From: a virus
Lineage: Duplodnaviria; Caudoviricetes
Virus record (IMG/VR): IMGVR_UViG_3300032226_000085
Location: 1-60,933 of that record
Strand: one strand, 5' to 3'
Length of the DNA: 60,933 bases
Shown: positions 1 through 60,933 of the stretch, in pieces
Numbering within the stretch: position 1 is the stretch's first letter
Layout of the letters: each line of letters begins with the position of its first letter
Made by a program: the position numbers and the translations under genes
Notes under the pieces: model-generated
What the model saw: only the letters and a program-made list of their open reading frames with translations
The model's database searches: none
What the model was told of the DNA's origin: nothing

Positions 1-123
1 TGCAAGAATGTGGCGGACTGCGGTGACTACTTATGTATTGACCACGATGGTGACTACGACTGCTCTCGTACGGATGGTCATGCAGACGGCTCATCGAACT
101 ACTCGTGTTGTGACTGCGGTGAA
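1..123. repeat. Terminal direct repeat copy 1 (circular-assembly overlap)
   Basis: 1-123 is identical to 60811-60933; an ORF reads in frame across the join. Confidence 0.95.
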
Positions 124-621
124 CGGCACCCCGAGGATGATATGTACAGCATCGGGTATCACGCTGAGAGTCAAGTCGGTCCGTGCTGTATCGACAGCTA
201 TACAAGAGTGCTTGGTCGTAACAACGACGAGTACTACATACCAGAGAACGATGCGGTGTATGTCGAGTCACAAGATACACACTACGACCCCGACTACCTT
301 GACCGGCACGACATCATCGAGCTTGACAACGGCGACTACGAGCACAGAGACAATGCCGTGTATCTGGAGCAGCGTGAGATATGGGTTGCGAGTGACGACG
401 ACTGCTGGATTCATTGCAGTAGCTCATGCACAGCCGAGCACGTAGACGACTGTGTGCAGCTAGAGAACGGCGACCATGCGCTGGAGTCCGATGCATGGGA
501 GTGTGACCACGACAAGAAGTGGTATCTGTCTGACGAGGTGACTGCGTTCAATACGGACTGCGGCTTGGTTGTACACCCTGACCATGCACACGAATACACC
601 ACAATCAAAGAGGAGAACTAA
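1..621 (+). CDS. 3' part of the join-spanning ~484-aa hypothetical protein; Cys/His/Asp-rich C-terminal region with CxxC-type motifs
   Basis: Same frame as ATG 59977 through the repeat; motifs CCDCGE, GPCC, WECD; stop at 621. Confidence 0.85.
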   Translation, partial: CKNVADCGDYLCIDHDGDYDCSRTDGHADGSSNYSCCDCGERHPEDDMYSIGYHAESQVGPCCIDSYTRVLGRNNDEYYIPENDAVYVESQDTHYDPDYLDRHDIIELDNGDYEHRDNAVYLEQREIWVASDDDCWIHCSSSCTAEHVDDCVQLENGDHALESDAWECDHDKKWYLSDEVTAFNTDCGLVVHPDHAHEYTTIKEEN

Positions 622-623
622 TC

Positions 624-1715
624 ATGAGAGCAACTAACATACTGGGCAAGATTCTTAACACCGCCCTCTCAACCAAACGCCCACACGGGTCAGCAACTAA
701 CGTCAGGTTCACACAATGGTTGCGTGAGCAACTGCCTCTCGACTTGAACAAGGCTGCGTTCTATGACGGTGCTGGCAACCTACACGTGGACAACCGAGTC
801 AACGCATCACACCGCACCTTATTCGTAGCACACGTGGACACGGTGCATCGTGCCGAGGGCAAGAACAAGATCACCAAGACCAAGACACATTGGAAAGCTA
901 AGGGTGACGTACTGGGTGCGGATGACGGTGCAGGTGTTGCGCTGTTGATGCATTTAATCTGGGGTGGGATACGCGGGTACTACATCTTCACGCAGGGTGA
1001 AGAACGCGGTGGTGTAGGTGCAAGGTATCTGGCAGACAAGATGCCTGACTTACTGGCCGAGTTCGACAGAGCTATTGCGTTTGATCGGCGTGGTGTTGAC
1101 AGCGTCATCACGCATCAGGGGTGGGGTAGGTGCTGCTCTGATACGTTCGGCTCTGCCTTGGCTGATGCGCTGATGGATGGGCATGACAACCTGATGATGT
1201 TGAACGACGACACGGGTGTGTACACAGATACCGCAGAGTTCACAGACATCATTCCCGAGTGTACCAACATCAGCGTGGGCTACGCCCGTGAGCACACACA
1301 AGAAGAATCACTCGATCTAATCTACTACAACAACCTTGCTGCTGCGGTCTTGACGGTTGACTGGGATGGTCTGCCTGTTGAGCGTGACCCATCGGTGGTG
1401 GAGCCTATGCAAGATGTGGGTACTTGGTGGCAGACCTACAAGACCACCACGGCAAGCAACGACTATGACGAGCCAGACTACAGACGTGAGGATGCTATCG
1501 ACGCGGTGCTCGATGCGCAGTATGGGCACTACGATGGGCTGGCTAACCTGATCGCGGAGTCTGTGTGGCCTGACGATGTAGCCTTGGCGCTGCGGCACAT
1601 GAGTAGTAACAAGATACCTGCCGAGTCCCTTGACTGGGCGCTTGAGTGTCTTGAGCATGGCGAGGATGTGGACTTGATACTTAACGCGCTGTATGACGAG
1701 TTGTACGTTGTGTGA
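624..1715 (+). CDS. Zn-dependent peptidase, M28/M20 family
   Basis: AHVDTVH, LGADDGAGV, GEERGGVG, AFDRRG, NISVGY..EHT metal-ligand motifs; RBS AGGAG. Confidence 0.85.
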   Translation: MRATNILGKILNTALSTKRPHGSATNVRFTQWLREQLPLDLNKAAFYDGAGNLHVDNRVNASHRTLFVAHVDTVHRAEGKNKITKTKTHWKAKGDVLGADDGAGVALLMHLIWGGIRGYYIFTQGEERGGVGARYLADKMPDLLAEFDRAIAFDRRGVDSVITHQGWGRCCSDTFGSALADALMDGHDNLMMLNDDTGVYTDTAEFTDIIPECTNISVGYAREHTQEESLDLIYYNNLAAAVLTVDWDGLPVERDPSVVEPMQDVGTWWQTYKTTTASNDYDEPDYRREDAIDAVLDAQYGHYDGLANLIAESVWPDDVALALRHMSSNKIPAESLDWALECLEHGEDVDLILNALYDELYVV

Positions 1716-1724
1716 TTGTGTAAT

Positions 1725-1741
1725 GGGGTCATGTTGACCCC
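1725..1741 (+). promoter_or_regulatory. GGTCA-N3-TGACC hairpin/palindrome with T-tract (terminator-like)
   Basis: GGGGTCA-TGT-TGACCCC then TTTTT, 10 nt after the peptidase stop. Confidence 0.75.
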
Positions 1742-1760
1742 TTTTTAAAAGGAGAAGTAA

Positions 1761-1865
1761 ATGTATTTAGAAGACAGCGAGATAAAGATGCTGCTTGCAG
1801 CAGTATGCGGTGCGCTGGCTGGCACCATGGTAGCGGTGTTGTTCTTTCTTTTTGTGGGGGTGTGA
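1761..1865 (+). CDS. 34-aa single-TM membrane protein
   Basis: RBS AAAGGAGAAGTAA-ATG; MYLEDSEIKMLLAAVCGALAGTMVAVLFFLFVGV (below ORF-track cutoff). Confidence 0.7.
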   Translation: MYLEDSEIKMLLAAVCGALAGTMVAVLFFLFVGV

Positions 1866-1866
1866 G

Positions 1867-2088
1867 ATGGACAAGTTAAAAACGCAGCAGGGCAAGTTCG
1901 AAGTAATACTCAACCCCGAGGAGCAGCGCGGGTACTTTGAGCATGAGGACTACGGCGATGAGTGGGGTGGTGGCCTGTGGTTTGAGGGCAAGAGCCTGAT
2001 TGACTACGATGGTGTGTATGAGTTGCCAGCCGAAGTCATTGCAGGTATTCGTGAACTGGGTTACATCGTAGCCCAAGAGTTTGAATAG
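1867..2088 (+). CDS. Hypothetical protein (73 aa)
   Basis: ATG directly after upstream stop; MDKLKT...GGGLWFEGKSLIDYDGVYELP. Confidence 0.7.
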   Translation: MDKLKTQQGKFEVILNPEEQRGYFEHEDYGDEWGGGLWFEGKSLIDYDGVYELPAEVIAGIRELGYIVAQEFE

Positions 2089-2098
2089 GGGGGGGTGT

Positions 2099-2560
2099 AT
2101 GACTGACGAAGAGAAACGATTTGACCGCAGGGAAGAAGCGCGGCTCGATGACATGTATGACGCACAATCTGAAACGAAAGGAGATGATATGACTGAAGAC
2201 TTTAACAAGTGGTGGAACGCTGACGGGCTTGTCGAAGACAATCCATATACACGAGATACCCCTGCGTTCTGGGCATGGGAAGGATGGCAAGCGGCATACG
2301 AGCAAACGATCTGCGCCAACTGCGCCAAAGAAATATACAAGTGCGCCAGATGCGGCGAGAAGAATCCGGCTGAGATACATACGTGTACACCTAAAACATT
2401 AATCAACGTCAACGGTGTGCTTGAGCAGGCTGGGTACGTCAAGAAAAAAGAATGGCAGGGGCTGACGGATGAGGAAATGCGGGAATTATGGGACAAGAAG
2501 GGTTGGTACGTGACCGTGTTCAAAGCGGTTGAAGCCAAACTAAAGGAGAAGAACACATGA
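2099..2560 (+). CDS. Mosaic hypothetical protein with CxxC motifs and WQGLTDEE...EAKLKEKN C-terminus
   Basis: ORF track; G-rich RBS; second internal RBS AAAGGAG before ATG 2189. Confidence 0.7.
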   Translation: MTDEEKRFDRREEARLDDMYDAQSETKGDDMTEDFNKWWNADGLVEDNPYTRDTPAFWAWEGWQAAYEQTICANCAKEIYKCARCGEKNPAEIHTCTPKTLINVNGVLEQAGYVKKKEWQGLTDEEMRELWDKKGWYVTVFKAVEAKLKEKNT

Positions 2561-2745
2561 GATACAACGCTAGAAAATTACAGTACTTCACGATGGCGCA
2601 TCGGATGCGTGGCTATGCCGAAGGGCTGGACGAAGATAGGCATGAAGCGTTGATACACATGCTGATGACTTCAGCGGCGATGTTAGAAGAAGTATGGGAT
2701 GAGTACAACTCAACCTTACCACCAGACCAACAGATAGGGAGTTAA
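2557..2745 (+). CDS. Hypothetical protein (62 aa)
   Basis: ATGA overlap, RBS AAAGGAG. Confidence 0.7.
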   Translation: MRYNARKLQYFTMAHRMRGYAEGLDEDRHEALIHMLMTSAAMLEEVWDEYNSTLPPDQQIGS

Positions 2746-2750
2746 GGATC

Positions 2751-2906
2751 ATGACTGATTTTAAAGACCCAGAAGTGCAGCGCAAAATTCTGACTGACTA
2801 CCTGCAAGTAATGATTGCTCGATGCGATTGGCACGGGGTAGCTGATGTAGCTATGGACTTGCGCGAGATGGAGGCCGAGCGCCGTACGATGAAGGAGAAC
2901 ACATGA
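2751..2906 (+). CDS. Hypothetical protein (51 aa)
   Basis: RBS AAGGA; MTDFKDPEVQRKILTDYLQVMIARCDWHGVADVAMDLREMEAERRTMKENT. Confidence 0.7.
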   Translation: MTDFKDPEVQRKILTDYLQVMIARCDWHGVADVAMDLREMEAERRTMKENT

Positions 2907-3067
2907 AAACATTTGCGGTAATTTTTCTGTCTGTACTACTCATTGCTTGCAACAAAGAGCCAGACGACTACGAGCACTGCACGTTGAAAGCATCACGCCA
3001 ATCTAAAGGCATGAAGCAATTCAATGCAATGATAGAAATCTGCCGACAGAATTTTCCAGACCGTTAA
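2903..3067 (+). CDS. Small putative lipoprotein (54 aa)
   Basis: MKTFAVIFLSVLLIA-C signal peptide with lipobox; two further Cys; ATGA overlap and RBS. Confidence 0.7.
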   Translation: MKTFAVIFLSVLLIACNKEPDDYEHCTLKASRQSKGMKQFNAMIEICRQNFPDR

Positions 3068-3084
3068 CTTAAAGGAGAACAATC

Positions 3085-3183
3085 ATGGATAACAATGACT
3101 GGGATGAAGACGCATTGCTGACGATCTTCTGTGTGGTATGCCTCATAGGGCTATTGTTTTTTGTGTTCTTAGGTATCTTGTAG
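3085..3183 (+). CDS. 32-aa single-TM membrane protein
   Basis: RBS AAAGGAG; MDNNDWDEDALLTIFCVVCLIGLLFFVFLGIL. Confidence 0.65.
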   Translation: MDNNDWDEDALLTIFCVVCLIGLLFFVFLGIL

Positions 3184-3203
3184 GCTAAGTGCTTACTAAC
3201 CTA

Positions 3204-3232
3204 TTGACACACTACCCGTAGTACTTTACCTT
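3204..3232 (+). promoter_or_regulatory. Putative sigma70-type promoter
   Basis: TTGACA-17 nt-TACCTT in an intergenic gap. Confidence 0.5.
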
Positions 3233-3263
3233 TGACTTTCCTTTAACCCCATCTGGAGGGACT

Positions 3264-3515
3264 ATGCACGACAGAACCTTAGACAAGCAGGAGAACACAC
3301 GCGTCACGCCATACGACACAGGCAAGATCAAGATCGGCGTGTACTACGAACCACCGCGCCCAGCGCAGGACGAAGATGAGATCGCACTGCAAGACGCATT
3401 ACTTGGTGGTACGTGGAGACCCGCAGCATCCGCTAAAACACGGTGGCAGATACTCGTTTTAATAGCGGGCGGCATCCTTACTTACGTACTCGGTATGTCA
3501 CTTATGTTGAGGTAA
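3264..3515 (+). CDS. Hypothetical protein with C-terminal TM helix
   Basis: RBS GGAGG; hydrophobic C-terminus. Confidence 0.7.
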   Translation: MHDRTLDKQENTRVTPYDTGKIKIGVYYEPPRPAQDEDEIALQDALLGGTWRPAASAKTRWQILVLIAGGILTYVLGMSLMLR

Positions 3516-3517
3516 TC

Positions 3518-4132
3518 ATGTCCAACTTAGCCACTGCATTACAAATCGCACTAGCCAAAAAAACTGAACAGGAGAAGCAAATGCAAACACGTACAACTAC
3601 ACCAGAAGACATCAAGCATATCGTCAACGCTTGGGCGAAGGATGACCCACGGGAAGACGCAAGACCCGCGCTGCCCCATGCATTCAAGCCCACCAACAAC
3701 GTCAGCCGTGAGACGTTCAATGCCGTAAGAGATAACCCACGACTGCAACACAAAGACATCGCCCGTATGCTGTCTAACCGCGGGTTCAACCAAGCCTCTA
3801 TAGGTTCCCTGCTTACGCAGATGCTTAACTGCGGCATGGTCGCAAGGGATGACAACGGGCGCTACACCGCACTGCAAACGGAGTACACGCCGATCAAGGC
3901 AAGCACGAAGACAAAGGCCAAGAAGAAAGTCGCTGTCCCTGCAACCAAGAAGCCTAACGCTGGCATTGCCGCGCTGGAGACGCAGGATACTGTGGCCAAG
4001 AAGGTGGTGACGATAACCAGACGCACAGAGCCAGCCCCTGCCTTTGACCCAGAGCAACTACTATCAACACTTTCTTTCTCGCAAGTCATGGCGCTGTACA
4101 AACGCATCAAGGCCATGGTGGGAGAGGCATGA
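3518..4132 (+). CDS. Putative winged-helix DNA-binding protein
   Basis: RBS GAGG before ATG 3518; SRETFNAVRDNP...IGSLLTQMLNCGMVARDDNGRY wHTH-like segment; second strong RBS before in-frame ATG 3581. Confidence 0.65.
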   Translation: MSNLATALQIALAKKTEQEKQMQTRTTTPEDIKHIVNAWAKDDPREDARPALPHAFKPTNNVSRETFNAVRDNPRLQHKDIARMLSNRGFNQASIGSLLTQMLNCGMVARDDNGRYTALQTEYTPIKASTKTKAKKKVAVPATKKPNAGIAALETQDTVAKKVVTITRRTEPAPAFDPEQLLSTLSFSQVMALYKRIKAMVGEA

Positions 4133-4293
4133 TGCGCTTCTGGGTCTACGATGACGAGGGGGCATTGTTTCGCAAGTTCCATGATCGGCATGAGGCAGAG
4201 AAGTTTATACAGCCGGAATGGAAACTTGTGACCAAGGCCAAGGAGAAAGAAGTTAAACCCACAGAAGAAACACACGGGAGGGCTATCTGGTGA
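4129..4293 (+). CDS. Hypothetical protein (54 aa)
   Basis: ATGA overlap, RBS GGAGAGG; MMRFWVYDDEGALFRKF... Confidence 0.65.
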   Translation: MMRFWVYDDEGALFRKFHDRHEAEKFIQPEWKLVTKAKEKEVKPTEETHGRAIW

Positions 4294-4502
4294 ACATACG
4301 AAAGAAACCCACGCTGAGAGAACTGGCCGACTATATTGAGGACAACGCCCGAAGCGAGATGGATACTGAAGCAGCCGCTGCACTGCGCAAGTATTCAGTG
4401 CTATCCAAAGTGGCACATGAAATGGTCACGGCTAACACACACGACAGCAGCAGGTCTGCTTACTTAGAAATGGTTGACTTGATAAAGGGGAAGACAGAAT
4501 GA
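4290..4502 (+). CDS. Hypothetical protein (70 aa)
   Basis: GTGA overlap, RBS GGAGG. Confidence 0.65.
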   Translation: MNIRKKPTLRELADYIEDNARSEMDTEAAAALRKYSVLSKVAHEMVTANTHDSSRSAYLEMVDLIKGKTE

Positions 4503-4681
4503 AGTGGTATGTCGCAGTAGCCGTGGGCTTTTATGTATGCGTTGCGTTGTTCTCTGTGTACTGGGGACATCGGGCGCTGACGCAGCCCACGAAACTACCT
4601 TGCGGTGTGTCAGAGATCAGTCCGGACTTTAACCATGAGCAGCGTGAGCTATGCAGAAAATTGAAAGGACATAAGTTATGA
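4499..4681 (+). CDS. Small membrane protein (60 aa)
   Basis: N-terminal hydrophobic helix, C-x-(V)SEISPDF...C motif; ATGA overlaps. Confidence 0.65.
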   Translation: MKWYVAVAVGFYVCVALFSVYWGHRALTQPTKLPCGVSEISPDFNHEQRELCRKLKGHKL

Positions 4682-4998
4682 AGTGCCCCGCGTGTGACAG
4701 CACAAAAATCCACACGTACGACACAAGGCGTGTCGATAACATGGTGGTAAGAAAGCGTAAGTGCGCTAACTGCGAGGATCGGTTCTACACGCTTGAGCAG
4801 TACATGTCGGAAGATGAACTAGAAGAAGTTCAACAACTAAGGAAAAACAATGGCGGAAAAGTTTTGTACGGGGTGCCAGATGACACGGGACATAGTCGGG
4901 GGGATAACACGGAAGACAGGCCGGATAAACCGTTGGATATGCCTGCGTTGCTTGGAGAAGCGGAGCTTGAGTCCATATTCAAAGACAGAGATCAATGA
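4678..4998 (+). CDS. NrdR N-terminal-like zinc-ribbon protein
   Basis: MKCPAC...DTR...RKRKCANCEDRFYTLE; no ATP-cone evident. Confidence 0.7.
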   Translation: MKCPACDSTKIHTYDTRRVDNMVVRKRKCANCEDRFYTLEQYMSEDELEEVQQLRKNNGGKVLYGVPDDTGHSRGDNTEDRPDKPLDMPALLGEAELESIFKDRDQ

Positions 4999-5098
4999 CG
5001 CCCGAATAAAAAAGTGTAGTATGATAACTCCTGAATCAAATAATGGAGTGCAATATGACACCCGAACAAAGAGCGATTTGGCTGGCAGGACGTACTAA
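4850..5098 (+). CDS. Small zinc-finger protein
   Basis: RBS AAGGA; FCTGC...WICLRC; overlaps neighbours. Confidence 0.55.
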   Translation: MAEKFCTGCQMTRDIVGGITRKTGRINRWICLRCLEKRSLSPYSKTEINDARIKKCSMITPESNNGVQYDTRTKSDLAGRTY

Positions 5099-5543
5099 AC
5101 ACGGCGCGTATTCGGGCGGTATGGAAAAACCAGAGCACTACGTATGGCGAACCATGCTGACCCGATGCAATAACCCCACATCACAGCACTATAAGTATTA
5201 CGGCGCAAGGGGTATTACGGTGTGCAAGCGTTGGTTAAAGTACGAAAATTTTATTATAGATATGGGGGATAGGCCGACACCAAAACACAGTCTTGAACGT
5301 CTAAACAATAACCAAGGATACAAACCTAGTAATTGCGTGTGGGCATTGGCTAGTGAGCAACAACGCAACAAATCCAGCACATACATATACAAAGGCCCCA
5401 ACTTTTCCGGAACGCTTGTTGAATGCGCAAATTATTTGGGGCTGTCTAAAGAACTTGCATGGTGGAGATGGCGAACATGGGGCGCACTTATTAAAGGAGA
5501 AAAATGGCTGCGACAAAAGAAAACGCCGTTAAAAAACAAGTAA
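5055..5543 (+). CDS. HNH homing endonuclease
   Basis: WRTMLTRC.NP...YYGARGITVCKRW...DMGDRP...SLERLNNNQGYKPSNCVWA..EQQRNK; lower GC. Confidence 0.85.
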   Translation: MTPEQRAIWLAGRTKHGAYSGGMEKPEHYVWRTMLTRCNNPTSQHYKYYGARGITVCKRWLKYENFIIDMGDRPTPKHSLERLNNNQGYKPSNCVWALASEQQRNKSSTYIYKGPNFSGTLVECANYLGLSKELAWWRWRTWGALIKGEKWLRQKKTPLKNK

Positions 5544-5818
5544 AGAAGCTGCTTGATGGGCTTCGTATCTACTACTTCTTCCCTGCTACGCATGGGTACG
5601 GGCGCTCTGGAGTGCCTGACATAATCGGGTGCTTCATGGGACTGTTCGTGGCCATCGAGTGCAAGGCAGGGAAGGGGCAGCTTACGGCTTTACAAGAACG
5701 CGAGATTGAAAGAATCATAGAAGCAGGGGGGTTTACTTTCGTTGCCCGTGAAGACAACACTGACGAACTAAGGAGGTTATTGACATGTCTGATACAAGAG
5801 CTTTTGCCAAGCAAATAG
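5504..5818 (+). CDS. VRR-NUC domain nuclease / Holliday-junction resolvase
   Basis: GYGRSGVPDII...FVAIECKAGKGQLTALQ PD-(D/E)XK motif. Confidence 0.85.
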   Translation: MAATKENAVKKQVKKLLDGLRIYYFFPATHGYGRSGVPDIIGCFMGLFVAIECKAGKGQLTALQEREIERIIEAGGFTFVAREDNTDELRRLLTCLIQELLPSK

Positions 5819-6057
5819 ATTCAATGAGCGAAAAGGAGAAGGAACATTTTCGTGGAGTAATTGAGTCACTTTCAAGATGCTACGGTAAGGATGCAGCGCA
5901 GGGGGTAGTCATCATCTCTATTCCAAAGAGTCCAGTGCATGAAGTTATATCGTTGAATGCAACGGACATGGAAGCGCATAACTTAATCAAGTCCATCGAA
6001 GATTACTTTATGTTTTTAAATACGATGGATGCACCATCAAAAGAGAAATTTAATTAA
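5785..6057 (+). CDS. Hypothetical protein (90 aa)
   Basis: RBS AGGAGG; ORF track. Confidence 0.7.
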   Translation: MSDTRAFAKQIDSMSEKEKEHFRGVIESLSRCYGKDAAQGVVIISIPKSPVHEVISLNATDMEAHNLIKSIEDYFMFLNTMDAPSKEKFN

Positions 6058-6072
6058 ACAAAGGAGAAGCAA

Positions 6073-6864
6073 ATGACTTACGGGCCACCTGTAAGTAAAC
6101 AATGTGAGTACTGCAAAAAAGAATACAAATGCCCAAACAGTAGGGCAAACAAGTCTCGTTTTTGCACAATCACCTGCCGTAACAAGAGTGGGTTGCTTGA
6201 CAGGGTTGAGTACAAATGCGTCAACTGCAATGACGAGTTTATGGCACGACCTGACCACGGCGCTGCCCGCAAGTTTTGCAGTAGGAAATGCTTTTTAGAG
6301 AACTGCGTTCAACCTATTGATAAAGAGTGCGAAAACTGCGGCAGTATGTTTACTGCAACGCGATCATCAACCGCTACCCGTGGCGATGGGTGGAGGCTAT
6401 ATTGCTCTAAAAAATGTTATGTAGAAGGCGCACGTAAATTTGAAGAAAAGCCATGTGTTTATTGTGGCACTATGTTTTATCCTCGGAGTATAAAACACGA
6501 CGCTACGCAAAGAACGTGTTCCATGAAATGCTCTTCAAAGTTTTTCTCCGGGGCAAATGCTCACAACTTCAAAGGCGGCGTACATTTGCAACAGGCAACC
6601 AACCATAATTTTGTCTTGATTGGAAAGCGAGAAGGGTACGTGAGTAAGTACACGGCTCAACATCGACTGGTCTGCGCCAAGCAGATTGGAAGAATGCTAA
6701 ATAGGGGGGAGGTTGTAATACACATAAATAATGACGGTTTGGACAACAGCCCCTCAAACTTATTTTTGTGTGAGTCAATGAGTGAGTTTTCAAGAAGAAG
6801 GCAGGGTTCTTTGCCGTGGCCTAAACAAAGTAATCTAAAAGAGTATAAGGAGAAAAACAATTGA
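6073..6864 (+). CDS. Zinc-finger-repeat HNH endonuclease
   Basis: Four CxxC...F/YCSxxC-type repeats, then HRLV...GEVVIHINNDGLDNSPSNL; lower GC. Confidence 0.8.
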   Translation: MTYGPPVSKQCEYCKKEYKCPNSRANKSRFCTITCRNKSGLLDRVEYKCVNCNDEFMARPDHGAARKFCSRKCFLENCVQPIDKECENCGSMFTATRSSTATRGDGWRLYCSKKCYVEGARKFEEKPCVYCGTMFYPRSIKHDATQRTCSMKCSSKFFSGANAHNFKGGVHLQQATNHNFVLIGKREGYVSKYTAQHRLVCAKQIGRMLNRGEVVIHINNDGLDNSPSNLFLCESMSEFSRRRQGSLPWPKQSNLKEYKEKNN

Positions 6865-8834
6865 GTAAACCATACGAACGAATCATCGTTCTGGACTACG
6901 AGACGGCGTGGGGTAGGGGAGTCAAGCTGGGGTTCTCGTGTCAGACGAATGAGGAGTACTTGCGTGATCCACGCTTTAAAGCATGGGGCTTGTGTTGGAA
7001 GGACTACGGTGACCCCCTACCTGCCACATGGATAAGAGGCCGTGACATCGCAGCATGGGCAAAAGATATTGACTGGAGCAAGACCGCAGTCATCGCTCAG
7101 AACGCGCTGTTCGATGTGTCCATACTGGCGTGGGTATACGGCTGTCATCCTGCCTTTGTCTTCGACACGCTGTCCATGGGCAGGGCTGTGCGTGGTGTCG
7201 AGGCTGGCAACAGCTTGAAGAAGATGGCAGAGGACTTCGGTCTTGAGGCCAAGGGGCAGGGGCTGGCTTCGTCAGAGAACTACCTTGACGAGCTACCGTT
7301 CCACGTTGAGCAGGAGTTGGCGGACTACTGCCGCCATGATGTGTACTTGTGTGAAGAAATCTTTAAGCGTCTGGTCGATGGCTACCCTGCGTCCGAGCTA
7401 CGTTTAATCGACATGACACTGAAGATGTATACCCAACCACGCTTGGTGCTCGATGAGCAGATGCTGTTCCAAGCCATTGAAGAAGAAAGGACAACACGTG
7501 AAGAACTTTTGGCAAGACTTAATGTGGACGATGCAACGCTGGCAAGCAACCCTAAATTCGCAGATGTTTTGGCTTCGCTGGGATGCGCAGTTCCATATAA
7601 GAAGAGCAAGACGACAGGTAAGCAGACACTGGCACTTGCTAAGAATGACGCTATGTTCCAAGCACTACTGCACAGCGACAAAGAAGATGTCCGACTCTTA
7701 TGCGAAGCACGACTGCGAGTTAAATCTACAACTGAGCGCACACGAGCGCAAAGATTCTTAGACATCTCAAGCCGTGGTCCACTACCTGTACCGCTTGCCT
7801 ACTACGGTGCGACTACTGGGCGGTGGACAGCAGCCAAGGGGAGCGCGATCAACATGCAGAACTTAAAGCGTGGCAGCTTCCTGCGCAAGGCGATCATGGC
7901 TCCTGATGGGTATGCGTTGGTGGTGGGTGACTTGTCTCAGATCGAGCCAAGGGTGTTGGCGTGGCTTACTGACTACGAGGATATGCTGAACATCTTCCGT
8001 GCCGGGGTAGACCCTTATGCTGCCTTCGGTGCACAGATGTTTCGTATCCCTGACCTAACCAAGGACAGCCACCCAGAGCTACGGCAGAGCGCCAAGTCAG
8101 CGTTGCTTGGCTGTGGGTATGGGCTTGGGTGGGCATCGTTCGCATCGCAGTTGCTGACCGGCTTTCTGGGGGCACCACCTGTGCGGTACGAGGCGACATT
8201 TGCCAGACAGTTGGGGGCTAACCAGAAACTTGCGGAGGAGTTTTTAAGTTGGCGGGATACCGAGGCGAAGCTGCGGGACATACCCCACACCTGTAGCTTA
8301 AAGGAGTTGGTGTTCCATGCCATCGCAGCCAAGCGCATCATCGACATCTACCGCAAGACCGCCTACCCAGTTGTTTCCTTTTGGGAAATGTGTACAGGCT
8401 TGATCGAGCGCAGTCTTTACGGTGGCGAGGAGTTCGTGTATAAATGTCTAATCTTCCGCAAGGGCGAGATCGAATTGCCCAACGGAATGAAACTGCTTTA
8501 TCCAAACTTACGCATTGAACCAGACGATACAGGTAGGAGCCAGTGGGTATACGGGCCAGACGCTACCAAGTTGTACGCAGGTAAAGTAACAAACAATGTT
8601 ACTCAGGCATTGGCACGTATTGTGATGACTGATGGGATGCTGCGGGTAGCTAAAAGATACCCTGTGGTTGGCACCGTTCACGATGAACAGATCACCATGG
8701 TGCCGGAAAACGAAGCCGCTGAAGCCCTAGAATGGGTTTTGGCGCAGATGACTATGGAGCCTTCATACATGCGAGGGATTCCGTTATCAGCAGATGGTGG
8801 TACACACAAGCGGTATGGCATGACTAAGAACTAA
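6861..8834 (+). CDS. DNA polymerase family A with 3'-5' exonuclease domain
   Basis: LDYET (ExoI), YCRHDV (ExoIII), TGRW, GDLSQIEPRV (motif A), RQSAKSALLGCGYG (motif B), TVHDE (motif C); TTG start. Confidence 0.93.
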   Translation: MSKPYERIIVLDYETAWGRGVKLGFSCQTNEEYLRDPRFKAWGLCWKDYGDPLPATWIRGRDIAAWAKDIDWSKTAVIAQNALFDVSILAWVYGCHPAFVFDTLSMGRAVRGVEAGNSLKKMAEDFGLEAKGQGLASSENYLDELPFHVEQELADYCRHDVYLCEEIFKRLVDGYPASELRLIDMTLKMYTQPRLVLDEQMLFQAIEEERTTREELLARLNVDDATLASNPKFADVLASLGCAVPYKKSKTTGKQTLALAKNDAMFQALLHSDKEDVRLLCEARLRVKSTTERTRAQRFLDISSRGPLPVPLAYYGATTGRWTAAKGSAINMQNLKRGSFLRKAIMAPDGYALVVGDLSQIEPRVLAWLTDYEDMLNIFRAGVDPYAAFGAQMFRIPDLTKDSHPELRQSAKSALLGCGYGLGWASFASQLLTGFLGAPPVRYEATFARQLGANQKLAEEFLSWRDTEAKLRDIPHTCSLKELVFHAIAAKRIIDIYRKTAYPVVSFWEMCTGLIERSLYGGEEFVYKCLIFRKGEIELPNGMKLLYPNLRIEPDDTGRSQWVYGPDATKLYAGKVTNNVTQALARIVMTDGMLRVAKRYPVVGTVHDEQITMVPENEAAEALEWVLAQMTMEPSYMRGIPLSADGGTHKRYGMTKN

Positions 8835-8845
8835 AGGAGAAGCAA

Positions 8846-9175
8846 TTGGATAAAACTAGAAAGCAGAAGTTAGAGTTACCACGCAAGATCAGGGTAGGTA
8901 AGAAGATGTATACCGTTGACATACTGGAGACGATGCTGCAAAGCGGTGACATGGCGCGGGTGCATTACGACCGCAACCGTATTGAGCTTGGCAAGAAGAG
9001 CAGCGTCACTGGTAGACGGTACTCAAAAAAAGAAATGAACGATTCGTTCTGGCATGAGTTGGTACATGCCATTCTGTACGACATGGATGAGCATCGACTT
9101 AACCGCAATGAGAAGTTCGTTACCGAGTTTGCACACCGGCTGTCAGAAGCCATTGACTCTGCGAGGTTTGAATGA
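8846..9175 (+). CDS. Putative HExxH metallopeptidase-like protein
   Basis: FWHELVHAIL...NEKFV; RBS AAAGGAG, TTG start. Confidence 0.7.
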   Translation: MDKTRKQKLELPRKIRVGKKMYTVDILETMLQSGDMARVHYDRNRIELGKKSSVTGRRYSKKEMNDSFWHELVHAILYDMDEHRLNRNEKFVTEFAHRLSEAIDSARFE

Positions 9176-9423
9176 TTACCGAAATTTACTACGATGAAGA
9201 AGCTAAAAAAATAAGAATGGAAACGTACAGGGCGGTTGCAATTAAGCCGTACCCCAACAGCACCGAGGGGGCTTTCCCATTACACGCTAAAGACTGCCCG
9301 CACAAGGGCGAGGTTTCCTGCTTCACGCAAAGCTGGTCATCCGTCTGCGGTGGGTACATGGGTCATGCAGGACTCGCGGTTATTCGTTGCCAAGAACCAT
9401 TGAGAGATACCGATGAAAAATAA
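9172..9423 (+). CDS. Hypothetical Cys-containing protein
   Basis: ATGA overlap; ORF track. Confidence 0.6.
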   Translation: MITEIYYDEEAKKIRMETYRAVAIKPYPNSTEGAFPLHAKDCPHKGEVSCFTQSWSSVCGGYMGHAGLAVIRCQEPLRDTDEK

Positions 9424-10081
9424 AGTCGTCTGGTCGCACAGTGCCTTGAAGGATTACGAGGGCTGTGCCAAGCGTTACCAAGAAGTTCGTGTCTTGAAGA
9501 ACTACCAGTTCAAAGAGACAGAGGCCACCAAGTACGGCACCGAACTTCACAAGGCAGCAGAGGACTACGTGCGGGATGGTACCCCCATCCCAGAGCAGTT
9601 CGCCTTCGTCAAGGACACGCTCGATGCACTGGTGGCCAAGCCGGGCAGGAAGCTATGCGAACACCAGATGGCGCTGACCATTGACTTGAACCCATGTGGC
9701 TGGAAGGATGAGGCTGTGTGGGTCAGGGGTATCGCAGACCTGTTGATTATTGATGACGACAACCTAACAGCTTGGATTGTGGACTACAAGACAGGCAACA
9801 ACAAATACCCAGACCGTGAACAGTTAAAGCTCATGGCCATGATGGTGTTTGCGCACTTCCCGCACATTCGCAAAGTGAATGCTGCGCTGTTGTTCGTAGT
9901 GAAGAATGACATGGTCAAGCTGAGTATGACCGTGGACGAAGCAGAACCAGCGTGGTGGGATTACAGAGAGCGCATCGCTCGTATCGAGCAGGCTCATGCA
10001 ACAGGCGTATGGAACCCAAGACCTTCTCCACTATGCCCGTGGTGTCCTGTAACCACCTGTGCCAACCATCCAAGGAGTTAA
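9413..10081 (+). CDS. PD-(D/E)XK (RecB/Cas4-like) exonuclease
   Basis: WSHSALKDYEGC, GTELH, RGIADL, IVDYKTG, QLKL, C-terminal CPWCPVTTC. Confidence 0.85.
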   Translation: MKNKVVWSHSALKDYEGCAKRYQEVRVLKNYQFKETEATKYGTELHKAAEDYVRDGTPIPEQFAFVKDTLDALVAKPGRKLCEHQMALTIDLNPCGWKDEAVWVRGIADLLIIDDDNLTAWIVDYKTGNNKYPDREQLKLMAMMVFAHFPHIRKVNAALLFVVKNDMVKLSMTVDEAEPAWWDYRERIARIEQAHATGVWNPRPSPLCPWCPVTTCANHPRS

Positions 10082-10083
10082 TT

Positions 10084-10338
10084 ATGTTTGATTGTGGCTG
10101 CGAAGTAGAGTATCTCTCTGTTGAATTTAATAGTGGCACTGGCTCTCTACACTTATCAGAAGGCCAAACCCCCCACATACAAAAAACCGCAGATTCTTTT
10201 TTTGCGATAGATGAAAACATAAAGCGAATTAATGTTTATGTGGATGGCGTGTTAGACGTAGTACTTCTATACATACCCGCGCACAATTCATGGGTTGCCA
10301 CTCCCCCAACAAAAGCCTTCTTTGGAGAAATAAAATGA
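10084..10338 (+). CDS. Hypothetical protein (84 aa), AT-rich
   Basis: RBS AAGGAG before ATG 10084. Confidence 0.6.
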   Translation: MFDCGCEVEYLSVEFNSGTGSLHLSEGQTPHIQKTADSFFAIDENIKRINVYVDGVLDVVLLYIPAHNSWVATPPTKAFFGEIK

Positions 10339-10565
10339 CACGCAACTACAAGTCCGAGTACGACAACTACCACGGCAACCCGGAGCAAGTTAAAAACCGT
10401 GCCGAGCGAGTCAAAGCTAGGCGCATGATGGAGAAGACCGGCGCTGTTACTAAGGGTGACGGCAAAGATGTAGACCACAAGAAGCCGCTGCGTTCAGGCG
10501 GCACAACAACAAAGAGCAACCTCAGAGTTCGCAGCAAGTCAGCAAATAGAAGTGATAATAAATAG
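10335..10565 (+). CDS. Small HNH endonuclease-like protein
   Basis: GDGKDVDHKKPLRSGG...SNLRV...NRS. Confidence 0.8.
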   Translation: MTRNYKSEYDNYHGNPEQVKNRAERVKARRMMEKTGAVTKGDGKDVDHKKPLRSGGTTTKSNLRVRSKSANRSDNK

Positions 10566-10574
10566 GGGAAGTAA

Positions 10575-12137
10575 ATGCAAATCGTCGATAACAAAGCGTT
10601 GCTATTTCGCACTCGCAACCCAGACAAGTATCGGGTAATTCCTAAACATAAAGTACTTAACAGGAGCGCAGATGGTACAGCGGAGATTGCAGTTTATTGG
10701 GGGCTTGATGAAGCGCGGGTTCTCAAGAACCTTGGCGTCAAAGACGTTCCTTCGCCTATCACTAGGCGGTATAACTGGCCGGGTAAGTACACACCGATGG
10801 CGCACCAGATTGAAACGGCAGCGTTTCTCACTATGCATAAGAAAGCGTTCGTGTTTTCGGAGCCGGGAACTGGCAAGACTCTTTCGGCTCTATGGGCAGC
10901 GGACTACTTGATGCAACGTGGGGATGTGCGGCGCTGTCTCATTTTGTGCCCGCTCTCTATTATGCAGTCAGCATGGCTAGGTGACTTGAACAACAGCATC
11001 ATTCATCGCTCCGCGATTATCGCGCACCACGCGCAGGCTGGTCGCCGTATCGAAATGGTTCAGCAAGACTACGACTTTGTTATTGCCAACTACGATGGAC
11101 TAAACTTGATTGCTGACGAGGTTATCAATGACGGACGCTTTGATCTTGTTATCGTCGATGAAGCCAACGCATACAAGACCATGACCACCAAGCGTTGGAA
11201 GGCGTTGAAGGCTGTAGTCGGACCCAACACCCACCTGTGGATGATGACGGGTACGCCAGCATCGCAGTCACCTGCGGATGCGTATGGGTTAGCTAGGTTA
11301 GTCAACCCTGATGGTGTGCCTAAGTTCTTCACAGGCTGGCGCGATAAGGTCATGAACAAAGTCACGCAGTTCAAGTGGGTGCCGAAAGCCAGCGCAGCGG
11401 AGGATGTTCATGAAGCCTTGCAGCCCGCCATACGCTTTACCAAAGAGCAGTGCCTTGATTTGCCCCCAGTACTCACCATGACGCGAGAGGTACCGCTGAC
11501 ACCACAGCAAGCCAAGTACTACAACCTGTTGAAAGAACGCATGATGGTGCAAGCAGCAGGTGAGACCATCACTGCTGTGAATGCCGCTGCCGGGGTATCT
11601 AAGCTATTGCAAATATCATGCGGCGCAGCGTACACAGATGATAAGGAAGTCATTGAGTTCGATGCTGCCCCACGCCTCTCAGTGCTGGAGGAAATACTGG
11701 AAGAGACTTCACGCAAGGTCATCATCTTCGCTTTGTTTCGCAGCACCATCAGTGCCATACACACGCACTTGCTCAAAAGAAACATCAGTGCCGAGGTCAT
11801 CCACGGTGACATCACACCGCCCAAACGCGCAGACATTATTCGACGTTTCCAGACAGAGAAAGACCCACGAGTACTTGTCATGCAGCCTCAAGCAACTGCA
11901 CACGGTATCACCTTGACTGCTGCGGATACGGTGGTGTTCTTCGGTCCGTTGATGTCTGTTGAACAATATATCCAGTGTATTGCACGGGCTGACCGCAAGG
12001 GGCAGGACTCTGACAAGGTCACCGTTATCCACATTCAGGGAAGCCCTATTGAGAAACGTATGTTCAAGGCGCTGGAGGGCAAGGTCACAGATAACAGTCT
12101 GCTAACGCAGATGTTCAACGCTGAAATAAAAACGTGA
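10575..12137 (+). CDS. SNF2-like superfamily 2 helicase
   Basis: EPGTGKT, IVDEA, MTGTP, HGITLT, QCIARADRKGQ. Confidence 0.9.
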   Translation: MQIVDNKALLFRTRNPDKYRVIPKHKVLNRSADGTAEIAVYWGLDEARVLKNLGVKDVPSPITRRYNWPGKYTPMAHQIETAAFLTMHKKAFVFSEPGTGKTLSALWAADYLMQRGDVRRCLILCPLSIMQSAWLGDLNNSIIHRSAIIAHHAQAGRRIEMVQQDYDFVIANYDGLNLIADEVINDGRFDLVIVDEANAYKTMTTKRWKALKAVVGPNTHLWMMTGTPASQSPADAYGLARLVNPDGVPKFFTGWRDKVMNKVTQFKWVPKASAAEDVHEALQPAIRFTKEQCLDLPPVLTMTREVPLTPQQAKYYNLLKERMMVQAAGETITAVNAAAGVSKLLQISCGAAYTDDKEVIEFDAAPRLSVLEEILEETSRKVIIFALFRSTISAIHTHLLKRNISAEVIHGDITPPKRADIIRRFQTEKDPRVLVMQPQATAHGITLTAADTVVFFGPLMSVEQYIQCIARADRKGQDSDKVTVIHIQGSPIEKRMFKALEGKVTDNSLLTQMFNAEIKT

Positions 12138-12144
12138 AAGGGGG

Positions 12145-12188
12145 TTGCAAACGAAACTGGTTTTAGGTAATCTGTCAAACGCTAGACA
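12145..12188 (+). promoter_or_regulatory. Putative sigma70 promoter with overlapping TGTC-N8-GACA operator
   Basis: TTGCAA-17 nt-TAATCT; TGTCAAACGCTAGACA at 12173-12188. Confidence 0.55.
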
Positions 12189-12206
12189 AAATAATAGGAG
12201 AAGCAA

Positions 12207-12611
12207 ATGAATGAAACCATCATTCCGCTGGACAAGCTTGCGAAAATTTATCGCAAGATCAAGATGGAGATCGACACGCTGACGCAAGAGTACGACACTA
12301 AGTTGGAAGCACTCAAAGCGCAGCAAGACGAACTTCGTTTCGCAATGAAAGACCAGATGAAGGCGCTTGGCGTCAAGTCGGTCAACACCACCTTCGGTAC
12401 CGTGTCATTGGTAAACAAAACCCGTTACAACACACAGGACTGGGACTCGTTTAAGAAGTTCATCATCGAGCACGATGTCGTAGACCTGTTGGAGAAACGG
12501 ATTGCGCAAACCAATATGGCGCGGTTCCTTGAAGAAAATCCGGCGCTTGTACCACCCGGATTAAACGCATACACGGACTTCGAAGTTCGTGTGACTAAAC
12601 CTACTAAGTGA
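12207..12611 (+). CDS. Coiled-coil replication/recombination-module protein
   Basis: N-terminal coiled coil, T.FGTV, DWDSF..FI, LLEKRI, PPGLN. Confidence 0.7.
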   Translation: MNETIIPLDKLAKIYRKIKMEIDTLTQEYDTKLEALKAQQDELRFAMKDQMKALGVKSVNTTFGTVSLVNKTRYNTQDWDSFKKFIIEHDVVDLLEKRIAQTNMARFLEENPALVPPGLNAYTDFEVRVTKPTK

Positions 12612-12619
12612 GAACTCAT

Positions 12620-13567
12620 ATGTCCGATCTAACTGTATTCAATCCCGCACAAGTACCCGACTTCGCACGTAACAACGAACTGTCTGAAACCGCACTGGCT
12701 CTTACCGGTGGTGGCACTGGTGGTAGCGTCAAGCGCATCTCGATCAAAGGCGGCGTGTTCCGTCTGGTGTCGGGCGGTAAAGAAATTGCTGCTATCGAAG
12801 ACCGTCACCTCGATGTGATTATCGTCAAGGCCGCACCCAAGGTCAGCCGTATTTTTTACGCTGGTGCATACGATAAGGATGCTGCCGCTGCTGCGCCTGA
12901 CTGCTGGTCTAACGATGGTGAGAAGCCTGATGCAGGTGCGAGAAACAGACAAGCGCAGACCTGCTTGTCGTGCCCACAGAACCAAGCCGGTTCGGGTCAG
13001 GGTAATAGCCGCGCTTGCCGTTATCAGCAGCGTCTGGCTGTGGTGTTGGAGAACAATCCCGGTGGTGATGTCATGCAGTTGACGTTGCCAGCGACATCGG
13101 TGTTCGGTAAGGAAGACGGCGACAAGCGCCCGCTTCAGGCATTTGCGCGTCATCTGGCCTTGTCCAACCCACCGATCAACCCAGAGCAGATCGTTACCCG
13201 CATGAAGTTCGATACCAAAGCGGAGTCGCCCAAGCTGTTCTTTACCCCGGTTCGTTGGTTGACCAATGATGAGTACGCCGTGGTCAAGACGCAAGCTGAC
13301 AGCACCGATGCAAGCCGTGCTGTTGTGATGACTGTTGCTCAGTCGGATGGCGTCAAGAGTGCTCCTGCACTGCCGGGTAAAGCGCCTGCGGTTGAAGCCG
13401 AAGAGGAAGCACCAGCACCCAAGGCAAAGACCACCAAGAAGAAAGCCGAAATCGTTGACGAAGACGAGTCCGAGCCAGAAGTTCGCAAGGAATCATCAAA
13501 GCCGTCTGGTGTGCCTGAGAAGAAGGGCAAGCTGGCCGACATCGTGGCTGACTGGGACGACGAGTAA
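12620..13567 (+). CDS. Putative ssDNA-binding/annealing protein
   Basis: RISIKGGVF, PDCWSNDG, CLSCPQN..GS...ACR; flexible linker and acidic aromatic tail ADWDDE; replication context. Confidence 0.65.
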   Translation: MSDLTVFNPAQVPDFARNNELSETALALTGGGTGGSVKRISIKGGVFRLVSGGKEIAAIEDRHLDVIIVKAAPKVSRIFYAGAYDKDAAAAAPDCWSNDGEKPDAGARNRQAQTCLSCPQNQAGSGQGNSRACRYQQRLAVVLENNPGGDVMQLTLPATSVFGKEDGDKRPLQAFARHLALSNPPINPEQIVTRMKFDTKAESPKLFFTPVRWLTNDEYAVVKTQADSTDASRAVVMTVAQSDGVKSAPALPGKAPAVEAEEEAPAPKAKTTKKKAEIVDEDESEPEVRKESSKPSGVPEKKGKLADIVADWDDE

Positions 13568-13578
13568 TTAAAGAAAAG

Positions 13579-13670
13579 CCCAGCCGGAGGTGGCGCTAAT
13601 AACACCGGCAGCGGGGGCTGGGTATCCTTTCGGAAAGTTTCATTTCATTACTCAGTGACCCCGCACTTTT
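13579..13670 (+). ncRNA. Structured intergenic RNA element (candidate)
   Basis: Stems GCCGG/CCGGC, GCGGGG/CCCCGC, CTGGGTA/TACTCAG; alternative CCCAGCC/GGCTGGG; short T-tract. Confidence 0.5.
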
Positions 13671-13688
13671 AACCACACATAAAATCCA

Positions 13689-13970
13689 ATGGCCTACTCT
13701 CAAAAAATTATAGATGCCGTTGCAGCAGCGCCTAAAAGTCCGGGCAACCAGCTTGGGCGCTGGGCTATCTATTTAGAATTTCCTGTGACCAAGATTGCAT
13801 ACGTGCTTGGCGTGACACGACAGACTGTTTACAACTGGATGATGGGTAAGACCGAAGTGTTTGTCGGCTACCAAGATCGTGTTGAGCTAATGCTAAAGAT
13901 TATGCAAGCATCCAAAACCGCTGATGAAGCATGGAGAAGAATATGCAAAGAATACAACCTCAAGCCTTGA
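13689..13970 (+). CDS. Cro/XRE-like helix-turn-helix protein
   Basis: VTKIAYVLGVTRQTVYNWMMG HTH signature. Confidence 0.8.
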   Translation: MAYSQKIIDAVAAAPKSPGNQLGRWAIYLEFPVTKIAYVLGVTRQTVYNWMMGKTEVFVGYQDRVELMLKIMQASKTADEAWRRICKEYNLKP

Positions 13971-14140
13971 CCGACAAAGAACTGGTGTCCGCATCGCTCT
14001 TGATGTTTGAACCAGACACAGGTATGCCCCTCGCCTTTCAAAAAGAAGTCATTCGTCGTTTAGCTTCGTATGTAGAAGATGCACGAATCAACATGACCGA
14101 CTACAAAGCCGCGCCTGACCAGCTTCCGCTGTTCGATTAA
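13943..14140 (+). CDS. Hypothetical protein (65 aa)
   Basis: RBS GGAG before ATG 13943; ends QLPLFD, resembling a beta-clamp-binding motif (QLxLF). Confidence 0.6.
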   Translation: MQRIQPQALTDKELVSASLLMFEPDTGMPLAFQKEVIRRLASYVEDARINMTDYKAAPDQLPLFD

Positions 14141-14157
14141 AACAATAAAGGATACCT

Positions 14158-17124
14158 ATGAACCCGCTTGATTTCATGGCGGCGGTTCTCCCACCACCGG
14201 GTAACGGGTATTACTGCGTGGCGGAACTGACATCGAAGTACAAAGAGCATGTTTATAAAGAAACACTGGAGGAACTTGAGCAAACGCTTGAAAGCTACAA
14301 GCTGAATGGATACGACACGTACTTTGCACTGGGCACATTTAAAAAGCCCGACGACAGGACAGCGCCCAATGTGGAGATGGTCAAGTGCATCGCTATTGAT
14401 GTGGACTGTAACCACCCGCTAGATTTGCCGGATGCAAGCGGTGTAATAAAACAGAAGGGCTACCCGTCCCCCAAGGCTGGGTTCGAAGCCATCATGGCGT
14501 TCATTGATGAGGTCGGACTGTCAGGTCTTGGCCAGCCTTGGTTCGTCCATTCGGGCGGTGGGGTACACGCATACTGGCCGTTGAAAGAAGCGTTGTCCAA
14601 GTCGAAGTGGAAGCCGGTGGCCGAGCAGTTTAAGCGGCTGTGCTTCTCCAAGAAGCTGGCTATTGACGCGACTGTGACGGGCGATGCCTCACGTATCCTG
14701 CGGGTACCGGACACAATCAATAACGGGGTCAAAAGCGGCAAAAAGGTCAGGGGTGTCACCAATGTTCGCTTCATGAACGAGGGGGACTTGTTCGACGTTG
14801 AGGACATCAAGGCGCTGGTCAATAAGCATCTGGCTGGCACACCCTACGAGTCCAAGCCCACACCCCCGGCCAACGTGGTCGAGCTTCCCGGTCAACGCCC
14901 GACGCTGCCCACAACCACTGAAGCAACCGGCACCAGCGTCAAGCTGTTCGAGAACTCGGTGACTAAGTTTCGCAAGATCGTCGAGCGTACCAAGCAGGGC
15001 ACAGGCTGCGGTCAACTTGCACACTACATGGAGAATGCCGAGCAGGATGGCATGGAGCCGCTGTGGCGTGGGTTGTTGTCGATAGCGCAGAAGTGCGAGG
15101 AAGCACCCAAGGCGGTTATCTGGCTCTCCCAGATGCACCCGTACGACGAAGACCGGATGAACACCAAGCTGCGGGAGATCAAGGGTCCGTACCCCTGTAC
15201 CAAACTCGACAGCGAGAACCCCGGCGTATGTACATCCTGTACACACTGGGGCAAGATCACCAACCCGCTGGCACTGGGGCGCGAGTATGCCGTTGAGGTA
15301 GCGCCCAAAGAGATTGATGTGCAGGTGGAGAACGAGCAGTATGCCCGCAAGGTGCTGCGTCCTGAACCGCCCAAGGGTTACGCCTACGGCAAGCAGGGCG
15401 GTGTGTTCATTGAGAAGGACGATGAGGATGCCGAGGGCAACAAGATCAAGCGCCAGATTATGCTCATCCCCTACGACTTGTTCCCTGTGGACATTCTGAA
15501 CTCCGGGGGCGAACACACGGTACACATGATGGCAATCAGGAACGGCAACCCAAGCACCATCACCATCCCCCAGAAGAGCGTTGTCAGTAAAGACGAGACC
15601 ATGAAGCACCTTGCCAACCAAAACATTCTGGCGTCTTTCGGATCAGGTAACGACAAGAACCTGTACGACTACGTCCGTGCCTGTGTGGAGAAGGTAAGCG
15701 TTGAGAAGCGCACAGTCAGTGTGCCCACCAGCTACGGCTGGCAAGCGGATGACACGTTCGTCTTTGCTGGGAAAATCTACACACCCACTGGTCAGATCGA
15801 CGTGCCCATGGAAGGGCTGGAGAACATCATTGCCAACACCAAACCCACCGGCTCAATCGAGCAGTGGCGGGCGGTCATCAACCTGTTCATCCAGAAGAAA
15901 ATGTGGCAGCACGTGTGCATCATGCTGGCAGGTGCTGGCGCTCCGCTTATGCGCTTCACAGGCATTTACGGCATGACGTTCCACTGCGGCTCAACCAATT
16001 CAGGTACAGGTAAATCATTGGCGCTGGACGCTGCGGCTTCTGTCTGGGGTCACCCAGTGCATTACCGTACCAGTAAAGGTACGTCTCCTGTGGCTATGCA
16101 GCAGCGCCTTGGGTTACTGCACAGCATTCCCCTGATAACGGATGAGATCACAGCGAAGAACCGGAAAGACTTTGGGTGGTTCTCCGAGTTCATACTGGAC
16201 ATGACCAATGGACGGGGTAAGGAGCGTATGGAGTCTGGCTCCAACAAGGAGCGTATGAATCTGTCTACGTGGATGGGTAATGCCATCATGTCGTCCAATA
16301 CGTACACAGTAGACTACTTCACAGGCGCACAGTCCCACTCAGCAGAAGGCGAACTGCGGCGCTTGCTTGAGTTTGCAATGAACGATGTACTTACATGGGA
16401 ACCACATGAGATTGAGATCATTAAATCGTTGGCGGATAATTACGCGGTCGCAGGGCACATGCTCGTTGACTATATGGTCAAGAATGTGGACAAGCTTAAA
16501 GAGTTGGTTCCGCAAGTAGTGCGCCGTATGTACGGTGAGTACCGTGCTACCAATGATGAGCGTTTCTGGATGGCAGGTATTGGCGCAGCGGTTGCCGCAG
16601 GTATTCTGTTTTCTGATGAGCACTGTGGTGCAATCAACATCCCGATGCAGCCTGTGTTGGATACGTTTGGCAACGCCGTGCGGTACATGCGTAATGCCAT
16701 CAACACCGGCACACGCTCTGCTGAAGATGTCCTGAACTCGTTTACTCAGGAGTACTACGGCAACTTTATCATCGTGAAGTTTAACTCAACTGAAGGTGTG
16801 CTGGCAGAGCTTGGCAACGGTGGGGCGATTGATGCGTCTACAACCCGAACCAAGATCATGGGGCGCATTGAGCATGGCGCAACTGTCGGGTTTACGGACT
16901 ACTACATCGAGGAGCGATTATTAAAAGCGTTCTGCTCCACCATGAGCTTCGGCTACGCCGACTTTAAGAAGTATCTGGAGGAGCAGTTCATGGTGTCGTA
17001 CATGCCCAAGAAAGACATGACCGCCAAAACCAAAGGACCACCGATGCGTGTGTCCGTTATAAAGATAAGCCGCCGATCTGATGAAGAAGACTTTGCGAGT
17101 AACGTACCCTTGGTCGCAGCTTAA
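14158..17124 (+). CDS. Primase-helicase (RepB/AEP-type primase, Cys cluster, DUF927-like NTPase)
   Basis: IDVD, SGGGVHAYW, RILRVP, PYPC...C..C.HWGKITNP, SYGW, SGTGKS Walker A, ITDE Walker B. Confidence 0.85.
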   Translation: MNPLDFMAAVLPPPGNGYYCVAELTSKYKEHVYKETLEELEQTLESYKLNGYDTYFALGTFKKPDDRTAPNVEMVKCIAIDVDCNHPLDLPDASGVIKQKGYPSPKAGFEAIMAFIDEVGLSGLGQPWFVHSGGGVHAYWPLKEALSKSKWKPVAEQFKRLCFSKKLAIDATVTGDASRILRVPDTINNGVKSGKKVRGVTNVRFMNEGDLFDVEDIKALVNKHLAGTPYESKPTPPANVVELPGQRPTLPTTTEATGTSVKLFENSVTKFRKIVERTKQGTGCGQLAHYMENAEQDGMEPLWRGLLSIAQKCEEAPKAVIWLSQMHPYDEDRMNTKLREIKGPYPCTKLDSENPGVCTSCTHWGKITNPLALGREYAVEVAPKEIDVQVENEQYARKVLRPEPPKGYAYGKQGGVFIEKDDEDAEGNKIKRQIMLIPYDLFPVDILNSGGEHTVHMMAIRNGNPSTITIPQKSVVSKDETMKHLANQNILASFGSGNDKNLYDYVRACVEKVSVEKRTVSVPTSYGWQADDTFVFAGKIYTPTGQIDVPMEGLENIIANTKPTGSIEQWRAVINLFIQKKMWQHVCIMLAGAGAPLMRFTGIYGMTFHCGSTNSGTGKSLALDAAASVWGHPVHYRTSKGTSPVAMQQRLGLLHSIPLITDEITAKNRKDFGWFSEFILDMTNGRGKERMESGSNKERMNLSTWMGNAIMSSNTYTVDYFTGAQSHSAEGELRRLLEFAMNDVLTWEPHEIEIIKSLADNYAVAGHMLVDYMVKNVDKLKELVPQVVRRMYGEYRATNDERFWMAGIGAAVAAGILFSDEHCGAINIPMQPVLDTFGNAVRYMRNAINTGTRSAEDVLNSFTQEYYGNFIIVKFNSTEGVLAELGNGGAIDASTTRTKIMGRIEHGATVGFTDYYIEERLLKAFCSTMSFGYADFKKYLEEQFMVSYMPKKDMTAKTKGPPMRVSVIKISRRSDEEDFASNVPLVAA

Positions 17125-17272
17125 GCGTGGGCAGGGGTTCTTTGTTCCTTGTCTGGACCCGGAGGCCGTCATACAAGACGGCCTCCGTAAGGCTTTAGTC
17201 CACCGCATCTTCCACGCCAAGGCCAGCGTGGGGGTAAAGAACGGCCTTACTGGGGTCTGGTTTCACCTGTAA
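17081..17272 (+). CDS. Small hypothetical protein (63 aa)
   Basis: YPWSQLKRGQGFFVPC...GVWF; last gene of the + arm. Confidence 0.6.
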   Translation: MKKTLRVTYPWSQLKRGQGFFVPCLDPEAVIQDGLRKALVHRIFHAKASVGVKNGLTGVWFHL

Positions 17273-20200
17273 AGGATAAGAACTCTCGCGCAATCAAGAC
17301 TTGCTGCTCATCAATATCTTTTAGCATTTCGTCTTTTTCTGCGCGGGTAAGGTCGGCGGCAATTATGTTGCGGCGCATGGTGGCCAGCTTACCAAGCTGC
17401 TCTCGAACCCGCCCTGAGAATTGAGCACTAGCAAGTTTGTTTTCATACTTGTTCAGTAAGGCATCGGCCTCTTTATCTTTACCTTCCTCCAACAAGCTGT
17501 TGTAAGTACCTTGCACCTGTTGAATCTCCAGTATGCGTTCGTACGCAGCATCAAGCGTTCCTCTACCTTCAACCGGCTGGAACAACCCGCCGATGAACGG
17601 CATCTTGCTGGTCTTCATAGTGGGCTTCTCAACGGCGCTGGCTTCCGTGTTCAGGATAGGATTAGCCAGTGAGGCAATCGCCACACCCAGACCACCGGTG
17701 TAACCACGAATCAGGTAGTCAATCTTGATTGGAGTCAAACCAAAATTACCGGTGACGCTACCCAACATTTTGGCAATCTCAGTGGTCGTATCTCTCGAAC
17801 GCTCGCCCGGCATCATGGTGGTCAACTCACGCTTGGACTCAATGTCACCACCAAAGAACGAGCGGCCAAGGATAACTTCGGTTGCAGGCTTGATTGCCGC
17901 TGGCAATGCAAATGGGTTGGACATGCCAAGCAGCTTGCCCATACCCTTGGTGATATCGCTTGCACGTTCGTCCTGCGCGGCAGTGTTGAACACCGCTTCT
18001 GGCAACGCCTTGAACAGATAGCCCAATTCAAACGGGATAGGTATCCGCATTGGCTCATCAGAGAACGGCGTGTACACAAACCAGTTACCCAGACGCTCTT
18101 CAGGCTTGGCGCGTTTGTATGCCTCGTCGTCCTCCATCGCCGCAGCGTAGGCCAGTGTGCCCGCAGCCAACAGCAAACCACGGGTATAGAGCTTCTGACG
18201 AATCTTCAGTTGTTCGCTGTACGGCATCTTGCCTGTGAACGCCCGGTACAACACATCCAGACCTTGGATCTGCGCGTTGAAGAACGGGATGACTGTGGAC
18301 ATCATCTGCATCGAAGGCGACAAACCGCGACGACTAAAGTTCATCGACTCCAGTGTACGCATAAACGCCTGCATCTCAGACATACCCTTGGCCAGCGAGT
18401 CCTTGTAGATCACAGCACGGGTTGCAGCATCGCCTTGCATGGCCAGCGCATCGGCCTTCATCATCAGCTTAGTCCAGCCCGAACGACCAAGACTCATATC
18501 ACGCATAGCTTTGGCCATGTCCTGCTCGTCGCCTGTCATGACGTTGCTGGAGATAGCGCCACCCTGCATCAACTCAATTTCTTCTTTGCTGCGTCCGGCC
18601 ACCATCTTGCTTAGTTCAACAAACGAATTAAGAACCGGGACGCCGTCTGTACCCGTAGTAAACCAAGCGGTCAGTGGATCACGGATAGCCTGACGCACCG
18701 CGTAGGCTGGGTTGCGAGTAATAAACTTTCTCAAAACGTTTGCGGGCATACCCATGACTTTGATCGCCATTGGGATGGTTGTCTTAATACCTTCCATACC
18801 CTTAACGATCAACTCTGCCGGGATGCCGTACATGTCTGAGTCGATGACGGCAAAGTTATCTTCACCCTTAACCTTGTAGCGAACCGTATTCGGACCTTGC
18901 GGTCCAGCGCCTTTGCCAATCTTACTTGCAATACCCAGACGGCCAAGCAACATCACGTTGTCTTTCATCATCTGGTTACGCAACCCCATGCGTGTCAGAA
19001 CAAACGCGTTCTGCGCCGAGCTTGTAAAGATCGGAAGAATCTGTGAGTTGTCGCCAACAAGCTCGTGCAACATCGGCTCGTCTTTCATGTTGGCAATACG
19101 GATGGGGCGCTCTTTGTCCACCATCAACTGCAACTCACCACCCTGCACACGATAGAACGGTACGTAGTCCGTTGCCTTCAACTCTGCTGCTTTCTGTTGA
19201 GACAGATAGCCTGTCTGCGCAGCAAAATCAACCAAGCCGTTGTTGTACTCTTTGTAAATCTTAGCCGCGTCTTCAAACGCAGCGCGGGCTTTGTCGTTGC
19301 CCTTCAACTCTTCCATCAGCCTGTTGTAGTCCTGCTCAACAGAGGCGGGGTTATCAAAGTTCAGTTTGTTCCAGCCCACCTGTTTGGCGCGTTTACCTGC
19401 CGTGTAGATGGTAAACATATGTTCCAACTCGGTGCTGTTCTTAATGCCTGACTTCTCCAACGCCTGAGCCACCTTCACCATGCTGGCACCGGGTGCGCTC
19501 TTATAAACAAACTCCATACCACGCTTGGTTACTTGCTTAACCAGTGCCAGTGGGCCGTTAGTCAGCGCCTGTGTAGCAAAAGCATTAGCCTGCTGGCCGA
19601 AGCGCAGGTAGTAACCAGCCTGCTCGGCTTCCAAGTCGGACACAACGCCAGCGTCCAGACCTTTTTTAATAGCCGCATCAAGCGCCGCGTATTGGTCAAC
19701 AAACTGCACACGGCCAGACAGACCAAGGAAGTTGCTACGAAGATTATCGACGACACCTTTCTGGCTACCAACAAAAGAACCGCCGTAGCGACTCCCATCA
19801 CGTTTACTACGGAAAGCCATCACACCGCCTGCTGCCCGATAAGGACCGACAGTACGATCATTAAATGCTTTGTTGGCCAGCTTGATTGCATAGTACACAT
19901 CAGACGTAGACAGTCTGGCCGCATTCTCAAAACCCATCTGGCGCAACGAAGCGCGCATCATGCCAACAAACTCTTTTAACCAACGGCTGGCTTTTTGACG
20001 AAAGTTTTCCGTAATACGCTTTTCTGCTGTATACGCAATGATCTCGCGCAGGGCTTGCAACTTCTGCACTTCAGGAGAAAACTCCTGCTTCTTAGCAAAT
20101 GCTGCCGCAGCAACAGCCTCACGTACCAACGGCTCACCACCCAGTGTTTCGGCCAGCTTAATTACATCGGTTTTGTTTGCGTACTGCTGCAACCTATCCA

Positions 20201-23200
20201 TGCCGATCACGGTATCAACGCCGTAGTGGCCAATCATTTCGTGGAACAGCGTTGCTTCTAAATCAGCAACGCTACTGTGCTGGTCGCCCACCACAACGAT
20301 AGTGCCGTCAGACAACACCACACCCTTAAACGAAGTGCCTTCTTCGTAACCGCCCGCAACTAAGCGTTCCAGAATATCCGGCTTTATGCCTGCCAGCGTT
20401 GGGGAGTACACAAGGTTAACGCCCTTGGGAAGATTAGATAGCGTGGTGGCAATCAGCGCCCGTGCTTTAGCAGCATCAACAACTGTGTCAGAGGCTTCAC
20501 CTGTACGGAAAACCATGCCCGAATCACCGGGGCGAATACCTTCTTCTTTTCTAGCGGCCAACTCTATACGTGAGCTTGCTGTAGAAGGCGTTGCCGGAAC
20601 TGTCTTTGTGACCTTGCGCGTAACTTCAGGTGCAGCTTGGCGTGTGATGTCCCCGGCAGTAGTAGCCTTGCCGCGCACAAAGTCCATAGTGGCATCGGGA
20701 TTGTCTGGCACGATAAACAGCTTTGCGCCATCCATCTGCGTTTCGTAGTTATCCAGCAGGTACTTGTACGTTTCCTTGTCTACGTTGATGCAACCAAACG
20801 AATAGCGGGAGTCCTCGGCGCTATCTTTGGCCAGTGCTTTCTGACGCGCTTGCGCATCTGACATCTTGGTGTACACGGAGTGGAACAACGTGATGGAGTA
20901 CTTGCCCTCAATCGCTTTATCCAACACAAAGACCTTACCAAAGTCGTAGTCGCCAGCAGTAACCGCTTCGCCTTTGCTGCGCGTAGCATCGCGCAAGCCC
21001 ATGTTAAACAAACCGGCAGGAGTAAATCGGTTTGCCTTTACGTCTGTGTTGCCCTTGTAGTAGTCGCCAGTTTGCAAACCGAGCAGTACCTTCTTGTCAA
21101 GGATAGGCTGGCCGTTAGAATCAAACACAAACACGCGAGCATTTGGTTTGTCGGTCAAAATAAACAGTTTGTTGTTTTTCTTCAAGTCCGCTTGTATTGC
21201 GGGCATGATGTTGGCGTACGCTTGTTGTGCACCGGAGGACATCTTTGATTGCACAGATTCAGGCACCTTGGCCAACACCTGCTCAACCGTAGTCACGTTC
21301 TGAGGAATCGCTACCTGATAACCGGGGCCAATATAGTTTGGGTTAAGGATGATCGCAGCGCCAACTATTGCCGCTTGCAGTTTACGAATGATGTTACGAA
21401 TCGAAGCGGATACAGACTGCGCACCCTTGACGGCAAACTTGACAATGTCTTCACGAACCTTGGCAAGGAACCCCGCGCTATTAACTGGCTCCCCGTAATG
21501 CTCCGCAAGTGTCTCTCTTTCTTGTGTAGAGAGCCGAGTAGAAAGTATGTCTACTATCAACGTCTTTGTTTTTGTATCTTGTGCCGAGGGTTCCCCTCCG
21601 CGAAACGCAAGACCTGCGTCATCTTTAAAATCGTTCTTAATTTGCTTGAGTGTTTCCGCAGTGTCGTACTCAGCTAGTGTTTGTATGTCTGATTTCTTTT
21701 TCTCACGAGCAGAGACTTCGGATAGATCTGCCTTGAACCTTGCTTGCCGCGCAGCAGACGCAGCTTGGCTCTCAGCAGAGCCGGTCGTCATGGTACTTAG
21801 TTTTGGCAAACGGCGGGTAGCTTGCGTAGTACGCTTAGACTTAATCTCTTGCTTGCCAGCGCCTAGAGCCTCACGCATGACATCCATTTGCTCACGCAAC
21901 AACGCTTTGTATTCAGGCGTCTTCTTACCCAGCGAAAGCGCCGTGTCGTTCAGATTGGTTTCGGCTTCTTTAATGAAAGCCCTAAGTTGCGAAGAGTTAT
22001 CGCCGTGTTTTTTGCGAATATCCTCAAGCTTCTTTTGTGCTTTCTTTGCCAGTGCCTGATACGCATCTTCTTCGTAGCCAAGTTCCAGCGCTGCCTTACG
22101 CATACTTTCTGATGCTTCGGCTTCTTTACGTACGTCGCCTTCGTTAATACGCTGGGCAGTTTTAGCTTCACGAGAAGTCAGTTTGCTTGCAATAAAAGCA
22201 CGAACTTCTTTGCTGCCGTCGCCATGTTCATCGATCAGTTCTTTAAGACGTTCCTGCGCTTTTGCACTTAACTTGGCGACGGTCTCAGGTGCCGTGCGTT
22301 TGCTGGCAAGGAAGCTCTTAACTTCTTTACTGTCTTCACCAAACTTTTTAATCAGTTTAGTGGCTTGCGTTTGGTCTTTTGCATTTAATCCCGCCAGTAT
22401 GTTTGGCCGTTCAGGCGCAAAGCTGCCTGTAGTGTCGTACAGCTTATCCATCTCCGCACGAATTTCACGCTTCACCGCTTCCATGCGGTCCATGATCTTA
22501 GAGTACTCGGCTTCTTCTTTGGCTATGGCGGCTGTCGTACGTGCTTCATACTTACCACTTGCCAGCTTCTCTTTAAGCTCGGAGATACGAACGCGTGAGT
22601 CATGCGCCATCTGAAGCAACGATCTCTTTGCGTTACCGATAGGCTTAGTTATTTTCTGCCGCAAATCGGCAATTTTTTCTGCAACCGTATCGTACACATA
22701 CAGTTCTTTACGAACTTTGTTGACCGTAGCTTCGTACACATCGTATGTACGCTCACGACGAAGAACGCCTTTTATGTCCCCTTTAAGCAGTTCGTATACC
22801 TGCTCTCTTGGGGACAGCTTTGATTTGCTGGCTTCGGCAGCAGCTTTGTCTGCGGCTTCTCTTGCACGACGCAAGTTCTCCAGCGTCTTGGTGTCGTTGT
22901 TCCAGATAGCCGCGTTTAGTATGCTGGACTGCTCTTCAATATCCCGCGTTGCCAGCCGCCGTGCTTTACTGTCTGGGTCTTGCAGATTGGCTAGTTCATT
23001 CTGCAACTGCTCAATCTCTTGGCCTTTTTCAAGTAGCGCACGTGTGTATTTCTGGTAGTTATACGCATCAATAATCAGCTTACCTTCTTTATCACGCAGC
23101 GTAGTCTGCGCAATTTCCGAAAGCTCTTTGTTACGCTGCGCTAATACTTTTTCGCGCTGCTCTATTGCTGCCGATGTTTTCTTATCTGCGGCGGGGGCTT

Positions 23201-25004
23201 CAGCTTCTTTAACAACTTCTGTCGCCTGCGGCGCTGCCTCTTCCGGGAACATCGGAATGGTGTCGCCCACAGGCACGGCATTAATACGCAGGGCTTGGCG
23301 TTGCTGTTCGGCAGTTGCTTGCTGCTCGGCTTGTTGTGCTTTCAGTTCGTCCAGTTTGGTGGCCAAGCTCGGCATAGCAGCAAAGTCGCCAGTCTCAGCA
23401 GCGTCGGATAGTTTCTTCTGCGCGGCCTTAATCTGTTTATCAAGAGCTTTCTGTGCTTTTGCTACGTCAGTCTCGAATACTTCTGGGGCTTTGGTTACAC
23501 CGCCCAACTGTTCAATCTGTGCGCCAAGTTCCTGAAGCTGTGTTTGCTGTTGCTGGTACGCAGGTACAAGTTCGTTGATCGCGGCAGTGTCGCCCTTGGC
23601 GGCGGCTTCCTGCATTTGCGTCTCAAACGGGGTTAAAGCGGTTTGCAATTTCCGATACTGGTCCATCATTTGTTGTACGTTACTTTGTACAACTGGCGCA
23701 GCAGCTTCTACTGCTGCCTCGGCTGGAGCAGCGGGGCGTTCTGGTAGTTGCGATGTGCGCAGGGCACGAGCCTCAAGTTTTACTCCGTCATACTCTTTTT
23801 TAAGCGGTTTGAATTCTTCAATCTGCTCTTTGTATTGGCGTTGCAGCCCAGCATAAATATCCTGCTGGCCTTCGGTTGCGTCCTTGCCGGGCTTAGACGC
23901 CTTTAGTTGCTGCTGTGTTTCAGTCAGCGCGGCCTTTGCGGCATCGTGACGGTCTGCAATACCCAGTATGTATTCAGGCTTGGCTTTCTCCGCCGCTTCT
24001 GCTTCACGCAGTTCTTTAGCTTTCTTTGCGGCTTCAAGCGCATCGCCGCGAGTGACTTCGTCTTTTGCCAAACCAACTTCTGCCCTGCGGCCCACGCCAC
24101 CAAACGGACCGCCAAAGAGCGCAGCGCCGTAGGCGGCTTCGCTGTATTCCTTCAGCGCGTTATTATCCATCAGGGGCATGTTGGCTTGCCAACGCTCCAG
24201 CATCTGCTGCCCAACTTCAGTAGGGATTTCAGCCAGCAAACCTTTGGCGGTGCCTTTGGCAATTGATGTTGCCAGACGTTCTTCAGCCAGCTTGCGGGCT
24301 GCGGGGGACACCAGTGCCTGCGCACCTTCTTTTTCTGCAATGCCCAGTATGCGGCTCATCAGCTTGCCGCCTAGCGGCACCACCATAGCGGTGTACTCCA
24401 GACCGGCTTGGCCTGCGGCAGACAGTACAGTCTTACCCGGATCTTGTGGAAGTCCTTCAGCAGCACGTCGTTCAGCGCCCGTACCATAGGCTTGGAAAGC
24501 CAGAGGCAAAATAGCGCCAGCAATACCACCAGCCAACGCACCGCCGGGACCCAGAGGTGCACCAGCAATAGCGCCCAAACGACCGCCAGCAAAAGCAGTT
24601 CCCAGTTGTGGAAGCTGCTCTGCAATAAAGCTTGGCGCTTGACTTAATACTTCTCCCGCAGCGGGAAAGAAGCCTTCTTTTGCGTACTTCTCTTTGACCT
24701 TATCGAGGCTTAGTACAGACGGGGTCTTTGCTTCTAATTCACGAGCGCGAGTCAGGCCAGCCTGCGCAGCTTCTTCAACACCAAACGGAGTTTCAACCGC
24801 CGTACGTATAGAAGACCCAAGCTTCTTGGCTCCAGCAATACCGCTTTCGATAATGCCGGGAGTGCGTTCTGGCTGGGCAGAGGGTTGTTGTTGTTGTTGC
24901 ATTCGCGCTTGGATAGCGCCGATGATCTGCTCTCGCGTGGCATTTGGCGGCCCATCGATAGCGTATGTTTTACCGTCCGGCCCTTGAATGCTGTACGTTG
25001 GCAT
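17247..25004 (-). CDS. Giant polyvalent internal virion/ejection protein (2585 aa) with L,D-transpeptidase-like, HExxxH metallopeptidase-like and LPD38-like domains
   Basis: Position after the other internal proteins; TPAG...FHSVY...SFGCINV; HEMIGHYG; C-terminal IPFFNAQIQG, IPIPFELG, PIKIDYLIRGYTGGLG. Confidence 0.8.
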   Translation of the reverse strand: MPTYSIQGPDGKTYAIDGPPNATREQIIGAIQARMQQQQQPSAQPERTPGIIESGIAGAKKLGSSIRTAVETPFGVEEAAQAGLTRARELEAKTPSVLSLDKVKEKYAKEGFFPAAGEVLSQAPSFIAEQLPQLGTAFAGGRLGAIAGAPLGPGGALAGGIAGAILPLAFQAYGTGAERRAAEGLPQDPGKTVLSAAGQAGLEYTAMVVPLGGKLMSRILGIAEKEGAQALVSPAARKLAEERLATSIAKGTAKGLLAEIPTEVGQQMLERWQANMPLMDNNALKEYSEAAYGAALFGGPFGGVGRRAEVGLAKDEVTRGDALEAAKKAKELREAEAAEKAKPEYILGIADRHDAAKAALTETQQQLKASKPGKDATEGQQDIYAGLQRQYKEQIEEFKPLKKEYDGVKLEARALRTSQLPERPAAPAEAAVEAAAPVVQSNVQQMMDQYRKLQTALTPFETQMQEAAAKGDTAAINELVPAYQQQQTQLQELGAQIEQLGGVTKAPEVFETDVAKAQKALDKQIKAAQKKLSDAAETGDFAAMPSLATKLDELKAQQAEQQATAEQQRQALRINAVPVGDTIPMFPEEAAPQATEVVKEAEAPAADKKTSAAIEQREKVLAQRNKELSEIAQTTLRDKEGKLIIDAYNYQKYTRALLEKGQEIEQLQNELANLQDPDSKARRLATRDIEEQSSILNAAIWNNDTKTLENLRRAREAADKAAAEASKSKLSPREQVYELLKGDIKGVLRRERTYDVYEATVNKVRKELYVYDTVAEKIADLRQKITKPIGNAKRSLLQMAHDSRVRISELKEKLASGKYEARTTAAIAKEEAEYSKIMDRMEAVKREIRAEMDKLYDTTGSFAPERPNILAGLNAKDQTQATKLIKKFGEDSKEVKSFLASKRTAPETVAKLSAKAQERLKELIDEHGDGSKEVRAFIASKLTSREAKTAQRINEGDVRKEAEASESMRKAALELGYEEDAYQALAKKAQKKLEDIRKKHGDNSSQLRAFIKEAETNLNDTALSLGKKTPEYKALLREQMDVMREALGAGKQEIKSKRTTQATRRLPKLSTMTTGSAESQAASAARQARFKADLSEVSAREKKKSDIQTLAEYDTAETLKQIKNDFKDDAGLAFRGGEPSAQDTKTKTLIVDILSTRLSTQERETLAEHYGEPVNSAGFLAKVREDIVKFAVKGAQSVSASIRNIIRKLQAAIVGAAIILNPNYIGPGYQVAIPQNVTTVEQVLAKVPESVQSKMSSGAQQAYANIMPAIQADLKKNNKLFILTDKPNARVFVFDSNGQPILDKKVLLGLQTGDYYKGNTDVKANRFTPAGLFNMGLRDATRSKGEAVTAGDYDFGKVFVLDKAIEGKYSITLFHSVYTKMSDAQARQKALAKDSAEDSRYSFGCINVDKETYKYLLDNYETQMDGAKLFIVPDNPDATMDFVRGKATTAGDITRQAAPEVTRKVTKTVPATPSTASSRIELAARKEEGIRPGDSGMVFRTGEASDTVVDAAKARALIATTLSNLPKGVNLVYSPTLAGIKPDILERLVAGGYEEGTSFKGVVLSDGTIVVVGDQHSSVADLEATLFHEMIGHYGVDTVIGMDRLQQYANKTDVIKLAETLGGEPLVREAVAAAAFAKKQEFSPEVQKLQALREIIAYTAEKRITENFRQKASRWLKEFVGMMRASLRQMGFENAARLSTSDVYYAIKLANKAFNDRTVGPYRAAGGVMAFRSKRDGSRYGGSFVGSQKGVVDNLRSNFLGLSGRVQFVDQYAALDAAIKKGLDAGVVSDLEAEQAGYYLRFGQQANAFATQALTNGPLALVKQVTKRGMEFVYKSAPGASMVKVAQALEKSGIKNSTELEHMFTIYTAGKRAKQVGWNKLNFDNPASVEQDYNRLMEELKGNDKARAAFEDAAKIYKEYNNGLVDFAAQTGYLSQQKAAELKATDYVPFYRVQGGELQLMVDKERPIRIANMKDEPMLHELVGDNSQILPIFTSSAQNAFVLTRMGLRNQMMKDNVMLLGRLGIASKIGKGAGPQGPNTVRYKVKGEDNFAVIDSDMYGIPAELIVKGMEGIKTTIPMAIKVMGMPANVLRKFITRNPAYAVRQAIRDPLTAWFTTGTDGVPVLNSFVELSKMVAGRSKEEIELMQGGAISSNVMTGDEQDMAKAMRDMSLGRSGWTKLMMKADALAMQGDAATRAVIYKDSLAKGMSEMQAFMRTLESMNFSRRGLSPSMQMMSTVIPFFNAQIQGLDVLYRAFTGKMPYSEQLKIRQKLYTRGLLLAAGTLAYAAAMEDDEAYKRAKPEERLGNWFVYTPFSDEPMRIPIPFELGYLFKALPEAVFNTAAQDERASDITKGMGKLLGMSNPFALPAAIKPATEVILGRSFFGGDIESKRELTTMMPGERSRDTTTEIAKMLGSVTGNFGLTPIKIDYLIRGYTGGLGVAIASLANPILNTEASAVEKPTMKTSKMPFIGGLFQPVEGRGTLDAAYERILEIQQVQGTYNSLLEEGKDKEADALLNKYENKLASAQFSGRVREQLGKLATMRRNIIAADLTRAEKDEMLKDIDEQQVLIAREFLSFTGETRPQ

Positions 25005-25012
25005 AGCTAGTC

Positions 25013-26719
25013 CTATTGTTTACCCGGCCCTACTTGCAGATTACCCCAACCAGCGTATGGGTCTTTACCCCCTTGCGACGCCCGTTGAATTGCCGCCATG
25101 TAAGACTCAAAAGTTGGGTACTGTTTTTTGGCTAGTGGGTTAGCCCCAAGCAGATCATTATATTCTTTCAACATCAAAGCGGGCGTAATTGCGCCGCGAT
25201 CTGCCGCACGAGCAGAGGCGTAGGTCCCCGCCACAAGGCGGTCGTTTATGTTTTTCTCTCTGGCCCGCTTAGTTTCTTCTACTTGCTGCATCAAAGCGCG
25301 TTGATCTGCGGATGCCAATGTGTCTTGGTTAGTTTTAATATCGGTTGCCGTTTTAAGGTCAACCTTGTACAAGTCCTGAATAGCAGCAATCTTTGCCTGC
25401 TCAACACCTAAGCCCGCTTCAAATGCTTTCTGTTTGAATGCTTGGGCTTCTTTGAAATCACCACGGACTTCAGCACGGCGGGCTTCTTCAATCATAGCAC
25501 TCTGTTTGCGGCGTTCCAGCGCAGCCGCTTCCAGTTTCTCCAAACCTTCTTGATACTGCTTGGTACCCACCTGCGCACCTTCTGCGATATTTTGAAGTGC
25601 ATACTGGGACCTGCCTCCGGCAATAGCCAGACCGGCGTTGATCAGTGCCATGTTGAAATTACGTGCTTCCTTGCCCTTGGCCTTCTCTTCTTCCTTACCC
25701 AGCAGTGCTTCCAAACCAGCGTATGCCTTGTCTTTTGGTTTGCCTTCTTCTCTGGCTTTCTCCAGATCAGCGTAGCCCCTTTTAATCTTGGCGTTTAAAT
25801 CGTCGTACGCCTTGGTGCCCGGACTCATTTTTTGAAGTCGTGCAAGCTCCGTAGTCAAGTCACCCGGTTTAGATGGCACAAAGTCTGGTGCTGTTGCGAC
25901 GGGACCTGCTTTTCCGTCTTTGGTAATCCCCGCGCCGGGGCGTTTGGCGGCGGCATTTTTCCCGGCATCTGTTTTTGTATTGAAAGGGTTAGCCGTATCC
26001 CGGCCTGTATAAACATTGCCTTCGTCTATTGGGGCTGGGTAATTAGCGTTCTCACCTTTCTTTTTACCTTCAACCGCATAGCCCGGTTTTCTTTCCACGG
26101 GAGGCGGCGCAACAAATTGTTCTAGTGCAGGGGCTGGTGCTTTATTACGTAGCTGCGCTAAACGCTGTTCTGCAAATTGACGCTGTGGTCCGGGAGGCGT
26201 AGTGGTTATTATGTTTTCCATTTTTGCAATTTCAGCAACTACATCCTGCGCAGATTCTTCTGCCATTCTGTTTGCAAAAACGTTGCTCACGCGAGGCGCA
26301 GGAAGTATTTGATCTTGCCTAAAGCCCTGACCTACCAAACTCGGACCTTCCCCAGCAAACGCCACAATCCCACCATCTGCGTACTCATCTGCGTACGAGT
26401 CGCCGTATCCTGCAATACCACCATCAGCCATACCCGCCATGTTTTGGGCGGGCAACATGCCAATGCCTTGCTGCTCGGGTAGTTGTGCCTGCTGTGGCAT
26501 CGGCGCTGGTGCGCCCATCTGCGAAATTGCTTGGTCTGCTACGGTAGGCTGCTGACCAGCTTGCTGCTGTCCCGCCGCACGGATCTGTGAGCGGCGCTTA
26601 CTTTCCGAAGATGCCAGCGCCAATGTGTACGGGTCTGCCTTATGTAACTGGGCGTATTTAAGCAACTGCTGGTCAGACATCCCCGCCAGACGGGAGGTGA
26701 GTTCGTTTACGTTAAACAT
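25013..26719 (-). CDS. Internal virion protein (568 aa)
   Basis: Q/A-rich helical protein with MADGG/YADGG; operon context. Confidence 0.7.
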   Translation of the reverse strand: MFNVNELTSRLAGMSDQQLLKYAQLHKADPYTLALASSESKRRSQIRAAGQQQAGQQPTVADQAISQMGAPAPMPQQAQLPEQQGIGMLPAQNMAGMADGGIAGYGDSYADEYADGGIVAFAGEGPSLVGQGFRQDQILPAPRVSNVFANRMAEESAQDVVAEIAKMENIITTTPPGPQRQFAEQRLAQLRNKAPAPALEQFVAPPPVERKPGYAVEGKKKGENANYPAPIDEGNVYTGRDTANPFNTKTDAGKNAAAKRPGAGITKDGKAGPVATAPDFVPSKPGDLTTELARLQKMSPGTKAYDDLNAKIKRGYADLEKAREEGKPKDKAYAGLEALLGKEEEKAKGKEARNFNMALINAGLAIAGGRSQYALQNIAEGAQVGTKQYQEGLEKLEAAALERRKQSAMIEEARRAEVRGDFKEAQAFKQKAFEAGLGVEQAKIAAIQDLYKVDLKTATDIKTNQDTLASADQRALMQQVEETKRAREKNINDRLVAGTYASARAADRGAITPALMLKEYNDLLGANPLAKKQYPTFESYMAAIQRASQGGKDPYAGWGNLQVGPGKQ

Positions 26720-26721
26720 GA

Positions 26722-27792
26722 TTATGCGTTCTCCATGCCATAGAGCAGCAACTCAGACAGCCCAGCAGGTGCATCCGACTCATTAATTAAACCGCCTTGT
26801 GCTATGCGTGGTTGCGACAAACCATACGCAGCCAGACCCAAACCGCCAAGCTGAGAAATTGTGGATGGCGGTGCTTGATACATCGTCTGTGCTGATTGTG
26901 ACAGGGGTAAGCCGCGCAGCATATCGGACATAAACGACAACTGCTGGTACGGGTGCTGACGCTGATTTGCAAAGTCTTGGTATTGCTGCGCCAGACGTTG
27001 TTGTTCGAGAGCCTGTTGTTGCTGACCTAAACTGGCTTGGCCTTGGATAACACCCTGCTGCTGGTTAAACTGTGTCTGACCCAATTGCCCCAACTGACCA
27101 GCGGCTTGCAGTCCTTGGCCATATCCACGAAGACCTAAGTCAGCGCCGTACTGTTGCGCTTGACGGGCCTGTTCAAAGGCTGTCTGCATACCACGACCGT
27201 AAATATCAGATTGCTGTTGCCCCAGATTACGCTGGCGCTCTGCTTCTACGATAGCCGAACGGGAGCCACCAAAGGCACCCTGCTGTACCGCTTGGGCTTG
27301 ATTTTGCTGGCCTTGAATAGCCGAGTTTCTTGCAGCTTCACGCATCTGGGGAGCCAGTGCGTTTTCAACATACGGCGACATGTATGCCTGCATAGCGAAA
27401 GGGTTCGTAGCTTGTTGTGCGTACTGCTGACCTGCACCCAAGGACCCCAATCCGGCAAGTCCGGCCATCTGTGTGCCGACACCCAACTGTCTTGCGGGAC
27501 TTAAATTAGCTGCTGACTGCTGGGCTTGCTGTTGTAGGGGCGTGAAACCAGCAACTCGCTCACCTTGATATGCTTGATAAGGCGCATTACCCAGCGCCTC
27601 GGTTTTACCCAGCATACGTTCGACATACGGCTTGGCGTATTCTGGGATACTAGTTTGCTCAATGGTCTGCTTTTCAGGCGCGGAAGGGGCGCTGCCGCCG
27701 CCACCATAAATGCGTCCACCGGGTTTTAGCCGCGTAACGCTCTCGCCAAGCGGCTCGCCGAAATATTCAAGTTGTCTGCGTGAGTAAGTCAT
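26722..27792 (-). CDS. Internal virion / DNA-pilot-like protein
   Basis: GGGGS, YMSPY, GAFGGSR, Q/G-rich; hydrophobic GLGLAAYG near the end. Confidence 0.7.
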   Translation of the reverse strand: MTYSRRQLEYFGEPLGESVTRLKPGGRIYGGGGSAPSAPEKQTIEQTSIPEYAKPYVERMLGKTEALGNAPYQAYQGERVAGFTPLQQQAQQSAANLSPARQLGVGTQMAGLAGLGSLGAGQQYAQQATNPFAMQAYMSPYVENALAPQMREAARNSAIQGQQNQAQAVQQGAFGGSRSAIVEAERQRNLGQQQSDIYGRGMQTAFEQARQAQQYGADLGLRGYGQGLQAAGQLGQLGQTQFNQQQGVIQGQASLGQQQQALEQQRLAQQYQDFANQRQHPYQQLSFMSDMLRGLPLSQSAQTMYQAPPSTISQLGGLGLAAYGLSQPRIAQGGLINESDAPAGLSELLLYGMENA

Positions 27793-27800
27793 TGTGGCCT

Positions 27801-28253
27801 CTACAAAAGCTTAGTGAACAGTTTGTCTGTCCATTTGTACCCCAAGTACTCAAACAGCTTGGAGTTGTCCATGTGAATTTTTGTGTGCATGATGATACGG
27901 TTTACCCCGATACCCTTTAGCACTTCTTCAGCGTACTTAAACAGCCTGATGCCAACACGCCCTTTGCGAAAATCTGGGCGGACATAATAAATATCTTCAA
28001 ACGCAGTTTTACAAGTCATGTAGTGCAGGTGGGGCTGAACAATAAAGATCGCATACCCAATAATTTCTTCCTCTGCACGTACCGTAATACAACGCAACAT
28101 CCCTGCATCTGCCAACCGCTTATACGCATCATAGTCAGGAGCCAGCGGGAAATCTTTGGTCACACACAACTCATCATAGTGCAGCGGGAAAAGAACTTTC
28201 ATCTCCTCCACAAACGCAAACGGATCGCAGTCGGCATAAACAAGCGTTGTCAT
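27801..28253 (-). CDS. GNAT-family acetyltransferase
   Basis: IYYVRPDFRKGRVGIRLFKYAE motif A; LFEYLGY. Confidence 0.8.
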   Translation of the reverse strand: MTTLVYADCDPFAFVEEMKVLFPLHYDELCVTKDFPLAPDYDAYKRLADAGMLRCITVRAEEEIIGYAIFIVQPHLHYMTCKTAFEDIYYVRPDFRKGRVGIRLFKYAEEVLKGIGVNRIIMHTKIHMDNSKLFEYLGYKWTDKLFTKLL

Positions 28254-30574
28254 GCGGGTAACAGTTTGTCAGCTTTCGTATTTGCGGCTACTTGGTCTTT
28301 ACCAACAGTTTTACGACGGGCTTTCTGTACACGGTCCATCATTGCGTAGAGTTTTCTTGCTCCGGCTTCTGTGCTTCCGTTTCCAATTTCAGAAACGATT
28401 CGTGCAGGGACCACAAATTCCCCATCAGCAAGGCGAGCAGGCTGACGATTACCAATAGAAGCAGGGATAGAATCAGATACGCCATCGCCCGGACCTTTCA
28501 ATAAACGTCCACCATCAGAATAGTCGCCCAGATGTGAAACCCCACCGCCCGCAGCGTACCCAGCATAACCGCCCATCTGCTGATTCATGTAGTCATAGAA
28601 CCCATCAAGACCAAGTTGCTGCTCTGGCGTTTGGTACGCAGGGATGTTGATGTTAGGAATAAGCGGTTGTGCAGGAGACGTTGGTTGTCTTATTGGTTGC
28701 ATAGCGGGTTGGGCAATACCGCCAGATATCGCGCCTTTATCATCCGGCTGCGTAAACTGCTGCGTACTGGGGTCATACGAGTATTTGTACTTTGGCGCAG
28801 TTGGCGCAGTTTTAATTGGCGCTCTTCTTCCGCCTGCAAGTTCGCTGCGCGTATAGTTCTCGTTGCTCATGCCGCTAGTATTGGGATCAAAAAAAGCACG
28901 AGTGTCAATAGTTTCAGTGTCCCCGCCGCCCGCAAACCTTGCTTCGCCACTATAAGCACCCACACCTGCATCGGCAGATGGTGCAATCACATTGGTAGCT
29001 TCAGGGCGCTGCACCGCAGGGTTAGAGTACATAGGCGTTTGCAGATTTGCCATTGGGTACCCGGTATTAGCGCCAACAGCATTCATTGCTGCCATATCTT
29101 CAACAGGACCGCCAACAGCCAAACTTGTTATCCCGCCATCCGCTTTGTACTCAGGGCCGGGGGCTTTGTATGGTTTAAGCGCCGTGTATGTTGGCTGGAA
29201 ATACGTGCGCTCTGCGCTACCAGTATACGGCTCTGAAGCTACATTGGTTGCACCGTAGTCAAACTCGTACGGACGAATCATACCGGTGTCCATTGCGGCT
29301 TGGCGCTTGCGCATTTCTTCTTCCGCTTTTTCGCGCTTGTCTTCCATGTAGTTCATGGCGGTACTGCCCAAACTCGCTACACCAGAGTACGGCGCTGCTG
29401 CTTCTGCCGCAGAGTACAAGGCTTTTAAACCGTCGGTACTGGAGAACGCTGTTTTAGCGCCGCGCCCTACTTGTGACATATAGTCTGAAAACGGACGGCT
29501 AATGGTCTGCCCAGTAGTATTGGCCGCTTTAGAAACATCGACTGCGTTTGATGGGGTAACGCCTCCTTGAAAACCGCCAGCAAACGGCTGACTGGTTGTT
29601 GCGTCGCTTGGTACATAAGTAGAAACGCGGGGGGTTAACTTGGCTGCATCTGCATATTGAGTAAAGCCGCCCCGACCGCTATCAAGCAAGCCGCGCCGAT
29701 AAGCGTCGCTGCTAACAGAGTCCACGTTTGTTGTTACAAACGAATTTGGGTCTGCCATGTTGTGCGGAATCCTGTCTCTCATTGCCCTTAACATGTCTTG
29801 TTGTTCAGCATAACTTACAGGGCGTAGCGCGGTTTCCGATACAGGCGACGATGCTTTAATTTTGGCGTTGATGTCCGTAAAGTATTCAGACCTTGGGTCT
29901 ATGGGGGATGTTGCTGCTGTAGTTGTGGTTGTAGGAACAGCAGTAGGCGTTACTTGCGGAAAAAATTTATTTGGGTATTTTGAAATATCAAAAACCGGCG
30001 TTTGGTTGAGCGTTGCGGAGGTCATGCCGGGCGTTGTTGCGGCGGTCGCCGTTGCAGTGGGGTTAAATACCATAGACTGCGCTGCGGGATTCACGTTTGC
30101 AAGAGGGTTAGCCAGTATGTCCACAGAACCAACATTAGCCAGCGGGCTAGTGCCCGCCAAAGCACTTGTATTAGCAGCCACGGTAGGGGACAAGCCCGGA
30201 ACAGCAGGAGCCACTGCGGTAGTGCCCAAAGAACTTAAACCCGCGCCAAGACCTGCGCCACCATACGCGCCAAGACCGGCCATGATGCCTTTTTTCAGAC
30301 TGCCAGTAGCCGCCGTATACCCAGCACCCGTAATCAAAGCAGCGGACAAACCGCCAGTAAATGGGGCCAGACCAAAGCCAATAGCCATCGGCAGCAGCGA
30401 CGACAAGAAGCCCGCCTCTGGCAGACCTGTTTCTGGGTTAATTGTAAGAGAGCCGCCATGCGCCATGGCAAGGGATTGCAACCCACCGACCTCATTGGGG
30501 GTCATGTGAACGAGGACTTTGTCTTCGCCGCGTCCGGCGGATTGTACTTGGCTGGCTGAATCGTGGAGGCTCAT
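28250..30574 (-). CDS. Internal virion protein (774 aa)
   Basis: GRGEDKVLVHM...INPETGLPEA N-terminus, Gly/Ala hydrophobic stretch, C-terminal GPGDGVSDSIPA...LADGEFVVPA domain. Confidence 0.7.
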   Translation of the reverse strand: MSLHDSASQVQSAGRGEDKVLVHMTPNEVGGLQSLAMAHGGSLTINPETGLPEAGFLSSLLPMAIGFGLAPFTGGLSAALITGAGYTAATGSLKKGIMAGLGAYGGAGLGAGLSSLGTTAVAPAVPGLSPTVAANTSALAGTSPLANVGSVDILANPLANVNPAAQSMVFNPTATATAATTPGMTSATLNQTPVFDISKYPNKFFPQVTPTAVPTTTTTAATSPIDPRSEYFTDINAKIKASSPVSETALRPVSYAEQQDMLRAMRDRIPHNMADPNSFVTTNVDSVSSDAYRRGLLDSGRGGFTQYADAAKLTPRVSTYVPSDATTSQPFAGGFQGGVTPSNAVDVSKAANTTGQTISRPFSDYMSQVGRGAKTAFSSTDGLKALYSAAEAAAPYSGVASLGSTAMNYMEDKREKAEEEMRKRQAAMDTGMIRPYEFDYGATNVASEPYTGSAERTYFQPTYTALKPYKAPGPEYKADGGITSLAVGGPVEDMAAMNAVGANTGYPMANLQTPMYSNPAVQRPEATNVIAPSADAGVGAYSGEARFAGGGDTETIDTRAFFDPNTSGMSNENYTRSELAGGRRAPIKTAPTAPKYKYSYDPSTQQFTQPDDKGAISGGIAQPAMQPIRQPTSPAQPLIPNINIPAYQTPEQQLGLDGFYDYMNQQMGGYAGYAAGGGVSHLGDYSDGGRLLKGPGDGVSDSIPASIGNRQPARLADGEFVVPARIVSEIGNGSTEAGARKLYAMMDRVQKARRKTVGKDQVAANTKADKLLPA

Positions 30575-30622
30575 CGTTACCTCATCCTGAAAAATTTGTC
30601 AAAGTTTAACATGGGGTAGGGG

Positions 30623-30937
30623 TTACGGCACTATTTTCAGTGCGTAAGTCGTTGTATCGTAATAGATGTCCCCAGTTCTCAGCTTGCCAGCGGCGTACTC
30701 CACACTGGTCGGGCAGCTTATTTCGCGTAGTCCCGTAGTCGGATTTACCTGACTGAAGTTCAAAGCGGCTGTTACCGTATTAGCATCAGGTCGGCTTGTA
30801 GACGCTGCGGATGCGCCGGGGTTATCTAACTGAGCAAAATACTGCCGCAGGACGTTGTGAACTGTATCTATGTACGCTCTGTCGTATTGAACAGGCGCTA
30901 AAGGCAGTGCTGGGCTTCTTGTGGTTCCTGTAGACAT
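30623..30937 (-). CDS. Hypothetical tail-associated protein
   Basis: PALPLAPVQYD...LRQYFAQLD; follows tail gene. Confidence 0.6.
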   Translation of the reverse strand: MSTGTTRSPALPLAPVQYDRAYIDTVHNVLRQYFAQLDNPGASAASTSRPDANTVTAALNFSQVNPTTGLREISCPTSVEYAAGKLRTGDIYYDTTTYALKIVP

Positions 30938-30939
30938 AA

Positions 30940-33459
30940 TTAATTTCTACCGTCAGGACGCACATCTAAACGAGGAATACCCAATTGCCACTGCGTACCC
31001 AGTGTGGTTGACTCTATCTTAAACGCCATCTGGCGACCGCGCACCCGACTATAAATAATCTCAGTAAACTTCTGCACGGTATAAACACTTTGCCCAGCAT
31101 AGCTTTCCGCAGACGTTACTGTTGGAGCCAACGCAGTACCATACCCAGACCCCGGATTTTGCCTTGGGCGCATCGTCATTGTTACTGATGGCAGCAAGGG
31201 GCTTGGCGTGGTTGATCCGTTAAACGTAATATCAGGAATCATACGCCACACAAATCCGTAGTTATGCCCGTCACCAATATCAAAGTCAGACGATTGAATA
31301 TACGCGGTAATCGCACTGGGTGGGTTAGTTGAGCCATCGTCGTTACCTGATTCATGGTAGTACAGACGGTTATCCAATCCAGCCGCCATCGGGTATTCGC
31401 GCAGAGGTGAGTCAATCCATGCACTTCTGCCAAGTTCTCCGTAGTACCACACGCGGTCAAGGTAATTAAATATTACATAGCGGTCAATTACATCGGAATC
31501 CGTCGAACAGTAAAACCACCAGACTTCGCTAAAGCCTTCGTTTGTGCCAGAAGATATTTGTGAAAATTGATTTCGGTTAATATCCTGATACACGTAAGTA
31601 CGAACTGAGCAAGGTAGCGTCTCAACCCGTCCTGAGTACACATAAAACTTGTCCACGCCCATCCAGTATGTTACCCCCGAAGCAGTTGACATCGCGTTAG
31701 GCGAAGCGATTGAGATGTTATCTGTTAGCAGGGTAAAGCCCCAGACATAAGGCGGTCCGAGATACTGCATGGAATAAATAGCCGCGTCAGTCCAGACCAG
31801 AATTTCCTGACGAGTTTGTAGTGCGCCAATAATTTGAGAGCCGTGGGATAGTCGAAAACTTCCTGCTTGGTTTGTTGTAGCTGGTGTCCAGTCGGTGTAG
31901 CTTTCTTGCGCTGACCACCGTATTAACAGGGGGTCTAAAACCGTATCGCCGTAGTCATTACATCCAAAGCAAATAACAATTCGTGATGCGTCGGCAACAA
32001 GTACTTCGTTTATTACTACAGGCACATCAGACGTACCCGTTAACGCAATACCGACGGTTGTTGTTGTGGCTGCGGCGCTCATAATGTAAGTACCCGCACC
32101 GCCCGTGCCCGTGCCAAAAGACGCAATTTTTGTTGCCGTTGGAATACCCGCACCTGTCACCGTCATACCAATATAAATTGTTCCAGAGGTAACGGCAGTT
32201 ACAGTAAGCGTCGTTGTAGTATTAATATTTGCAGTGCCTACAAACGCCCCAATCAGAACCCCACGGACGCTAACATTTGGTGTATTACTAACCCCCGGTG
32301 TCCAGTAATAAAGACCGCCCCCACGAGGGTTAAACAGCAAGTCCTGACCAAAGTTACTCTGGCTCCATAAACGAAGTTGAGTATTTGTAGTGACCGAGGC
32401 GGACTGCCCCCAGCCGTAATAGGAGGTAGCTTCCTCAACAAGTGCGTTGTCTGCGTGAGGGGCTGCTCTAGTGCCTTGTGCCCCGCGAGTGCACCCCGTA
32501 AATGTTGTGCCAGTAAGAGCCGTGTACGAAATAAGTTCCGTGCCAATAAGAATAGTACCGGCAGGAGAAAAACCTGTCGTAGCGTCTACGGTTATGGTGA
32601 CGTTGTTAGCGGCTACGCACTGGCCTATTGGGTAGAAGTTGCCCGGATTTGTACCCCGAGTTATGCCGGTAAAAGTAGTTCCAGTTTTGGCGCTGTACGT
32701 TATTATTTCCGAGCCAATTACAATCGTGCCAGATGCGGCGAAACTTGTAGTCGATACAACGTTAATCGTGGCGGTTGACGTAGCGTTTGGTATTGCAGAA
32801 GTAAGTGTTGTATCCAACGTACCACTAGCCATATTCAACTGCGTAAGCGGAGTGCCTGTAACAACACCGCCCCACAAACCCGCACCCCAACCAACCTGCG
32901 CTGTACCTGTAGTTGTACCGTTATTTAATTGGTATGCTGCCGTGACTGTACCGCCGCCCGTTGCTGTAGACGAAGCAGTTGTTGCAGCTACGATAGTATA
33001 AGTATTGGTGTCAACGTACGTGATCTCGTACTCGCTGTTTAAAAGCAACCCGCCGACTGATGATGCGCCAGAAAAAGTTACGTAGTCCCCAGAGATAGCG
33101 CCGTGGTTTGCATGAGTAACAATAACAAGACTAGAACCGCTGGTAGTAACAAACGGGTTGGTTAATACGGCGAACAGACGGATGGGGGTGATGTCGTAGT
33201 ACGCACCACCATACTCGATGTAAAATTTACTCTCAGTACCCACGCCCATCAAATTAAAAAACTTAAGCGTGATCCAATTCCACAACGAGCGGCAGGTGCC
33301 AATAAAAACCGCAGCAGACAGCCGCGTCCATCCACCAATCTTTTCAGGAAAGCCGGATTTAAAACGTACCTTGTCGCAGTCGTAATAGCCGCCCTCATTG
33401 GCAAGCGTTGTACCTTCACGGTTTACTCCCGGACGAAATGCAAGTTTCTGCAACGGCAT
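30940..33459 (-). CDS. Tail tubular / head-stabilization (nozzle) protein, P22 gp10/T7 gp12-like
   Basis: 839 aa, beta-rich; IRWSAQE, W.P..TNQAG, EVWWFY, RVRGRQ...[13 protein letters not shown]. Confidence 0.7.
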
Positions 33460-33471
33460 AGCTGTTCCTTA

Positions 33472-33984
33472 TTAAGCCAGCATGGTTTCTGCGTGGGTCT
33501 TGGCTTCTGCCACCCGGCGCAGCCACCCTTTACCGAACGTGCCAAACGTAGGCAGACTGCGGTAAAACGCTTCTTTTTCTGCACTGAATTTTGCCACCAA
33601 TTCGCTCTGATCGGCATCTTTTAATGACTGCATTGTCTTAGGACCGATAGCACCGTCTGGGGTAGTACCGATAGCTTTCTGCATTGTCTTAATTGCACGA
33701 CCCGGACCCGCGTTGACAGCAAAGTCGAACATCAAGTAGTCCAGACCATCCGGCATCTCGTCGGCCTTCACAGCATCCCAGTACTTTTTCTTGTACATAG
33801 GACCCACCACTTCTGGCGTCAGAGCGCGCATTGCTGCCTCATCCACAGGCTTACCTACCCACTCTTCCCAGACTCGCTGAGTTACACCCAGATTGGTTCG
33901 GCCCCCCGGATCTTTTGGATGATTTACGTAGCCGCCTTCGTGCTTCAGAATGGCCTTCAAGGCATCGTCAAAGTTCTCTTTCAT
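33472..33984 (-). CDS. Endolysin, glycoside hydrolase family 108 with PG-binding domain
   Basis: HEGGYVNHPKDPGGRTNLGVT; FDFAVNAG; FGKGWLRR. Confidence 0.92.
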   Translation of the reverse strand: MKENFDDALKAILKHEGGYVNHPKDPGGRTNLGVTQRVWEEWVGKPVDEAAMRALTPEVVGPMYKKKYWDAVKADEMPDGLDYLMFDFAVNAGPGRAIKTMQKAIGTTPDGAIGPKTMQSLKDADQSELVAKFSAEKEAFYRSLPTFGTFGKGWLRRVAEAKTHAETMLA

Positions 33985-34391
33985 TTCTTCGTCCGCATAT
34001 CAATAATTTTCTCAAGCGTTCTGCCGCCAAAGTAGAACGACATCACGAGCATACCCCACTGACCAAGCAGTTCCACGAACGAGTCAGCAATATCAATCAG
34101 CGCCGCATCAAGGATTGCCAGCACCAAATACGCTATCAGAATGTAGACGAGGGTTAAGGGTCTAATGTTCTTAGACAGCCAGCTATCGCTTGCCATGTCG
34201 GCTTGCTGACGCTGGGTCAGGTTGTTCTGCTCAGTCTTGTACAAGTCAGTCTCGTTTGCCATCTTGGCAAGTTCACCATCTTGAGCCATCTTGGCAAGTT
34301 CCAACTGCGCCTTGGCCTTCTGTTCTGGGTCAGGAATAAGTTTGTCGATCAGTTTGCCGCCGATACCCAGCAGCGCGTCTAGTCCTAGCAT
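33981..34391 (-). CDS. Holin (GTA-type 3TM family)
   Basis: GKLIDKLIPDP, DSWLSKNIRP, SFYFGGRTLEK; adjacent to endolysin. Confidence 0.82.
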   Translation of the reverse strand: MLGLDALLGIGGKLIDKLIPDPEQKAKAQLELAKMAQDGELAKMANETDLYKTEQNNLTQRQQADMASDSWLSKNIRPLTLVYILIAYLVLAILDAALIDIADSFVELLGQWGMLVMSFYFGGRTLEKIIDMRTKK

Positions 34392-34642
34392 TAGTCTTCC
34401 CCTTTTAATTCACGTAAAACTTTTAACCGCAACTCTTTCATCTTGCGCGTCTCTTCCGCAGCCTTGTACATAGCATTGTTCATGTCCACATACATAATAC
34501 CCATGACGGGCAGTGCGATGATTAGCACAAAACACAAGACCACCACGGCGATGAGAAGTTCCCACGGTATGTGTGACTCGTCCGGATCAGTATTAGTACC
34601 CCTACGTACCACCCCACGAGCAAAAGGATTACCCCAACCCAT
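34391..34642 (-). CDS. Small membrane protein in lysis region
   Basis: One TM helix plus short coiled coil; overlaps upstream gene. Confidence 0.55.
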   Translation of the reverse strand: MGWGNPFARGVVRRGTNTDPDESHIPWELLIAVVVLCFVLIIALPVMGIMYVDMNNAMYKAAEETRKMKELRLKVLRELKGED

Positions 34643-35232
34643 ACCGCGTTTTCCTTCCTTTTCCTTGCAAGCTTGCGGTTTTTCGCTGCCTCAATTTGAA
34701 TCTTTATTGTCTCGCGCTTGTGCGCTTCGTCCTGCTCAATAACAATCTGCTTCCACATCTTCTCGTACTTGCCCCACAGGTCACCCAGTTCAGGCGGGGC
34801 TTTGTAGACCATCGTCTCACGCAGTTCGGTAAACATAGCGTCTAATCTTGAACGAATGATAACGCGGTTCAACGCCCGCTTGCCCACCGAATCCTTGCCT
34901 GTGTAGACCTTTGCAGCTTGTGCTTCCTGTACCAAGAACGCTTGACCTATCTCGTCATACGCATCCATCAAAGCACCCAGATCATTGCCAATCTGTAAAA
35001 ACACGTTGTTCGGGTCGGCTTTGGCTATCTCCTGCACCCGTACTACTTCTTCGTTATACTGAATCTTCTGAGCATTTGTAGGGTTTTGAATCTTCCCAAA
35101 CTGCGTCTTCAGATCGTCCAGCACACCCTTTACTTCACCCGCTGCGCCTTTGATGTCCTTGTATAACTGGCATCCTTTTTTTACCGCCGCGACAGCAGCG
35201 TTGGCAGCGACAAGTAGAGTTAGCGGGTCCAC
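34522..35232 (-). CDS. Hypothetical helical protein with C-terminal TM
   Basis: MDPLTLL..A.AAV..VKKG N-terminus; TM near end. Confidence 0.7.
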   Translation of the reverse strand: MDPLTLLVAANAAVAAVKKGCQLYKDIKGAAGEVKGVLDDLKTQFGKIQNPTNAQKIQYNEEVVRVQEIAKADPNNVFLQIGNDLGALMDAYDEIGQAFLVQEAQAAKVYTGKDSVGKRALNRVIIRSRLDAMFTELRETMVYKAPPELGDLWGKYEKMWKQIVIEQDEAHKRETIKIQIEAAKNRKLARKRKENAVWVGVILLLVGWYVGVLILIRTSHTYRGNFSSPWWSCVLC

Positions 35233-35245
35233 ATTGGGTTATTCC

Positions 35246-35812
35246 TTACGCTGCTACCTCTGTGATTGTTATACTGGATGAAGACACGCCGCCATACAAT
35301 CTAGCGCCACTTGCGCCGTTAAACGTTGTAGTCCCTGCCACCGAAGCTCCGACTCTAACTCTAAAAGTTGTAGCCGACGTAGTACCAGAAGTCATGTAGT
35401 GTGTAAATGACAGCATCATAGGTTTATTTGCGTCAACAAAACCTTGGGTACTTACTGCTAAAGCATTAGCCGTTGCGTCTTGAAATAAAGCAGCCGACAT
35501 TCGCCCGCCAGCAGCACTGCTGGCAACTTGAACAACAACTTCAATAACTAACTTACTAGTAGCCGATCTCGGTGTAACAGCCAAAGTCATGTACTGATCG
35601 CCTTCTGTAATTTGCGGGATGGTGTCGTCTGATGGGATAAGTGTAGTACCCGTTGCCACAGCACCAGTTGAAGAATTTACTATTTGCGATACCGCACCTG
35701 ACCCAGTAATTGTTCCTGTAACGGTTAAATTGCCGCCAACCGAAAAATTACCTACCGCAGTGCTTGCACCTGCAATGCTCGTGCCTGTGGTTCCGTCAAT
35801 AACTGTTGCCAT
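35246..35812 (-). CDS. Tail fibre / receptor-binding-like protein
   Basis: T/S/G-rich beta; VTPRSATSKLVI...SSITITEVAA. Confidence 0.65.
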   Translation of the reverse strand: MATVIDGTTGTSIAGASTAVGNFSVGGNLTVTGTITGSGAVSQIVNSSTGAVATGTTLIPSDDTIPQITEGDQYMTLAVTPRSATSKLVIEVVVQVASSAAGGRMSAALFQDATANALAVSTQGFVDANKPMMLSFTHYMTSGTTSATTFRVRVGASVAGTTTFNGASGARLYGGVSSSSITITEVAA

Positions 35813-35814
35813 GA

Positions 35815-36045
35815 TTATGCTCCTTCAGTCGGTGTAGGCGTTGGCTCTGGCTCAACTACTGGCTCAACTACTGGCTCAACTACTGGCTCAACTACTGGCT
35901 CGACTACTGGCTCGACTACTGGCTCGACTACCGGCTCTGGTTGTGCTTGTGCCGCTATAGCAGCATCATATTCAGCTTGCTCTTCCGCCGTGTATTCCAC
36001 TTGTGTCACTTCGCCTGTTTGGCAGTTCACTACGATTCTGTGCAT
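35815..36045 (-). CDS. Small tail-fibre-associated protein with EPVV repeat tail
   Basis: MHRIVVNCQTGEVTQVEYTAEE; RBS GGAG. Confidence 0.65.
   Translation of the reverse strand: MHRIVVNCQTGEVTQVEYTAEEQAEYDAAIAAQAQPEPVVEPVVEPVVEPVVEPVVEPVVEPVVEPEPTPTPTEGA
35849..35932. repeat. 12-bp tandem repeat x7 (GGCTC[A/G]ACTACT), encoding EPVV
   Basis: Four A-type then three G-type units, read directly. Confidence 0.95.
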
Positions 36046-36047
36046 AA

Positions 36048-36689
36048 TTACTCCCACATGATATTGATTGAACCGGCGTCAAAAACGTCAGTGCCGTTGC
36101 CTGAAGTAATACGAACGCGGTCTAACGTACCGGATAAAGTCTTTGACCCCCCAAAAACTGTGCCTCTTGGCACCGCCGATCCTGTAGTGCCTGAAGCCGC
36201 CCAAGTAGTTCCGCTAAGTAAACTTATAGTAGCTAACCCAGAAAAAAGGTTGGATGCTGCTGATTGGCTATATACCGTAAAGTGAGTTGTGTTTGAATTA
36301 GTGCTAACTCCTGATGTTGTTAGGGCACTGTGTGATCCAACATAACCTGTATCTTCAATACCGCCAGAGTCACCAAGTTGCAAAATAACGTTTGATGTGC
36401 CGTTCGTACTTACACCATCAAACATCACAGTAATACGCTTGGCATACGCCGGTATGCTGGTGAAATCAATAGACGTGCCAGACGTAGAAGCTACCGCCGT
36501 CCCAGACACCAACGGATATAAATTAGTAGTGACTCCGCCGACTTGAAGCGAAGCCGCAGTTGCTGCACCTGTAACAGCCAGTGTTTGCGGGATAGCTACC
36601 GCGCCAGCGGAACTAATCGTAATGTAGTCCGATCCGCCTACTTGAATAGCGCCGCTGCCGTCGTTGTTTGCTTTAATTCCTGCGGACAT
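36048..36689 (-). CDS. Tail fibre-like protein, paralog A
   Basis: [18 protein letters not shown]...TLDRVRIT...[11 protein letters not shown]. Confidence 0.7.
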   Translation of the reverse strand: MSAGIKANNDGSGAIQVGGSDYITISSAGAVAIPQTLAVTGAATAASLQVGGVTTNLYPLVSGTAVASTSGTSIDFTSIPAYAKRITVMFDGVSTNGTSNVILQLGDSGGIEDTGYVGSHSALTTSGVSTNSNTTHFTVYSQSAASNLFSGLATISLLSGTTWAASGTTGSAVPRGTVFGGSKTLSGTLDRVRITSGNGTDVFDAGSINIMWE

Positions 36690-36692
36690 TTT

Positions 36693-37559
36693 TTACTCCC
36701 ACATGATGTTAATTGAGCCAGCGTCGAAGGTGTCTGTGCCGTTGACTGTAGTGATGCGAACGCGGTCTAGTGTGCCACCTAACGTAACTGCGCCGCCGCC
36801 CCAAAAACAAACATCTCGAGTCGAATCGCCGCCCATCGTATGCGATGCGGCGTAAAGACTACTGCCCATAGCAACAATAGTGAAAAGTCCGTTTTTAACG
36901 TCAGTAGCGGTATCACTAATCATAAGAAACCCCGCCGTTGAAGCTGCAACACTTGGAGAAGATCCGCTAATGCAACCGGCGCCAGCGCTGTTGTACCCAG
37001 AAGTTGTAACACTTCCAGAGCCAATTTGAATTTGCATGTTTGACGTGCCGTTTGTACTTACACCTTGAAACATCACCGTAATACGTTTCGCTGTACTTGG
37101 TACCCCGTAAAAATCTAAACCAACAATTGTAATAGTTGTAGATGAAACCGTCTGAGACGCACTAACTGTGTAAGTGCCTGTACTACCTGCGGAACCCGTA
37201 AGTTGCGCAAGAATGGTTGTACCAGCCGTAACACCTGTACCAGTAATTAATTGACCAACCGCAAGCGTTCCAGAACCTACTGCGGTAACTGTCATTGTTG
37301 TGGTTGCAATTGATGCTGTAAACGAAGTCGTTGCAGTCGAAACTGTGGTAGCAGATACAAGCGGGTATAAAGCCCCGGTGGAGGAAGTAATAACGCCAGA
37401 CGAAGTAACCGCACCTGCAAAGGTCGCAGCTTGTGAAGCGTTCAAGGTCAGCGCAGTTGTACCCGCGCCCGTGCCGGTCTTCAGTTCTAATATGCCGGTG
37501 CTATCTGGCGTTAGCGCCAGTCCGTTTGTTGCATTACCTGCCAAAATTGTCGTTGCCAT
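36693..37559 (-). CDS. Tail fibre-like protein, paralog B (with inserted module)
   Basis: Same C-terminal domain as 36048-36689 plus a ~68-aa insert. Confidence 0.7.
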
Positions 37560-37568
37560 GTTCGCCTC

Positions 37569-38801
37569 TTATAAAACAACTAACCGTGCGCCGGTAGCTA
37601 CTGTGACAGAAACCGGAGAAGTAATTACCGCAGATGGTACAAGTTGGGAAACACTTGCCGTGTACGTACCAGCACCGCCTGTGCCTGTACCAAAAGCTGT
37701 AATAGTTGTACCTACGGTTATGCCCGTGCCTGAAATAACCGCGCCAATATAAAGAACGCCCAATGTTATGGTGGTTATTGTTGTTGAGGTCACCGTTTGC
37801 GTAGTGTTAACTTCGTAAGTGCCCGTGCTGCCCGCGCTGCCCGTTAATTGACTTAGTATTTTCGTGCCAGACAGTACAGTAGCAGCGTTAATATATTGCC
37901 CTACACCAATAGTGCCCGACGCTACTGCTGTAACAGTCATCGTGTTTCCCGCAACGGACGCAGTAAACGAAGCTGCCGCAATCGCCGTCAGCGTAGTACC
38001 AGCTAAAACGCCGCCATCGTTAATAGTACCTGTAAAGCTAATGGAATCAATCGTTATTGTCCCTGTGGTGCTGGCGTTTTTGTCTGACGCAATAGTGTAG
38101 TTAGCGGTTACAACCTGATCGTTCTCGTAAAAAACTTGATTACCCGCAGAACCCGTCGCACCGCCGCCAATAGCACTCCATATACCTGTGTTTACGTCGT
38201 AACCTTCGTACTGCCCCAGCGTAGTGTTGTAGCGAATACCTAAACCAGCCCGCTGCACCGTGCTACCTTTTGGAACCTGCAAACTGCCTGTACCGCTAAA
38301 CACGCCGTTGCCACCAAACGTACCGTTGCCAGAAACAGAAAGGTCGCCGTAAATGCGGTCAACCCCATTGTAAAAATCCCACTTGCTGGTCGTAGAATTG
38401 AACGTACAAAACACAAGCCCAGTCTGCCCTGTAGGGATTGTGACCGATGCGGGGGTGCCAGTTTGTGGGGTGGTTGTGTTCGCCGTCAGCGCAGCAACTA
38501 TGGTGGCGGTTTTACCTGTGCTGTTTTTTACAATATAAAGCTTGTTTATTGGCGGAGTGAAAAGCGTAAAGTCTGCTGCCGGAGTACCACCGAGAATTAA
38601 AACTGCTTGTCTGGCTTGGTCTGTTACCCCATCTAACGCAGTCAACGCTTGGTTACCTGTAATGGTGATGTTTGTGGCCCCTGTAATAGCTTCCGTCAAC
38701 AGGGTTGCCAAGTTTGTATTGGTCGTGTTACCCCACACACCGGCCTGTTCGCCAGTGCCGATCTCCGCTATACGAAGGTTGTTATTAAAAGTAGTTGGCA
38801 T
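37569..38801 (-). CDS. Tail fibre protein
   Basis: [45 protein letters not shown]. Confidence 0.7.
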
Positions 38802-38810
38802 GTCTTTTCC

Positions 38811-39305
38811 TTAAACGACTACCCATCTGGAACCAGTAGCCACTGTTACCGTTATACCGTTTGCTACGGTAACCGTAGCCGCAGTCATACCATTATAGTT
38901 AGCTGGCACTGTCGTATTTACGGTAATAGTGTTTGATGTTAAATAAATTGCCGCTGTACCAGCCCCTCCATACACCGCTTGAGCTTCGTCTTCGTACGTC
39001 GATTTACTGGCAGGGTAGGTGACAAACACATCCTTAGTACCCGCCGAGAAAGTTGTCTTGGTAGGCGCACCAGCACTCGACGCCAACACCGTATCCCGAG
39101 ACAGCGTTGTACCAGACGAGGTGTACGTACCAATTCCAACTTCCCATTCAGCAGTACCTTGCCCTGCAATGGTGTAATACGTGGTATTGCCGTCACCGAC
39201 AGCCGCAAAAGTTTGAAACCCAGTCACCGCACCCGCAAGCGTGATGGTACCTTGCCCCGTGGTTGTGGTGGTCTCTCTTACGCGGTCTGCTAATACAAGT
39301 GCCAT
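38811..39305 (-). CDS. Tail structural protein
   Basis: MALVLADRVRETTTTTG...WEVGIGTY...FSAGTKDVFVTYPA. Confidence 0.7.
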   Translation of the reverse strand: MALVLADRVRETTTTTGQGTITLAGAVTGFQTFAAVGDGNTTYYTIAGQGTAEWEVGIGTYTSSGTTLSRDTVLASSAGAPTKTTFSAGTKDVFVTYPASKSTYEDEAQAVYGGAGTAAIYLTSNTITVNTTVPANYNGMTAATVTVANGITVTVATGSRWVVV

Positions 39306-39308
39306 TGT

Positions 39309-40205
39309 TTACACCGTAGTAATGTTAGTCCAACCGGGATTTACATCCGTATTAATAGCGCCCCATACGGTAGAGGTGTTACTGTTTATGTTGACCCAGT
39401 TTGCATCCTCATCGTTATAGATGGTAAACCAACCACGGACAACATTTGCATCAAGAACCGTAAACCCATCAGTAAACGAAGCGGCAAACTGCGCAGCCAT
39501 TACCCGCACATCATCTACTGTTACATCCTCTGATATTGTAAAAAATATAAGTACTGATGCTATTGATGTATCTGCAACGCCTACGTTCTCAACCGGGCTA
39601 TCAAAAAACGCAATACCAATTTCTATTACATCGTTCAGCGTAAAATTCTCAGCCAAGCTCGCAGCAAACCCTGCGGCTATTGTACGTACATCATCCGATG
39701 TAATGGGTTCAGCCCTGCTAACCACAAACTGCGCGGTAAACACCTGCAAGTCAGCTAACGTACTGTCTTCCGTTATGGACTGCAAAAACGTGGACACCTG
39801 AGTACTACTGTCTTCTAGCGTTAAGTTTTCTGTCTGACTTGCGGCAAACCCAGCTACCAACGCTCTTACATCGTCTAACGTACTGTCTTCCGCACGGCTT
39901 AATGTAAACCCCGCACTACCTACTAATACATCAGCCAGCGTCGAGTCTTCTGTAAGACTTTGCAAAAACGCTGAAGCCTGAGTACTACTATCACCTAACG
40001 TGCTGTTTTCTGCTAACGACTGCAAGAACGTCGAAAGCTGTGTACTGCTATCTGCCAACGTTGAGTCTTCTGCCAACGACTGCAAAAACGCGGATGTTAT
40101 TATTCGTACATCATTTACTGAACTATTCTCTACAACTGAATCCGCAAAAGACGCCCCCGCCGTTGAGGAGAAAGGCGCTTGCGAAAACGCTGTAATTCCA
40201 AACAT
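39309..40205 (-). CDS. Structural protein with about 12 tandem 20-aa repeats
   Basis: FLQSLAEDSTLADSSTQ-type units; 60-nt periodicity visible in the DNA. Confidence 0.7.
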   Translation of the reverse strand: MFGITAFSQAPFSSTAGASFADSVVENSSVNDVRIITSAFLQSLAEDSTLADSSTQLSTFLQSLAENSTLGDSSTQASAFLQSLTEDSTLADVLVGSAGFTLSRAEDSTLDDVRALVAGFAASQTENLTLEDSSTQVSTFLQSITEDSTLADLQVFTAQFVVSRAEPITSDDVRTIAAGFAASLAENFTLNDVIEIGIAFFDSPVENVGVADTSIASVLIFFTISEDVTVDDVRVMAAQFAASFTDGFTVLDANVVRGWFTIYNDEDANWVNINSNTSTVWGAINTDVNPGWTNITTV

Positions 40206-40810
40206 TACGAAGTAGCAGTTGTACTATAGGTCACGGCAACCGTGTCGCCAGCCGTCGTGGTCTTAGCAGTTGTAAAGTTACCAGCAGAGTACAGCGTACC
40301 TGCCGTGCTCGACAATGTAGATACCGCGCCAGTGCCAGTAGCCAAGAAGCAGCCAGCGACCGTGCCGCCCGCACCAGTGATGGTGTAAGTGATTGAAGCC
40401 GCCGCACAAGTAGTCACGTTCGTTGGGGTTGTACCTGTTGAACTAGCCGCAGTAAACACCGCCGTACCACGTACTGCCACAGCACTAACTGTGTAGTTGA
40501 TAAACTCGTTTGCAGTAGTGATCGACATCGTATCCGCAGCGGCGGCGGTATAACCCGACTTCAGCAACCCAAGAAACGGGCCAACTGTCGTATAGGTGCC
40601 AGATGTGCGCAGAAGTGTGTCGAACATCAACTGCTTGCCAACCGCCATGACCAGATTAGGGAACTCATCTTCCCACTTAATATTGCCATCCTTGTCACGG
40701 CACACAACGTGATAGCGGCCTTCTATGCCCACAGTTTCTGGGGCAATATCACCTTTGGCTTGCATTGTGGCTACGGCGTTATCTCCGAAGCTTCCAAATT
40801 CTTTTTGCAT
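40205..40810 (-). CDS. Virion structural protein
   Basis: GRYHVVCRDKDGNIKWEDEFPNLV...GTLYSAGNF...GDTVAVTY. Confidence 0.65.
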   Translation of the reverse strand: MQKEFGSFGDNAVATMQAKGDIAPETVGIEGRYHVVCRDKDGNIKWEDEFPNLVMAVGKQLMFDTLLRTSGTYTTVGPFLGLLKSGYTAAAADTMSITTANEFINYTVSAVAVRGTAVFTAASSTGTTPTNVTTCAAASITYTITGAGGTVAGCFLATGTGAVSTLSSTAGTLYSAGNFTTAKTTTAGDTVAVTYSTTATS

Positions 40811-40819
40811 AATAACCTC

Positions 40820-41257
40820 TTAAGGAAAACGAATTAGTGCCGTCGTTGCCGTATTCTCTGGCATAACAACGGTGTTGCTTACACTGCTAAAAATCTTATC
40901 TGAACCAAAATCTAATACAGCTACCGACTTATTACTCTGCGTGACGTTGTATATCAGCGCACCACGAGCGGTAAAGTTGGCCCCCGGCCACGATACGTTG
41001 GCAAAATCTACAAATACCGTTCCGGAATTTTCGCCTGTTGATTCCGTATTTATCGTAACGCCCGTCATTACAACACCACCCGCTGTATAGCCATTCCCAG
41101 TAGGCACCTCGTTAGTCGCTGTGTACACCGTGGTCAGGGGGCCGATGTCAGAAAACGCCGTATACAGCGCCATGTAAAGCGTGTCGGTTGCCAAGTTCTG
41201 CCCCGCTTGAAGCATCTCTTGCTTAAAGCTGTTGGTCAGTCCCTGTTGGATACTCAT
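40820..41257 (-). CDS. Virion structural protein
   Basis: SFKQEML, MALYT, NEV..GNGYTAGG, ARGALIYN, VLDFGSDK. Confidence 0.7.
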   Translation of the reverse strand: MSIQQGLTNSFKQEMLQAGQNLATDTLYMALYTAFSDIGPLTTVYTATNEVPTGNGYTAGGVVMTGVTINTESTGENSGTVFVDFANVSWPGANFTARGALIYNVTQSNKSVAVLDFGSDKIFSSVSNTVVMPENTATTALIRFP

Positions 41258-42216
41258 GGTCCGACCTTCGAAATTCTATATTGGCCGTCTCTGTACGCAT
41301 CGCCACGCTCCAGACCACTGCCCAGACGATTCAGTTGCCCCATAGCCTCGTCATACTTGGCTTTGTAAACAGCCATCAAATCGGCCTCACCCTTCAAGAA
41401 TATATAGGCTTCCAGCATCGTGCCATACAGCAGCACGGGGTCGTAATTATCGCCCAGCCATGTACGTCCATTCTCATTTCCTACTGCTGCAACAGGAATA
41501 CTAAAGCCAGACCCGCCCACTACACTGGCAGACAGTACATCTCCAACAACATAGGACGCCCCACCGTTGGTAAGTGCTACAGAAGTTACACCGCCTCCAG
41601 AAACCACAATAGTTGCGGTTGCTCCAGTACCTGACCCGCCAGTAAGCGTTACATTGTAGTACGTGCCATTTGTGTACCCAGAGCCTGCCGTAACAGTCCC
41701 AAATGTTGCCACTGGTCTTTCAATAATTGACTCAGGGTAATAGTAGTAGTGCAACTCAACGTCATACGCAGCGTCTGGTGTAGGCCCAAGAATAAAACTC
41801 AACTCATCTGTAACAACGCCTGACGCAACGGTCGGACCAAACAAAGCATAGTACCGGGGGATGCCTGTCTCAGTAGGGATGGGGTACGCTGCACGGATAA
41901 AATTTACATCTTTGTTTAGTAAGTACTCATACGCGCCCGTACCGTCAATAACCGCCATTGAAAAGACTGACAGAAAGTCCGTTGGGCACGACAAATACTT
42001 ATTGCTTGTTGAAGTTACGCCTGTGACGTTTTTGCGCAGCGGTGGAATCTGCACCGAGTTATAGATGCGCTCTTCGGCTTGCGTAATAAACGTATTGATC
42101 TGCTCAGTGCCGGTAGACGTAGTCGTGCTTGTACCTGCTACGTTCGTCCACGTGTTCGACGGGAAGTCGTTTTGCAGGTAGTTCTTAACGGCAAAGAACA
42201 GTTCGGTGTACGTCAT
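41254..42216 (-). CDS. Head-tail adaptor / tail tubular A-like protein
   Basis: FITQAEERIY, G.PRYYA, GPTPD..Y.VELHYYY, LLYGTMLEAY.FLK; start at MTYTEL. Confidence 0.7.
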   Translation of the reverse strand: MTYTELFFAVKNYLQNDFPSNTWTNVAGTSTTTSTGTEQINTFITQAEERIYNSVQIPPLRKNVTGVTSTSNKYLSCPTDFLSVFSMAVIDGTGAYEYLLNKDVNFIRAAYPIPTETGIPRYYALFGPTVASGVVTDELSFILGPTPDAAYDVELHYYYYPESIIERPVATFGTVTAGSGYTNGTYYNVTLTGGSGTGATATIVVSGGGVTSVALTNGGASYVVGDVLSASVVGGSGFSIPVAAVGNENGRTWLGDNYDPVLLYGTMLEAYIFLKGEADLMAVYKAKYDEAMGQLNRLGSGLERGDAYRDGQYRISKVGP

Positions 42217-42218
42217 GC

Positions 42219-42494
42219 TTAGGCCATCGGTCCACGGCACTTAGTGCCTTTGGTTGCAGCACCTGCACCACGCATGGTGATCTCGCCGTTCTTGTTAATC
42301 TGAGTAGACGCTGGGTCGCCTGCGCTTACACGCATGTTACCGAAGGTGCCGGGGGTCATGTCTTTAGCGGCGCGAGTATTAGGGTCTTGCACTTTGGTTT
42401 TAACCATAGGACCTCCAGACATGCTGTGTGGTTCGGCGTAGACATCGGCTTGGCCGACTTCTTTACCCATTACTTTTTTAGAGAACTTGGCCAT
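42219..42494 (-). CDS. Small basic virion-associated protein
   Basis: C-terminal MRGAGAATKGTKCRGPMA. Confidence 0.7.
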   Translation of the reverse strand: MAKFSKKVMGKEVGQADVYAEPHSMSGGPMVKTKVQDPNTRAAKDMTPGTFGNMRVSAGDPASTQINKNGEITMRGAGAATKGTKCRGPMA

Positions 42495-42496
42495 GA

Positions 42497-42679
42497 TTAA
42501 CCCGATTTCTGATTAGCCACACGTGCCAGATTGCGGCCCATGCTCTTCATCTGATCGGTAGTCACACCGCCCTTGGCCATCTTCTTGGCACCATGCATAC
42601 GCTTCTCGTGGCCTTTGACTGCCTTCTTGGCAATCTTTTCCATGAGCGGCTTGTCTTTCTTACTATCATCATGTTTCAT
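42497..42679 (-). CDS. Small basic protein (60 aa)
   Basis: HEKRMH, KKMAKGG; RBS AGGAG. Confidence 0.7.
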   Translation of the reverse strand: MKHDDSKKDKPLMEKIAKKAVKGHEKRMHGAKKMAKGGVTTDQMKSMGRNLARVANQKSG

Positions 42680-42688
42680 GTCTTACTC

Positions 42689-43111
42689 CTAAGTAATCGT
42701 TACTGTACCCACAACTCCGGCAGATACCAAGTAGTTTGGTGTCAGCCCCGCATCATTAGCACTAGAGCCACCCACTGGCCTCCAGCCCCACTGAAACACC
42801 CGACTACCACCAGACGGGTCGCCATCTGATTCTTGTGACGAACTTGGTACGTTAGTTATCTGTAACCCAGTGTAACCCGCTTGGTAGTAACTTATATCAG
42901 GCCGCGGATCACGCAGACCCTGCGGATCGTCCACTGGGTACATACCCAACTGCAACTGCGGATGATCCGGGTCCCAACACGTGGGGCACACCAGCAGGTT
43001 ATACGTCTTGGTCTTTAAAACCTGCTTCTTTAACTGCTTGAGCTTAAACCGCTGACCGCAGCGATCACACTCCGCAATCGCATGTTTACCCGAGGCAAAC
43101 CTATTACCCAC
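42689..43111 (-). CDS. Zinc-finger-containing morphogenesis-region protein
   Basis: AECDRCG...VCPTCWDPDHPQL...DPQGLRDPRPD. Confidence 0.7.
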   Translation of the reverse strand: MGNRFASGKHAIAECDRCGQRFKLKQLKKQVLKTKTYNLLVCPTCWDPDHPQLQLGMYPVDDPQGLRDPRPDISYYQAGYTGLQITNVPSSSQESDGDPSGGSRVFQWGWRPVGGSSANDAGLTPNYLVSAGVVGTVTIT

Positions 43112-43113
43112 AA

Positions 43114-44061
43114 TCAGCCACCACCAATAAAGTACTGCCTTGGTACAAAACGCACTGCCGCCCGATCTTGGTCTTCGTTGGCTGCGTTATTCCATGCCTC
43201 ATCGTACTGGGCTTTAAGAATATCTAACCGCGGCAAACCTTCCGGCACTTTCAACGCAATGTAGTACGCCAGCCCTGCGGCCAAGCAGGGGACAAATCGA
43301 AACGGCACATCCATGGTCTTAGTGCCGCCGGTACCTGCATCCTGAATACGGCGCATACGCCAGTAAACGAACTGATAAGTATACGCGCTGTCTGGGGTTG
43401 GCCAGACGGTAATGCTCTGTTTTTGCACAACATATATTGCTGCGCTTATCAAGTGCGCTGCTGCCGTTGTGTCGCCCTGTCCGCGTGTGCAGTTAAGCAA
43501 GTACGCTGGGTTGCCGTTTTCCGCAGGCTGGGTCTGATTAAACCCGATCAACTCTGTACCAATTCGAATAAAACCCGCAGTTGGAACGCCCGCCAGCGAA
43601 GTCACAGGAATGGTTGTAGCTGTTGCCGAGATACCTGCTTGCAACGTACCTACGAGTAAAGACTCACTGCCCGACAAACGTTGCACCCAGACTTGAATTG
43701 GACGACCTTGGGTCAGCTTGTTAGGAATGGTAGCGTATGTTGATACCGAAATGCGTGTAATTGTCAGGTCGGCTTGGTTACTTGGTTGATTGGCGTTAGT
43801 CCGAATAACATGGTCCAGTAAATCAACAGTATCGTCAGGAAGTGCATAAGTCGGTTGCCCCTGTGCCAAAGTAATGGTGTTCTGCTCAAACGTCCACATG
43901 TTCACGCCACGGTTTGCCCAATCGGCAAAAAGGAGGTTCAAAGACCTCCGGGCTGTGCGCAGATCATAACCAGTACGCAACTGACTCCCGGCGCGTTCAA
44001 ACGCCTCCTCAACCATTTCGTTGAGGTCAAGGTTAAAGCTGGCTGTACCGGATGTGGTCAT
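43114..44061 (-). CDS. Head-tail connector / tail protein
   Basis: VEEAFERAG, ARRSLNLLFADWANRG, TVWPTPD, PFRFVPCLAAGLAYY. Confidence 0.7.
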   Translation of the reverse strand: MTTSGTASFNLDLNEMVEEAFERAGSQLRTGYDLRTARRSLNLLFADWANRGVNMWTFEQNTITLAQGQPTYALPDDTVDLLDHVIRTNANQPSNQADLTITRISVSTYATIPNKLTQGRPIQVWVQRLSGSESLLVGTLQAGISATATTIPVTSLAGVPTAGFIRIGTELIGFNQTQPAENGNPAYLLNCTRGQGDTTAAAHLISAAIYVVQKQSITVWPTPDSAYTYQFVYWRMRRIQDAGTGGTKTMDVPFRFVPCLAAGLAYYIALKVPEGLPRLDILKAQYDEAWNNAANEDQDRAAVRFVPRQYFIGGG

Positions 44062-44364
44062 TTAAGCTCTCGTTTTTCCGCGAATTGCGCAGCCATCTGC
44101 ACGTGCAGATGCTGATTTAATTGCCCCGCCTGCTTTTTTACCCGACGCTTTCCGTCTGGCTTCTGCGCGCTCTCTAAAGCCCTTCATATCAGCTTCCATA
44201 TCTTCAAACCCCGGTGTTGAAGCATCCCGAAAATTTTTAATATTTTGATCCGCAGCAGCTTGCCTTTGGTTAAATTCCGCTTGAGAAAGTTCTTCATTGT
44301 TGTGCATGTACCTACCATCCACAACGCGAAAATCATTTACTCTTGGAAGTGCTTTATCGGCCAT
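44062..44364 (-). CDS. Small protein with KAGG...SASARADGCAIRGKTRA tail
   Basis: ORF track; shared C-terminal motif. Confidence 0.65.
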   Translation of the reverse strand: MADKALPRVNDFRVVDGRYMHNNEELSQAEFNQRQAAADQNIKNFRDASTPGFEDMEADMKGFRERAEARRKASGKKAGGAIKSASARADGCAIRGKTRA

Positions 44365-44702
44365 TATCTATACCCCGCTGTTTTCTTAGCTATGCCCTTG
44401 GGCTGTTTAACAAACTGCTTGCCTGCTGCTTTCCCTGCCCGCTTTGCCTTCGTCGTGGCGGCATACTCGGCGGGGCTTAGTGCCTTGATTGCCTTTTCCG
44501 GGAGGTAACGCTCCCCGGTCTTTGACGACGGCTTTCCGCTTTTGGTCGTCCATTTCTGGTCACCCCAGTTTTTCAGCGACTGCTGTGGCGAAGCTAAACC
44601 ACCCCCCGCCATCTTCTTCTTACCCGCACAATGCGCCTTCTGCGAAAAACCTTTTGGGTTAGCGCAATCAATCGACGACTTGTACTTTTTAGACCATGTC
44701 AC
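44364..44702 (-). CDS. Basic protein, DUF5872-like C-terminal half
   Basis: QQSLKNWGDQKWTTKSG...GERYLPEKAIKALS. Confidence 0.65.
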   Translation of the reverse strand: MTWSKKYKSSIDCANPKGFSQKAHCAGKKKMAGGGLASPQQSLKNWGDQKWTTKSGKPSSKTGERYLPEKAIKALSPAEYAATTKAKRAGKAAGKQFVKQPKGIAKKTAGYR

Positions 44703-44983
44703 TTGTAACCGCCGCCCTTGGCTTTATAGTTCTTTGCAAGCAACTGAGCCTTACGGGCAGACCACTGACCCGCACCTGTACCCTGAACTGCGCGAGCCTT
44801 GATGCTTTCAAACATAGACTTACGCATTCCGGGCTTGGTGTAATTACCAGCGGCGTTTACCCCAGACTTTGTTTTGCCACCTTCTTTGTACTGCGTAAAG
44901 TCGGTGTCATCCCGACGGGCTTTCTTCTTCCCGCCGGGCATTTTGGATGGGTTAATATCGCCCATACCGCGTGAGGCTCTCAT
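44699..44983 (-). CDS. Basic protein, DUF5872-like N-terminal half
   Basis: NYTKPGMRK...GQWSARKAQLLAKNYKAKGGGY. Confidence 0.65.
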   Translation of the reverse strand: MRASRGMGDINPSKMPGGKKKARRDDTDFTQYKEGGKTKSGVNAAGNYTKPGMRKSMFESIKARAVQGTGAGQWSARKAQLLAKNYKAKGGGYK

Positions 44984-45399
44984 CAGCAGGTACGCCCGCC
45001 AGACTTCATCATCTTGCCTTTGGTTTTGCCTTTAACAGCAATGCCATCAGCGCGTGACGAAGCGGAACCACCATTTGCCATCTTCTTCGTAGCCATGCCA
45101 CCTTTTTTCATCTTGCCTTGACCATCAGCAGCGAACGAAGGGACTTTTTTACCGTCTTTCATAACCATAGGCATACCGCCATCAGCGTAACCACCCATAG
45201 CCATCTTCTTAGCTGGTTTGTCGGTTGATTTTTTCTTCATCATTGCCATAAAACCTGCATTCATCTTCGTTGCCATACCACCCCCTGATTTAGTGAACTC
45301 TTTACCCACGGATTGTGGAACTCCTGCTGCCTTAGCAAACTTGGGGTTATGAGCCACAGCTTGCATGAATTTTTCCTGCTTTTTTGATACTGTTGGCAT
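44983..45399 (-). CDS. Lys/Met/Gly-rich basic protein with repeated xGG motifs
   Basis: MAMGG, YADGG, MKKGG, MANGG, MKSGG. Confidence 0.7.
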   Translation of the reverse strand: MPTVSKKQEKFMQAVAHNPKFAKAAGVPQSVGKEFTKSGGGMATKMNAGFMAMMKKKSTDKPAKKMAMGGYADGGMPMVMKDGKKVPSFAADGQGKMKKGGMATKKMANGGSASSRADGIAVKGKTKGKMMKSGGRTC

Positions 45400-45641
45400 T
45401 AATTTACTTTGCCACCAAGAAAACCAAGAACTGCACCAACAACGCCACCAGCAAAACTACCAATTGCAATAAGCATCTTCCAACCCCCTTCAGCGGAGGC
45501 CAGCTTTTTACTGATATCTTCCAATGATTTACGGATGGCCGCAACGTCTTCACGCATAGCATCCATATCATCTTGCAAATGTTTTATATCGCTGGCGTGT
45601 GTTGCAAGTTCACGCGCTGTTTCAATTTCTGGACTCAACAT
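45399..45641 (-). CDS. Coiled-coil plus C-terminal TM small protein
   Basis: Heptad pattern then GGWKMLIAIGSFAGGVVGAVLGFL; start ATG 45641 or GTG 45647. Confidence 0.6.
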   Translation of the reverse strand: MLSPEIETARELATHASDIKHLQDDMDAMREDVAAIRKSLEDISKKLASAEGGWKMLIAIGSFAGGVVGAVLGFLGGKVN

Positions 45642-45889
45642 TTCCACGCCCTCAAACTTTTGTTAATCCGGCTGTTCGGGTCGTTCGCCGTCTTTGCGGA
45701 AGTGAGTTTCTTTTTCATCCCTTCCATTCTCGAACAGAAAGATTTTTTCCTTGCGCCGCCTTCCGGCTGGGGGGCTTTCAACCCCGGCTTCCCCGGATTC
45801 GCTGCGTTGTAGGAGGCGCGCCCTTTGGCGTTTAGACCACCCTTGGGATTCTTGCCCTCTTTCCTTGTCCATGCTGCGGTCTTAGCCAT
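45635..45889 (-). CDS. Small basic protein, DUF6321-like
   Basis: AWTRKEGKNPKGGLNAKGRASY...RKKSFCSRM...DPNSRINKSLRAWKC. Confidence 0.7.
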   Translation of the reverse strand: MAKTAAWTRKEGKNPKGGLNAKGRASYNAANPGKPGLKAPQPEGGARKKSFCSRMEGMKKKLTSAKTANDPNSRINKSLRAWKC

Positions 45890-46166
45890 AATAAACCGTC
45901 AAATGAGCGTTAGCTGGCATTGATACGTACACACCAATATCAAACTTAATTCCCTCGCCGGGAATGGCTAACGAATCAAGTGCTTGGTTTGTAGAGATAT
46001 TAAATACTAGGCGCTTTGGGCCACTAGCAGCACTAGCGTTGTCATAAAACTCAACTTCTCCAGCCGTACCGCCCGGTGCTATTGAAAAACCTTTTACTCT
46101 AGTTGGGCCAGCAAAAACAACACCACTAGCATCCAAATGCGTCATCTTTACGTCTGTTTGCATCAT
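45882..46166 (-). CDS. Small beta-rich structural protein
   Basis: RVKGF...IPGEGIKF..GVYV...TVYYG; RBS GAGGAG. Confidence 0.65.
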   Translation of the reverse strand: MMQTDVKMTHLDASGVVFAGPTRVKGFSIAPGGTAGEVEFYDNASAASGPKRLVFNISTNQALDSLAIPGEGIKFDIGVYVSMPANAHLTVYYG

Positions 46167-46183
46167 AATAATCTCCTCGTTTT

Positions 46184-46202
46184 AAAGGGGGCCGAAGCCC
46201 CC
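46184..46202 (-). terminator. cUUCGg hairpin, weak terminator
   Basis: GGGGGC-TTCG-GCCCCC-TTT on - strand. Confidence 0.6.
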
Positions 46203-46209
46203 CAGATTA

Positions 46210-46713
46210 TTAGTTTTGCGTAGACGTTGGGTTAGCAGCGCCGTCGGAATTACGAACGATGTACTCAACAGTAACTGTAATCGTACCGGCGGTAGCGTCA
46301 GCAGTAGCTGCTGTAAATGTACCAAAAATAATGGCGTCAGTTGTACCGATGTTGTCGTAAACGCCTGAAGTAGCCGCTGCGATGGTAGCTGGGGAAGTCT
46401 GAACAGCCGAAGTACCAGTGTTGACCGAAGCCATGTACAGGTTGGCAGTGCCGCTGCTACCAATGGTAACGCCGCAGTTAGTCGCGCCGGTCAAGGCAAC
46501 ATTAACTTCAAGGCCAAAACGGACGATCTTAGCGCCAGCAGGGAGCACAAACATTTGCTGTGCCGCAGGAGTTGCCAGAATGACAGAAGTAGGAGCCGTG
46601 TAGGTCTGGGCAACGATAGTTGCGCCCATGTTACGGATGGTACCGGCAGTAGTGCCAGTGGTGTTCTTAACGGTGCCCAAGAGCCAAGGGCCAAGGTGAG
46701 TAGCGAAACCCAT
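46210..46713 (-). CDS. Capsid decoration / minor head protein (putative)
   Basis: MGFATHLGP N-terminus, T/A/G-rich beta protein, LPAGAKI. Confidence 0.6.
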   Translation of the reverse strand: MGFATHLGPWLLGTVKNTTGTTAGTIRNMGATIVAQTYTAPTSVILATPAAQQMFVLPAGAKIVRFGLEVNVALTGATNCGVTIGSSGTANLYMASVNTGTSAVQTSPATIAAATSGVYDNIGTTDAIIFGTFTAATADATAGTITVTVEYIVRNSDGAANPTSTQN

Positions 46714-46721
46714 GATAAATT

Positions 46722-46797
46722 GTCCTCACATGCGAGTTAAGTACGCCAATTTGCATGTAACTAGCCGGGGCTATTTGGCATACCGGTGTTCCCGGGG
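46722..46797 (-). ncRNA. Pseudoknotted 5'-UTR RNA, candidate Mu-gpT-DE-like motif
   Basis: Three crossing stems CCGGG/CCCGG, GTATGCCAA/TTGGCGTAC, TTACATGC/GCATGTGA; lies downstream of a gpT-like capsid gene. Confidence 0.6.
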
Positions 46798-46804
46798 TAG
46801 TAGT

Positions 46805-46832
46805 GTTATAGCACACGCACAGAATAATGCAA
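46805..46832 (-). promoter_or_regulatory. Putative sigma70 promoter
   Basis: TTGCAT-16 nt-TATAAC with extended -10 TG on - strand. Confidence 0.5.
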
Positions 46833-46923
46833 ACTTTTTTGTGCGTTGGGAGGCAAAATCGCAAGCAATGTAGAACTTTTTGGGCGTAATCAGGTAGAAA
46901 TATGGGTGCGGTACAACCACGCT

Positions 46924-47373
46924 ATGCCGACCAAAGACCCCGAGAAGAAAAAAGAAATTGCCAAACGGCACTATGAGAAACATGCCGAAAAAATTAAGGA
47001 AAAAACGAAGAAAACTAAAGAAAAGGGTCGCCAGAAATGGCGTGACTTTAAGGCCACCCTATCGTGTGTACAGTGTGGAGAAAACCACCCCGCCACCTTT
47101 GATTTTCATCACGTTGTACGACTGCCAGACAACAAGAAAGTTAACAAGCTATTAACTAACAACAACTACAAAGCCGCACGTAAAGAAATCCAAGAACGCT
47201 GCATTGTGCTTTGCGCAAATTGCCACAGAAAATTACACGACGCGGAACACTTACAGAAAAAGAAAAAGAGGGCCGAAGCCCTCTCAGATTACCAAGCTGC
47301 TGCGTCGTCTTCTTCGTCGTCTTCCGACTCATCGTACTCAACCCAGTCGTCGGACTCATCATCGAACCAGTAG
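46924..47373 (+). CDS. HNH endonuclease, antisense to the late operon
   Basis: CVQCGENHPATFDFHH...EIQERCIVLCANCHRKLH; likely start ATG 46924. Confidence 0.8.
   Translation: MPTKDPEKKKEIAKRHYEKHAEKIKEKTKKTKEKGRQKWRDFKATLSCVQCGENHPATFDFHHVVRLPDNKKVNKLLTNNNYKAARKEIQERCIVLCANCHRKLHDAEHLQKKKKRAEALSDYQAAASSSSSSSDSSYSTQSSDSSSNQ
47257..47284 (-). terminator. Rho-independent terminator (cUUCGg)
   Basis: AGAGGGC-TTCG-GCCCTCT-TTTTCTTTTT on - strand. Confidence 0.8.
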
Positions 47374-47618
47374 ACAATTCCTGACTCATCATCAACGCAC
47401 CAAGCAACGCCGTCTTCGTCAACTTCAGCCCAATCTTCTAAGTCTTCGTCAAAGTAGAAAGTAGCGTCCAGCTCTTCGTCGTAGTACCAAGCGATACCGT
47501 CTTCGTCGTACTCAATGCCTTCTTCGTCGTCCTCAACGTCCACGTACTCAACCAAGTCAAAATTCAGTAAATTAAACAACTGGTCAAAATCACAGACAAC
47601 AGTAAATGTTACATTCAT
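47289..47618 (-). CDS. Extremely acidic aromatic-repeat protein (109 aa)
   Basis: RBS GGAG before ATG 47618; about 45 D/E, no K/R/H; own terminator. Confidence 0.75.
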   Translation of the reverse strand: MNVTFTVVCDFDQLFNLLNFDLVEYVDVEDDEEGIEYDEDGIAWYYDEELDATFYFDEDLEDWAEVDEDGVAWCVDDESGIVYWFDDESDDWVEYDESEDDEEDDAAAW

Positions 47619-47700
47619 AATAATCTCCGTAGTCAAAATAGCAACCCCCACAGGCTGCAAAATCATCCTACAGCACGATTATGACAAATCAAAAATAGAA

Positions 47701-47904
47701 CTACATGCGCTCCAGCACCTCGTAAGCCTGTAGTTTACGACGCAATTTTTCTATCTCTGCGTCGCGTTCGTTTATTTTCTTCTGCAAATTTTCGCTTAGT
47801 TCGTAAACTGTCGTTATTTTTTCAATCCGGTCCCGATGGTCGTCAAGCATCATCTTGTACAACCGTTCTGAAGACTCAATCTGCTTTTGTATGAAGTTGT
47901 TCAT
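47701..47904 (-). CDS. Small coiled-coil protein (67 aa)
   Basis: ORF track; heptad pattern. Confidence 0.6.
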   Translation of the reverse strand: MNNFIQKQIESSERLYKMMLDDHRDRIEKITTVYELSENLQKKINERDAEIEKLRRKLQAYEVLERM

Positions 47905-47921
47905 AAGTACCTACGTAATGT

Positions 47922-47945
47922 AAAAAACGGGGCCGAAGCCCCGTT
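47922..47945 (-). terminator. Rho-independent terminator after capsid gene (cUUCGg)
   Basis: AACGGGGC-TTCG-GCCCCGTT-TTTT on - strand. Confidence 0.8.
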
Positions 47946-47967
47946 AAAGTATCACACAAACGCTGAA

Positions 47968-48876
47968 TTACGCGCCGGGCGAACCGTACATACCCAATGG
48001 GTCAGAGAAGCCGAACGAATAACGCTCACGAGCTTTGTAACGGACGTTGCCGGTATCAAAGTCGCCGTCCATCTTCGTATCCAGCGGAGCACGAATGAAG
48101 TGCTTCATGCCGTTTGGAACGTCGGTGGTCAGGAACCAAGCATTGGTGTCGGTCAGGAAGTGGTTGATTGTGTAACCCTCTGGGATCGAACCGTTGTTCT
48201 TGATTGCGTTGATGTCGTTGTCGGTAGTGCCAACACGGAGGCTGGTTTCCAACAGACGAGTAGCAACGAATTGCAAGCTTGGTGGGACGATCAGTTTACG
48301 AGGACGAGCAGCAATCAACAGACCACGTTCGTCAGTCCACGCAGCGATTTGAATCACGGCGTTTTCCAGCGAGGTTTCGTTCAAGTCAGCAGCAGTCGAT
48401 GGGCTGTTGCTGTTGGTGCCACCATTAATCAAAGGGTGTGCAGTTGAGAACAGAGCAACACCATCACCACCGGGGTAAGCAGAGGAGAAGCCGTTGTTCA
48501 GAATTGCAGCAGCCTTGACCTGCTTGGTGTAGGCCATCGAACGAGCCAGAGCTTTGGTATAACGAGCCGACAGGCTGTCATACAGGTTATCTTCAATCGC
48601 TTCTTCAGTGATCGAAAAACCTTGAGCAATGGTTTCGTGGTTGTATCGAGCGGTCCATGCTTCTTGTGCGTTGTCATAACGAATTGCACTACCTTCGTTC
48701 TTGACTGGTGCAGCAGTAAAGCCAGACAGCTTGGTTTCTTCTTCGAACGAACGCTCGGAGGTCTCTGTTTCGTAGATCTCTTTGTGCTCTTCGCCATAAC
48801 GTGCGTACTCCAGACCGAACAGGGCGTTCAGGCCGGGCAGCAGCTCTTTAAGTAGTTGTGCGCGTGAAATAGCCAT
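47968..48876 (-). CDS. Major capsid protein (Mu gpT-like)
   Basis: MAISRAQLLKELLPGLNALFGLEY, GGDGVALFSTAHP, PRKLIVPP, DFDTGNVRYKARERYSFG. Confidence 0.88.
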   Translation of the reverse strand: MAISRAQLLKELLPGLNALFGLEYARYGEEHKEIYETETSERSFEEETKLSGFTAAPVKNEGSAIRYDNAQEAWTARYNHETIAQGFSITEEAIEDNLYDSLSARYTKALARSMAYTKQVKAAAILNNGFSSAYPGGDGVALFSTAHPLINGGTNSNSPSTAADLNETSLENAVIQIAAWTDERGLLIAARPRKLIVPPSLQFVATRLLETSLRVGTTDNDINAIKNNGSIPEGYTINHFLTDTNAWFLTTDVPNGMKHFIRAPLDTKMDGDFDTGNVRYKARERYSFGFSDPLGMYGSPGA

Positions 48877-48889
48877 GATTTAGCTCCTA

Positions 48890-49747
48890 TTAAGCGGCGT
48901 AGTAGTTATGAACGCCAAAGTTCAATTTAACCAAAACTTCTGGGGACTGAACCAAGACAATTGTCGCACCAGCAGTAGGCGTGGTAGTGACAGCGGCACT
49001 AATGGTAATAGTTGTATTACCGGTCGTGGACGAAGTGAAAGCCGTAGCTACGTTTGCACCAACGCCAAGCTGCTGAAGCTGACCACTAACCAATTGGAAT
49101 ATATCCGTACCAACAGGGATATAGGTGCCAACCGGAATGCCAGACACAACAAACGAAGTTGTAGAGGTGCTGACAAAGGTAGCCGAAGTGCTGATTTGCG
49201 TATCAGGAACCAAGTTCAGAATACGGAAAGCGCCACCCGAACCAACTGCGGTAGTGGTGTTTACACCAAGCAGACCCAGACCGGAATTACCGGTGGATGT
49301 GCTGCCGACTGGAGTGTTTGTAAATGCGTTCAAACCGACCATAGCCGATGGGAACGAGGCAATAGTTGCCACGGAAGCAGAAGTCACTGCCGCCATTTTG
49401 AACACGGTGTCAGGGTCGTCACAGACAATTGCCTGAATATCACCAGCGGTGGTGCTTGCAGGGTAGTACTGAGAGAACAGTTTTTGTTTAGTAGTTGGGC
49501 TAGTAAAGGTGCAGCCCAAGAAAACGCCAACAGTACCCTTAGACACCAAGCTTGCGCCAGTACTTGCGGGGATGATAAAACCGGCGGTTGAGCCAGTAGT
49601 ACCGAGAGTTACGAGATCGCCATAAAAAATGTTTGTGCCGTAGTTGTACGCAATGGGTAGATTACGAGTCGACCCAGCGAACACCTGACCGCCAATCAAA
49701 TTTACTGGCAAAGCACCGTAAGGTGCTGATACAGTAGGATAAGCCAT
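48890..49747 (-). CDS. Head structural / decoration protein
   Basis: APYG..PV, IFYGDLV, GVFLGC, VCDDPDTVF; directly upstream of capsid gene. Confidence 0.65.
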   Translation of the reverse strand: MAYPTVSAPYGALPVNLIGGQVFAGSTRNLPIAYNYGTNIFYGDLVTLGTTGSTAGFIIPASTGASLVSKGTVGVFLGCTFTSPTTKQKLFSQYYPASTTAGDIQAIVCDDPDTVFKMAAVTSASVATIASFPSAMVGLNAFTNTPVGSTSTGNSGLGLLGVNTTTAVGSGGAFRILNLVPDTQISTSATFVSTSTTSFVVSGIPVGTYIPVGTDIFQLVSGQLQQLGVGANVATAFTSSTTGNTTITISAAVTTTPTAGATIVLVQSPEVLVKLNFGVHNYYAA

Positions 49748-49771
49748 GATTGCTCCTAGTTAATAAAAAGA

Positions 49772-50206
49772 CTACTTAGTGCCTTTGCCAAAAGATGTCG
49801 TTGACTTACGTTCATTGAACAAAGGCATCCGCGCATCACTCTGGCGCATAAATGAATTGTCCACGGCTTCGATGTTGTTCTCAGACTGCTGTAGGAAATG
49901 CTCATTACGAGCTACTGTTTTTTCCGTCGGCATCTTGCACAACAACAACCCACCATGGGTTACTTCACCTTTTTCATTTGCCGGAAGCATAAGCTCCGGA
50001 TGATCTTCCGCTCTAACCGGTACCCAGCCTTCACGCATACGCATGGAGAAATTTGGGGAGATCACACCGTTAATGTGGGTTGCTACCCACCGGTATGACC
50101 AGCCCGGTTCTGGGGTTGGATCAGGCAATGTTGAAGGTGGTACATAAACAGTACGTGCGTTTTTATCGCGTGAAACTAGATCACGAGGAGTGCGAGTATC
50201 GGCCAT
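49772..50206 (-). CDS. Head-module hypothetical protein
   Basis: LPDPTPEPGWSYRWV, REGWVPV, GGLLLCKMP. Confidence 0.7.
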   Translation of the reverse strand: MADTRTPRDLVSRDKNARTVYVPPSTLPDPTPEPGWSYRWVATHINGVISPNFSMRMREGWVPVRAEDHPELMLPANEKGEVTHGGLLLCKMPTEKTVARNEHFLQQSENNIEAVDNSFMRQSDARMPLFNERKSTTSFGKGTK

Positions 50207-50207
50207 C

Positions 50208-51191
50208 TTAAATCTCCAATTTAGCTACTTCAGCAGCGTACTGCTGCGGGGTTAGTCCATACTTTTTAGCCAAGGCGAGTTGCCGAGTAGAAAGCTGGAT
50301 TTTCTTTGTTCCAGACGAACGAGACGCTGGAGCAACCACAGACGCAGGTTTTTTTGGAGCCTCAGACTGAACCTGTACAGGTTCCGGCGTTTTCTCAGCA
50401 TTCCCGCCAAATAGTTCGGGGAACGTCTTCTGCATACGCCCATCGATTTGGGCGAAGTATTCATCGTTGCGAGGGTCTACCCCCGAACTGACTAGTTTGT
50501 GATGCAGCCCTAGTGCGTAGCTGGTGTATTCTTCGAACCCCGGTTGACCGTACCACTGGTTTTTTGCCTGCCAGCGCAGCGTCTTCTCGTCCGGTGCAGC
50601 CTGTTGGGGTTGAGATACTTCACGTTGTACCGCAGGTTCGTCTTCTTGTAAAGGGGCTGGCCTAAAGTTTTTTACCTGAGACAGTCTAACCTTTGCTTCC
50701 ATCAAAGCTTCTTGGGCTTCCATGATGGCGTCGGTGTCGTATGACTCTTGGGCATCTTTAAATTGACGGCGGGCTGCTTGCAGTTGCGCTTCGGCAGCAT
50801 CTGTCGCTGTAGAGATGTAGGCTTCCTGCCCATGATTAACTGTCTGCTTGAGTTTTTTATTCTCTTCAGACAAGTACGTCATGAGCTTTTCCATCTCCTG
50901 CTTTTCTCGCAAGAGAGACTCTTTCATCCGGCGCTCGTCATGACGGGCGTGTGTTAACTCTTTAATACGAGTCTGCACCTTATCCGAATAGTTTTCGATT
51001 TCGTCGTCAGTCGGGTCTGACACATCCTTGTCCAATGGCTTGCGGCCACGGTCTTTTGCGGGGGTGTCATCAAATATTTCAATTTCGACATCATCTTCAG
51101 CATCCGCCTGAATGACTACGGAATCGTCTTCTTGAGATACGGCAACTTTTCTGTCGTCGTCCTCGTCCGGGAAACTAAACTTATCTAACAT
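50208..51191 (-). CDS. Capsid scaffolding protein (putative)
   Basis: Acidic N-terminus, coiled coil, W..KNQWYG, C-terminal LAKKYGLTPQQYA. Confidence 0.7.
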   Translation of the reverse strand: MLDKFSFPDEDDDRKVAVSQEDDSVVIQADAEDDVEIEIFDDTPAKDRGRKPLDKDVSDPTDDEIENYSDKVQTRIKELTHARHDERRMKESLLREKQEMEKLMTYLSEENKKLKQTVNHGQEAYISTATDAAEAQLQAARRQFKDAQESYDTDAIMEAQEALMEAKVRLSQVKNFRPAPLQEDEPAVQREVSQPQQAAPDEKTLRWQAKNQWYGQPGFEEYTSYALGLHHKLVSSGVDPRNDEYFAQIDGRMQKTFPELFGGNAEKTPEPVQVQSEAPKKPASVVAPASRSSGTKKIQLSTRQLALAKKYGLTPQQYAAEVAKLEI

Positions 51192-51203
51192 GTAACACTC
51201 CTA

Positions 51204-51632
51204 TTAAGCACGGGTAATACCGCGTGGATCGTCCACGACCGCATCAATCTGGTCGTCGTTCAACAGACGGAACTCTTTTCCATAAATCTTGAACCGAGTA
51301 CCGGAGTAAGTACGCACTAACACAAAGTCGCCTTCTTTACACCAAGGACCGTTCGGGAACTTGGTTGTGTCTTTGTACGCATCATGGCCAACTGCCAACA
51401 CAAACAAAATGGTGGTCGAGTGCTCTTCCTGACGCATAACCGACTCCGCTTTAATTATGGTGGAGTTATCAAACTTATCCGACACATCGGGAACGCCACA
51501 AAGAATCTTCCACCCTGTTGGTATAGGCAACATGCGCCCACGTTCTTCAATAGGGATTTCCTCTGTTGGCTTTTCGATTGGTTGAATTGGCTCCGGCATT
51601 TGAATGCCCGGAGGTAGTAATAGATCGCTCAT
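51204..51632 (-). CDS. groES: GroES-like co-chaperonin
   Basis: PTGWKIL, VLAVG, PWCKEGDFVL...YSGTRF...EFRLLNDDQIDAVV. Confidence 0.82.
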   Translation of the reverse strand: MSDLLLPPGIQMPEPIQPIEKPTEEIPIEERGRMLPIPTGWKILCGVPDVSDKFDNSTIIKAESVMRQEEHSTTILFVLAVGHDAYKDTTKFPNGPWCKEGDFVLVRTYSGTRFKIYGKEFRLLNDDQIDAVVDDPRGITRA

Positions 51633-51828
51633 CGTCTTCGTCCTCTTTGGTTGCTGCTTCTACAAGGTCAAGTAAGTGTCGCTCTGCAAGGGCAAGACCT
51701 TGAACTACCCCGCAGAGTTTTTGATAAGAGGCGAAATCTGTGCAGACGCCATTGGCCATGTCGTCCGTGTAATCATTCATATCTTTGCGTATCTTGTCGC
51801 GCAATACGCTTGCGAAGTTGTCCATCAT
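51547..51828 (-). CDS. Small hypothetical protein between portal and GroES
   Basis: DFASYQKLCGVVQGL; overlaps GroES start. Confidence 0.65.
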   Translation of the reverse strand: MMDNFASVLRDKIRKDMNDYTDDMANGVCTDFASYQKLCGVVQGLALAERHLLDLVEAATKEDEDDERSITTSGHSNAGANSTNRKANRGNPY

Positions 51829-54281
51829 TTAGGTTTTCTCTCCTGTGATTTTGTTTTGGCGATGTCAATACCCATACGCACACCTTCGCGTTCTTGTTGT
51901 GCAGCAATGTTTTCTTTCTGCTGCTGCATGGTGGTAGCTGCTTTAAATCCATCAAGCTCAAACTTAGCTTCCATCTCTTGCTTTTTAAGCTCAAGCTCGT
52001 CTGCTTTAGCCGCAGCGTCTGTTGCAATCTTCTTTTCTTTCAGATCAACTTCTTTCTGTTTAATCTGAAGCTCTTGCTGCTGCATCTGAATAATCGGATC
52101 TTGCGCTTGCTGTTGCGCTTGTTGCTGTGCCACTTGCGCTTTGTTTTCTTGCAGTACCTGCTGTGCCGCTTGCGCCATCATGGAGGACAACGCCATCTCA
52201 ACCTGCGGTGGCAACTTCTCGTCTTCTGGTGGCAGAGCAACACCCATCTGCTGCTCGATCTTCTGACGGTATGCGTATGCCACGTGCTCCCCGATGTGCG
52301 CCATCATGGCCGCTTGAATCTGCGGTGCTCTTGGGTTTTGGCCAATAAGCTGCTGAATCAACGGGTCGTTCATTGCAGACATGTGTACTTGAATATGCGA
52401 CTGATGGTCTTGGTAGAAGAACGCTTTGACCGGCTTACCTTTCAACACCGCCATATTCTCTGCCACAGGATCGCGGGGCTTCTGATCGTCTTCCAACGGC
52501 ACTAGCTTTTCTGCGTTCTTAATACCCAGTACTTCCAACATCTGACGGTGCAGAAACGGCAGGTCGTAAATATCCGGTGCCATCTGCGCCATCTGAATGA
52601 CCGCTTGGTACTGCACAACACGCTGCGACATCGTTGCTGCATTAGGATCACTGACCGGGATCAGGTCTACTTTGTCGTAGTCTTCACGCTTGGCTTTCTT
52701 AGTGCCGTGATCTGGGGTGTATTCGTAGTCTGGGTCAGTGTAGTCACGAATAATCTCTTTAATCAGCTTAAACTCGCGCTTTAGTGTGTAGTGCACACGC
52801 GCTTGTACTGCCGTCATGACTTTAAGTTGGCGCTCCAGCAGTGCTAACGTTGTTCCAACAGGGGCCTGAGCCGACATATCGGAGACTTTCATGTCCGCAG
52901 TCGCAGCAAAACGTCGGCCTTCTTCCACAATATTGCCAAGCAGTTGATAAAGAACCGCCGAAGGCTCCTTGTATGGCAGTGGCAATATACTGTCGCGGAT
53001 GCTGCCCGATGATACGTCCACATCACGCCACTCACCCGGAGCGATAGGTGTATCGTCGCCCTTGATACGCAGACCACGTGACTTCAAACCACCCGGCAAG
53101 TTAGAAAGAGTGCCCGCATCCACCAACTGACGCATCAGCGATGTCGCGTTCTTTGCAAAACCGCCCACCAAGTGAAAAAGACCAAAGCCGTACGCACCAA
53201 AGCCGGGGATGTACTGGTAATGCACAAAATGCTGGCGCTTCAAACGCAGGGGATCTTCGTATTTCCAGTTTCTACGAATGGCCAGCACCTCGTTGGTGCC
53301 TTTAATGAGTGTAACGACGTACGGCAGAGCAATTTCTGTTTTCTCTTTGTCCTCATCCACGTCTGCGTGAACGTCGTCCTCAATATATAAGTCAGCGTGG
53401 CACTCATACAGGGTGTATCTGTCGTCGTTTAAGTCAGAAAAGCCGGTCTCTTTGTCTTTGGCCTTCTGAATATCCTCCACTTTGCGGTCAGGATCGCCCA
53501 ACTCAACGTCCCGGTAGAACCCTGCCTGCTGTAGTTTTAGAATATCGTTCTTGGTTTTGCGCATCACGTGCGTAAAACGCGGTGTGGTATCCATATCTGT
53601 TGCGCCGTACGGCAGGATGCCGTCTTCTGCTGGCACAAACATCGACACTTGGCGTCCCAAATTGGGATCGTAGTAAACTTTCTTGAACGCTGAACCCGTA
53701 GCAGGCAACGACCACAACATGCGCTCGTGCTCAGGGCGGTACTCCGACATCACTTCGGTCAACTCGAAGTTCATATCCTCTTCTACGCGCTGTGATGCTT
53801 CCTTGATCTCTGGCGTTTCTTTGCCGATGATCTTAGTGCGCACAGGACCTTGCGCTGGGAATGTTTCAGAAATCGTCTCAGACTGAAAGCGCACTACCGC
53901 TTCGGAAAGCATGGGGTGGAAGACGCCACATGCGCCTGACCATGGTTCTGTACGCTCTTCGATCTGAAGACCAAGCAATTTAATACCTTCGACGTACGAC
54001 TTCTCCCACTCCTTGCGCGAGTTTTTATCGTTCTCAATGTCGTCAATCAGGTCTGAGGCCAGCGTAGCAAGTGCGCCTTCATCCAAATCTTCTGCCAGAT
54101 TGGCATCAAAGTCGTCCTCGACTTCTGCTTTTATGACCTCTAACTCAAAGCCCGGACCGCTAATGCTGACCGATTCTGGATCAACAATCTCGATCTCCAG
54201 CCCTTGTTCTTGGTCTTCGTCTTCGGTCTCCAACGCACCCAACCCAGCAGGGGCTTGGTTTATTGCTTTATCGATTGGCAT
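51825..54281 (-). CDS. Portal protein
   Basis: 818 aa after TerL; HPMLSEAVVRFQ, GSAFKKVY, RQLVDAGTLSNLPGG; Q-rich C-terminal barrel-like coil. Confidence 0.85.
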   Translation of the reverse strand: MPIDKAINQAPAGLGALETEDEDQEQGLEIEIVDPESVSISGPGFELEVIKAEVEDDFDANLAEDLDEGALATLASDLIDDIENDKNSRKEWEKSYVEGIKLLGLQIEERTEPWSGACGVFHPMLSEAVVRFQSETISETFPAQGPVRTKIIGKETPEIKEASQRVEEDMNFELTEVMSEYRPEHERMLWSLPATGSAFKKVYYDPNLGRQVSMFVPAEDGILPYGATDMDTTPRFTHVMRKTKNDILKLQQAGFYRDVELGDPDRKVEDIQKAKDKETGFSDLNDDRYTLYECHADLYIEDDVHADVDEDKEKTEIALPYVVTLIKGTNEVLAIRRNWKYEDPLRLKRQHFVHYQYIPGFGAYGFGLFHLVGGFAKNATSLMRQLVDAGTLSNLPGGLKSRGLRIKGDDTPIAPGEWRDVDVSSGSIRDSILPLPYKEPSAVLYQLLGNIVEEGRRFAATADMKVSDMSAQAPVGTTLALLERQLKVMTAVQARVHYTLKREFKLIKEIIRDYTDPDYEYTPDHGTKKAKREDYDKVDLIPVSDPNAATMSQRVVQYQAVIQMAQMAPDIYDLPFLHRQMLEVLGIKNAEKLVPLEDDQKPRDPVAENMAVLKGKPVKAFFYQDHQSHIQVHMSAMNDPLIQQLIGQNPRAPQIQAAMMAHIGEHVAYAYRQKIEQQMGVALPPEDEKLPPQVEMALSSMMAQAAQQVLQENKAQVAQQQAQQQAQDPIIQMQQQELQIKQKEVDLKEKKIATDAAAKADELELKKQEMEAKFELDGFKAATTMQQQKENIAAQQEREGVRMGIDIAKTKSQERKPK

Positions 54282-54290
54282 GGTATGTCC

Positions 54291-55820
54291 TTAGTAGTAC
54301 GCCGCTTTTCTGGCGCGGTGGTATATGGGTTCGTCTTTTTCGTCGGTATCAAGGGTAATGAACCCCCCTTGCCTAAAGCGTAGCAGTGCTTGCGACGTAG
54401 TATCCACGAAGTCATCGTGTTCGCCAACTGGGAAGGCTGCTACTTCTTCGATAACTTCTCTGGCCCACCTTGTGTCAGGTGCCCAGACTTTTCCGCTGGT
54501 AAACAGATCCGCGACAGCGTTTAGTCGCACGTGTTTGTCGTTGCCCCGGCTGGGGCTGAACTCTTGGACTGGGATACCCATTGCCCGAAGTTCTTGAATA
54601 AGCGGGGCGCCTGCTGCCTTTTTCTCCACAATGAATGCATCTGGCTCCCATTCTTTATAGTGCTTGAGCGCAGCTTGTTTTAAATCTGGAAACGCCATCC
54701 GCTCCTTGAACGCGTCCAACAGTATTAACTGTGGCGTGTCGTTCTCTTCTTCGTTGTACCAGATTCCCCACGTGGTGCAGGCTGAATAGTCGGAGTTGTT
54801 CTTGGTCTCAAACGCCGTATCCCAACTCTGGATGATGTACTCGCACTGCGGGGGGTCGTCGTGGTCCCAAATGCGCCAGTGCTTGCGCGAGATGATGGCC
54901 GAGTTTTCAGAGGTGGGGTTCTGCATGTACTGAGCGTTCCAGTACCGGGGGTCGAGTGACGCCTTGACTTTCTTTAACTGCTCCAGCGGCCACTGCTCTG
55001 GCCACAGGCTTTTCTCGTTCTCGTCGTTCTCATTCAAAATGGCCGGGAGTTCTACGATCTCCCATGGCTCGGCATCAGGGTTGCGTGTTTGATAATCGAT
55101 TAAACGGCCTGTCAGATCCAACAGCGACCATCTGGTCATAATGACAATAATTGCCCCTCCGGGCATCAGACGCTGCAACGGGCCTGTTTGAAACCAACTC
55201 CACGCCGTATCGAACGCCAGACGGCTGTTGCTCTTTACATCTTGCTCAGAGTGAGGGTCATCAATAACAAATAAGTCAGCACCGCGACCAGCCAAAGCGC
55301 CACCGACACCCGCTGCATAATACTGACCTCCTGCTCCGGTACTCCACTTTCCTGCTGCTTTCTGGTCATCTGCAATCCGCGTGTCTGGGTAAAGTTCGTG
55401 GTACTCCTCTGACTCAATTAAGTTCCGCACCCGCCGTCCAAAGTCTTCTGACAGACCCGCCGTGTGGGTGCCCATGATGATCTTCTTGTCTGGATACTTG
55501 CCTAAAAAATAAGCTGGGAACAGATAGCTGGAGAATTCGGACTTACCGTGACGCGGGGCGATGTTGATGATTACACGCTTTTTCTTGCCGCTGATGACAT
55601 CCTCAAAGATCTTTGAGAGCTTCCGGTGGTGGGGTCCGATCTTAAATCCCGGATACACGTGTGTAGCAAACCCCAGCATAGAGTCGCGCCCAATGATCTT
55701 GCTGGCGCGGGCAGCGCGTTCTTCTAAGTCCGCAAGCAGTTCCGCCTTCTCCCGTGGAGACAGCGTTGGCAAGGCGCGTTGGAGCGCCATTATCTCTTCA
55801 GGACTCAGTACTGGGTTCAT
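54291..55820 (-). CDS. terL: Terminase large subunit
   Basis: IAPRHGKS Walker A, VIDDPH Walker B, MTRW, QYMQNP, SWDTA, HDDFVD nuclease motifs. Confidence 0.92.
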   Translation of the reverse strand: MNPVLSPEEIMALQRALPTLSPREKAELLADLEERAARASKIIGRDSMLGFATHVYPGFKIGPHHRKLSKIFEDVISGKKKRVIINIAPRHGKSEFSSYLFPAYFLGKYPDKKIIMGTHTAGLSEDFGRRVRNLIESEEYHELYPDTRIADDQKAAGKWSTGAGGQYYAAGVGGALAGRGADLFVIDDPHSEQDVKSNSRLAFDTAWSWFQTGPLQRLMPGGAIIVIMTRWSLLDLTGRLIDYQTRNPDAEPWEIVELPAILNENDENEKSLWPEQWPLEQLKKVKASLDPRYWNAQYMQNPTSENSAIISRKHWRIWDHDDPPQCEYIIQSWDTAFETKNNSDYSACTTWGIWYNEEENDTPQLILLDAFKERMAFPDLKQAALKHYKEWEPDAFIVEKKAAGAPLIQELRAMGIPVQEFSPSRGNDKHVRLNAVADLFTSGKVWAPDTRWAREVIEEVAAFPVGEHDDFVDTTSQALLRFRQGGFITLDTDEKDEPIYHRARKAAYY

Positions 55821-56403
55821 TGTCTACACTTTGACATTCTATTTCTTCGACTTCTCTGACATCCGTGATGTCCACGATCTTGGCGAACTTACCCAGCTTT
55901 TCCTTGATCCGCGCTTCCAGTTCAGCGTCGGACAGTTCTGTCTTCTTAATCTCGATCTTCTCGGTGAACAGCCCCACTTCCGTGACCTTGCCCAGAAGTG
56001 CCAGTGCTTTAAGCCGTACGCTGGCTGTTGGGTGTTTGGTTTCTTCCAGCAGTTGGGCAACAGCATAGCCGCGAATCTCTTTGGCTTGATTGATAAACTC
56101 CCAATCGTATGCCGTTAGCATTCCAACAAGGTGTTGTACCGCAGCGGGGGTTTTGATTTCAGCCAATGCAGCGCGAGAGTGTTCGTCGGGCTGGGCTGTT
56201 ACGATATTGGTGAAGGCCGTTCTGGCTGCTTGGGACTCCAACTCATTGGCGAGTTCATCGCCTGCTGCGCCCAGACTCTTTAACCACTCGGCGGTATCTA
56301 CCTTGGCATCTACCAAGTCTACGGGGGCAGTCTTTTCAAACGTGACGAAGCCAGTGGAGTCATCATCCACATCGGGGGTAAATTCTATTAAGTGATCCAA
56401 CAT
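55798..56403 (-). CDS. Putative terminase small subunit
   Basis: Directly upstream of TerL; RLKALALLGKVTEVGLF; likely start ATG 56403. Confidence 0.6.
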   Translation of the reverse strand: MLDHLIEFTPDVDDDSTGFVTFEKTAPVDLVDAKVDTAEWLKSLGAAGDELANELESQAARTAFTNIVTAQPDEHSRAALAEIKTPAAVQHLVGMLTAYDWEFINQAKEIRGYAVAQLLEETKHPTASVRLKALALLGKVTEVGLFTEKIEIKKTELSDAELEARIKEKLGKFAKIVDITDVREVEEIECQSVDNEPSTES

Positions 56404-56414
56404 GCGCAGGTCCC

Positions 56415-56444
56415 TTGCGTACCTCGTTGCCCGGAGTGTATAGT
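56415..56444 (+). promoter_or_regulatory. Putative sigma70 promoter for candidate sRNA
   Basis: TTGCGT-18 nt-TATAGT. Confidence 0.55.
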
Positions 56445-56450
56445 GTGTCT

Positions 56451-56541
56451 TGCAAGTGCGCAAGTGGCAACTCTTCGCGTTTGCTTCTCCTTTGCTCGTG
56501 GTGAGCATATTTTGCCCTCGGTTTTGCCGGGGGCTTTTTTT
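56451..56541 (+). ncRNA. Candidate ~90-nt sRNA with anti-Shine-Dalgarno seed
   Basis: Upstream promoter, three hairpins, terminal GCCCTCGG/CCGGGGGC plus T7; seed CGTTTGCTTCTCCTTTG. Confidence 0.6.
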
Positions 56542-56550
56542 CGGCTGTGT

Positions 56551-56568
56551 TTGTCTAAGGTTAGACAA
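56551..56568. promoter_or_regulatory. Palindromic operator-like site TTGTCTAA-GG-TTAGACAA
   Basis: Perfect 8-bp arms; adjacent to a - strand TTGACA (56575-56580). Confidence 0.55.
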
Positions 56569-56824
56569 GTATATTGTCAATTTTTTAATAATAGTGGGGG
56601 GTTAAGTTTACAGTCGGTTGGAATTAAGTTGTCAGGGACGAGGTTTAAGTTTGCAGCGGCAAAAAACGCACTTTGCTGGCTACTTTCGTTTTTTGGGTAT
56701 TGTGTTGCTAAGTGAATAACGGAAATACTCGGGATGGTTATGGAACAGTGTTATATGCGGAGCGCCGCCGTGTTGTCAAAAAGGGGTTGTGGGGGTACGG
56801 TAGGGTCGAGATACTGCCTTTTTC

Positions 56825-56839
56825 GGGTCAAATTGACCC
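56825..56839 (+). promoter_or_regulatory. GGTCA-N3-TGACC palindrome
   Basis: GGGTCA-AAT-TGACCC upstream of first early gene. Confidence 0.7.
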
Positions 56840-56934
56840 CGTATCCGTCGATCAAACGGCGCACTCCGGATAATGGGTCTCGTCAATGGCACTTGCCCTT
56901 GGCAAACACAATCAACCCAATGAAAGGAAACACC

Positions 56935-57312
56935 ATGAACAAGCAAACACAATCCAAAGTCAACACACTCGTATCCAAGTTTCTTGATGCATCTGACGAC
57001 TTCGTCATTAGCTTGCACTCCGAGGGGCTTGATACGCCTGAACTTCAGCGGCCTTACGTCATCGTAGCGGTATGCGCGAAGTACACCGAGGGCAAGGGCT
57101 GGAATGAATCGTCAACGGGCAAGGTCATGCTCGACTCGAAGCACGAGCGGTACGAGTTTCTGAAAACCAAAGTGCGCGATGTCATGGCAGCACTCAAGGG
57201 CGAGACGCGTAGCGCGTCATCTGGCAAGACTGACCCTGTTGATGCGATCATCAAGGCGTTCAACAAGCTCGATGCGAAGCAGCAGCGTGCTGTCATCAAG
57301 GCTCTCGCTTGA
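56935..57312 (+). CDS. Early hypothetical protein (125 aa)
   Basis: RBS AAAGGA before ATG 56935. Confidence 0.75.
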   Translation: MNKQTQSKVNTLVSKFLDASDDFVISLHSEGLDTPELQRPYVIVAVCAKYTEGKGWNESSTGKVMLDSKHERYEFLKTKVRDVMAALKGETRSASSGKTDPVDAIIKAFNKLDAKQQRAVIKALA

Positions 57313-57315
57313 TTT

Positions 57316-57332
57316 CGGGTCAACGTGACCCG
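57316..57332 (+). promoter_or_regulatory. GGTCA-N3-TGACC palindrome with T-tract
   Basis: CGGGTCA-ACG-TGACCCG-TTTTTT. Confidence 0.75.
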
Positions 57333-57440
57333 TTTTTTCCACGGGGCATCGGCGTGAGGTCTGGCCGGTGTTCCGTTATCTGTCTAAACCAGACTTCATT
57401 GTTCTATTCAACGCAACAATCAACCCAAAGGAGCATCATC

Positions 57441-57638
57441 ATGAAATTCGCACATATCCCAAAAGCAACGTACTCAATCGGGCAAGTCATCACCGTACAC
57501 GGCAAGCCCATGCGTGTGGAAAGCTACACCCACACCGGAAAGAACGTAGTCGTACATTCACTAGAGGGCGCACCCCGTTTTGAGAGGATTGTCTGTATCT
57601 GTACAGACGCGCAAGCCATTGAAGCAATTACAAACTAA
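57441..57638 (+). CDS. Early hypothetical protein (65 aa)
   Basis: RBS AAAGGAG before ATG 57441. Confidence 0.7.
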   Translation: MKFAHIPKATYSIGQVITVHGKPMRVESYTHTGKNVVVHSLEGAPRFERIVCICTDAQAIEAITN

Positions 57639-57645
57639 CCAAAAA

Positions 57646-57662
57646 CGGGTCAGCCTGACCCG
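57646..57662 (+). promoter_or_regulatory. GGTCA-N3-TGACC palindrome
   Basis: CGGGTCA-GCC-TGACCCG. Confidence 0.75.
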
Positions 57663-57686
57663 ATAACCACCCAAAGGAGCATCACC

Positions 57687-57956
57687 ATGAAAGCTACTCA
57701 ATCCATCTTCTTCGTTGAAGTTACCGACACCTACGGCGGCGATGCCAATTACTGCTGGGTACATCGCTTCAAAGTCCACGCCACCACCTTCAGAGGTGCT
57801 ATCCGCAAGGTTAGCCGCGAGATGGGCTACTCAACCAAACTCAACGGCAACTACGGCGACATGGCACGGTACGACTTCAAGGGCGCAGCCATCTGCGCTT
57901 TCGTCATGCCCTACGAAGATCAAGCAGAGAACTACCTGCGCGTTGTATCTCTCTAA
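57687..57956 (+). CDS. Early hypothetical protein (89 aa)
   Basis: RBS AAAGGAG; EVTDTYGGDANYCWV. Confidence 0.75.
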   Translation: MKATQSIFFVEVTDTYGGDANYCWVHRFKVHATTFRGAIRKVSREMGYSTKLNGNYGDMARYDFKGAAICAFVMPYEDQAENYLRVVSL

Positions 57957-57964
57957 ACAAAAAT

Positions 57965-57981
57965 CCGGTCAACCTGACCGG
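57965..57981 (+). promoter_or_regulatory. GGTCA-N3-TGACC palindrome
   Basis: CCGGTCA-ACC-TGACCGG. Confidence 0.75.
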
Positions 57982-58003
57982 AAAACCTGAAAGGAACTAC
58001 CCC

Positions 58004-58174
58004 ATGAATACCTTACGTCTGGCCGACATCCTCGGCATCAGCATTGCCACCATCTGCGTAGTGCTCACCTTGCCCGAATTACTGGAAAACCTTGGGCTGC
58101 TCACCTTCATTGGCTACACCTTCGGCGTAGTCATCATCACCAACAAGATCAACGGCATCTTCAGAGGAGAATGA
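58004..58174 (+). CDS. Small two-TM membrane protein (56 aa)
   Basis: RBS AAAGGA; two hydrophobic segments; below ORF-track cutoff. Confidence 0.65.
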   Translation: MNTLRLADILGISIATICVVLTLPELLENLGLLTFIGYTFGVVIITNKINGIFRGE

Positions 58175-58176
58175 CC

Positions 58177-58383
58177 ATGCGACTCATCAAAGAAACCACA
58201 GGCGAAGAAGTTAAGACAGGCGATGTAGTCCATTGCTTCAGAGGCAAGGCGGCCATCGTCACAAGCTGGGCGCAGCCCGACCACACCGGCAGCACAGGGC
58301 GAGTACACATCAAAGAGATAGGCGAGAGAGGCTTTACAGGCGAGTACTACCCGTCTGTGTACGGCCTGAAATGGGTTGAATGA
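58177..58383 (+). CDS. Early hypothetical protein (68 aa)
   Basis: RBS GAGGAG; TGEEVKTGDVV..FRG...STGRV...EYYPSVYGLKW. Confidence 0.7.
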   Translation: MRLIKETTGEEVKTGDVVHCFRGKAAIVTSWAQPDHTGSTGRVHIKEIGERGFTGEYYPSVYGLKWVE

Positions 58384-58400
58384 AGACTACTACACTTTTA

Positions 58401-58417
58401 GGGGTCAAAATGACCCC
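58401..58417 (+). promoter_or_regulatory. GGTCA-N3-TGACC palindrome with T-tract
   Basis: GGGGTCA-AAA-TGACCCC-TTTTT. Confidence 0.75.
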
Positions 58418-58427
58418 TTTTTCCACC

Positions 58428-58715
58428 TATCCATGACTACTACAAGTGGACAAGAAAAAAGACAGCGAAAACGTAGCGCCATCAAGGCGTATCCTAAAAA
58501 CAGGCACATCTATCTATCTATTTAAATATATATATATATATAGGAGAGTATTTATATGTGGACACTTGTTTGTAAAAACTTTTGTTCTTGTTTGTAAGTT
58601 CGGGCTATACTGTTTCTACAAACAGATATATAAACGCCCCAGTTTCTGCTTTCACCCGCACACAGACTGGCATACGACTGTCCAAAAACTGGTCCACTTG
58701 TAGTAGTCATGGATA
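58428..58715. repeat. 24-bp perfect inverted repeat flanking an AT-rich core with (TA)n; putative replication origin
   Basis: TATCCATGACTACTACAAGTGGAC 58428-58451 versus its reverse complement at 58692-58715. Confidence 0.75.
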
Positions 58716-58751
58716 CTTGCTTGGATACCAACATCAAAAAGGGTAGTAGTC

Positions 58752-59513
58752 ATGGACAAATGGATGTACACCGCCGTACAGCGCAAGATCGACAGCGCAT
58801 TACTACGCAAATTTCCAGACCAACACCATCTGAGAAACAACCTGCGGTCAGAGATACGCAACGTCAAGAGCCAACGCCGAGCCGAGAAGATCACGGCAAC
58901 ACATCGGAAAAAACTCTGGGCTGCACTACTGCGCGACTTAAATTATGAGTACAACAACATCAGGCAAGGCATCAAGTACGCCAAGACCCAAACGCAGCCT
59001 GAAAGACTACACGCCTTTGAGAGTTACTTACTTGTCCTCGACAAGGTACGCGACGAGATCGAAGCAGCACAGGCAAACCCCGAAGTCCCCAAGCCAACAC
59101 CGAGTGCTTTCAGCAAATGGCACAACGCCAAGGGCAAACGGCAGATACCGAACAACGGCATCCATTGGACAGACTGGGTTCCCGCAAGAATAAAAGCACA
59201 GGTCACAGACCTGTTCAATGCCATACCGCACACGCCCAAGGCCAAGCGCAAGATACCGTTTCAAAGAACACAACGCCCGATCAAGAACAACCCAGCACTC
59301 ACCCGCCTGATAAAGCGTACGGAAAAAGAACTTAGTTATGTGAAGCAGGAATTAGACATCGCCCCAACCAACCAAACCATACGCCTGAAGTACAACCAGA
59401 TGCACCAAGCCTTAGTCCGTATGCGTGAGATGAAACCAAGCGAAGCCGTACCACACACGTGGCATGGCTTGTACAAGTTCGAGAGCAGTAGCAGTAAACT
59501 AGATGTAGTATAA
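58752..59513 (+). CDS. Basic hypothetical protein (253 aa)
   Basis: ORF track; HWTDWVP, K.KIPFQR, VPHTWHGL. Confidence 0.75.
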   Translation: MDKWMYTAVQRKIDSALLRKFPDQHHLRNNLRSEIRNVKSQRRAEKITATHRKKLWAALLRDLNYEYNNIRQGIKYAKTQTQPERLHAFESYLLVLDKVRDEIEAAQANPEVPKPTPSAFSKWHNAKGKRQIPNNGIHWTDWVPARIKAQVTDLFNAIPHTPKAKRKIPFQRTQRPIKNNPALTRLIKRTEKELSYVKQELDIAPTNQTIRLKYNQMHQALVRMREMKPSEAVPHTWHGLYKFESSSSKLDVV

Positions 59514-59536
59514 TCTAGGTGTAGTAAGCAGCAAAA

Positions 59537-59553
59537 CGGGTCAGCCTGACCCG
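59537..59553 (+). promoter_or_regulatory. GGTCA-N3-TGACC palindrome
   Basis: CGGGTCA-GCC-TGACCCG. Confidence 0.75.
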
Positions 59554-59581
59554 AAATTCAACCAACTGAAAGGAGCAACAA

Positions 59582-59905
59582 ATGACTGACCAAAACCAAC
59601 CCAAGTTCTACACCGTGGCCATCTACATGGAGGACAAGCTTTACGGTGGACCGGAAGAAGGCGGGTGGTATTACCACGGAGGAGAGTTATGCATGGAGCC
59701 AGAGGCAGCGCAGTTCCTGCGAGGGTTTAACAACGAGGAAGAAGCAGCAGAGTACGCATCGGAACTCAACGCCGAGGTAATGCCCGTGTGGAACCACGAC
59801 AGACCAGAGATCAGTAGCGCCTTATCCGAGGGGCGCTACGTTGCCATATACGACGAGGGTATGCCCAAGCCGTACTTCCCAGAAGAAACACCACACTACG
59901 AGTAA
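59582..59905 (+). CDS. Early acidic hypothetical protein (107 aa)
   Basis: RBS AAAGGAG; YGGPEEGGWYY...P.ETPHYE. Confidence 0.75.
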   Translation: MTDQNQPKFYTVAIYMEDKLYGGPEEGGWYYHGGELCMEPEAAQFLRGFNNEEEAAEYASELNAEVMPVWNHDRPEISSALSEGRYVAIYDEGMPKPYFPEETPHYE

Positions 59906-59912
59906 ACAAAAA

Positions 59913-59929
59913 CGGGTCGGCCTGACCCG
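59913..59929 (+). promoter_or_regulatory. GGTCR-N3-TGACC palindrome (G.T variant)
   Basis: CGGGTCG-GCC-TGACCCG. Confidence 0.7.
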
Positions 59930-59976
59930 TTAATCAGGCCACTCACTTAACGCAACACAACCCGAAAGGAAACACC

Positions 59977-60933
59977 ATGATTGACAATGACTATTGCGGC
60001 TATGCCCGCTGGGAATGGATGATGTCTCTGGCCAACGTGCTGGAGGAACGCGCAAGGGTAGGTAACTACATCTTGAGCAACGGCTGGGATGCCATGCCCG
60101 CTGAATACAAGGTGAACTACCCTGACCCCGACCCTAAGAACTACCGTACTTGGTTCAAACGTGAGACTGACAACGCACCGATGCACCCTGCTATCCGTGA
60201 AGCAGTACGCCAAGCACCACCCGCAAACTGGCACTTGCTTGTCCTTGAGCACCCCCATGCATCACAGAATGACCCGAGCCGTATCGCATACACAAGGTCA
60301 GATGAGCACGGCTACGCTGACAGGCAGACGGTGACATCACTAGGCAAGTACTTGACGCGACACTTCCCTGCCCTGCGTGACCATCAGATACGCGACATCG
60401 TGATGCGTCACGGTGCTAGTCGGTTCGAGATGTGGGACACCGTCGAGAAGATCGTGCAGTCTGTACAAGATGGGCCACACTCATGTATGCGGTGGGAGAG
60501 ATACAACAAGGACACCGACGACACCCACCCCTACGAGGCGTACGACCCTGTGTATGGGTGGCGGGCAGCGGTGCGGCTCGACGCTAACAGCATCATCACG
60601 GCACGGTGCTTGGTCAACGTCGAGGAGATGACGTTTGTTCGGTCTTACACACGCAAAGATGGCGAGTACTCGCACAGCGACGAGGCCATCGAGGTGTGGC
60701 TGCGTGACCAAGGCTATACCAAGAACTGTAGCTGGTCGGGTCTCAAGATGAAGCGCATCACCAAGGGTAGGCACAACGATGACTTCTGGGCGCCCTACCT
60801 TGACGGTGACTGCAAGAATGTGGCGGACTGCGGTGACTACTTATGTATTGACCACGATGGTGACTACGACTGCTCTCGTACGGATGGTCATGCAGACGGC
60901 TCATCGAACTACTCGTGTTGTGACTGCGGTGAA
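59977..60933 (+). CDS. 5' part of the join-spanning ~484-aa hypothetical protein
   Basis: RBS AAAGGA; open frame MIDNDY...GKYLTRHF...HSCM...ARCLV...FVRSY...APYLDG continuing into 1-621; missed by the ORF track. Confidence 0.85.
   Translation, partial: MIDNDYCGYARWEWMMSLANVLEERARVGNYILSNGWDAMPAEYKVNYPDPDPKNYRTWFKRETDNAPMHPAIREAVRQAPPANWHLLVLEHPHASQNDPSRIAYTRSDEHGYADRQTVTSLGKYLTRHFPALRDHQIRDIVMRHGASRFEMWDTVEKIVQSVQDGPHSCMRWERYNKDTDDTHPYEAYDPVYGWRAAVRLDANSIITARCLVNVEEMTFVRSYTRKDGEYSHSDEAIEVWLRDQGYTKNCSWSGLKMKRITKGRHNDDFWAPYLDGDCKNVADCGDYLCIDHDGDYDCSRTDGHADGSSNYSCCDCGE
60811..60933. repeat. Terminal direct repeat copy 2
   Basis: Identical to 1-123. Confidence 0.95.

Follow-up and report, generated by a model that had tools for sequence, protein, structure and literature searches.

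The window analysed here, that is, the whole 60,933-nt stretch of a tailed-phage record (Caudoviricetes; IMGVR_UViG_3300032226_000085), contains a compact plus-strand unit between two divergent sets of genes. On one side, on the minus strand, a gene for a 201-aa protein lies upstream of terL; on the other, the first early ATG is found at 56935. As shown in Table 1, the unit comprises a putative promoter, two hairpins separated by an unpaired linker, and an intrinsic terminator, and could encode a small RNA (sRNA). A first-pass annotation had proposed this promoter, hairpin, linker and terminator, and all their coordinates were confirmed when we re-read the sequence.

Table 1. Coordinates of the predicted sRNA gene, of the facing gene and of the predicted target start regions in the window
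Feature	Position	Strand	Basis or remark
Predicted sRNA, ~92 nt	56450–56541	+	5′ end placed from the −10, 3′ end from the terminator U-run
−35-like hexamer TTGCGT, sRNA promoter	56415–56420	+	Read from the sequence
−10 hexamer TATAGT	56439–56444	+	18-nt spacer from the −35
Hairpin 1, arms 56452–60 and 56476–84	56452–56484	+	5′ arm GCAAGUGCG pairs with CGCGUUUGC
Full seed CGUUUGCUUCUCCUUUG	56478–56494	+	56485–56493 is the anti-SD part, unpaired in the MFE fold
Unpaired UUCUCCUU(U)	56485–93	+	Between hairpin 1 and hairpin 2
Hairpin 2, UGCUC/GAGCA	56493–56507	+	Hairpin listing, MFE fold
Intrinsic terminator, 9-bp G+C-rich stem 56514–34 and U7 56535–41	56514–56541	+	Terminator scan
201-aa gene upstream of terL	55798–56403	−	Small terminase by position only
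Predicted target start region, 34-aa ORF (AAAGGAGAAGTAAATG)	1748–1763	+	1-mismatch match, co-fold
Predicted target start region, 183-aa protein, no family match	3570–3583	+	Sequence match, duplex scan, co-fold
Predicted target start region, HNH endonuclease gene (6073–6864)	6059–6075	+	Runs into the DNA polymerase gene (6861–8834) at its start
Predicted target start region, 109-aa protein, TTG start	8833–8848	+	1-mismatch match, duplex scan
Predicted target start region, DNA helicase gene (AGGGGAAGTAAATG)	10564–10577	+	2-mismatch match
Predicted target start region, 134-aa protein, weak Mu Gam-like/DUF7307 matches	12196–12209	+	Exact AGGAGAAGCAAATG match

The sRNA promoter is sigma-70-like, with a −35 that is weak in the window phage. 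Because this hexamer matches only 3 of 6 consensus positions, the promoter was missed by a strict scan, which called no consensus promoters in 55800–57300. On the opposite strand, the same hexamer overlaps the SD-like (Shine–Dalgarno-like) AAGGGA of the 201-aa gene.

The minimum free energy (MFE) structure of 56450–56541 is the fold described in Table 1, at −35.9 kcal/mol (z = −3.47; 1 of 200 shuffles as good). The 5′ arm of hairpin 1 resembles the target of the seed, so that the AUG-proximal half of the seed is sequestered. Two plus-strand ORFs running across the unit (51 and 107 aa) were ruled out; relatives show non-triplet indels in the hairpins, and therefore no plus-strand frame is conserved. 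No tRNA genes were found in the window. In one metatranscriptome (X1, contigs only, 0.07 of words), the contigs fell mainly on terL, most of them <90% alike, and on a few flanking spots, with none on 56310–56577, an outcome that speaks neither for nor against expression.

Comparison of the 201-aa protein with Pfam and PHROG gave no family above threshold. Its listed full-length relatives all match from residue 1, the exception being the truncated protein of locus L078. If late transcripts start beyond 56541, the leader of this gene would be antisense to the sRNA. The sRNA leaves the start of the gene (56403) and its AAGGGA (~56410–16) uncovered, and the cis action on the late leader that had been suggested earlier cannot operate through covering of the ribosome-binding site (RBS), because the 5′ end of the sRNA is ~47 nt away from the ATG, with AAGGGA outside.

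Family distribution and conserved structure

We searched for homologues with a covariance model of the sRNA, termed R1; all loci accepted as members score at least 29.7 bits. The sRNA of the window scored 91.7 bits and is the only copy there; of 80 related IMG/VR loci, 73 likewise have one copy, at the equivalent site. The seven misses were two loci with <30 nt of upstream DNA and five loci of one clade, four of which are without the sRNA unit, the fifth (L079) having just 143 nt upstream. Among 15 fetched genome records, 14 carry one R1 copy each. The canonical seed occurs in at least 120 IMG/VR contigs, and 71 of 77 further IMG/VR loci, picked by a seed plus U-run pattern, match R1.

A scan of 185,579 prokaryote genomes for the canonical-seed pattern returned 15 loci in scattered taxa, with a best R1 score of 25.7 bits and no true copy. 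No match to 56300–56950 was obtained by blastn against 50,697 phage records. The cultured phages that come nearest have Pelagibacter, cyanobacteria or a gammaproteobacterium as hosts, their TerL identity being only 44–53%; in the four cultured relatives there was no R1 match within 3 kb on either side of terL.

At the place equivalent to the promoter, 51 of 52 distinct relatives have the pattern TTGnnn, 17–19 nt, TAnnnT. Their −10 hexamers are TATAGT (15), TATACT (14), TACACT (11), TATATT (7) or other (4).

Structure statistics were obtained on 49 distinct homologues in a model-based alignment, since a MAFFT alignment mis-aligned hairpin 2 (RNAalifold: 9 pairs only). In these sequences 86.0% of the cells were paired, as opposed to 35–54% with the partners slid, and double (compensatory) changes were seen in 17 of 25 pairs, against 2–10 in the slid controls. 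For none of five structure measures did any of 500 shuffles reach the observed value. Compensatory changes affect 7 of the 9 pairs of the terminator stem, and all 3 modelled pairs of hairpin 2, which have changed on both sides among relatives, giving many different stems at the same place. The outer pairs of hairpin 1 vary on the 5′ side alone (CG to UG, AU to GU), with a constant 3′ arm.

The MFE folds of the 49 homologues agree closely. Every tail folds into exactly two hairpins, the UCUCC core is unpaired in all 49, and the AUG-proximal half of the seed is always paired. No change is seen in TGCTT or in the first C of CTCC across the 49 sequences, whereas hairpin 2 and the terminator have been rewritten many times; the seed is invariant even though the adjoining protein is just 53–60% identical across relatives. 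Those seed variants that lose the minus-strand ATG (CAU to CGU or UGU) nonetheless keep the pairing with AUG through G·U. Comparison of the sequences thus establishes the anatomy of the predicted sRNA gene and the invariance of its seed. The first-pass annotation had suggested looking for conservation, and the unit is indeed kept in relatives with compensatory structure.

A leader ORF starting at the motif on the minus strand was considered and rejected, its start codon, frame and peptide all being non-conserved among 52 distinct sequences. The site might have turned out to be the RBS of a real minus-strand gene, as the first-pass annotation had cautioned; no conserved gene of this kind was found.

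Start sites complementary to the seed

The complement of the seed core, AGGAGAAGCAAATG, occurs exactly at 3570, 6062 and 12196, with 1 mismatch at 1750 and 8835, and with 2 mismatches at 10564, 59571 (+) and 60232 (−). The sRNA locus itself provides a minus-strand match, at 56478–91, which reads ...AAACG. Overall, 9 matches at ≤2 mismatches were counted vs 0.53 expected, and 0 of 100 shuffles reached 9. When the seed was scanned genome-wide for duplexes, the self-antisense site was followed by the plus-strand starts at 6073, 3581, 1761, 4129, 10575, 12207 and 8846.

We also ranked 87 starts, five of them set by hand, by co-folding with the full-length RNA, opening costs included. The 6073 start had the best net energy (−18.6 kcal/mol), and the six signature starts were all within the top 9; start 4499, without the signature, co-folds as well as the best targets. 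With the real seed, 8–10 start regions reach 70% of the perfect-duplex energy, against an average of 0.35–3.2 with control seeds that keep the anti-SD part, of which 0–13 of 200–255 reach the observed count. The complementary sites named in the first-pass annotation were thus present at the positions given there, with a pairing that exceeds these controls. Its claim that the deviations in the targets become G·U pairs stood up in part: about 12 of 23 are wobble-compatible, by a hand count on the ortholog table, but the TTG start at 8846 is a true mismatch. The label 'middle genes' that it attached to the targets is a presumption from gene content and position.

Sites with ≤1 mismatch to the signature number 5, 5, 4, 9, 4, 3, 3 and 4 on the sRNA-sense strand of genomes G000–G004, G007, G008 and G010, respectively, the sRNA locus being the sole match on the opposite strand of the same eight genomes. 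In G000–G004, AAGCAA fills 4/18, 5/20, 2/17, 4/22 and 4/25 of the GGAG-N6-start spacers. It is the commonest spacer on the sRNA-sense strand, where CAACAC, AAGCAC and AAGCAG also occur twice. The signature is present in four gene families, in 5–8 genomes each. For the 183-aa protein, the signature-bearing BLAST cluster includes eight genomes, and the starts picked for the G003 and G004 homologues are non-signature. Across ortholog start regions, conservation peaks at −13 to +3 and the 32 nt upstream diverge; in the helicase orthologues, GAAG[CT]AAATG is better conserved than the SD.

Seeds and start sites change together. Genomes with GCUUCUCC seeds have 45 GAGAAG[CT]A starts vs 4 GAGAAAG[CT]A starts, and those with GCUUUCUCC seeds have 2 vs 7, so that an extra U in the seed goes with an extra A in the start (Fisher p = 3.4e-5, a value that overstates independence because the genomes are phylogenetically related, the covariation coming from two independent lineages). 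The helicase and 134-aa orthologues of G011 read GGAGAAAGC, and two genomes with the seed CAUGUUGC (G014, G015) have one GGAGAAACAACATG start each. The excess of the signature, its strand bias and the seed–target covariation are likewise established by comparing sequences, and the first-pass expectation that a conserved seed core would co-vary with the start-site signature was borne out.

Two genomes depart from this pattern. G005 has a canonical seed, yet shows 3 AAA-type starts and just 1 site at ≤1 mismatch; in G012, the complement of its own seed has 0 sites at ≤1 mismatch. Absence of the sRNA, for its part, goes with absence of the signature. G009, where the sRNA is absent, has 0 signature sites at ≤1 mismatch, and its helicase and 134-aa orthologues are without the signature, an absence that is confounded with a general loss of SDs because this genome has few GGAG-type SDs at all (4 + 1 sites). 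Whole-genome signature scans of the four cultured relatives gave 0, 1, 0 and 0 sites at ≤1 mismatch. Covariation of seed and start would also be expected if the minus-strand copy were just another co-evolving start site.

Proposed mode of action

We lean towards a reading in which this sRNA family acts in trans, by base pairing with a signature common to the start sites of several of the phage's own genes. As part of this reading, and with the same modest preference, we take the sRNA to be a phage-specific family absent from Rfam, represented by the canonical-seed contigs mentioned above. The predicted RNA probably throttles the translation of several DNA-replication genes. As looked for in a trans-acting sRNA, the unit has its own promoter and terminator, a conserved accessible seed and several targets above controls. 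The interpretation offered by the first-pass annotation is, overall, partly supported, all the computational checks that it proposed having turned out favourably.

In the proposed mechanism, a host-type RNA polymerase would start at the sigma-70-like promoter, which points away from the adjoining start of the late packaging operon, and transcription would end at the intrinsic terminator. The RNA would expose UUCUCCUU, an anti-SD stretch; the adjoining CAUUUGC (CGUUUGC in the window phage), complementary to the spacer and AUG of the targets, would be held in hairpin 1 by the target-like 5′ arm. Pairing may begin at the exposed anti-SD and then spread into hairpin 1, and such extended pairing must pay for opening this hairpin because the AUG-proximal half of the seed is paired. 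The resulting duplex of 13–17 bp would cover the SD, spacer and start codon of mRNAs with AGGAGAAGCAAAUG, encoding the helicase, the HNH endonuclease ahead of the DNA polymerase, the Gam-like protein and small unknown proteins, and the 30S subunit would be kept off these mRNAs. A late-operon leader read through the sRNA locus could be a perfect sponge, and convergent transcription might lower sRNA synthesis. We infer that the sRNA is made and that it would repress rather than activate; the timing and the strand-invasion step are presumed in the same way.

A more elaborate version, possible but in our opinion doubtful, would see in the 13–14-nt SD–spacer–AUG signature a 'start-site barcode' marking a replication/recombination regulon and read by a co-evolving sRNA seed. 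The 5′ arm of hairpin 1 would be a target mimic, admitting only mRNAs that match beyond the SD, and late transcription, with the sRNA gene lying antisense in the late-operon leader, would both block the synthesis of the sRNA and sponge it. In a virulent-type phage lineage, a timer made of RNA alone would then separate replication from packaging, an RNA equivalent of the RegA regulon of T4.

It seems unlikely that a plus-strand RNA acts in cis only, as an antisense to the late packaging operon leader operating by duplex-triggered cleavage or transcriptional interference, the other start-site matches being functionless. The unit does lie wholly inside the would-be late leader, just before the 201-aa gene and terL, and as its promoter reaches into the SD region of the late gene, promoters and start sites could interfere; sar and OOP are phage antisense RNAs of the cis-acting type. 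Antisense RNAs of this sort in phages include c4 (PMC12197685, in its accessible part). A cis antisense, however, is complementary whatever its sequence, and for this reason cis action fails to account for a seed that is invariant while both 3′ hairpins are rewritten, for a 14-mer enriched elsewhere strand-specifically, and for the covariation of seed and target; moreover, the RNA misses the SD and ATG of the late gene, as noted above. Rather improbable, too, is a general anti-SD 'toxic' sRNA that damps host translation like the Burkholderia double-hairpin RNAs, with the phage's own start sites incidental or secondary. The exposed part is a generic anti-SD, sub-threshold RF02278 matches recur (window, L035, L081), and in Burkholderia CU-rich unpaired regions target RBSs and ncS27 overexpression attenuates growth (PMC5688073, accessible part). 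Nevertheless, such an activity leaves unexplained the invariance of CAUUUGC and the spacer-level covariation, as well as why replacing the real head by another leaves far fewer matches among the phage's start regions.

We regard as quite improbable that the functional element is the minus-strand AGGAGAAGCAAAUG in the late leader, be it as the start of a leader ORF, as a stand-by site for ribosomes or as the operator of a protein that binds start sites, with the plus-strand features secondary. On this view the covariation with other start sites would come as no surprise; an SD, a 4–7-nt spacer (mostly 6 nt) and an ATG are present in 38 of 52 distinct relatives, and the ORF of the closest relatives stops shortly after entering the downstream gene. 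But the start codon is absent from the other 14 sequences, the window included; of the 38 with ATG, 14 stop between codons 1 and 26, and the remaining ORFs read on in frame 0, 1 or 2 when set against the downstream gene, with no peptide conserved. Furthermore, the U-run after a G+C-rich hairpin exists on the plus strand alone, where it is conserved with compensatory stem changes. Lambda has a short terminated transcript ahead of an antitermination-controlled operon, and the unit, which points toward the early genes in a region where the strict promoter scan was empty, might be a promoter-proximal terminated leader of the rightward early operon, with read-through feeding the early genes. This appears very improbable, given the ~390 nt of DNA, conserved in its own right, that separate the terminator from the first early ATG, a conserved −10-like GATAAT/TGcTATAcT ~60 nt before that ATG, and a complementarity to start sites 5–17 kb downstream that would be left without a reason. 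Least credible of all is conserved intergenic DNA kept for other purposes, complementary to start sites by chance: the excess of sites, the R1 conservation, the compensatory pairs, the control seeds and the seed–start covariation all oppose it, as do the R1 matches of pattern-picked loci (71 of 77 from IMG/VR vs a best score of 25.7 bits in 15 prokaryote loci).

Comparison with known systems

In phage T4, the translational repressor RegA and the endoribonuclease RegB are single proteins, each recognising a short motif in many early and middle initiation regions and lowering translation. The trans-acting reading similarly involves one phage factor that reads a short start-region motif, except that an RNA would do the reading, and would do so by base pairing, which allows seed and targets to co-vary, unlike with the RegA and RegB proteins. 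If this reading is true, phages could organise by base pairing a translational regulon comprising helicase, polymerase-linked and recombination genes. The sRNA would also be a natural case of seed–target co-evolution and a new RNA family, with which an abundant set of uncultured phages could be annotated, and its compactness and orthogonality as a translational repressor may suit engineering.

The sar RNA of P22 and the OOP RNA of lambda are RBS-region antisense RNAs of temperate phages. Like them and like c4, the sRNA described here would be a small phage-encoded RNA pairing around the RBS of phage mRNAs. In contrast, c4, sar and OOP belong to temperate phages and each control a single gene or operon (ant, cII), whereas our sRNA has 5–10 dispersed predicted targets with a common signature, in a phage where no lysogeny genes were noticed; unlike sar and OOP, it leaves the RBS of the overlapped gene free. 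The c4 RNA of P1/P7 is trans-acting, with short complementary stretches presented by its structure (PMC12197685, accessible part).

Functions are known for few lytic-phage small RNAs, and the examples we found, in literature accessible in part, act on single genes or host targets. For the virulent phage PAK_P3, two abundant ~100-nt intergenic RNAs (sRNA1 and sRNA2) were proposed to be trans-acting; their sole reported phage matches are single 11-nt intragenic stretches, and sRNA2 resembles a tRNA T-loop. In contrast to the phage sRNA studied here, they are described without a shared start-site signature, as far as the accessible part of the report goes (PMC4933390).

Under the reading that we prefer, the sRNA would work in the manner of the Burkholderia double-hairpin anti-RBS sRNAs (ncS03, ncS05, ncS27 and ncS62), whose targets were predicted at the SD/start region of many mRNAs (PMC5688073, accessible part). 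An Rfam scan gave, for RF02278 (Betaproteobacteria_toxic_sRNA), only sub-threshold matches, at 22.6 bits for 56484–56541 in the window, 27.9 for L035 and 29.4 for L081, the gathering score being 50. As in RF02278, the phage sRNA has an unpaired CU-rich anti-RBS stretch followed by two hairpins, the second of which is the terminator (49 of 49 homologues). It differs by a further hairpin on the 5′ side, which hides part of the seed, and by a seed reaching across the spacer and the start codon of one specific signature. Whereas RF02278 occurs in several copies on betaproteobacterial chromosomes, the phage sRNA has one copy per phage genome and, in the scan with the canonical seed, no true copy in prokaryote genomes; its predicted targets are the phage's own genes.

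The predicted sRNA unit and its conservation

The window is a complete 60,933-bp IMG/VR record with 123-bp terminal repeats at its ends. Its plus-strand arm, which continues across the record ends, encodes DNA polymerase, helicase, primase-helicase and HNH endonuclease, while the minus-strand arm begins with a 201-aa gene followed by terL. The sRNA unit sits in the 530-nt divergent gap between the two arms. The start of the 201-aa gene was assigned as tabulated because all listed full-length relatives (the exception being the truncated L078) align from residue 1. Family searches gave no match for the encoded protein, so that the name small terminase reflects gene position only.

Features of the window
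Feature	Position	Strand	Remarks
Plus-strand arm	~56.9 kb, across record ends, to 17.2 kb	+
Minus-strand arm	56.4 kb down to 17.2 kb	-
201-aa gene	ATG 56403	-
Predicted sRNA	56450-56541	+	92 nt
Seed	56478-56494	+
HNH endonuclease gene	6073-6864	+	overlaps DNA polymerase gene start (6861)
Palindromes TGTC[TA]A-N4-T[TA]GACA	56552-56567; 55821-55836; 12173-12188
Direct repeats GGTT(T)AAGTTT[AG]CAG	about 56600-56613; 56642-56656		two copies
Conserved blocks	56744-56752; 56791-56807; 56825-56839; 56869-56874		AACAGTGTT; G-rich GGGGGTACGGTAGGGTC; hairpin GGGTCAAATTGACCC with compensatory variants; -10-like GATAAT
ORFs within the plus-strand arm	59947-60904	-	several, 46-103 aa
Signature-like start of one such ORF	60232-60245	-	2 mismatches

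On rechecking, the coordinates given for the unit in the first-pass annotation were all correct, and the predicted fold was exactly the one described there (-35.9 kcal/mol, z = -3.47). The terminator was also called by a scan. A promoter scan of the locus did not call the sRNA promoter, because its -35 element agrees at only three of six positions; a TTGnnn/17-19 nt/TAnnnT promoter occurs at the equivalent position in 51 of 52 distinct sequences.

Through the 201-aa protein, 80 related loci were taken out of 139 relatives in IMG/VR. Of the 76 loci that extend 150 nt or more upstream, 72 show by eye the same layout: promoter, a variable hairpin 1, CATTTGCTTCTCCT, a likewise variable hairpin 2 and terminator. 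R1, a covariance model trained on 20 diverse members, found a single copy, at the same position, in the window and in 73/80 loci. Two of the seven misses have almost no upstream DNA and five belong to one clade, where four visibly lack seed, hairpin 2 and terminator and the fifth (L079) has only 143 nt upstream.

Across 49 distinct sequences, the model-based alignment, which is fitted to R1 and hence biased toward the structure, had 86.0% of cells paired (35-54% with partners slid) and both-side changes at 17 of 25 pairs (2-10 when slid), values reached by 0/500 shuffles. A MAFFT alignment made independently agreed, with 87.3% paired vs 38-53% and 12 such pairs vs 3-7. Tails folded singly gave exactly two hairpins, with the UCUCC core unpaired, in 49/49 cases. 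The U-run after a G+C-rich stem is present on the plus strand only. Judging from the sequence, a plus-strand sRNA gene is very likely here.

At least 120 IMG/VR contigs contain the canonical seed with a G-run and U-run after it, and R1 matched 71 of 77 newly listed pattern loci (E ≤0.01). The same pattern occurred at 15 places in 185,579 prokaryotic genomes, in scattered taxa; the best of these scored 25.7 bits with R1, as compared to ≥29.7 for every accepted member. The family looks phage-specific.

A start-site signature and the constraint on the seed

The proposal that the seed is complementary to start sites of the phage's own genes (an SD-spacer-AUG signature) was borne out numerically. 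The 14-mer complement AGGAGAAGCAAATG occurs nine times in the window with ≤2 mismatches, vs 0.53 expected, and in a genome-wide seed duplex scan seven plus-strand start regions ranked just below the self-antisense site. Pairing also exceeded that of control seeds that kept the anti-SD part but had shuffled, random or substituted heads: 8-10 start regions reached ≥70% of the perfect-duplex energy with the real seed, vs a control mean of 0.35-3.2, and 0-13 of 200-255 controls equalled the observed number. When full-length RNA and the opening cost of both partners were considered, six signature starts all fell in the top 9 of 87; an unrelated start, 4499, ranked second in the full-length co-fold.

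In canonical-seed relatives that are complete or large, the sRNA-sense strand carries 5, 5, 4, 9, 4, 3, 3 and 4 signatures with ≤1 mismatch (G000-G004, G007, G008 and G010, respectively) and one in G005; on the opposite strand, the sRNA locus is the sole match. AAGCAA is the commonest GGAG-N6-start spacer on the sRNA-sense strand of G000-G004 (4/18, 5/20, 2/17, 4/22 and 4/25), a few others being found twice.

The signature recurs in four gene families across 5-8 genomes: a 183-aa protein, the helicase, a 134-aa Gam-like protein and a 109-aa protein. For the 183-aa homologues of G003 and G004, ortholog comparison selected non-signature starts. Conservation in the family alignments peaks at -13 to +3, while the 32 nt upstream diverge, and in helicase orthologues spacer and ATG are more conserved than the SD. 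Further carriers are lineage-specific, such as the HNH endonuclease gene. This gene bears the exact signature, and no orthologue turned up among the genes that carry the signature in the other genomes compared; it may have arrived as a mobile insertion and then taken on the local start-site signature.

Within the RNA, all 49 sequences share TGCTT and the first C of CTCC without change, and the 3' arm of hairpin 1 (CAUUUGC) does not vary; its 5' arm shows only pairing-preserving changes (e.g., CG to UG, AU to GU). Hairpin 2 and the terminator were rewritten many times over the same sequences, which argues that the seed is constrained in sequence, beyond structure. In the modelled fold, its AUG-proximal half is held by the target-like 5' arm of hairpin 1.

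Seed and start sites also covary, as the first-pass annotation had anticipated. Seeds of the GCUUUCUCC type occur in three fetched genomes of two lineages (G006 and G011; G012). These have seven GAGAAAG[CT]A starts vs two canonical ones, while canonical-seed genomes have 45 canonical vs four (Fisher p = 3.4e-5, which overstates independence, the genomes being related). The G011 orthologues of the helicase and 134-aa genes both read GGAGAAAGC. G014 and G015, with seed CAUGUUGC, have one GGAGAAACAACATG start site each and no canonical site with ≤1 mismatch. There are counter-examples: G005 combines a canonical seed with three AAA-type sites, and no site in G012 has ≤1 mismatch to that genome's own seed complement.

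A clade comprising G009 (loci L105-L107) and loci L075-L080 lacks the sRNA body. The G009 genome has no R1 match and no signature site with ≤1 mismatch, and its helicase (71% identity) and 134-aa (61%) orthologues have start regions without the signature; its use as a no-RNA control is confounded by very few GGAG-type SDs overall. The clade retains a -10-like box, a GCAAGTG look-alike of the 5' arm and half of the palindrome. It has 4 + 1 GGAG-N6-start sites in 41 kb and no SD in the helicase start region, which may point to a host that makes little use of SDs. Four cultured relatives (Pelagibacter phage HTVC027P, 023Pt_psg01, DSL-LC04 and Synechococcus phage MinM2; TerL 44-53% identical) gave no R1 match within 3 kb of terL and 0, 1, 0 and 0 signature sites with ≤1 mismatch.

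Alternative readings and proposed mode of action

In most relatives the strand opposite the seed has the form SD-spacer-ATG, so the motif could instead be the RBS of a minus-strand gene, a possibility that the first-pass annotation had named as refuting its own account. The sequences speak against a conserved gene of this kind. Of the 52 distinct sequences, 14 have no start codon, the window (ACG) among them; 14 of the 38 ATG-bearing sequences hit a stop between codons 1 and 26, and the remaining 24 stay open, in frames 0, 1 or 2 relative to the downstream gene. No conserved minus-strand peptide was seen in the 52 sequences beyond promoter-imposed similarity. The ATG-destroying changes (A to G and C to U at the RNA level) still pair with AUG by wobble. 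Occlusion in cis of the opposing gene's RBS was ruled out, because the sRNA lies ~47 nt short of it. Finally, the sRNA is followed by ~390 nt of separately conserved DNA before the first early gene starts; this stretch, which includes a -10-like box near 56869, argues against a simple early-operon leader.

A trans-acting anti-start-site sRNA is the best-supported reading and, on sequence evidence, a somewhat probable one; what the first-pass annotation observed was confirmed, and its interpretation as a trans-acting regulon is supported in part. The exposed anti-SD would nucleate pairing with a target, which would extend into hairpin 1 to give 13-17 bp across SD, spacer and AUG, and translation would be repressed by occlusion. 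Repression is proposed on the basis of established sRNA biology and of Burkholderia double-hairpin RNAs, described as having CU-rich unpaired regions predicted to cover RBSs; one member, ncS27, attenuates growth (PMC5688073). The repressive direction and the timing of the effect, any involvement of Hfq and strand invasion are presumed.

By analogy, the phage RNA may act similarly to the RF02278 double-hairpin sRNAs, but it scores 22.6-29.4 bits against a gathering score of 50 and differs in its extra gating hairpin, longer seed, phage location and predicted targets among the phage's own genes. Unlike c4, sar and OOP, with one target each, it has many dispersed predicted targets. The logic resembles that of T4 RegA, except that here the reader would be an RNA. 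A full-text literature search turned up no phage sRNA described as reading a start-site signature common to the phage's own genes; a supplementary table of PMC12197685 lists 38 uncharacterised phage sRNAs. In L051 (1680-1773) and L053 (1080-1174), both on the minus strand, the 3' side of hairpin 2 bears a second CU-rich stretch, CCCCUCCUU, a feature reminiscent of the Burkholderia RNAs, which have two such regions.

Other elements in and near the gap

The tabulated palindrome gave six strand-matches in the window vs 0.51 expected. One copy lies 11 nt past the sRNA terminator and is kept in most relatives; another adjoins the ATG of terL, which has no SD; the third is 7 nt upstream of the signature start of the 134-aa gene and is conserved along with that gene, G009 included. 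The palindrome may serve as an operator or in packaging, or may overlap a -35 element. The four conserved blocks, which lie past the sRNA terminator and ahead of the first early gene, are kept in 9/9 aligned relatives, the -10-like box (TGcTATAcT in others) being ~60 nt upstream of ATG 56935; they may represent an early promoter with a structured leader or origin-like region. The direct repeats, of which L014 has three copies, are iteron-like.

Follow-up and report, generated by a model that had tools for sequence, protein, structure and literature searches.

A palindromic hairpin family among the early genes of an uncultured freshwater phage probably ends or insulates transcripts and marks points of gene exchange

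A hairpin cluster confined to the early arm

The window, meaning the whole 60,933-nt stretch of DNA that was analysed, derives from an uncultured freshwater phage of ~61 kb. Its ends overlap (1-126 = 60808-60933), so that the hairpin copy at 1727 sits across the join, and the genome, complete and circularly assembled, measures 60.8 kb. Its early genes are interspersed with eight short hairpins, numbered 0 to 7 (Table 1). Beyond a weak M28 peptidase match of the 624-1715 gene, no gene of the early block received a Pfam assignment.

Table 1 Hairpins and early genes of the early arm
Feature	Position	Strand	Class, structure and context
Hairpin-punctuated early gene block	56935..60807	+	genes listed in separate rows
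Copy 0	56825..56839	+	stem 6 bp, loop AAT; fold -8.5 kcal/mol; 97 nt upstream of first early ATG (56935); T-tract upstream, tail absent from both strands
First early gene	56935-57312	+	125 aa, very conserved
Copy 1	57316..57332	+	sense, terminator-like; stem 7 bp, loop ACG, then T6; begins 3 nt past stop of first early gene
Longer second hairpin	57341..57376	+	13 pairs, conserved; directly 3' of copy 1
Small early gene	57441-57638	+	
Copy 2	57646..57662	+	inverted; A-tract then stem, loop GCC; -10.9 kcal/mol; coding strand without T-tail, terminator-like on minus strand only; 7 nt past stop of 57441-57638, 24 nt before ATG of 57687-57956
Small early gene	57687-57956	+	
Copy 3	57964..57982	+	inverted; stem 8 bp (tcc/gga outer pairs), loop ACC; -12.5 kcal/mol; separates 57687-57956 from 58004-58174
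Small early gene	58004-58174	+	
Small early gene	58171-58383	+	
Copy 4	58400..58418	+	sense, terminator-like; loop AAA then T5; -12.8 kcal/mol; closes small-gene block (past 58171-58383), adjoins conserved non-coding region
Early gene	58752-59513	+	253 aa
Copy 5	59537..59553	+	inverted; loop GCC; between 58752-59513 and 59582-59905
Early gene	59582-59905	+	
Copy 6	59911..59931	+	inverted; GGTCG variant, G.U on + strand; between 59582-59905 and 483-aa gene starting 59977
Alternative hairpin B	59919..59940	+	7-bp stem, 8-nt loop
Early gene	59977 across join to 621	+	483 aa
Peptidase-like gene	624-1715	+	weak Pfam match, M28 peptidase
Copy 7	1725..1741	+	sense, terminator-like; loop TGT then T5; -11.9 kcal/mol; after 624-1715, touching next gene's ribosome-binding site
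Early gene	1761-1865	+	follows 624-1715

We scanned the genome for the exact motif GGTCANNNTGACC (GGTCA-N3-TGACC) and found seven sites, with cores at 1727, 56826, 57318, 57648, 57967, 58403 and 59539, whereas shuffled sequence averaged 0.07 sites and never had more than 1 (0 of 100 shuffles reached 7). Allowing one mismatch added two sites, 59915 (GGTCG...TGACC) and 55134 (GGTCATAATGACA), where ~1.75 are expected by chance. The 55134 site was rejected as a further copy: it falls within the terminase gene on the minus strand, lacks G-C outer pairs and is conserved in two relatives as coding sequence of that gene. The seven exact copies and the GGTCG variant are all confined to an ~5.8-kb early arm, and the exact motif was not found in any other intergenic space of the genome. 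A first-pass annotation of this DNA had described such an eight-copy cluster with none elsewhere, and the genome-wide scan bears it out, the terminase site being the only extra; the positions given there are right and lie 1-2 nt below the core starts because the outer pair was included.

The window copies have stems of 6-8 bp and loops of 3 nt, and their RNA folds have energies between -8.5 and -12.8 kcal/mol (z-scores -2.1 to -5.5). Their outer arms (cg/cg, gg/cc, cc/gg) and variable loops are as first described, and so is their placement shortly after stop codons, with a stop ending 5-25 nt before the core in seven of the eight copies; the exception, 56826, precedes the first gene.

Selection on pairing and on the invariant core

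We analysed pairing in 63 distinct copies, and tracts and core in 71. The first outer pair was G-C in 54 and C-G in 9, and was unpaired in none of the 63; the second was C-G in 39, G-C in 18, G-U in 1 and other in 5. Covariation scored 0.205 versus 0.098 in shuffles, 0 of 500 of which attained the observed value, and the score collapsed when partners were slid. The inner 5 bp were conserved throughout, the sole core change being A to G in the 5' arm (9 rows), which yields G.U on the + strand (a G.T wobble). Loop sequence varied among copies at a fixed 3-nt spacing. These patterns, with outer pairs covarying and the core changing only to G.T wobble, support the view that the element is selected as a hairpin.

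Several features are not explained by pairing selection alone. The same five stem pairs are invariant across 71 copies and persist in phages that share just 38-58% identity in their first early protein. In some genomes the palindrome continues into the loop and leaves a 1-nt centre, and at several sites of L016 and L011 the outer pairs vary together.

Copy 6 keeps its GGTCG variant in 10 of 10 orthologous copies. The first-pass annotation had taken this change, through its G.U pair on the + strand, to favour a hairpin. The G.U pair is indeed there, but so is a more stable alternative, hairpin B, which takes in copy 6's loop and 3' arm and is therefore mutually exclusive with copy 6. All 10 orthologues likewise retain hairpin B, L024 showing a single compensatory double change, and the minimum-energy RNA fold of the region (-16.8 kcal/mol) is hairpin B. 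The palindrome is nevertheless retained at 59915.

The conserved half-sites are dyad-symmetric and at a fixed spacing, as in a dimeric operator. The palindrome could be a double-stranded operator for a dimeric regulator, with the hairpin potential a by-product, an explanation that we consider unlikely. The regulator would be a host factor, a protein injected with the DNA or a conserved early protein (e.g., the one of 125 aa encoded at 56935-57312), which at each gene boundary would repress, roadblock or activate early transcription in the style of stoperators or conserved inverted repeats. Such a protein would suit an invariant 5+5 bp core with fixed 3-bp spacing and a free centre, and symmetry that in distant phages continues up to one central base, too far for any hairpin to exploit. 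It would also suit the palindrome kept at 59915 and copies found in the early arm only, as well as concerted changes within L016 and L011, which share a first-early-protein subtype. Within one genome, however, outer pairs may be G-C or C-G and are never asymmetric (0/63), which fits pairing and not the reading of bases.

Orientation classes and terminator-like features

Taking oligo-T as at least 5 T within 10 nt, we found that 66 of 71 copies have it immediately 3' of the stem on at least one strand (23 sense, 8 both, 35 antisense), where ~9% of copies were estimated to carry it by chance; an operator would not need such a flank. In the window, as had been claimed, T-tracts lie downstream of three copies (57318, 58403 and 1727) and A-tracts upstream of four (57648, 57967, 59539 and 59915). 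The former are terminator-like because oligo-T follows the hairpin on the coding strand, and the latter only on the opposite strand because oligo-A precedes the hairpin. A U-tract thus falls on the coding strand in 3/8 copies, on the opposite strand only in 4/8 and on neither in 1/8. On the + strand a terminator scan picked out 57316 and 1725, copy 7 being the top terminator-like site of that strand within 1-18000; on the - strand it picked out 57662, 57982, 59553 and 59931. Of 20 sense-class stems, 18 start 3-9 nt past the called stop; of 38 inverted-class stems, 30 have an upstream stop called and 20 of these start at that distance. For most copies the next start codon is 19-52 nt downstream.

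Copy 4 has A5-6 upstream and T5 downstream in five of seven aligned relatives and is therefore bidirectional in them. The longer hairpin at 57341..57376, whose consensus structure is kept in 11 sequences with double changes at two pairs, may serve as a second terminator in tandem or as a structure of the 5' leader. Late-gene terminators of this phage are unrelated stems with TTCG loops, which sets the early-arm hairpins apart as a distinct family.

A promoter scan of 56300-60933 gave one promoter-like site (3.4 expected), on the minus strand at 58576-58547, and none at the hairpins; that no promoter overlaps the sites also speaks against an operator. No sigma-70-type promoter was seen in the units by eye, and no conserved antisense promoter was found that would serve the antisense-terminator form of the four inverted copies. 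At copy 7, there is no space for a promoter before the genes downstream.

Conservation and breakpoints in relatives

Clusters of 5-9 copies are kept in at least 15 related viral contigs and in more distant ~60-kb phages, so the motif is both early-arm-specific and conserved in relatives. Copy 1 has orthologues in 11 of 11 aligned relatives.

In one related-strain contig the missing segment is exactly 59529-59909: it runs from the A-tract ahead of copy 5 (left end) to the A-tract ahead of copy 6 (right end), so that the 59582 gene is lost hairpin to hairpin. In one related strain copy 3 and the 58004 gene are lost together. Other related-strain joints end at 56825 (copy 0, with sequence also diverging immediately past 56839), at 58400 (the exact end of a replacement at copy 4), at 57670 and at 57956, and L015 and L018 carry an extra two-gene-plus-hairpin unit between a hairpin and the 57687-type gene. 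Alignment ends numbered 4.6 per hairpin junction versus 3.3 per hairpin-less junction (~1.4x). A comparison of L009 with L014 and L018 shows that the ~31-nt hairpin unit can come or go by itself between one pair of genes.

These comparisons uphold the suggestion of a gene-shuffling junction in part: breakpoints often fall at copies, as in the exact loss and the L015/L018 insert, but hairpin-less junctions break too. Since the hairpin unit alone also comes and goes, the array is not integron-like, and the initial likening to a cassette array does not hold in that sense. An integron attC array was rejected as the elements are 15-19-nt perfect palindromes and no integrase was found, with no tyrosine recombinase in the 67 proteins scanned (PHROGs) or in Pfam scans.

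The coming and going of the unit alone, the two orientations and the homogenisation of loops within the genomes of distant relatives would all be expected of a selfish or neutral small palindromic repeat, REP- or MITE-like, that spreads by recombination or template switching and has no regulated function of its own; the phage encodes a PD-(D/E)XK exonuclease, a Holliday-junction resolvase and HNH endonucleases. We regard this origin as very unlikely, since copies occupy orthologous sites in at least 15 contigs and in distant phages, keep a fixed distance from stop codons and leave every other intergenic space of the genome without one. Bacterial genomes do not repeat the element either: the flanked pattern had four matches in one genome of each of 185,579 bacterial species, about the chance number. 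No integrase, repressor, HUH or other transposase was found in the phage genome (PHROGs and Pfam scans). REP/RAYT repeats were rejected on the chance-level bacterial matches, the lack of an HUH protein and the restriction of copies to the early arm.

Candidate binding proteins and polymerases

The 125-aa first early protein stands out by its conservation, as a dedicated regulator might: identity is at least 59% among the 120 listed of 151 proteins found, and all five distant phages examined have it. No DNA-binding family, helix-turn-helix included, was found in 32 plus-arm proteins or in PHROGs scans, which counts against an operator, and no family was found for the 93-aa (13689) and 204-aa (3518) proteins that had been named as candidate binders. 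Confident structure models were obtained for the 125-aa and 253-aa proteins; neither resembles a solved DNA-binding fold, Foldseek gave no match of any kind at E<=0.001, and the best VIA Z of the 125-aa model was 4.8.

Searches of PHROGs, Pfam and six reading frames found no phage RNA polymerase or sigma factor, and PF00940 and PF21894 gave no six-frame signal. A 2585-aa virion-type protein, with an HExxH stretch and a C-terminal LPD38 domain, is encoded where N4 has its virion polymerase. Four N4 polymerase domains (PF21894, PF21769, PF21867 and PF21624) miss this protein even at E<=1 while matching N4 gp50 at E 1e-22 to 1e-97. BLASTP against N4 gp50 gave a best E of 0.5, and no polymerase domain was found among the 120 listed of 141 giant-protein homologues. 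By these searches, an N4-like virion RNA polymerase appears to be absent.

These results bear on a further explanation, that a dedicated factor reads the folded hairpin as RNA or extruded DNA and is an antiterminator, a processing protein or an N4-style promoter polymerase; in the promoter form, an unrecognised polymerase within the giant ejected protein would use the inverted copies. According to PMC4496689 and PMC3715699, N4 hairpin promoters have a conserved loop and stem top, occur in three copies and need the virion polymerase. The present elements share their geometry as given in PMC4496689, with a 5-7 bp stem, a 3-nt loop and conserved alongside merely pairing bases, and their place in an early region beside small early genes. 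All four inverted window copies have a template-strand loop of GGC or GGT, with the central purine of N4, and an A 11 nt past the loop centre and 22-46 nt before an ATG, a spacing matched by the N4 P2 site. The template loops of 56826, 58403 and 1727 (ATT, TTT and ACA) lack that purine, loops are not conserved in the remaining copies, and the wobble falls on the non-template strand. Copy 7, terminator-like and abutting a ribosome-binding site, would fit antitermination control, but no RNA-binding family was found among the early proteins. The loops here vary and the copies number eight. With no detectable N4-type or T7-type RNA polymerase domain, the analogy to N4 first drawn is not supported. 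A dedicated hairpin-reading factor of any kind seems rather unlikely.

Comparison with known systems

In the early region of phiC31, Ingham et al. in 1995 reportedly described conserved inverted repeats and terminators without poly-U. This phage, which is temperate and has a known repressor, would resemble ours in its repeated dyad-symmetric elements and tail-less hairpins between early genes; in our genome, by contrast, no repressor, integrase or binder was found. Mycobacteriophage stoperators likewise place many copies of one short site in short intergenic gaps, and are asymmetric, genome-wide, in one orientation and bound by a prophage repressor. Here, the copies are palindromic and early-arm only, in an apparently lytic phage.

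The PeSLs (promoter-early stem-loops) of T4-type phages are early-gene linker cassettes of ~100 nt (PMC2839356, PMC4122927), which are also marked by mini-circles arising when copies recombine. Both systems consist of short repeated cassettes that run from the stop codon of a small early gene to the next Shine-Dalgarno and ATG, combine an A/T-rich stretch with a G+C-rich stem-loop and concentrate in a gene-variable region where gene indels are bounded by two copies. The stop-to-Shine-Dalgarno position recurs here, as does the hyperplastic region with ORF indels bounded by copies, though hairpin-less junctions break too. The present units differ in being ~30-50 nt long, in a 5-bp core that is invariant across distantly related phages, and in having two orientations relative to genes. 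No strong sigma-70-like early promoter (-35, -10, AT-rich upstream) was found in or beside them. The PeSL analogy proposed at first pass therefore stands for position, stem-loop and shuffling and fails for the promoter.

A single motif is common to 61 terminators of phiKZ, and among mapped phage terminators 9% lie antisense to genes (PMC10914365). One stem-loop sequence common to many terminators of a phage, and antisense terminators as such, thus have a precedent. phiKZ has its own polymerases and a genome-wide motif, whereas our phage has eight copies in the early arm only, half of them without a sense U-tract, and other stems as late terminators.

Discussion

We have established a sequence family that is under pairing selection, falls into two tract classes, is clustered and conserved, and has breakpoints at its copies. 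The explanation that we favour, with about even confidence, is that the hairpins are RNA stem-loop terminators or insulators doubling as recombination linkers, PeSL-like without the promoter. Termination, stabilisation and insulation are what we infer from these patterns, as is any reason for the unchanging inner 5 bp. In each module, a stop codon would lead into an A- or T-tract and then a G+C-rich stem of 7-8 bp closed by a 3-nt loop, followed by a CA-rich leader and a ribosome-binding site; the module would act mainly in RNA made by host RNA polymerase. Host polymerase and intrinsic signals are expected because no RNA polymerase or sigma factor was found in the phage. As the DNA is palindromic, either strand forms the same stem, and the side of the oligo-T sets the direction.

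In this arrangement, 57318, 58403 and 1727 would be intrinsic terminators or attenuators of the coding strand. These three sense copies would partition the early arm, with one unit holding the first gene, a second holding the small accessory genes, and a third in which the non-coding region is joined by the genes for the 253-aa, 483-aa and peptidase-like proteins. Genes past 1727 would need read-through for their expression, because that copy touches the next ribosome-binding site. The copies at 57648, 57967, 59539 and 59915 would be the same module reversed, present in mRNA as a tail-less stem-loop 7-23 nt past the stop codon. Inefficient at stopping sense transcription, they could shield the 3' end of the upstream cistron, leave the next ribosome-binding site unpaired and halt antisense transcription. 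The repeated 30-50-nt linkers would be sites where recombination adds, removes and exchanges small early genes. Several observations count against this explanation. Of the eight copies, four lack a U-tail on the coding strand, and no conserved antisense promoter was found that they might serve. The invariant core, the 1-nt centres and the concerted outer-pair changes go beyond what pairing selection accounts for, the RNA at 59915 is predicted to fold as hairpin B, and hairpin junctions break at just ~1.4x the hairpin-less rate.

A more far-reaching possibility, which we hold to be rather doubtful, is that a dedicated system, common to a large clade of uncultured ~60-kb freshwater phages, uses the invariant GGTCA/TGACC stem as its address label, and that a conserved factor reads the folded hairpin on either strand and so times the early genes. 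If so, timing would work via antitermination, transcript processing or hairpin-dependent initiation, with either the fold-orphan 125-aa first early protein or a portion of the giant ejected protein as the candidate factor.

Overall, the sequence evidence suggests that the palindrome copies probably end or insulate transcripts and mark gene-swap points. This design is known from T4-type phages and would appear here as a variant without a promoter, with an invariant core and in two orientations.

A hairpin family confined to the early arm

The first-pass annotation had described a recurrent hairpin, GGTCA-N3-TGACC, punctuating the early genes of this uncultured freshwater phage. We scanned the 60,933-base window and found seven exact copies; dinucleotide-preserving shuffles of the window gave a mean of 0.07 and a maximum of 1. 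Allowing one mismatch added the site at 59915, which reads GGTCG...TGACC, and another at 55134, which lies within the minus-strand terminase gene, lacks the G-C outer pairs and was treated as chance. Since the window is a complete virus record with overlapping ends (1-126 = 60808-60933), all eight copies fall within one stretch of about 5.8 kb. The genome-wide scan bore out the reported clustering, and the earlier description of stop-codon distances, T- and A-tracts, outer-pair types and the G.U variant was correct on re-reading.

Beginning with the first early gene at 56935, the plus arm crosses the join and extends to 17124; it encodes small unknown proteins, followed by DNA polymerase A, helicases, nucleases and a primase-helicase. 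The DNA polymerase gene is closely preceded by two HNH endonuclease genes (5043-5543 and 6073-6864). The related locus L001 lacks a counterpart of the first, in keeping with a mobile homing endonuclease. On the minus arm, which spans 56580 to 17247, are the genes for terminase, portal, capsid, tail, lysis and ejection, along with that of a 2585-aa LPD38 'polyvalent' protein. Family searches of the phage's proteins, including polymerase searches, found no RNA polymerase, sigma factor, integrase or HUH enzyme. With neither a phage RNA polymerase nor a sigma factor found, the host RNA polymerase is the expected transcriptase. A DNA-similarity search of deposited phages gave no match to the window; by DNA polymerase, the closest isolates are Rhizobium RHph_TM3_14A-type and Pseudomonas KPP25-type phages, at ~31% identity.

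The motif was also expected in relatives, where it is present and clustered. Orthologous sites in related IMG/VR contigs retain it, and there are 4-7 exact copies in each of five longer related records; where the record is complete (three cases, 63-66 kb), all exact copies lie inside 5-6.4 kb. Five more distant records, whose first early protein shares 38-58% identity with that of the window, hold 5-6 exact copies each, mostly within 3-6 kb. A form of the motif with 16 specified bases occurred in 117 stretches of the viral contig collection. A form with 19 specified bases gave four matches across one genome per species of 185,579 bacterial and archaeal species, which we estimate to be about the chance number. 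Rejecting a host repeat on this count, we take the element, with its 117 viral stretches, to be a phage feature. One of the four matches, on a 15.7-kb contig of an Oxalobacteraceae metagenome-assembled genome, is a weak hint of Oxalobacteraceae as host.

Hairpin copies by the strand on which they are terminator-like (terminator scan and tract threshold), and the giant protein gene with its coding strand
Feature	Position	Strand	Description
Copy 56826	56826		exact core; neither class
Copy 57318	57318	+	exact core; sense terminator-like
Copy 57648	57648	-	exact core; terminator-like on minus strand only
Copy 57967	57967	-	exact core; terminator-like on minus strand only
Copy 58403	58403	+	exact core; sense terminator-like
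Copy 59539	59539	-	exact core; terminator-like on minus strand only
Copy 59915	59915	-	one-mismatch core; terminator-like on minus strand only
Copy 1727	1727	+	exact core; sense terminator-like
2585-aa protein	17247-25004	-	C-terminal LPD38 domain, weak YkuD-like stretch, HExxH near residue 1597

Base pairing of the stem

A gap-free alignment was made of 71 copies, 63 of them distinct, taken from the window together with 14 related contigs. The five inner pairs were fixed, except for an A-to-G change in the 5' arm (G.U on the plus strand, nine rows) and one GGGCA copy. The outer pairs varied while preserving pairing: the first was G-C in 54 and C-G in 9 with none unpaired, and the second was C-G in 39, G-C in 18, G-U in 1 and other in 5. 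Covariation scored 0.205 versus 0.098 in shuffles, and 0 of 500 shuffles reached 0.205, a count that is not a probability because the copies are related to each other. Sliding the partners dropped the score to 0.05 or less. This covariation, and its collapse on sliding, show that base pairing of the hairpin is under selection. As RNA, the eight window copies are predicted to fold at -8.5 to -12.8 kcal/mol. A look-up of sequencing runs listed 20, none of them an RNA run that contains this phage.

The GGTCG variant at 59915 was retained in 10 of 10 orthologues. Here a second, 7-bp hairpin shares the palindrome's loop and 3' arm; all 10 orthologues keep this hairpin as well, one of them with a compensatory double change, and it is the structure that RNA folding predicts at minimum energy (-16.8 kcal/mol). 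The A-to-G change gives this alternative hairpin one more G-C pair, and the palindrome is still retained, with its outer pairs covarying. This leaves two options: alternation between the folds, or reading of the palindrome at some other level. The arrangement is not unique to 59915, since at two sites orthologous to 59539 (L024 4448 and L028 5014) a downstream TCAGGC could pair with the palindrome's loop and 3' arm. Directly after copy 57318, another hairpin of 13 pairs (57341-57376) is kept in 11 aligned relatives, with two pairs changed on both sides.

One unit in two orientations

We scored a tract wherever the stem was followed, on either strand, by 10 nt with at least five T. By this threshold, 23 of the 71 copies had a tract on the coding strand only, 8 on both strands, 35 on the opposite strand only and 5 on neither; an opposite-strand-only tract shows up on the coding strand as an A-tract upstream of the hairpin. 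Seen from the minus strand, these inverted copies look like copy 57318 on the plus strand, and the element is one unit in two orientations. Most stems start 3-9 nt past a stop codon, usually with the next start codon 19-52 nt further on. Copy 1727 abuts the next gene's ribosome-binding site, so genes beyond it need read-through. A 34-aa hydrophobic ORF (1761-1865) lies exactly between the next gene and the shared ribosome-binding site and ATG behind this hairpin; it is missing at that place in loci L001 and L002, indicating an insertion at the start codon.

Several other roles were considered. RNase III sites are unlikely, the stems being too short, and a slippery-site or read-through stimulator is excluded because the tract lies 3' of the stop codon. 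Read by eye, the units fit no sigma-54, ECF-type, MerR-type or sigma-70 promoter with the hairpin as spacer. The late-gene terminators on the minus strand (47945-47926, following the major capsid gene, and 47285-47266) have 8-pair stems and TTCG loops and are unrelated in sequence to the early hairpins.

An Rfam search gave no match on the hairpins, returning only two sub-threshold small-RNA-like matches at 56484-56542. These are to two Betaproteobacteria/Burkholderia small-RNA families, at 22.5-22.6 bits where the cut-offs are 49.5 and 50 bits, and fall on a strong plus-strand terminator-like hairpin (56484-56545; 9 pairs, then T7) in the divergent region before the early arm; this hairpin could be either a small RNA gene or no more than a terminator. 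The stretch 58416-58751, from hairpin 58403 to the gene of the 253-aa protein, is a conserved non-coding region. In its middle is an alternating TA run, with a long inverted repeat and recurring GGATAC/TATCC and ACTACTACA/TGTAGTAGT boxes on the flanks of the run. These boxes are also found on both sides of the 253-aa gene, near 58385 and at 59505-59525. The region looks like a replication origin or complex control region.

Candidate readers of the hairpin

Invariance of the 5-bp core over such wide divergence is more than pairing alone explains. In the distant genomes the copies are homogenised and often symmetric to one central base, and outer arms are concerted, with tcc/gga at several orthologous sites in L016 and L011 and cg/cg in other genomes. 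These features suggest either a shared reader or copies that exchange sequence. L016 and L011 also share the type of first early protein, an association inseparable from shared ancestry.

A palindrome of this symmetry suits a dimer and fits the operator of a dimeric regulator, but no DNA-binding family was found among the early proteins, and the confident AlphaFold models of the two best candidates, the 253-aa (pLDDT 87) and 125-aa (pLDDT 88.7) proteins, matched no solved fold. Foldseek gave no match for either at E<=0.001, and VIA none above Z 4.8 for the 125-aa model; weak MarR-like rows (E 1.6-2.2) were not counted as evidence. The 125-aa protein (56935-57312) is unusually conserved, with at least 59% identity in the best 120 of 151 proteins, and is present in all five distant phages examined.

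Alternatively, the inverted copies could be N4-style hairpin promoters for a cryptic polymerase in the 2585-aa protein. N4 promoters combine conserved bases with bases that merely pair (PMC4496689), and our hairpins match that description in both geometry and base classes; in the inverted copies, the template-strand loop also holds G-G, and an A lies as far off as the N4 start. However, four Pfam N4 polymerase domains matched N4 gp50 and not the giant protein, BLASTP between the two gave nothing significant, and six-frame searches found no polymerase family. Among the best 120 of its 141 homologues (1437-3170 aa, often on ~60 kb contigs), none had a polymerase domain, and an ESM Atlas search with its first 1300 residues returned only viral clusters without names. 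A cryptic polymerase in the giant protein is possible but unsupported. The gene occupies the position of N4's virion RNA polymerase.

Hairpins at gene-cassette boundaries

Across 12 relatives, gene content varies between the backbone genes (those of the 125-aa, 253-aa, 483-aa and peptidase-like proteins), and one and the same upstream gene with its hairpin precedes different genes in different relatives. Loci L015 and L018 carry an additional unit of two genes and a hairpin. Related-strain contigs have lost exactly 59529-59909, an interval from one hairpin's leading A-tract to that of the following hairpin, which removes one gene and one hairpin; another related strain lacks 57957-58164, again one hairpin and one gene. 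Elsewhere among related strains, a replacement ends at 58400, one joint stops at 56825, and sequence divergence sets in directly past 56839. The study that yielded these contigs is also the likely source of the window.

Alignment ends lay within 30 nt of hairpins in 192 of 965 cases versus 7.2% at random positions, a 2.8-fold enrichment. Per gene junction, we counted 4.57 ends with a hairpin (n=60) versus 3.32 without (n=62), and this small excess counts against a special recombination role. So does the hairpin unit alone (~31 nt), which is present or absent between the same two genes. The earlier proposal of gene gain and loss with breakpoints at the motif stands in part: one hairpin-to-hairpin loss is exact, but hairpin-less junctions break too.

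Discussion

On the sequence evidence, we give about even odds to the hairpins being RNA stem-loops that serve as sense terminators or attenuators and, when inverted, as intercistronic or antisense forms, and secondarily as recombination linkers. The sequences show the hairpin family with its pairing, orientation classes, conservation and breakpoints, whereas all functions given to it here are inferred. The copies would act at the RNA level as stem-loop modules. Where a U-tract follows the stem, sense transcription would be terminated or attenuated; an inverted unit would provide a tail-less intercistronic stem-loop together with an antisense terminator. Any linker role would be secondary.

Compared with the promoter-early stem-loop (PeSL) design of T4-type phages (PMC2839356), the window's form would be a promoter-less, core-invariant, two-orientation variant. 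The hairpins also resemble the conserved terminator family of phiKZ (PMC10914365). As an idea, regulatory linker cassettes for the shuffling of small early genes would now reach beyond T4-type myoviruses, here with no built-in promoter, a strictly conserved stem and two orientations. If a specific reader exists, it would define a new, testable system of early-gene control in phages relying on the host polymerase. For a widespread group of uncultured freshwater phages, the motif also offers a simple way to recognise the early arm from sequence.
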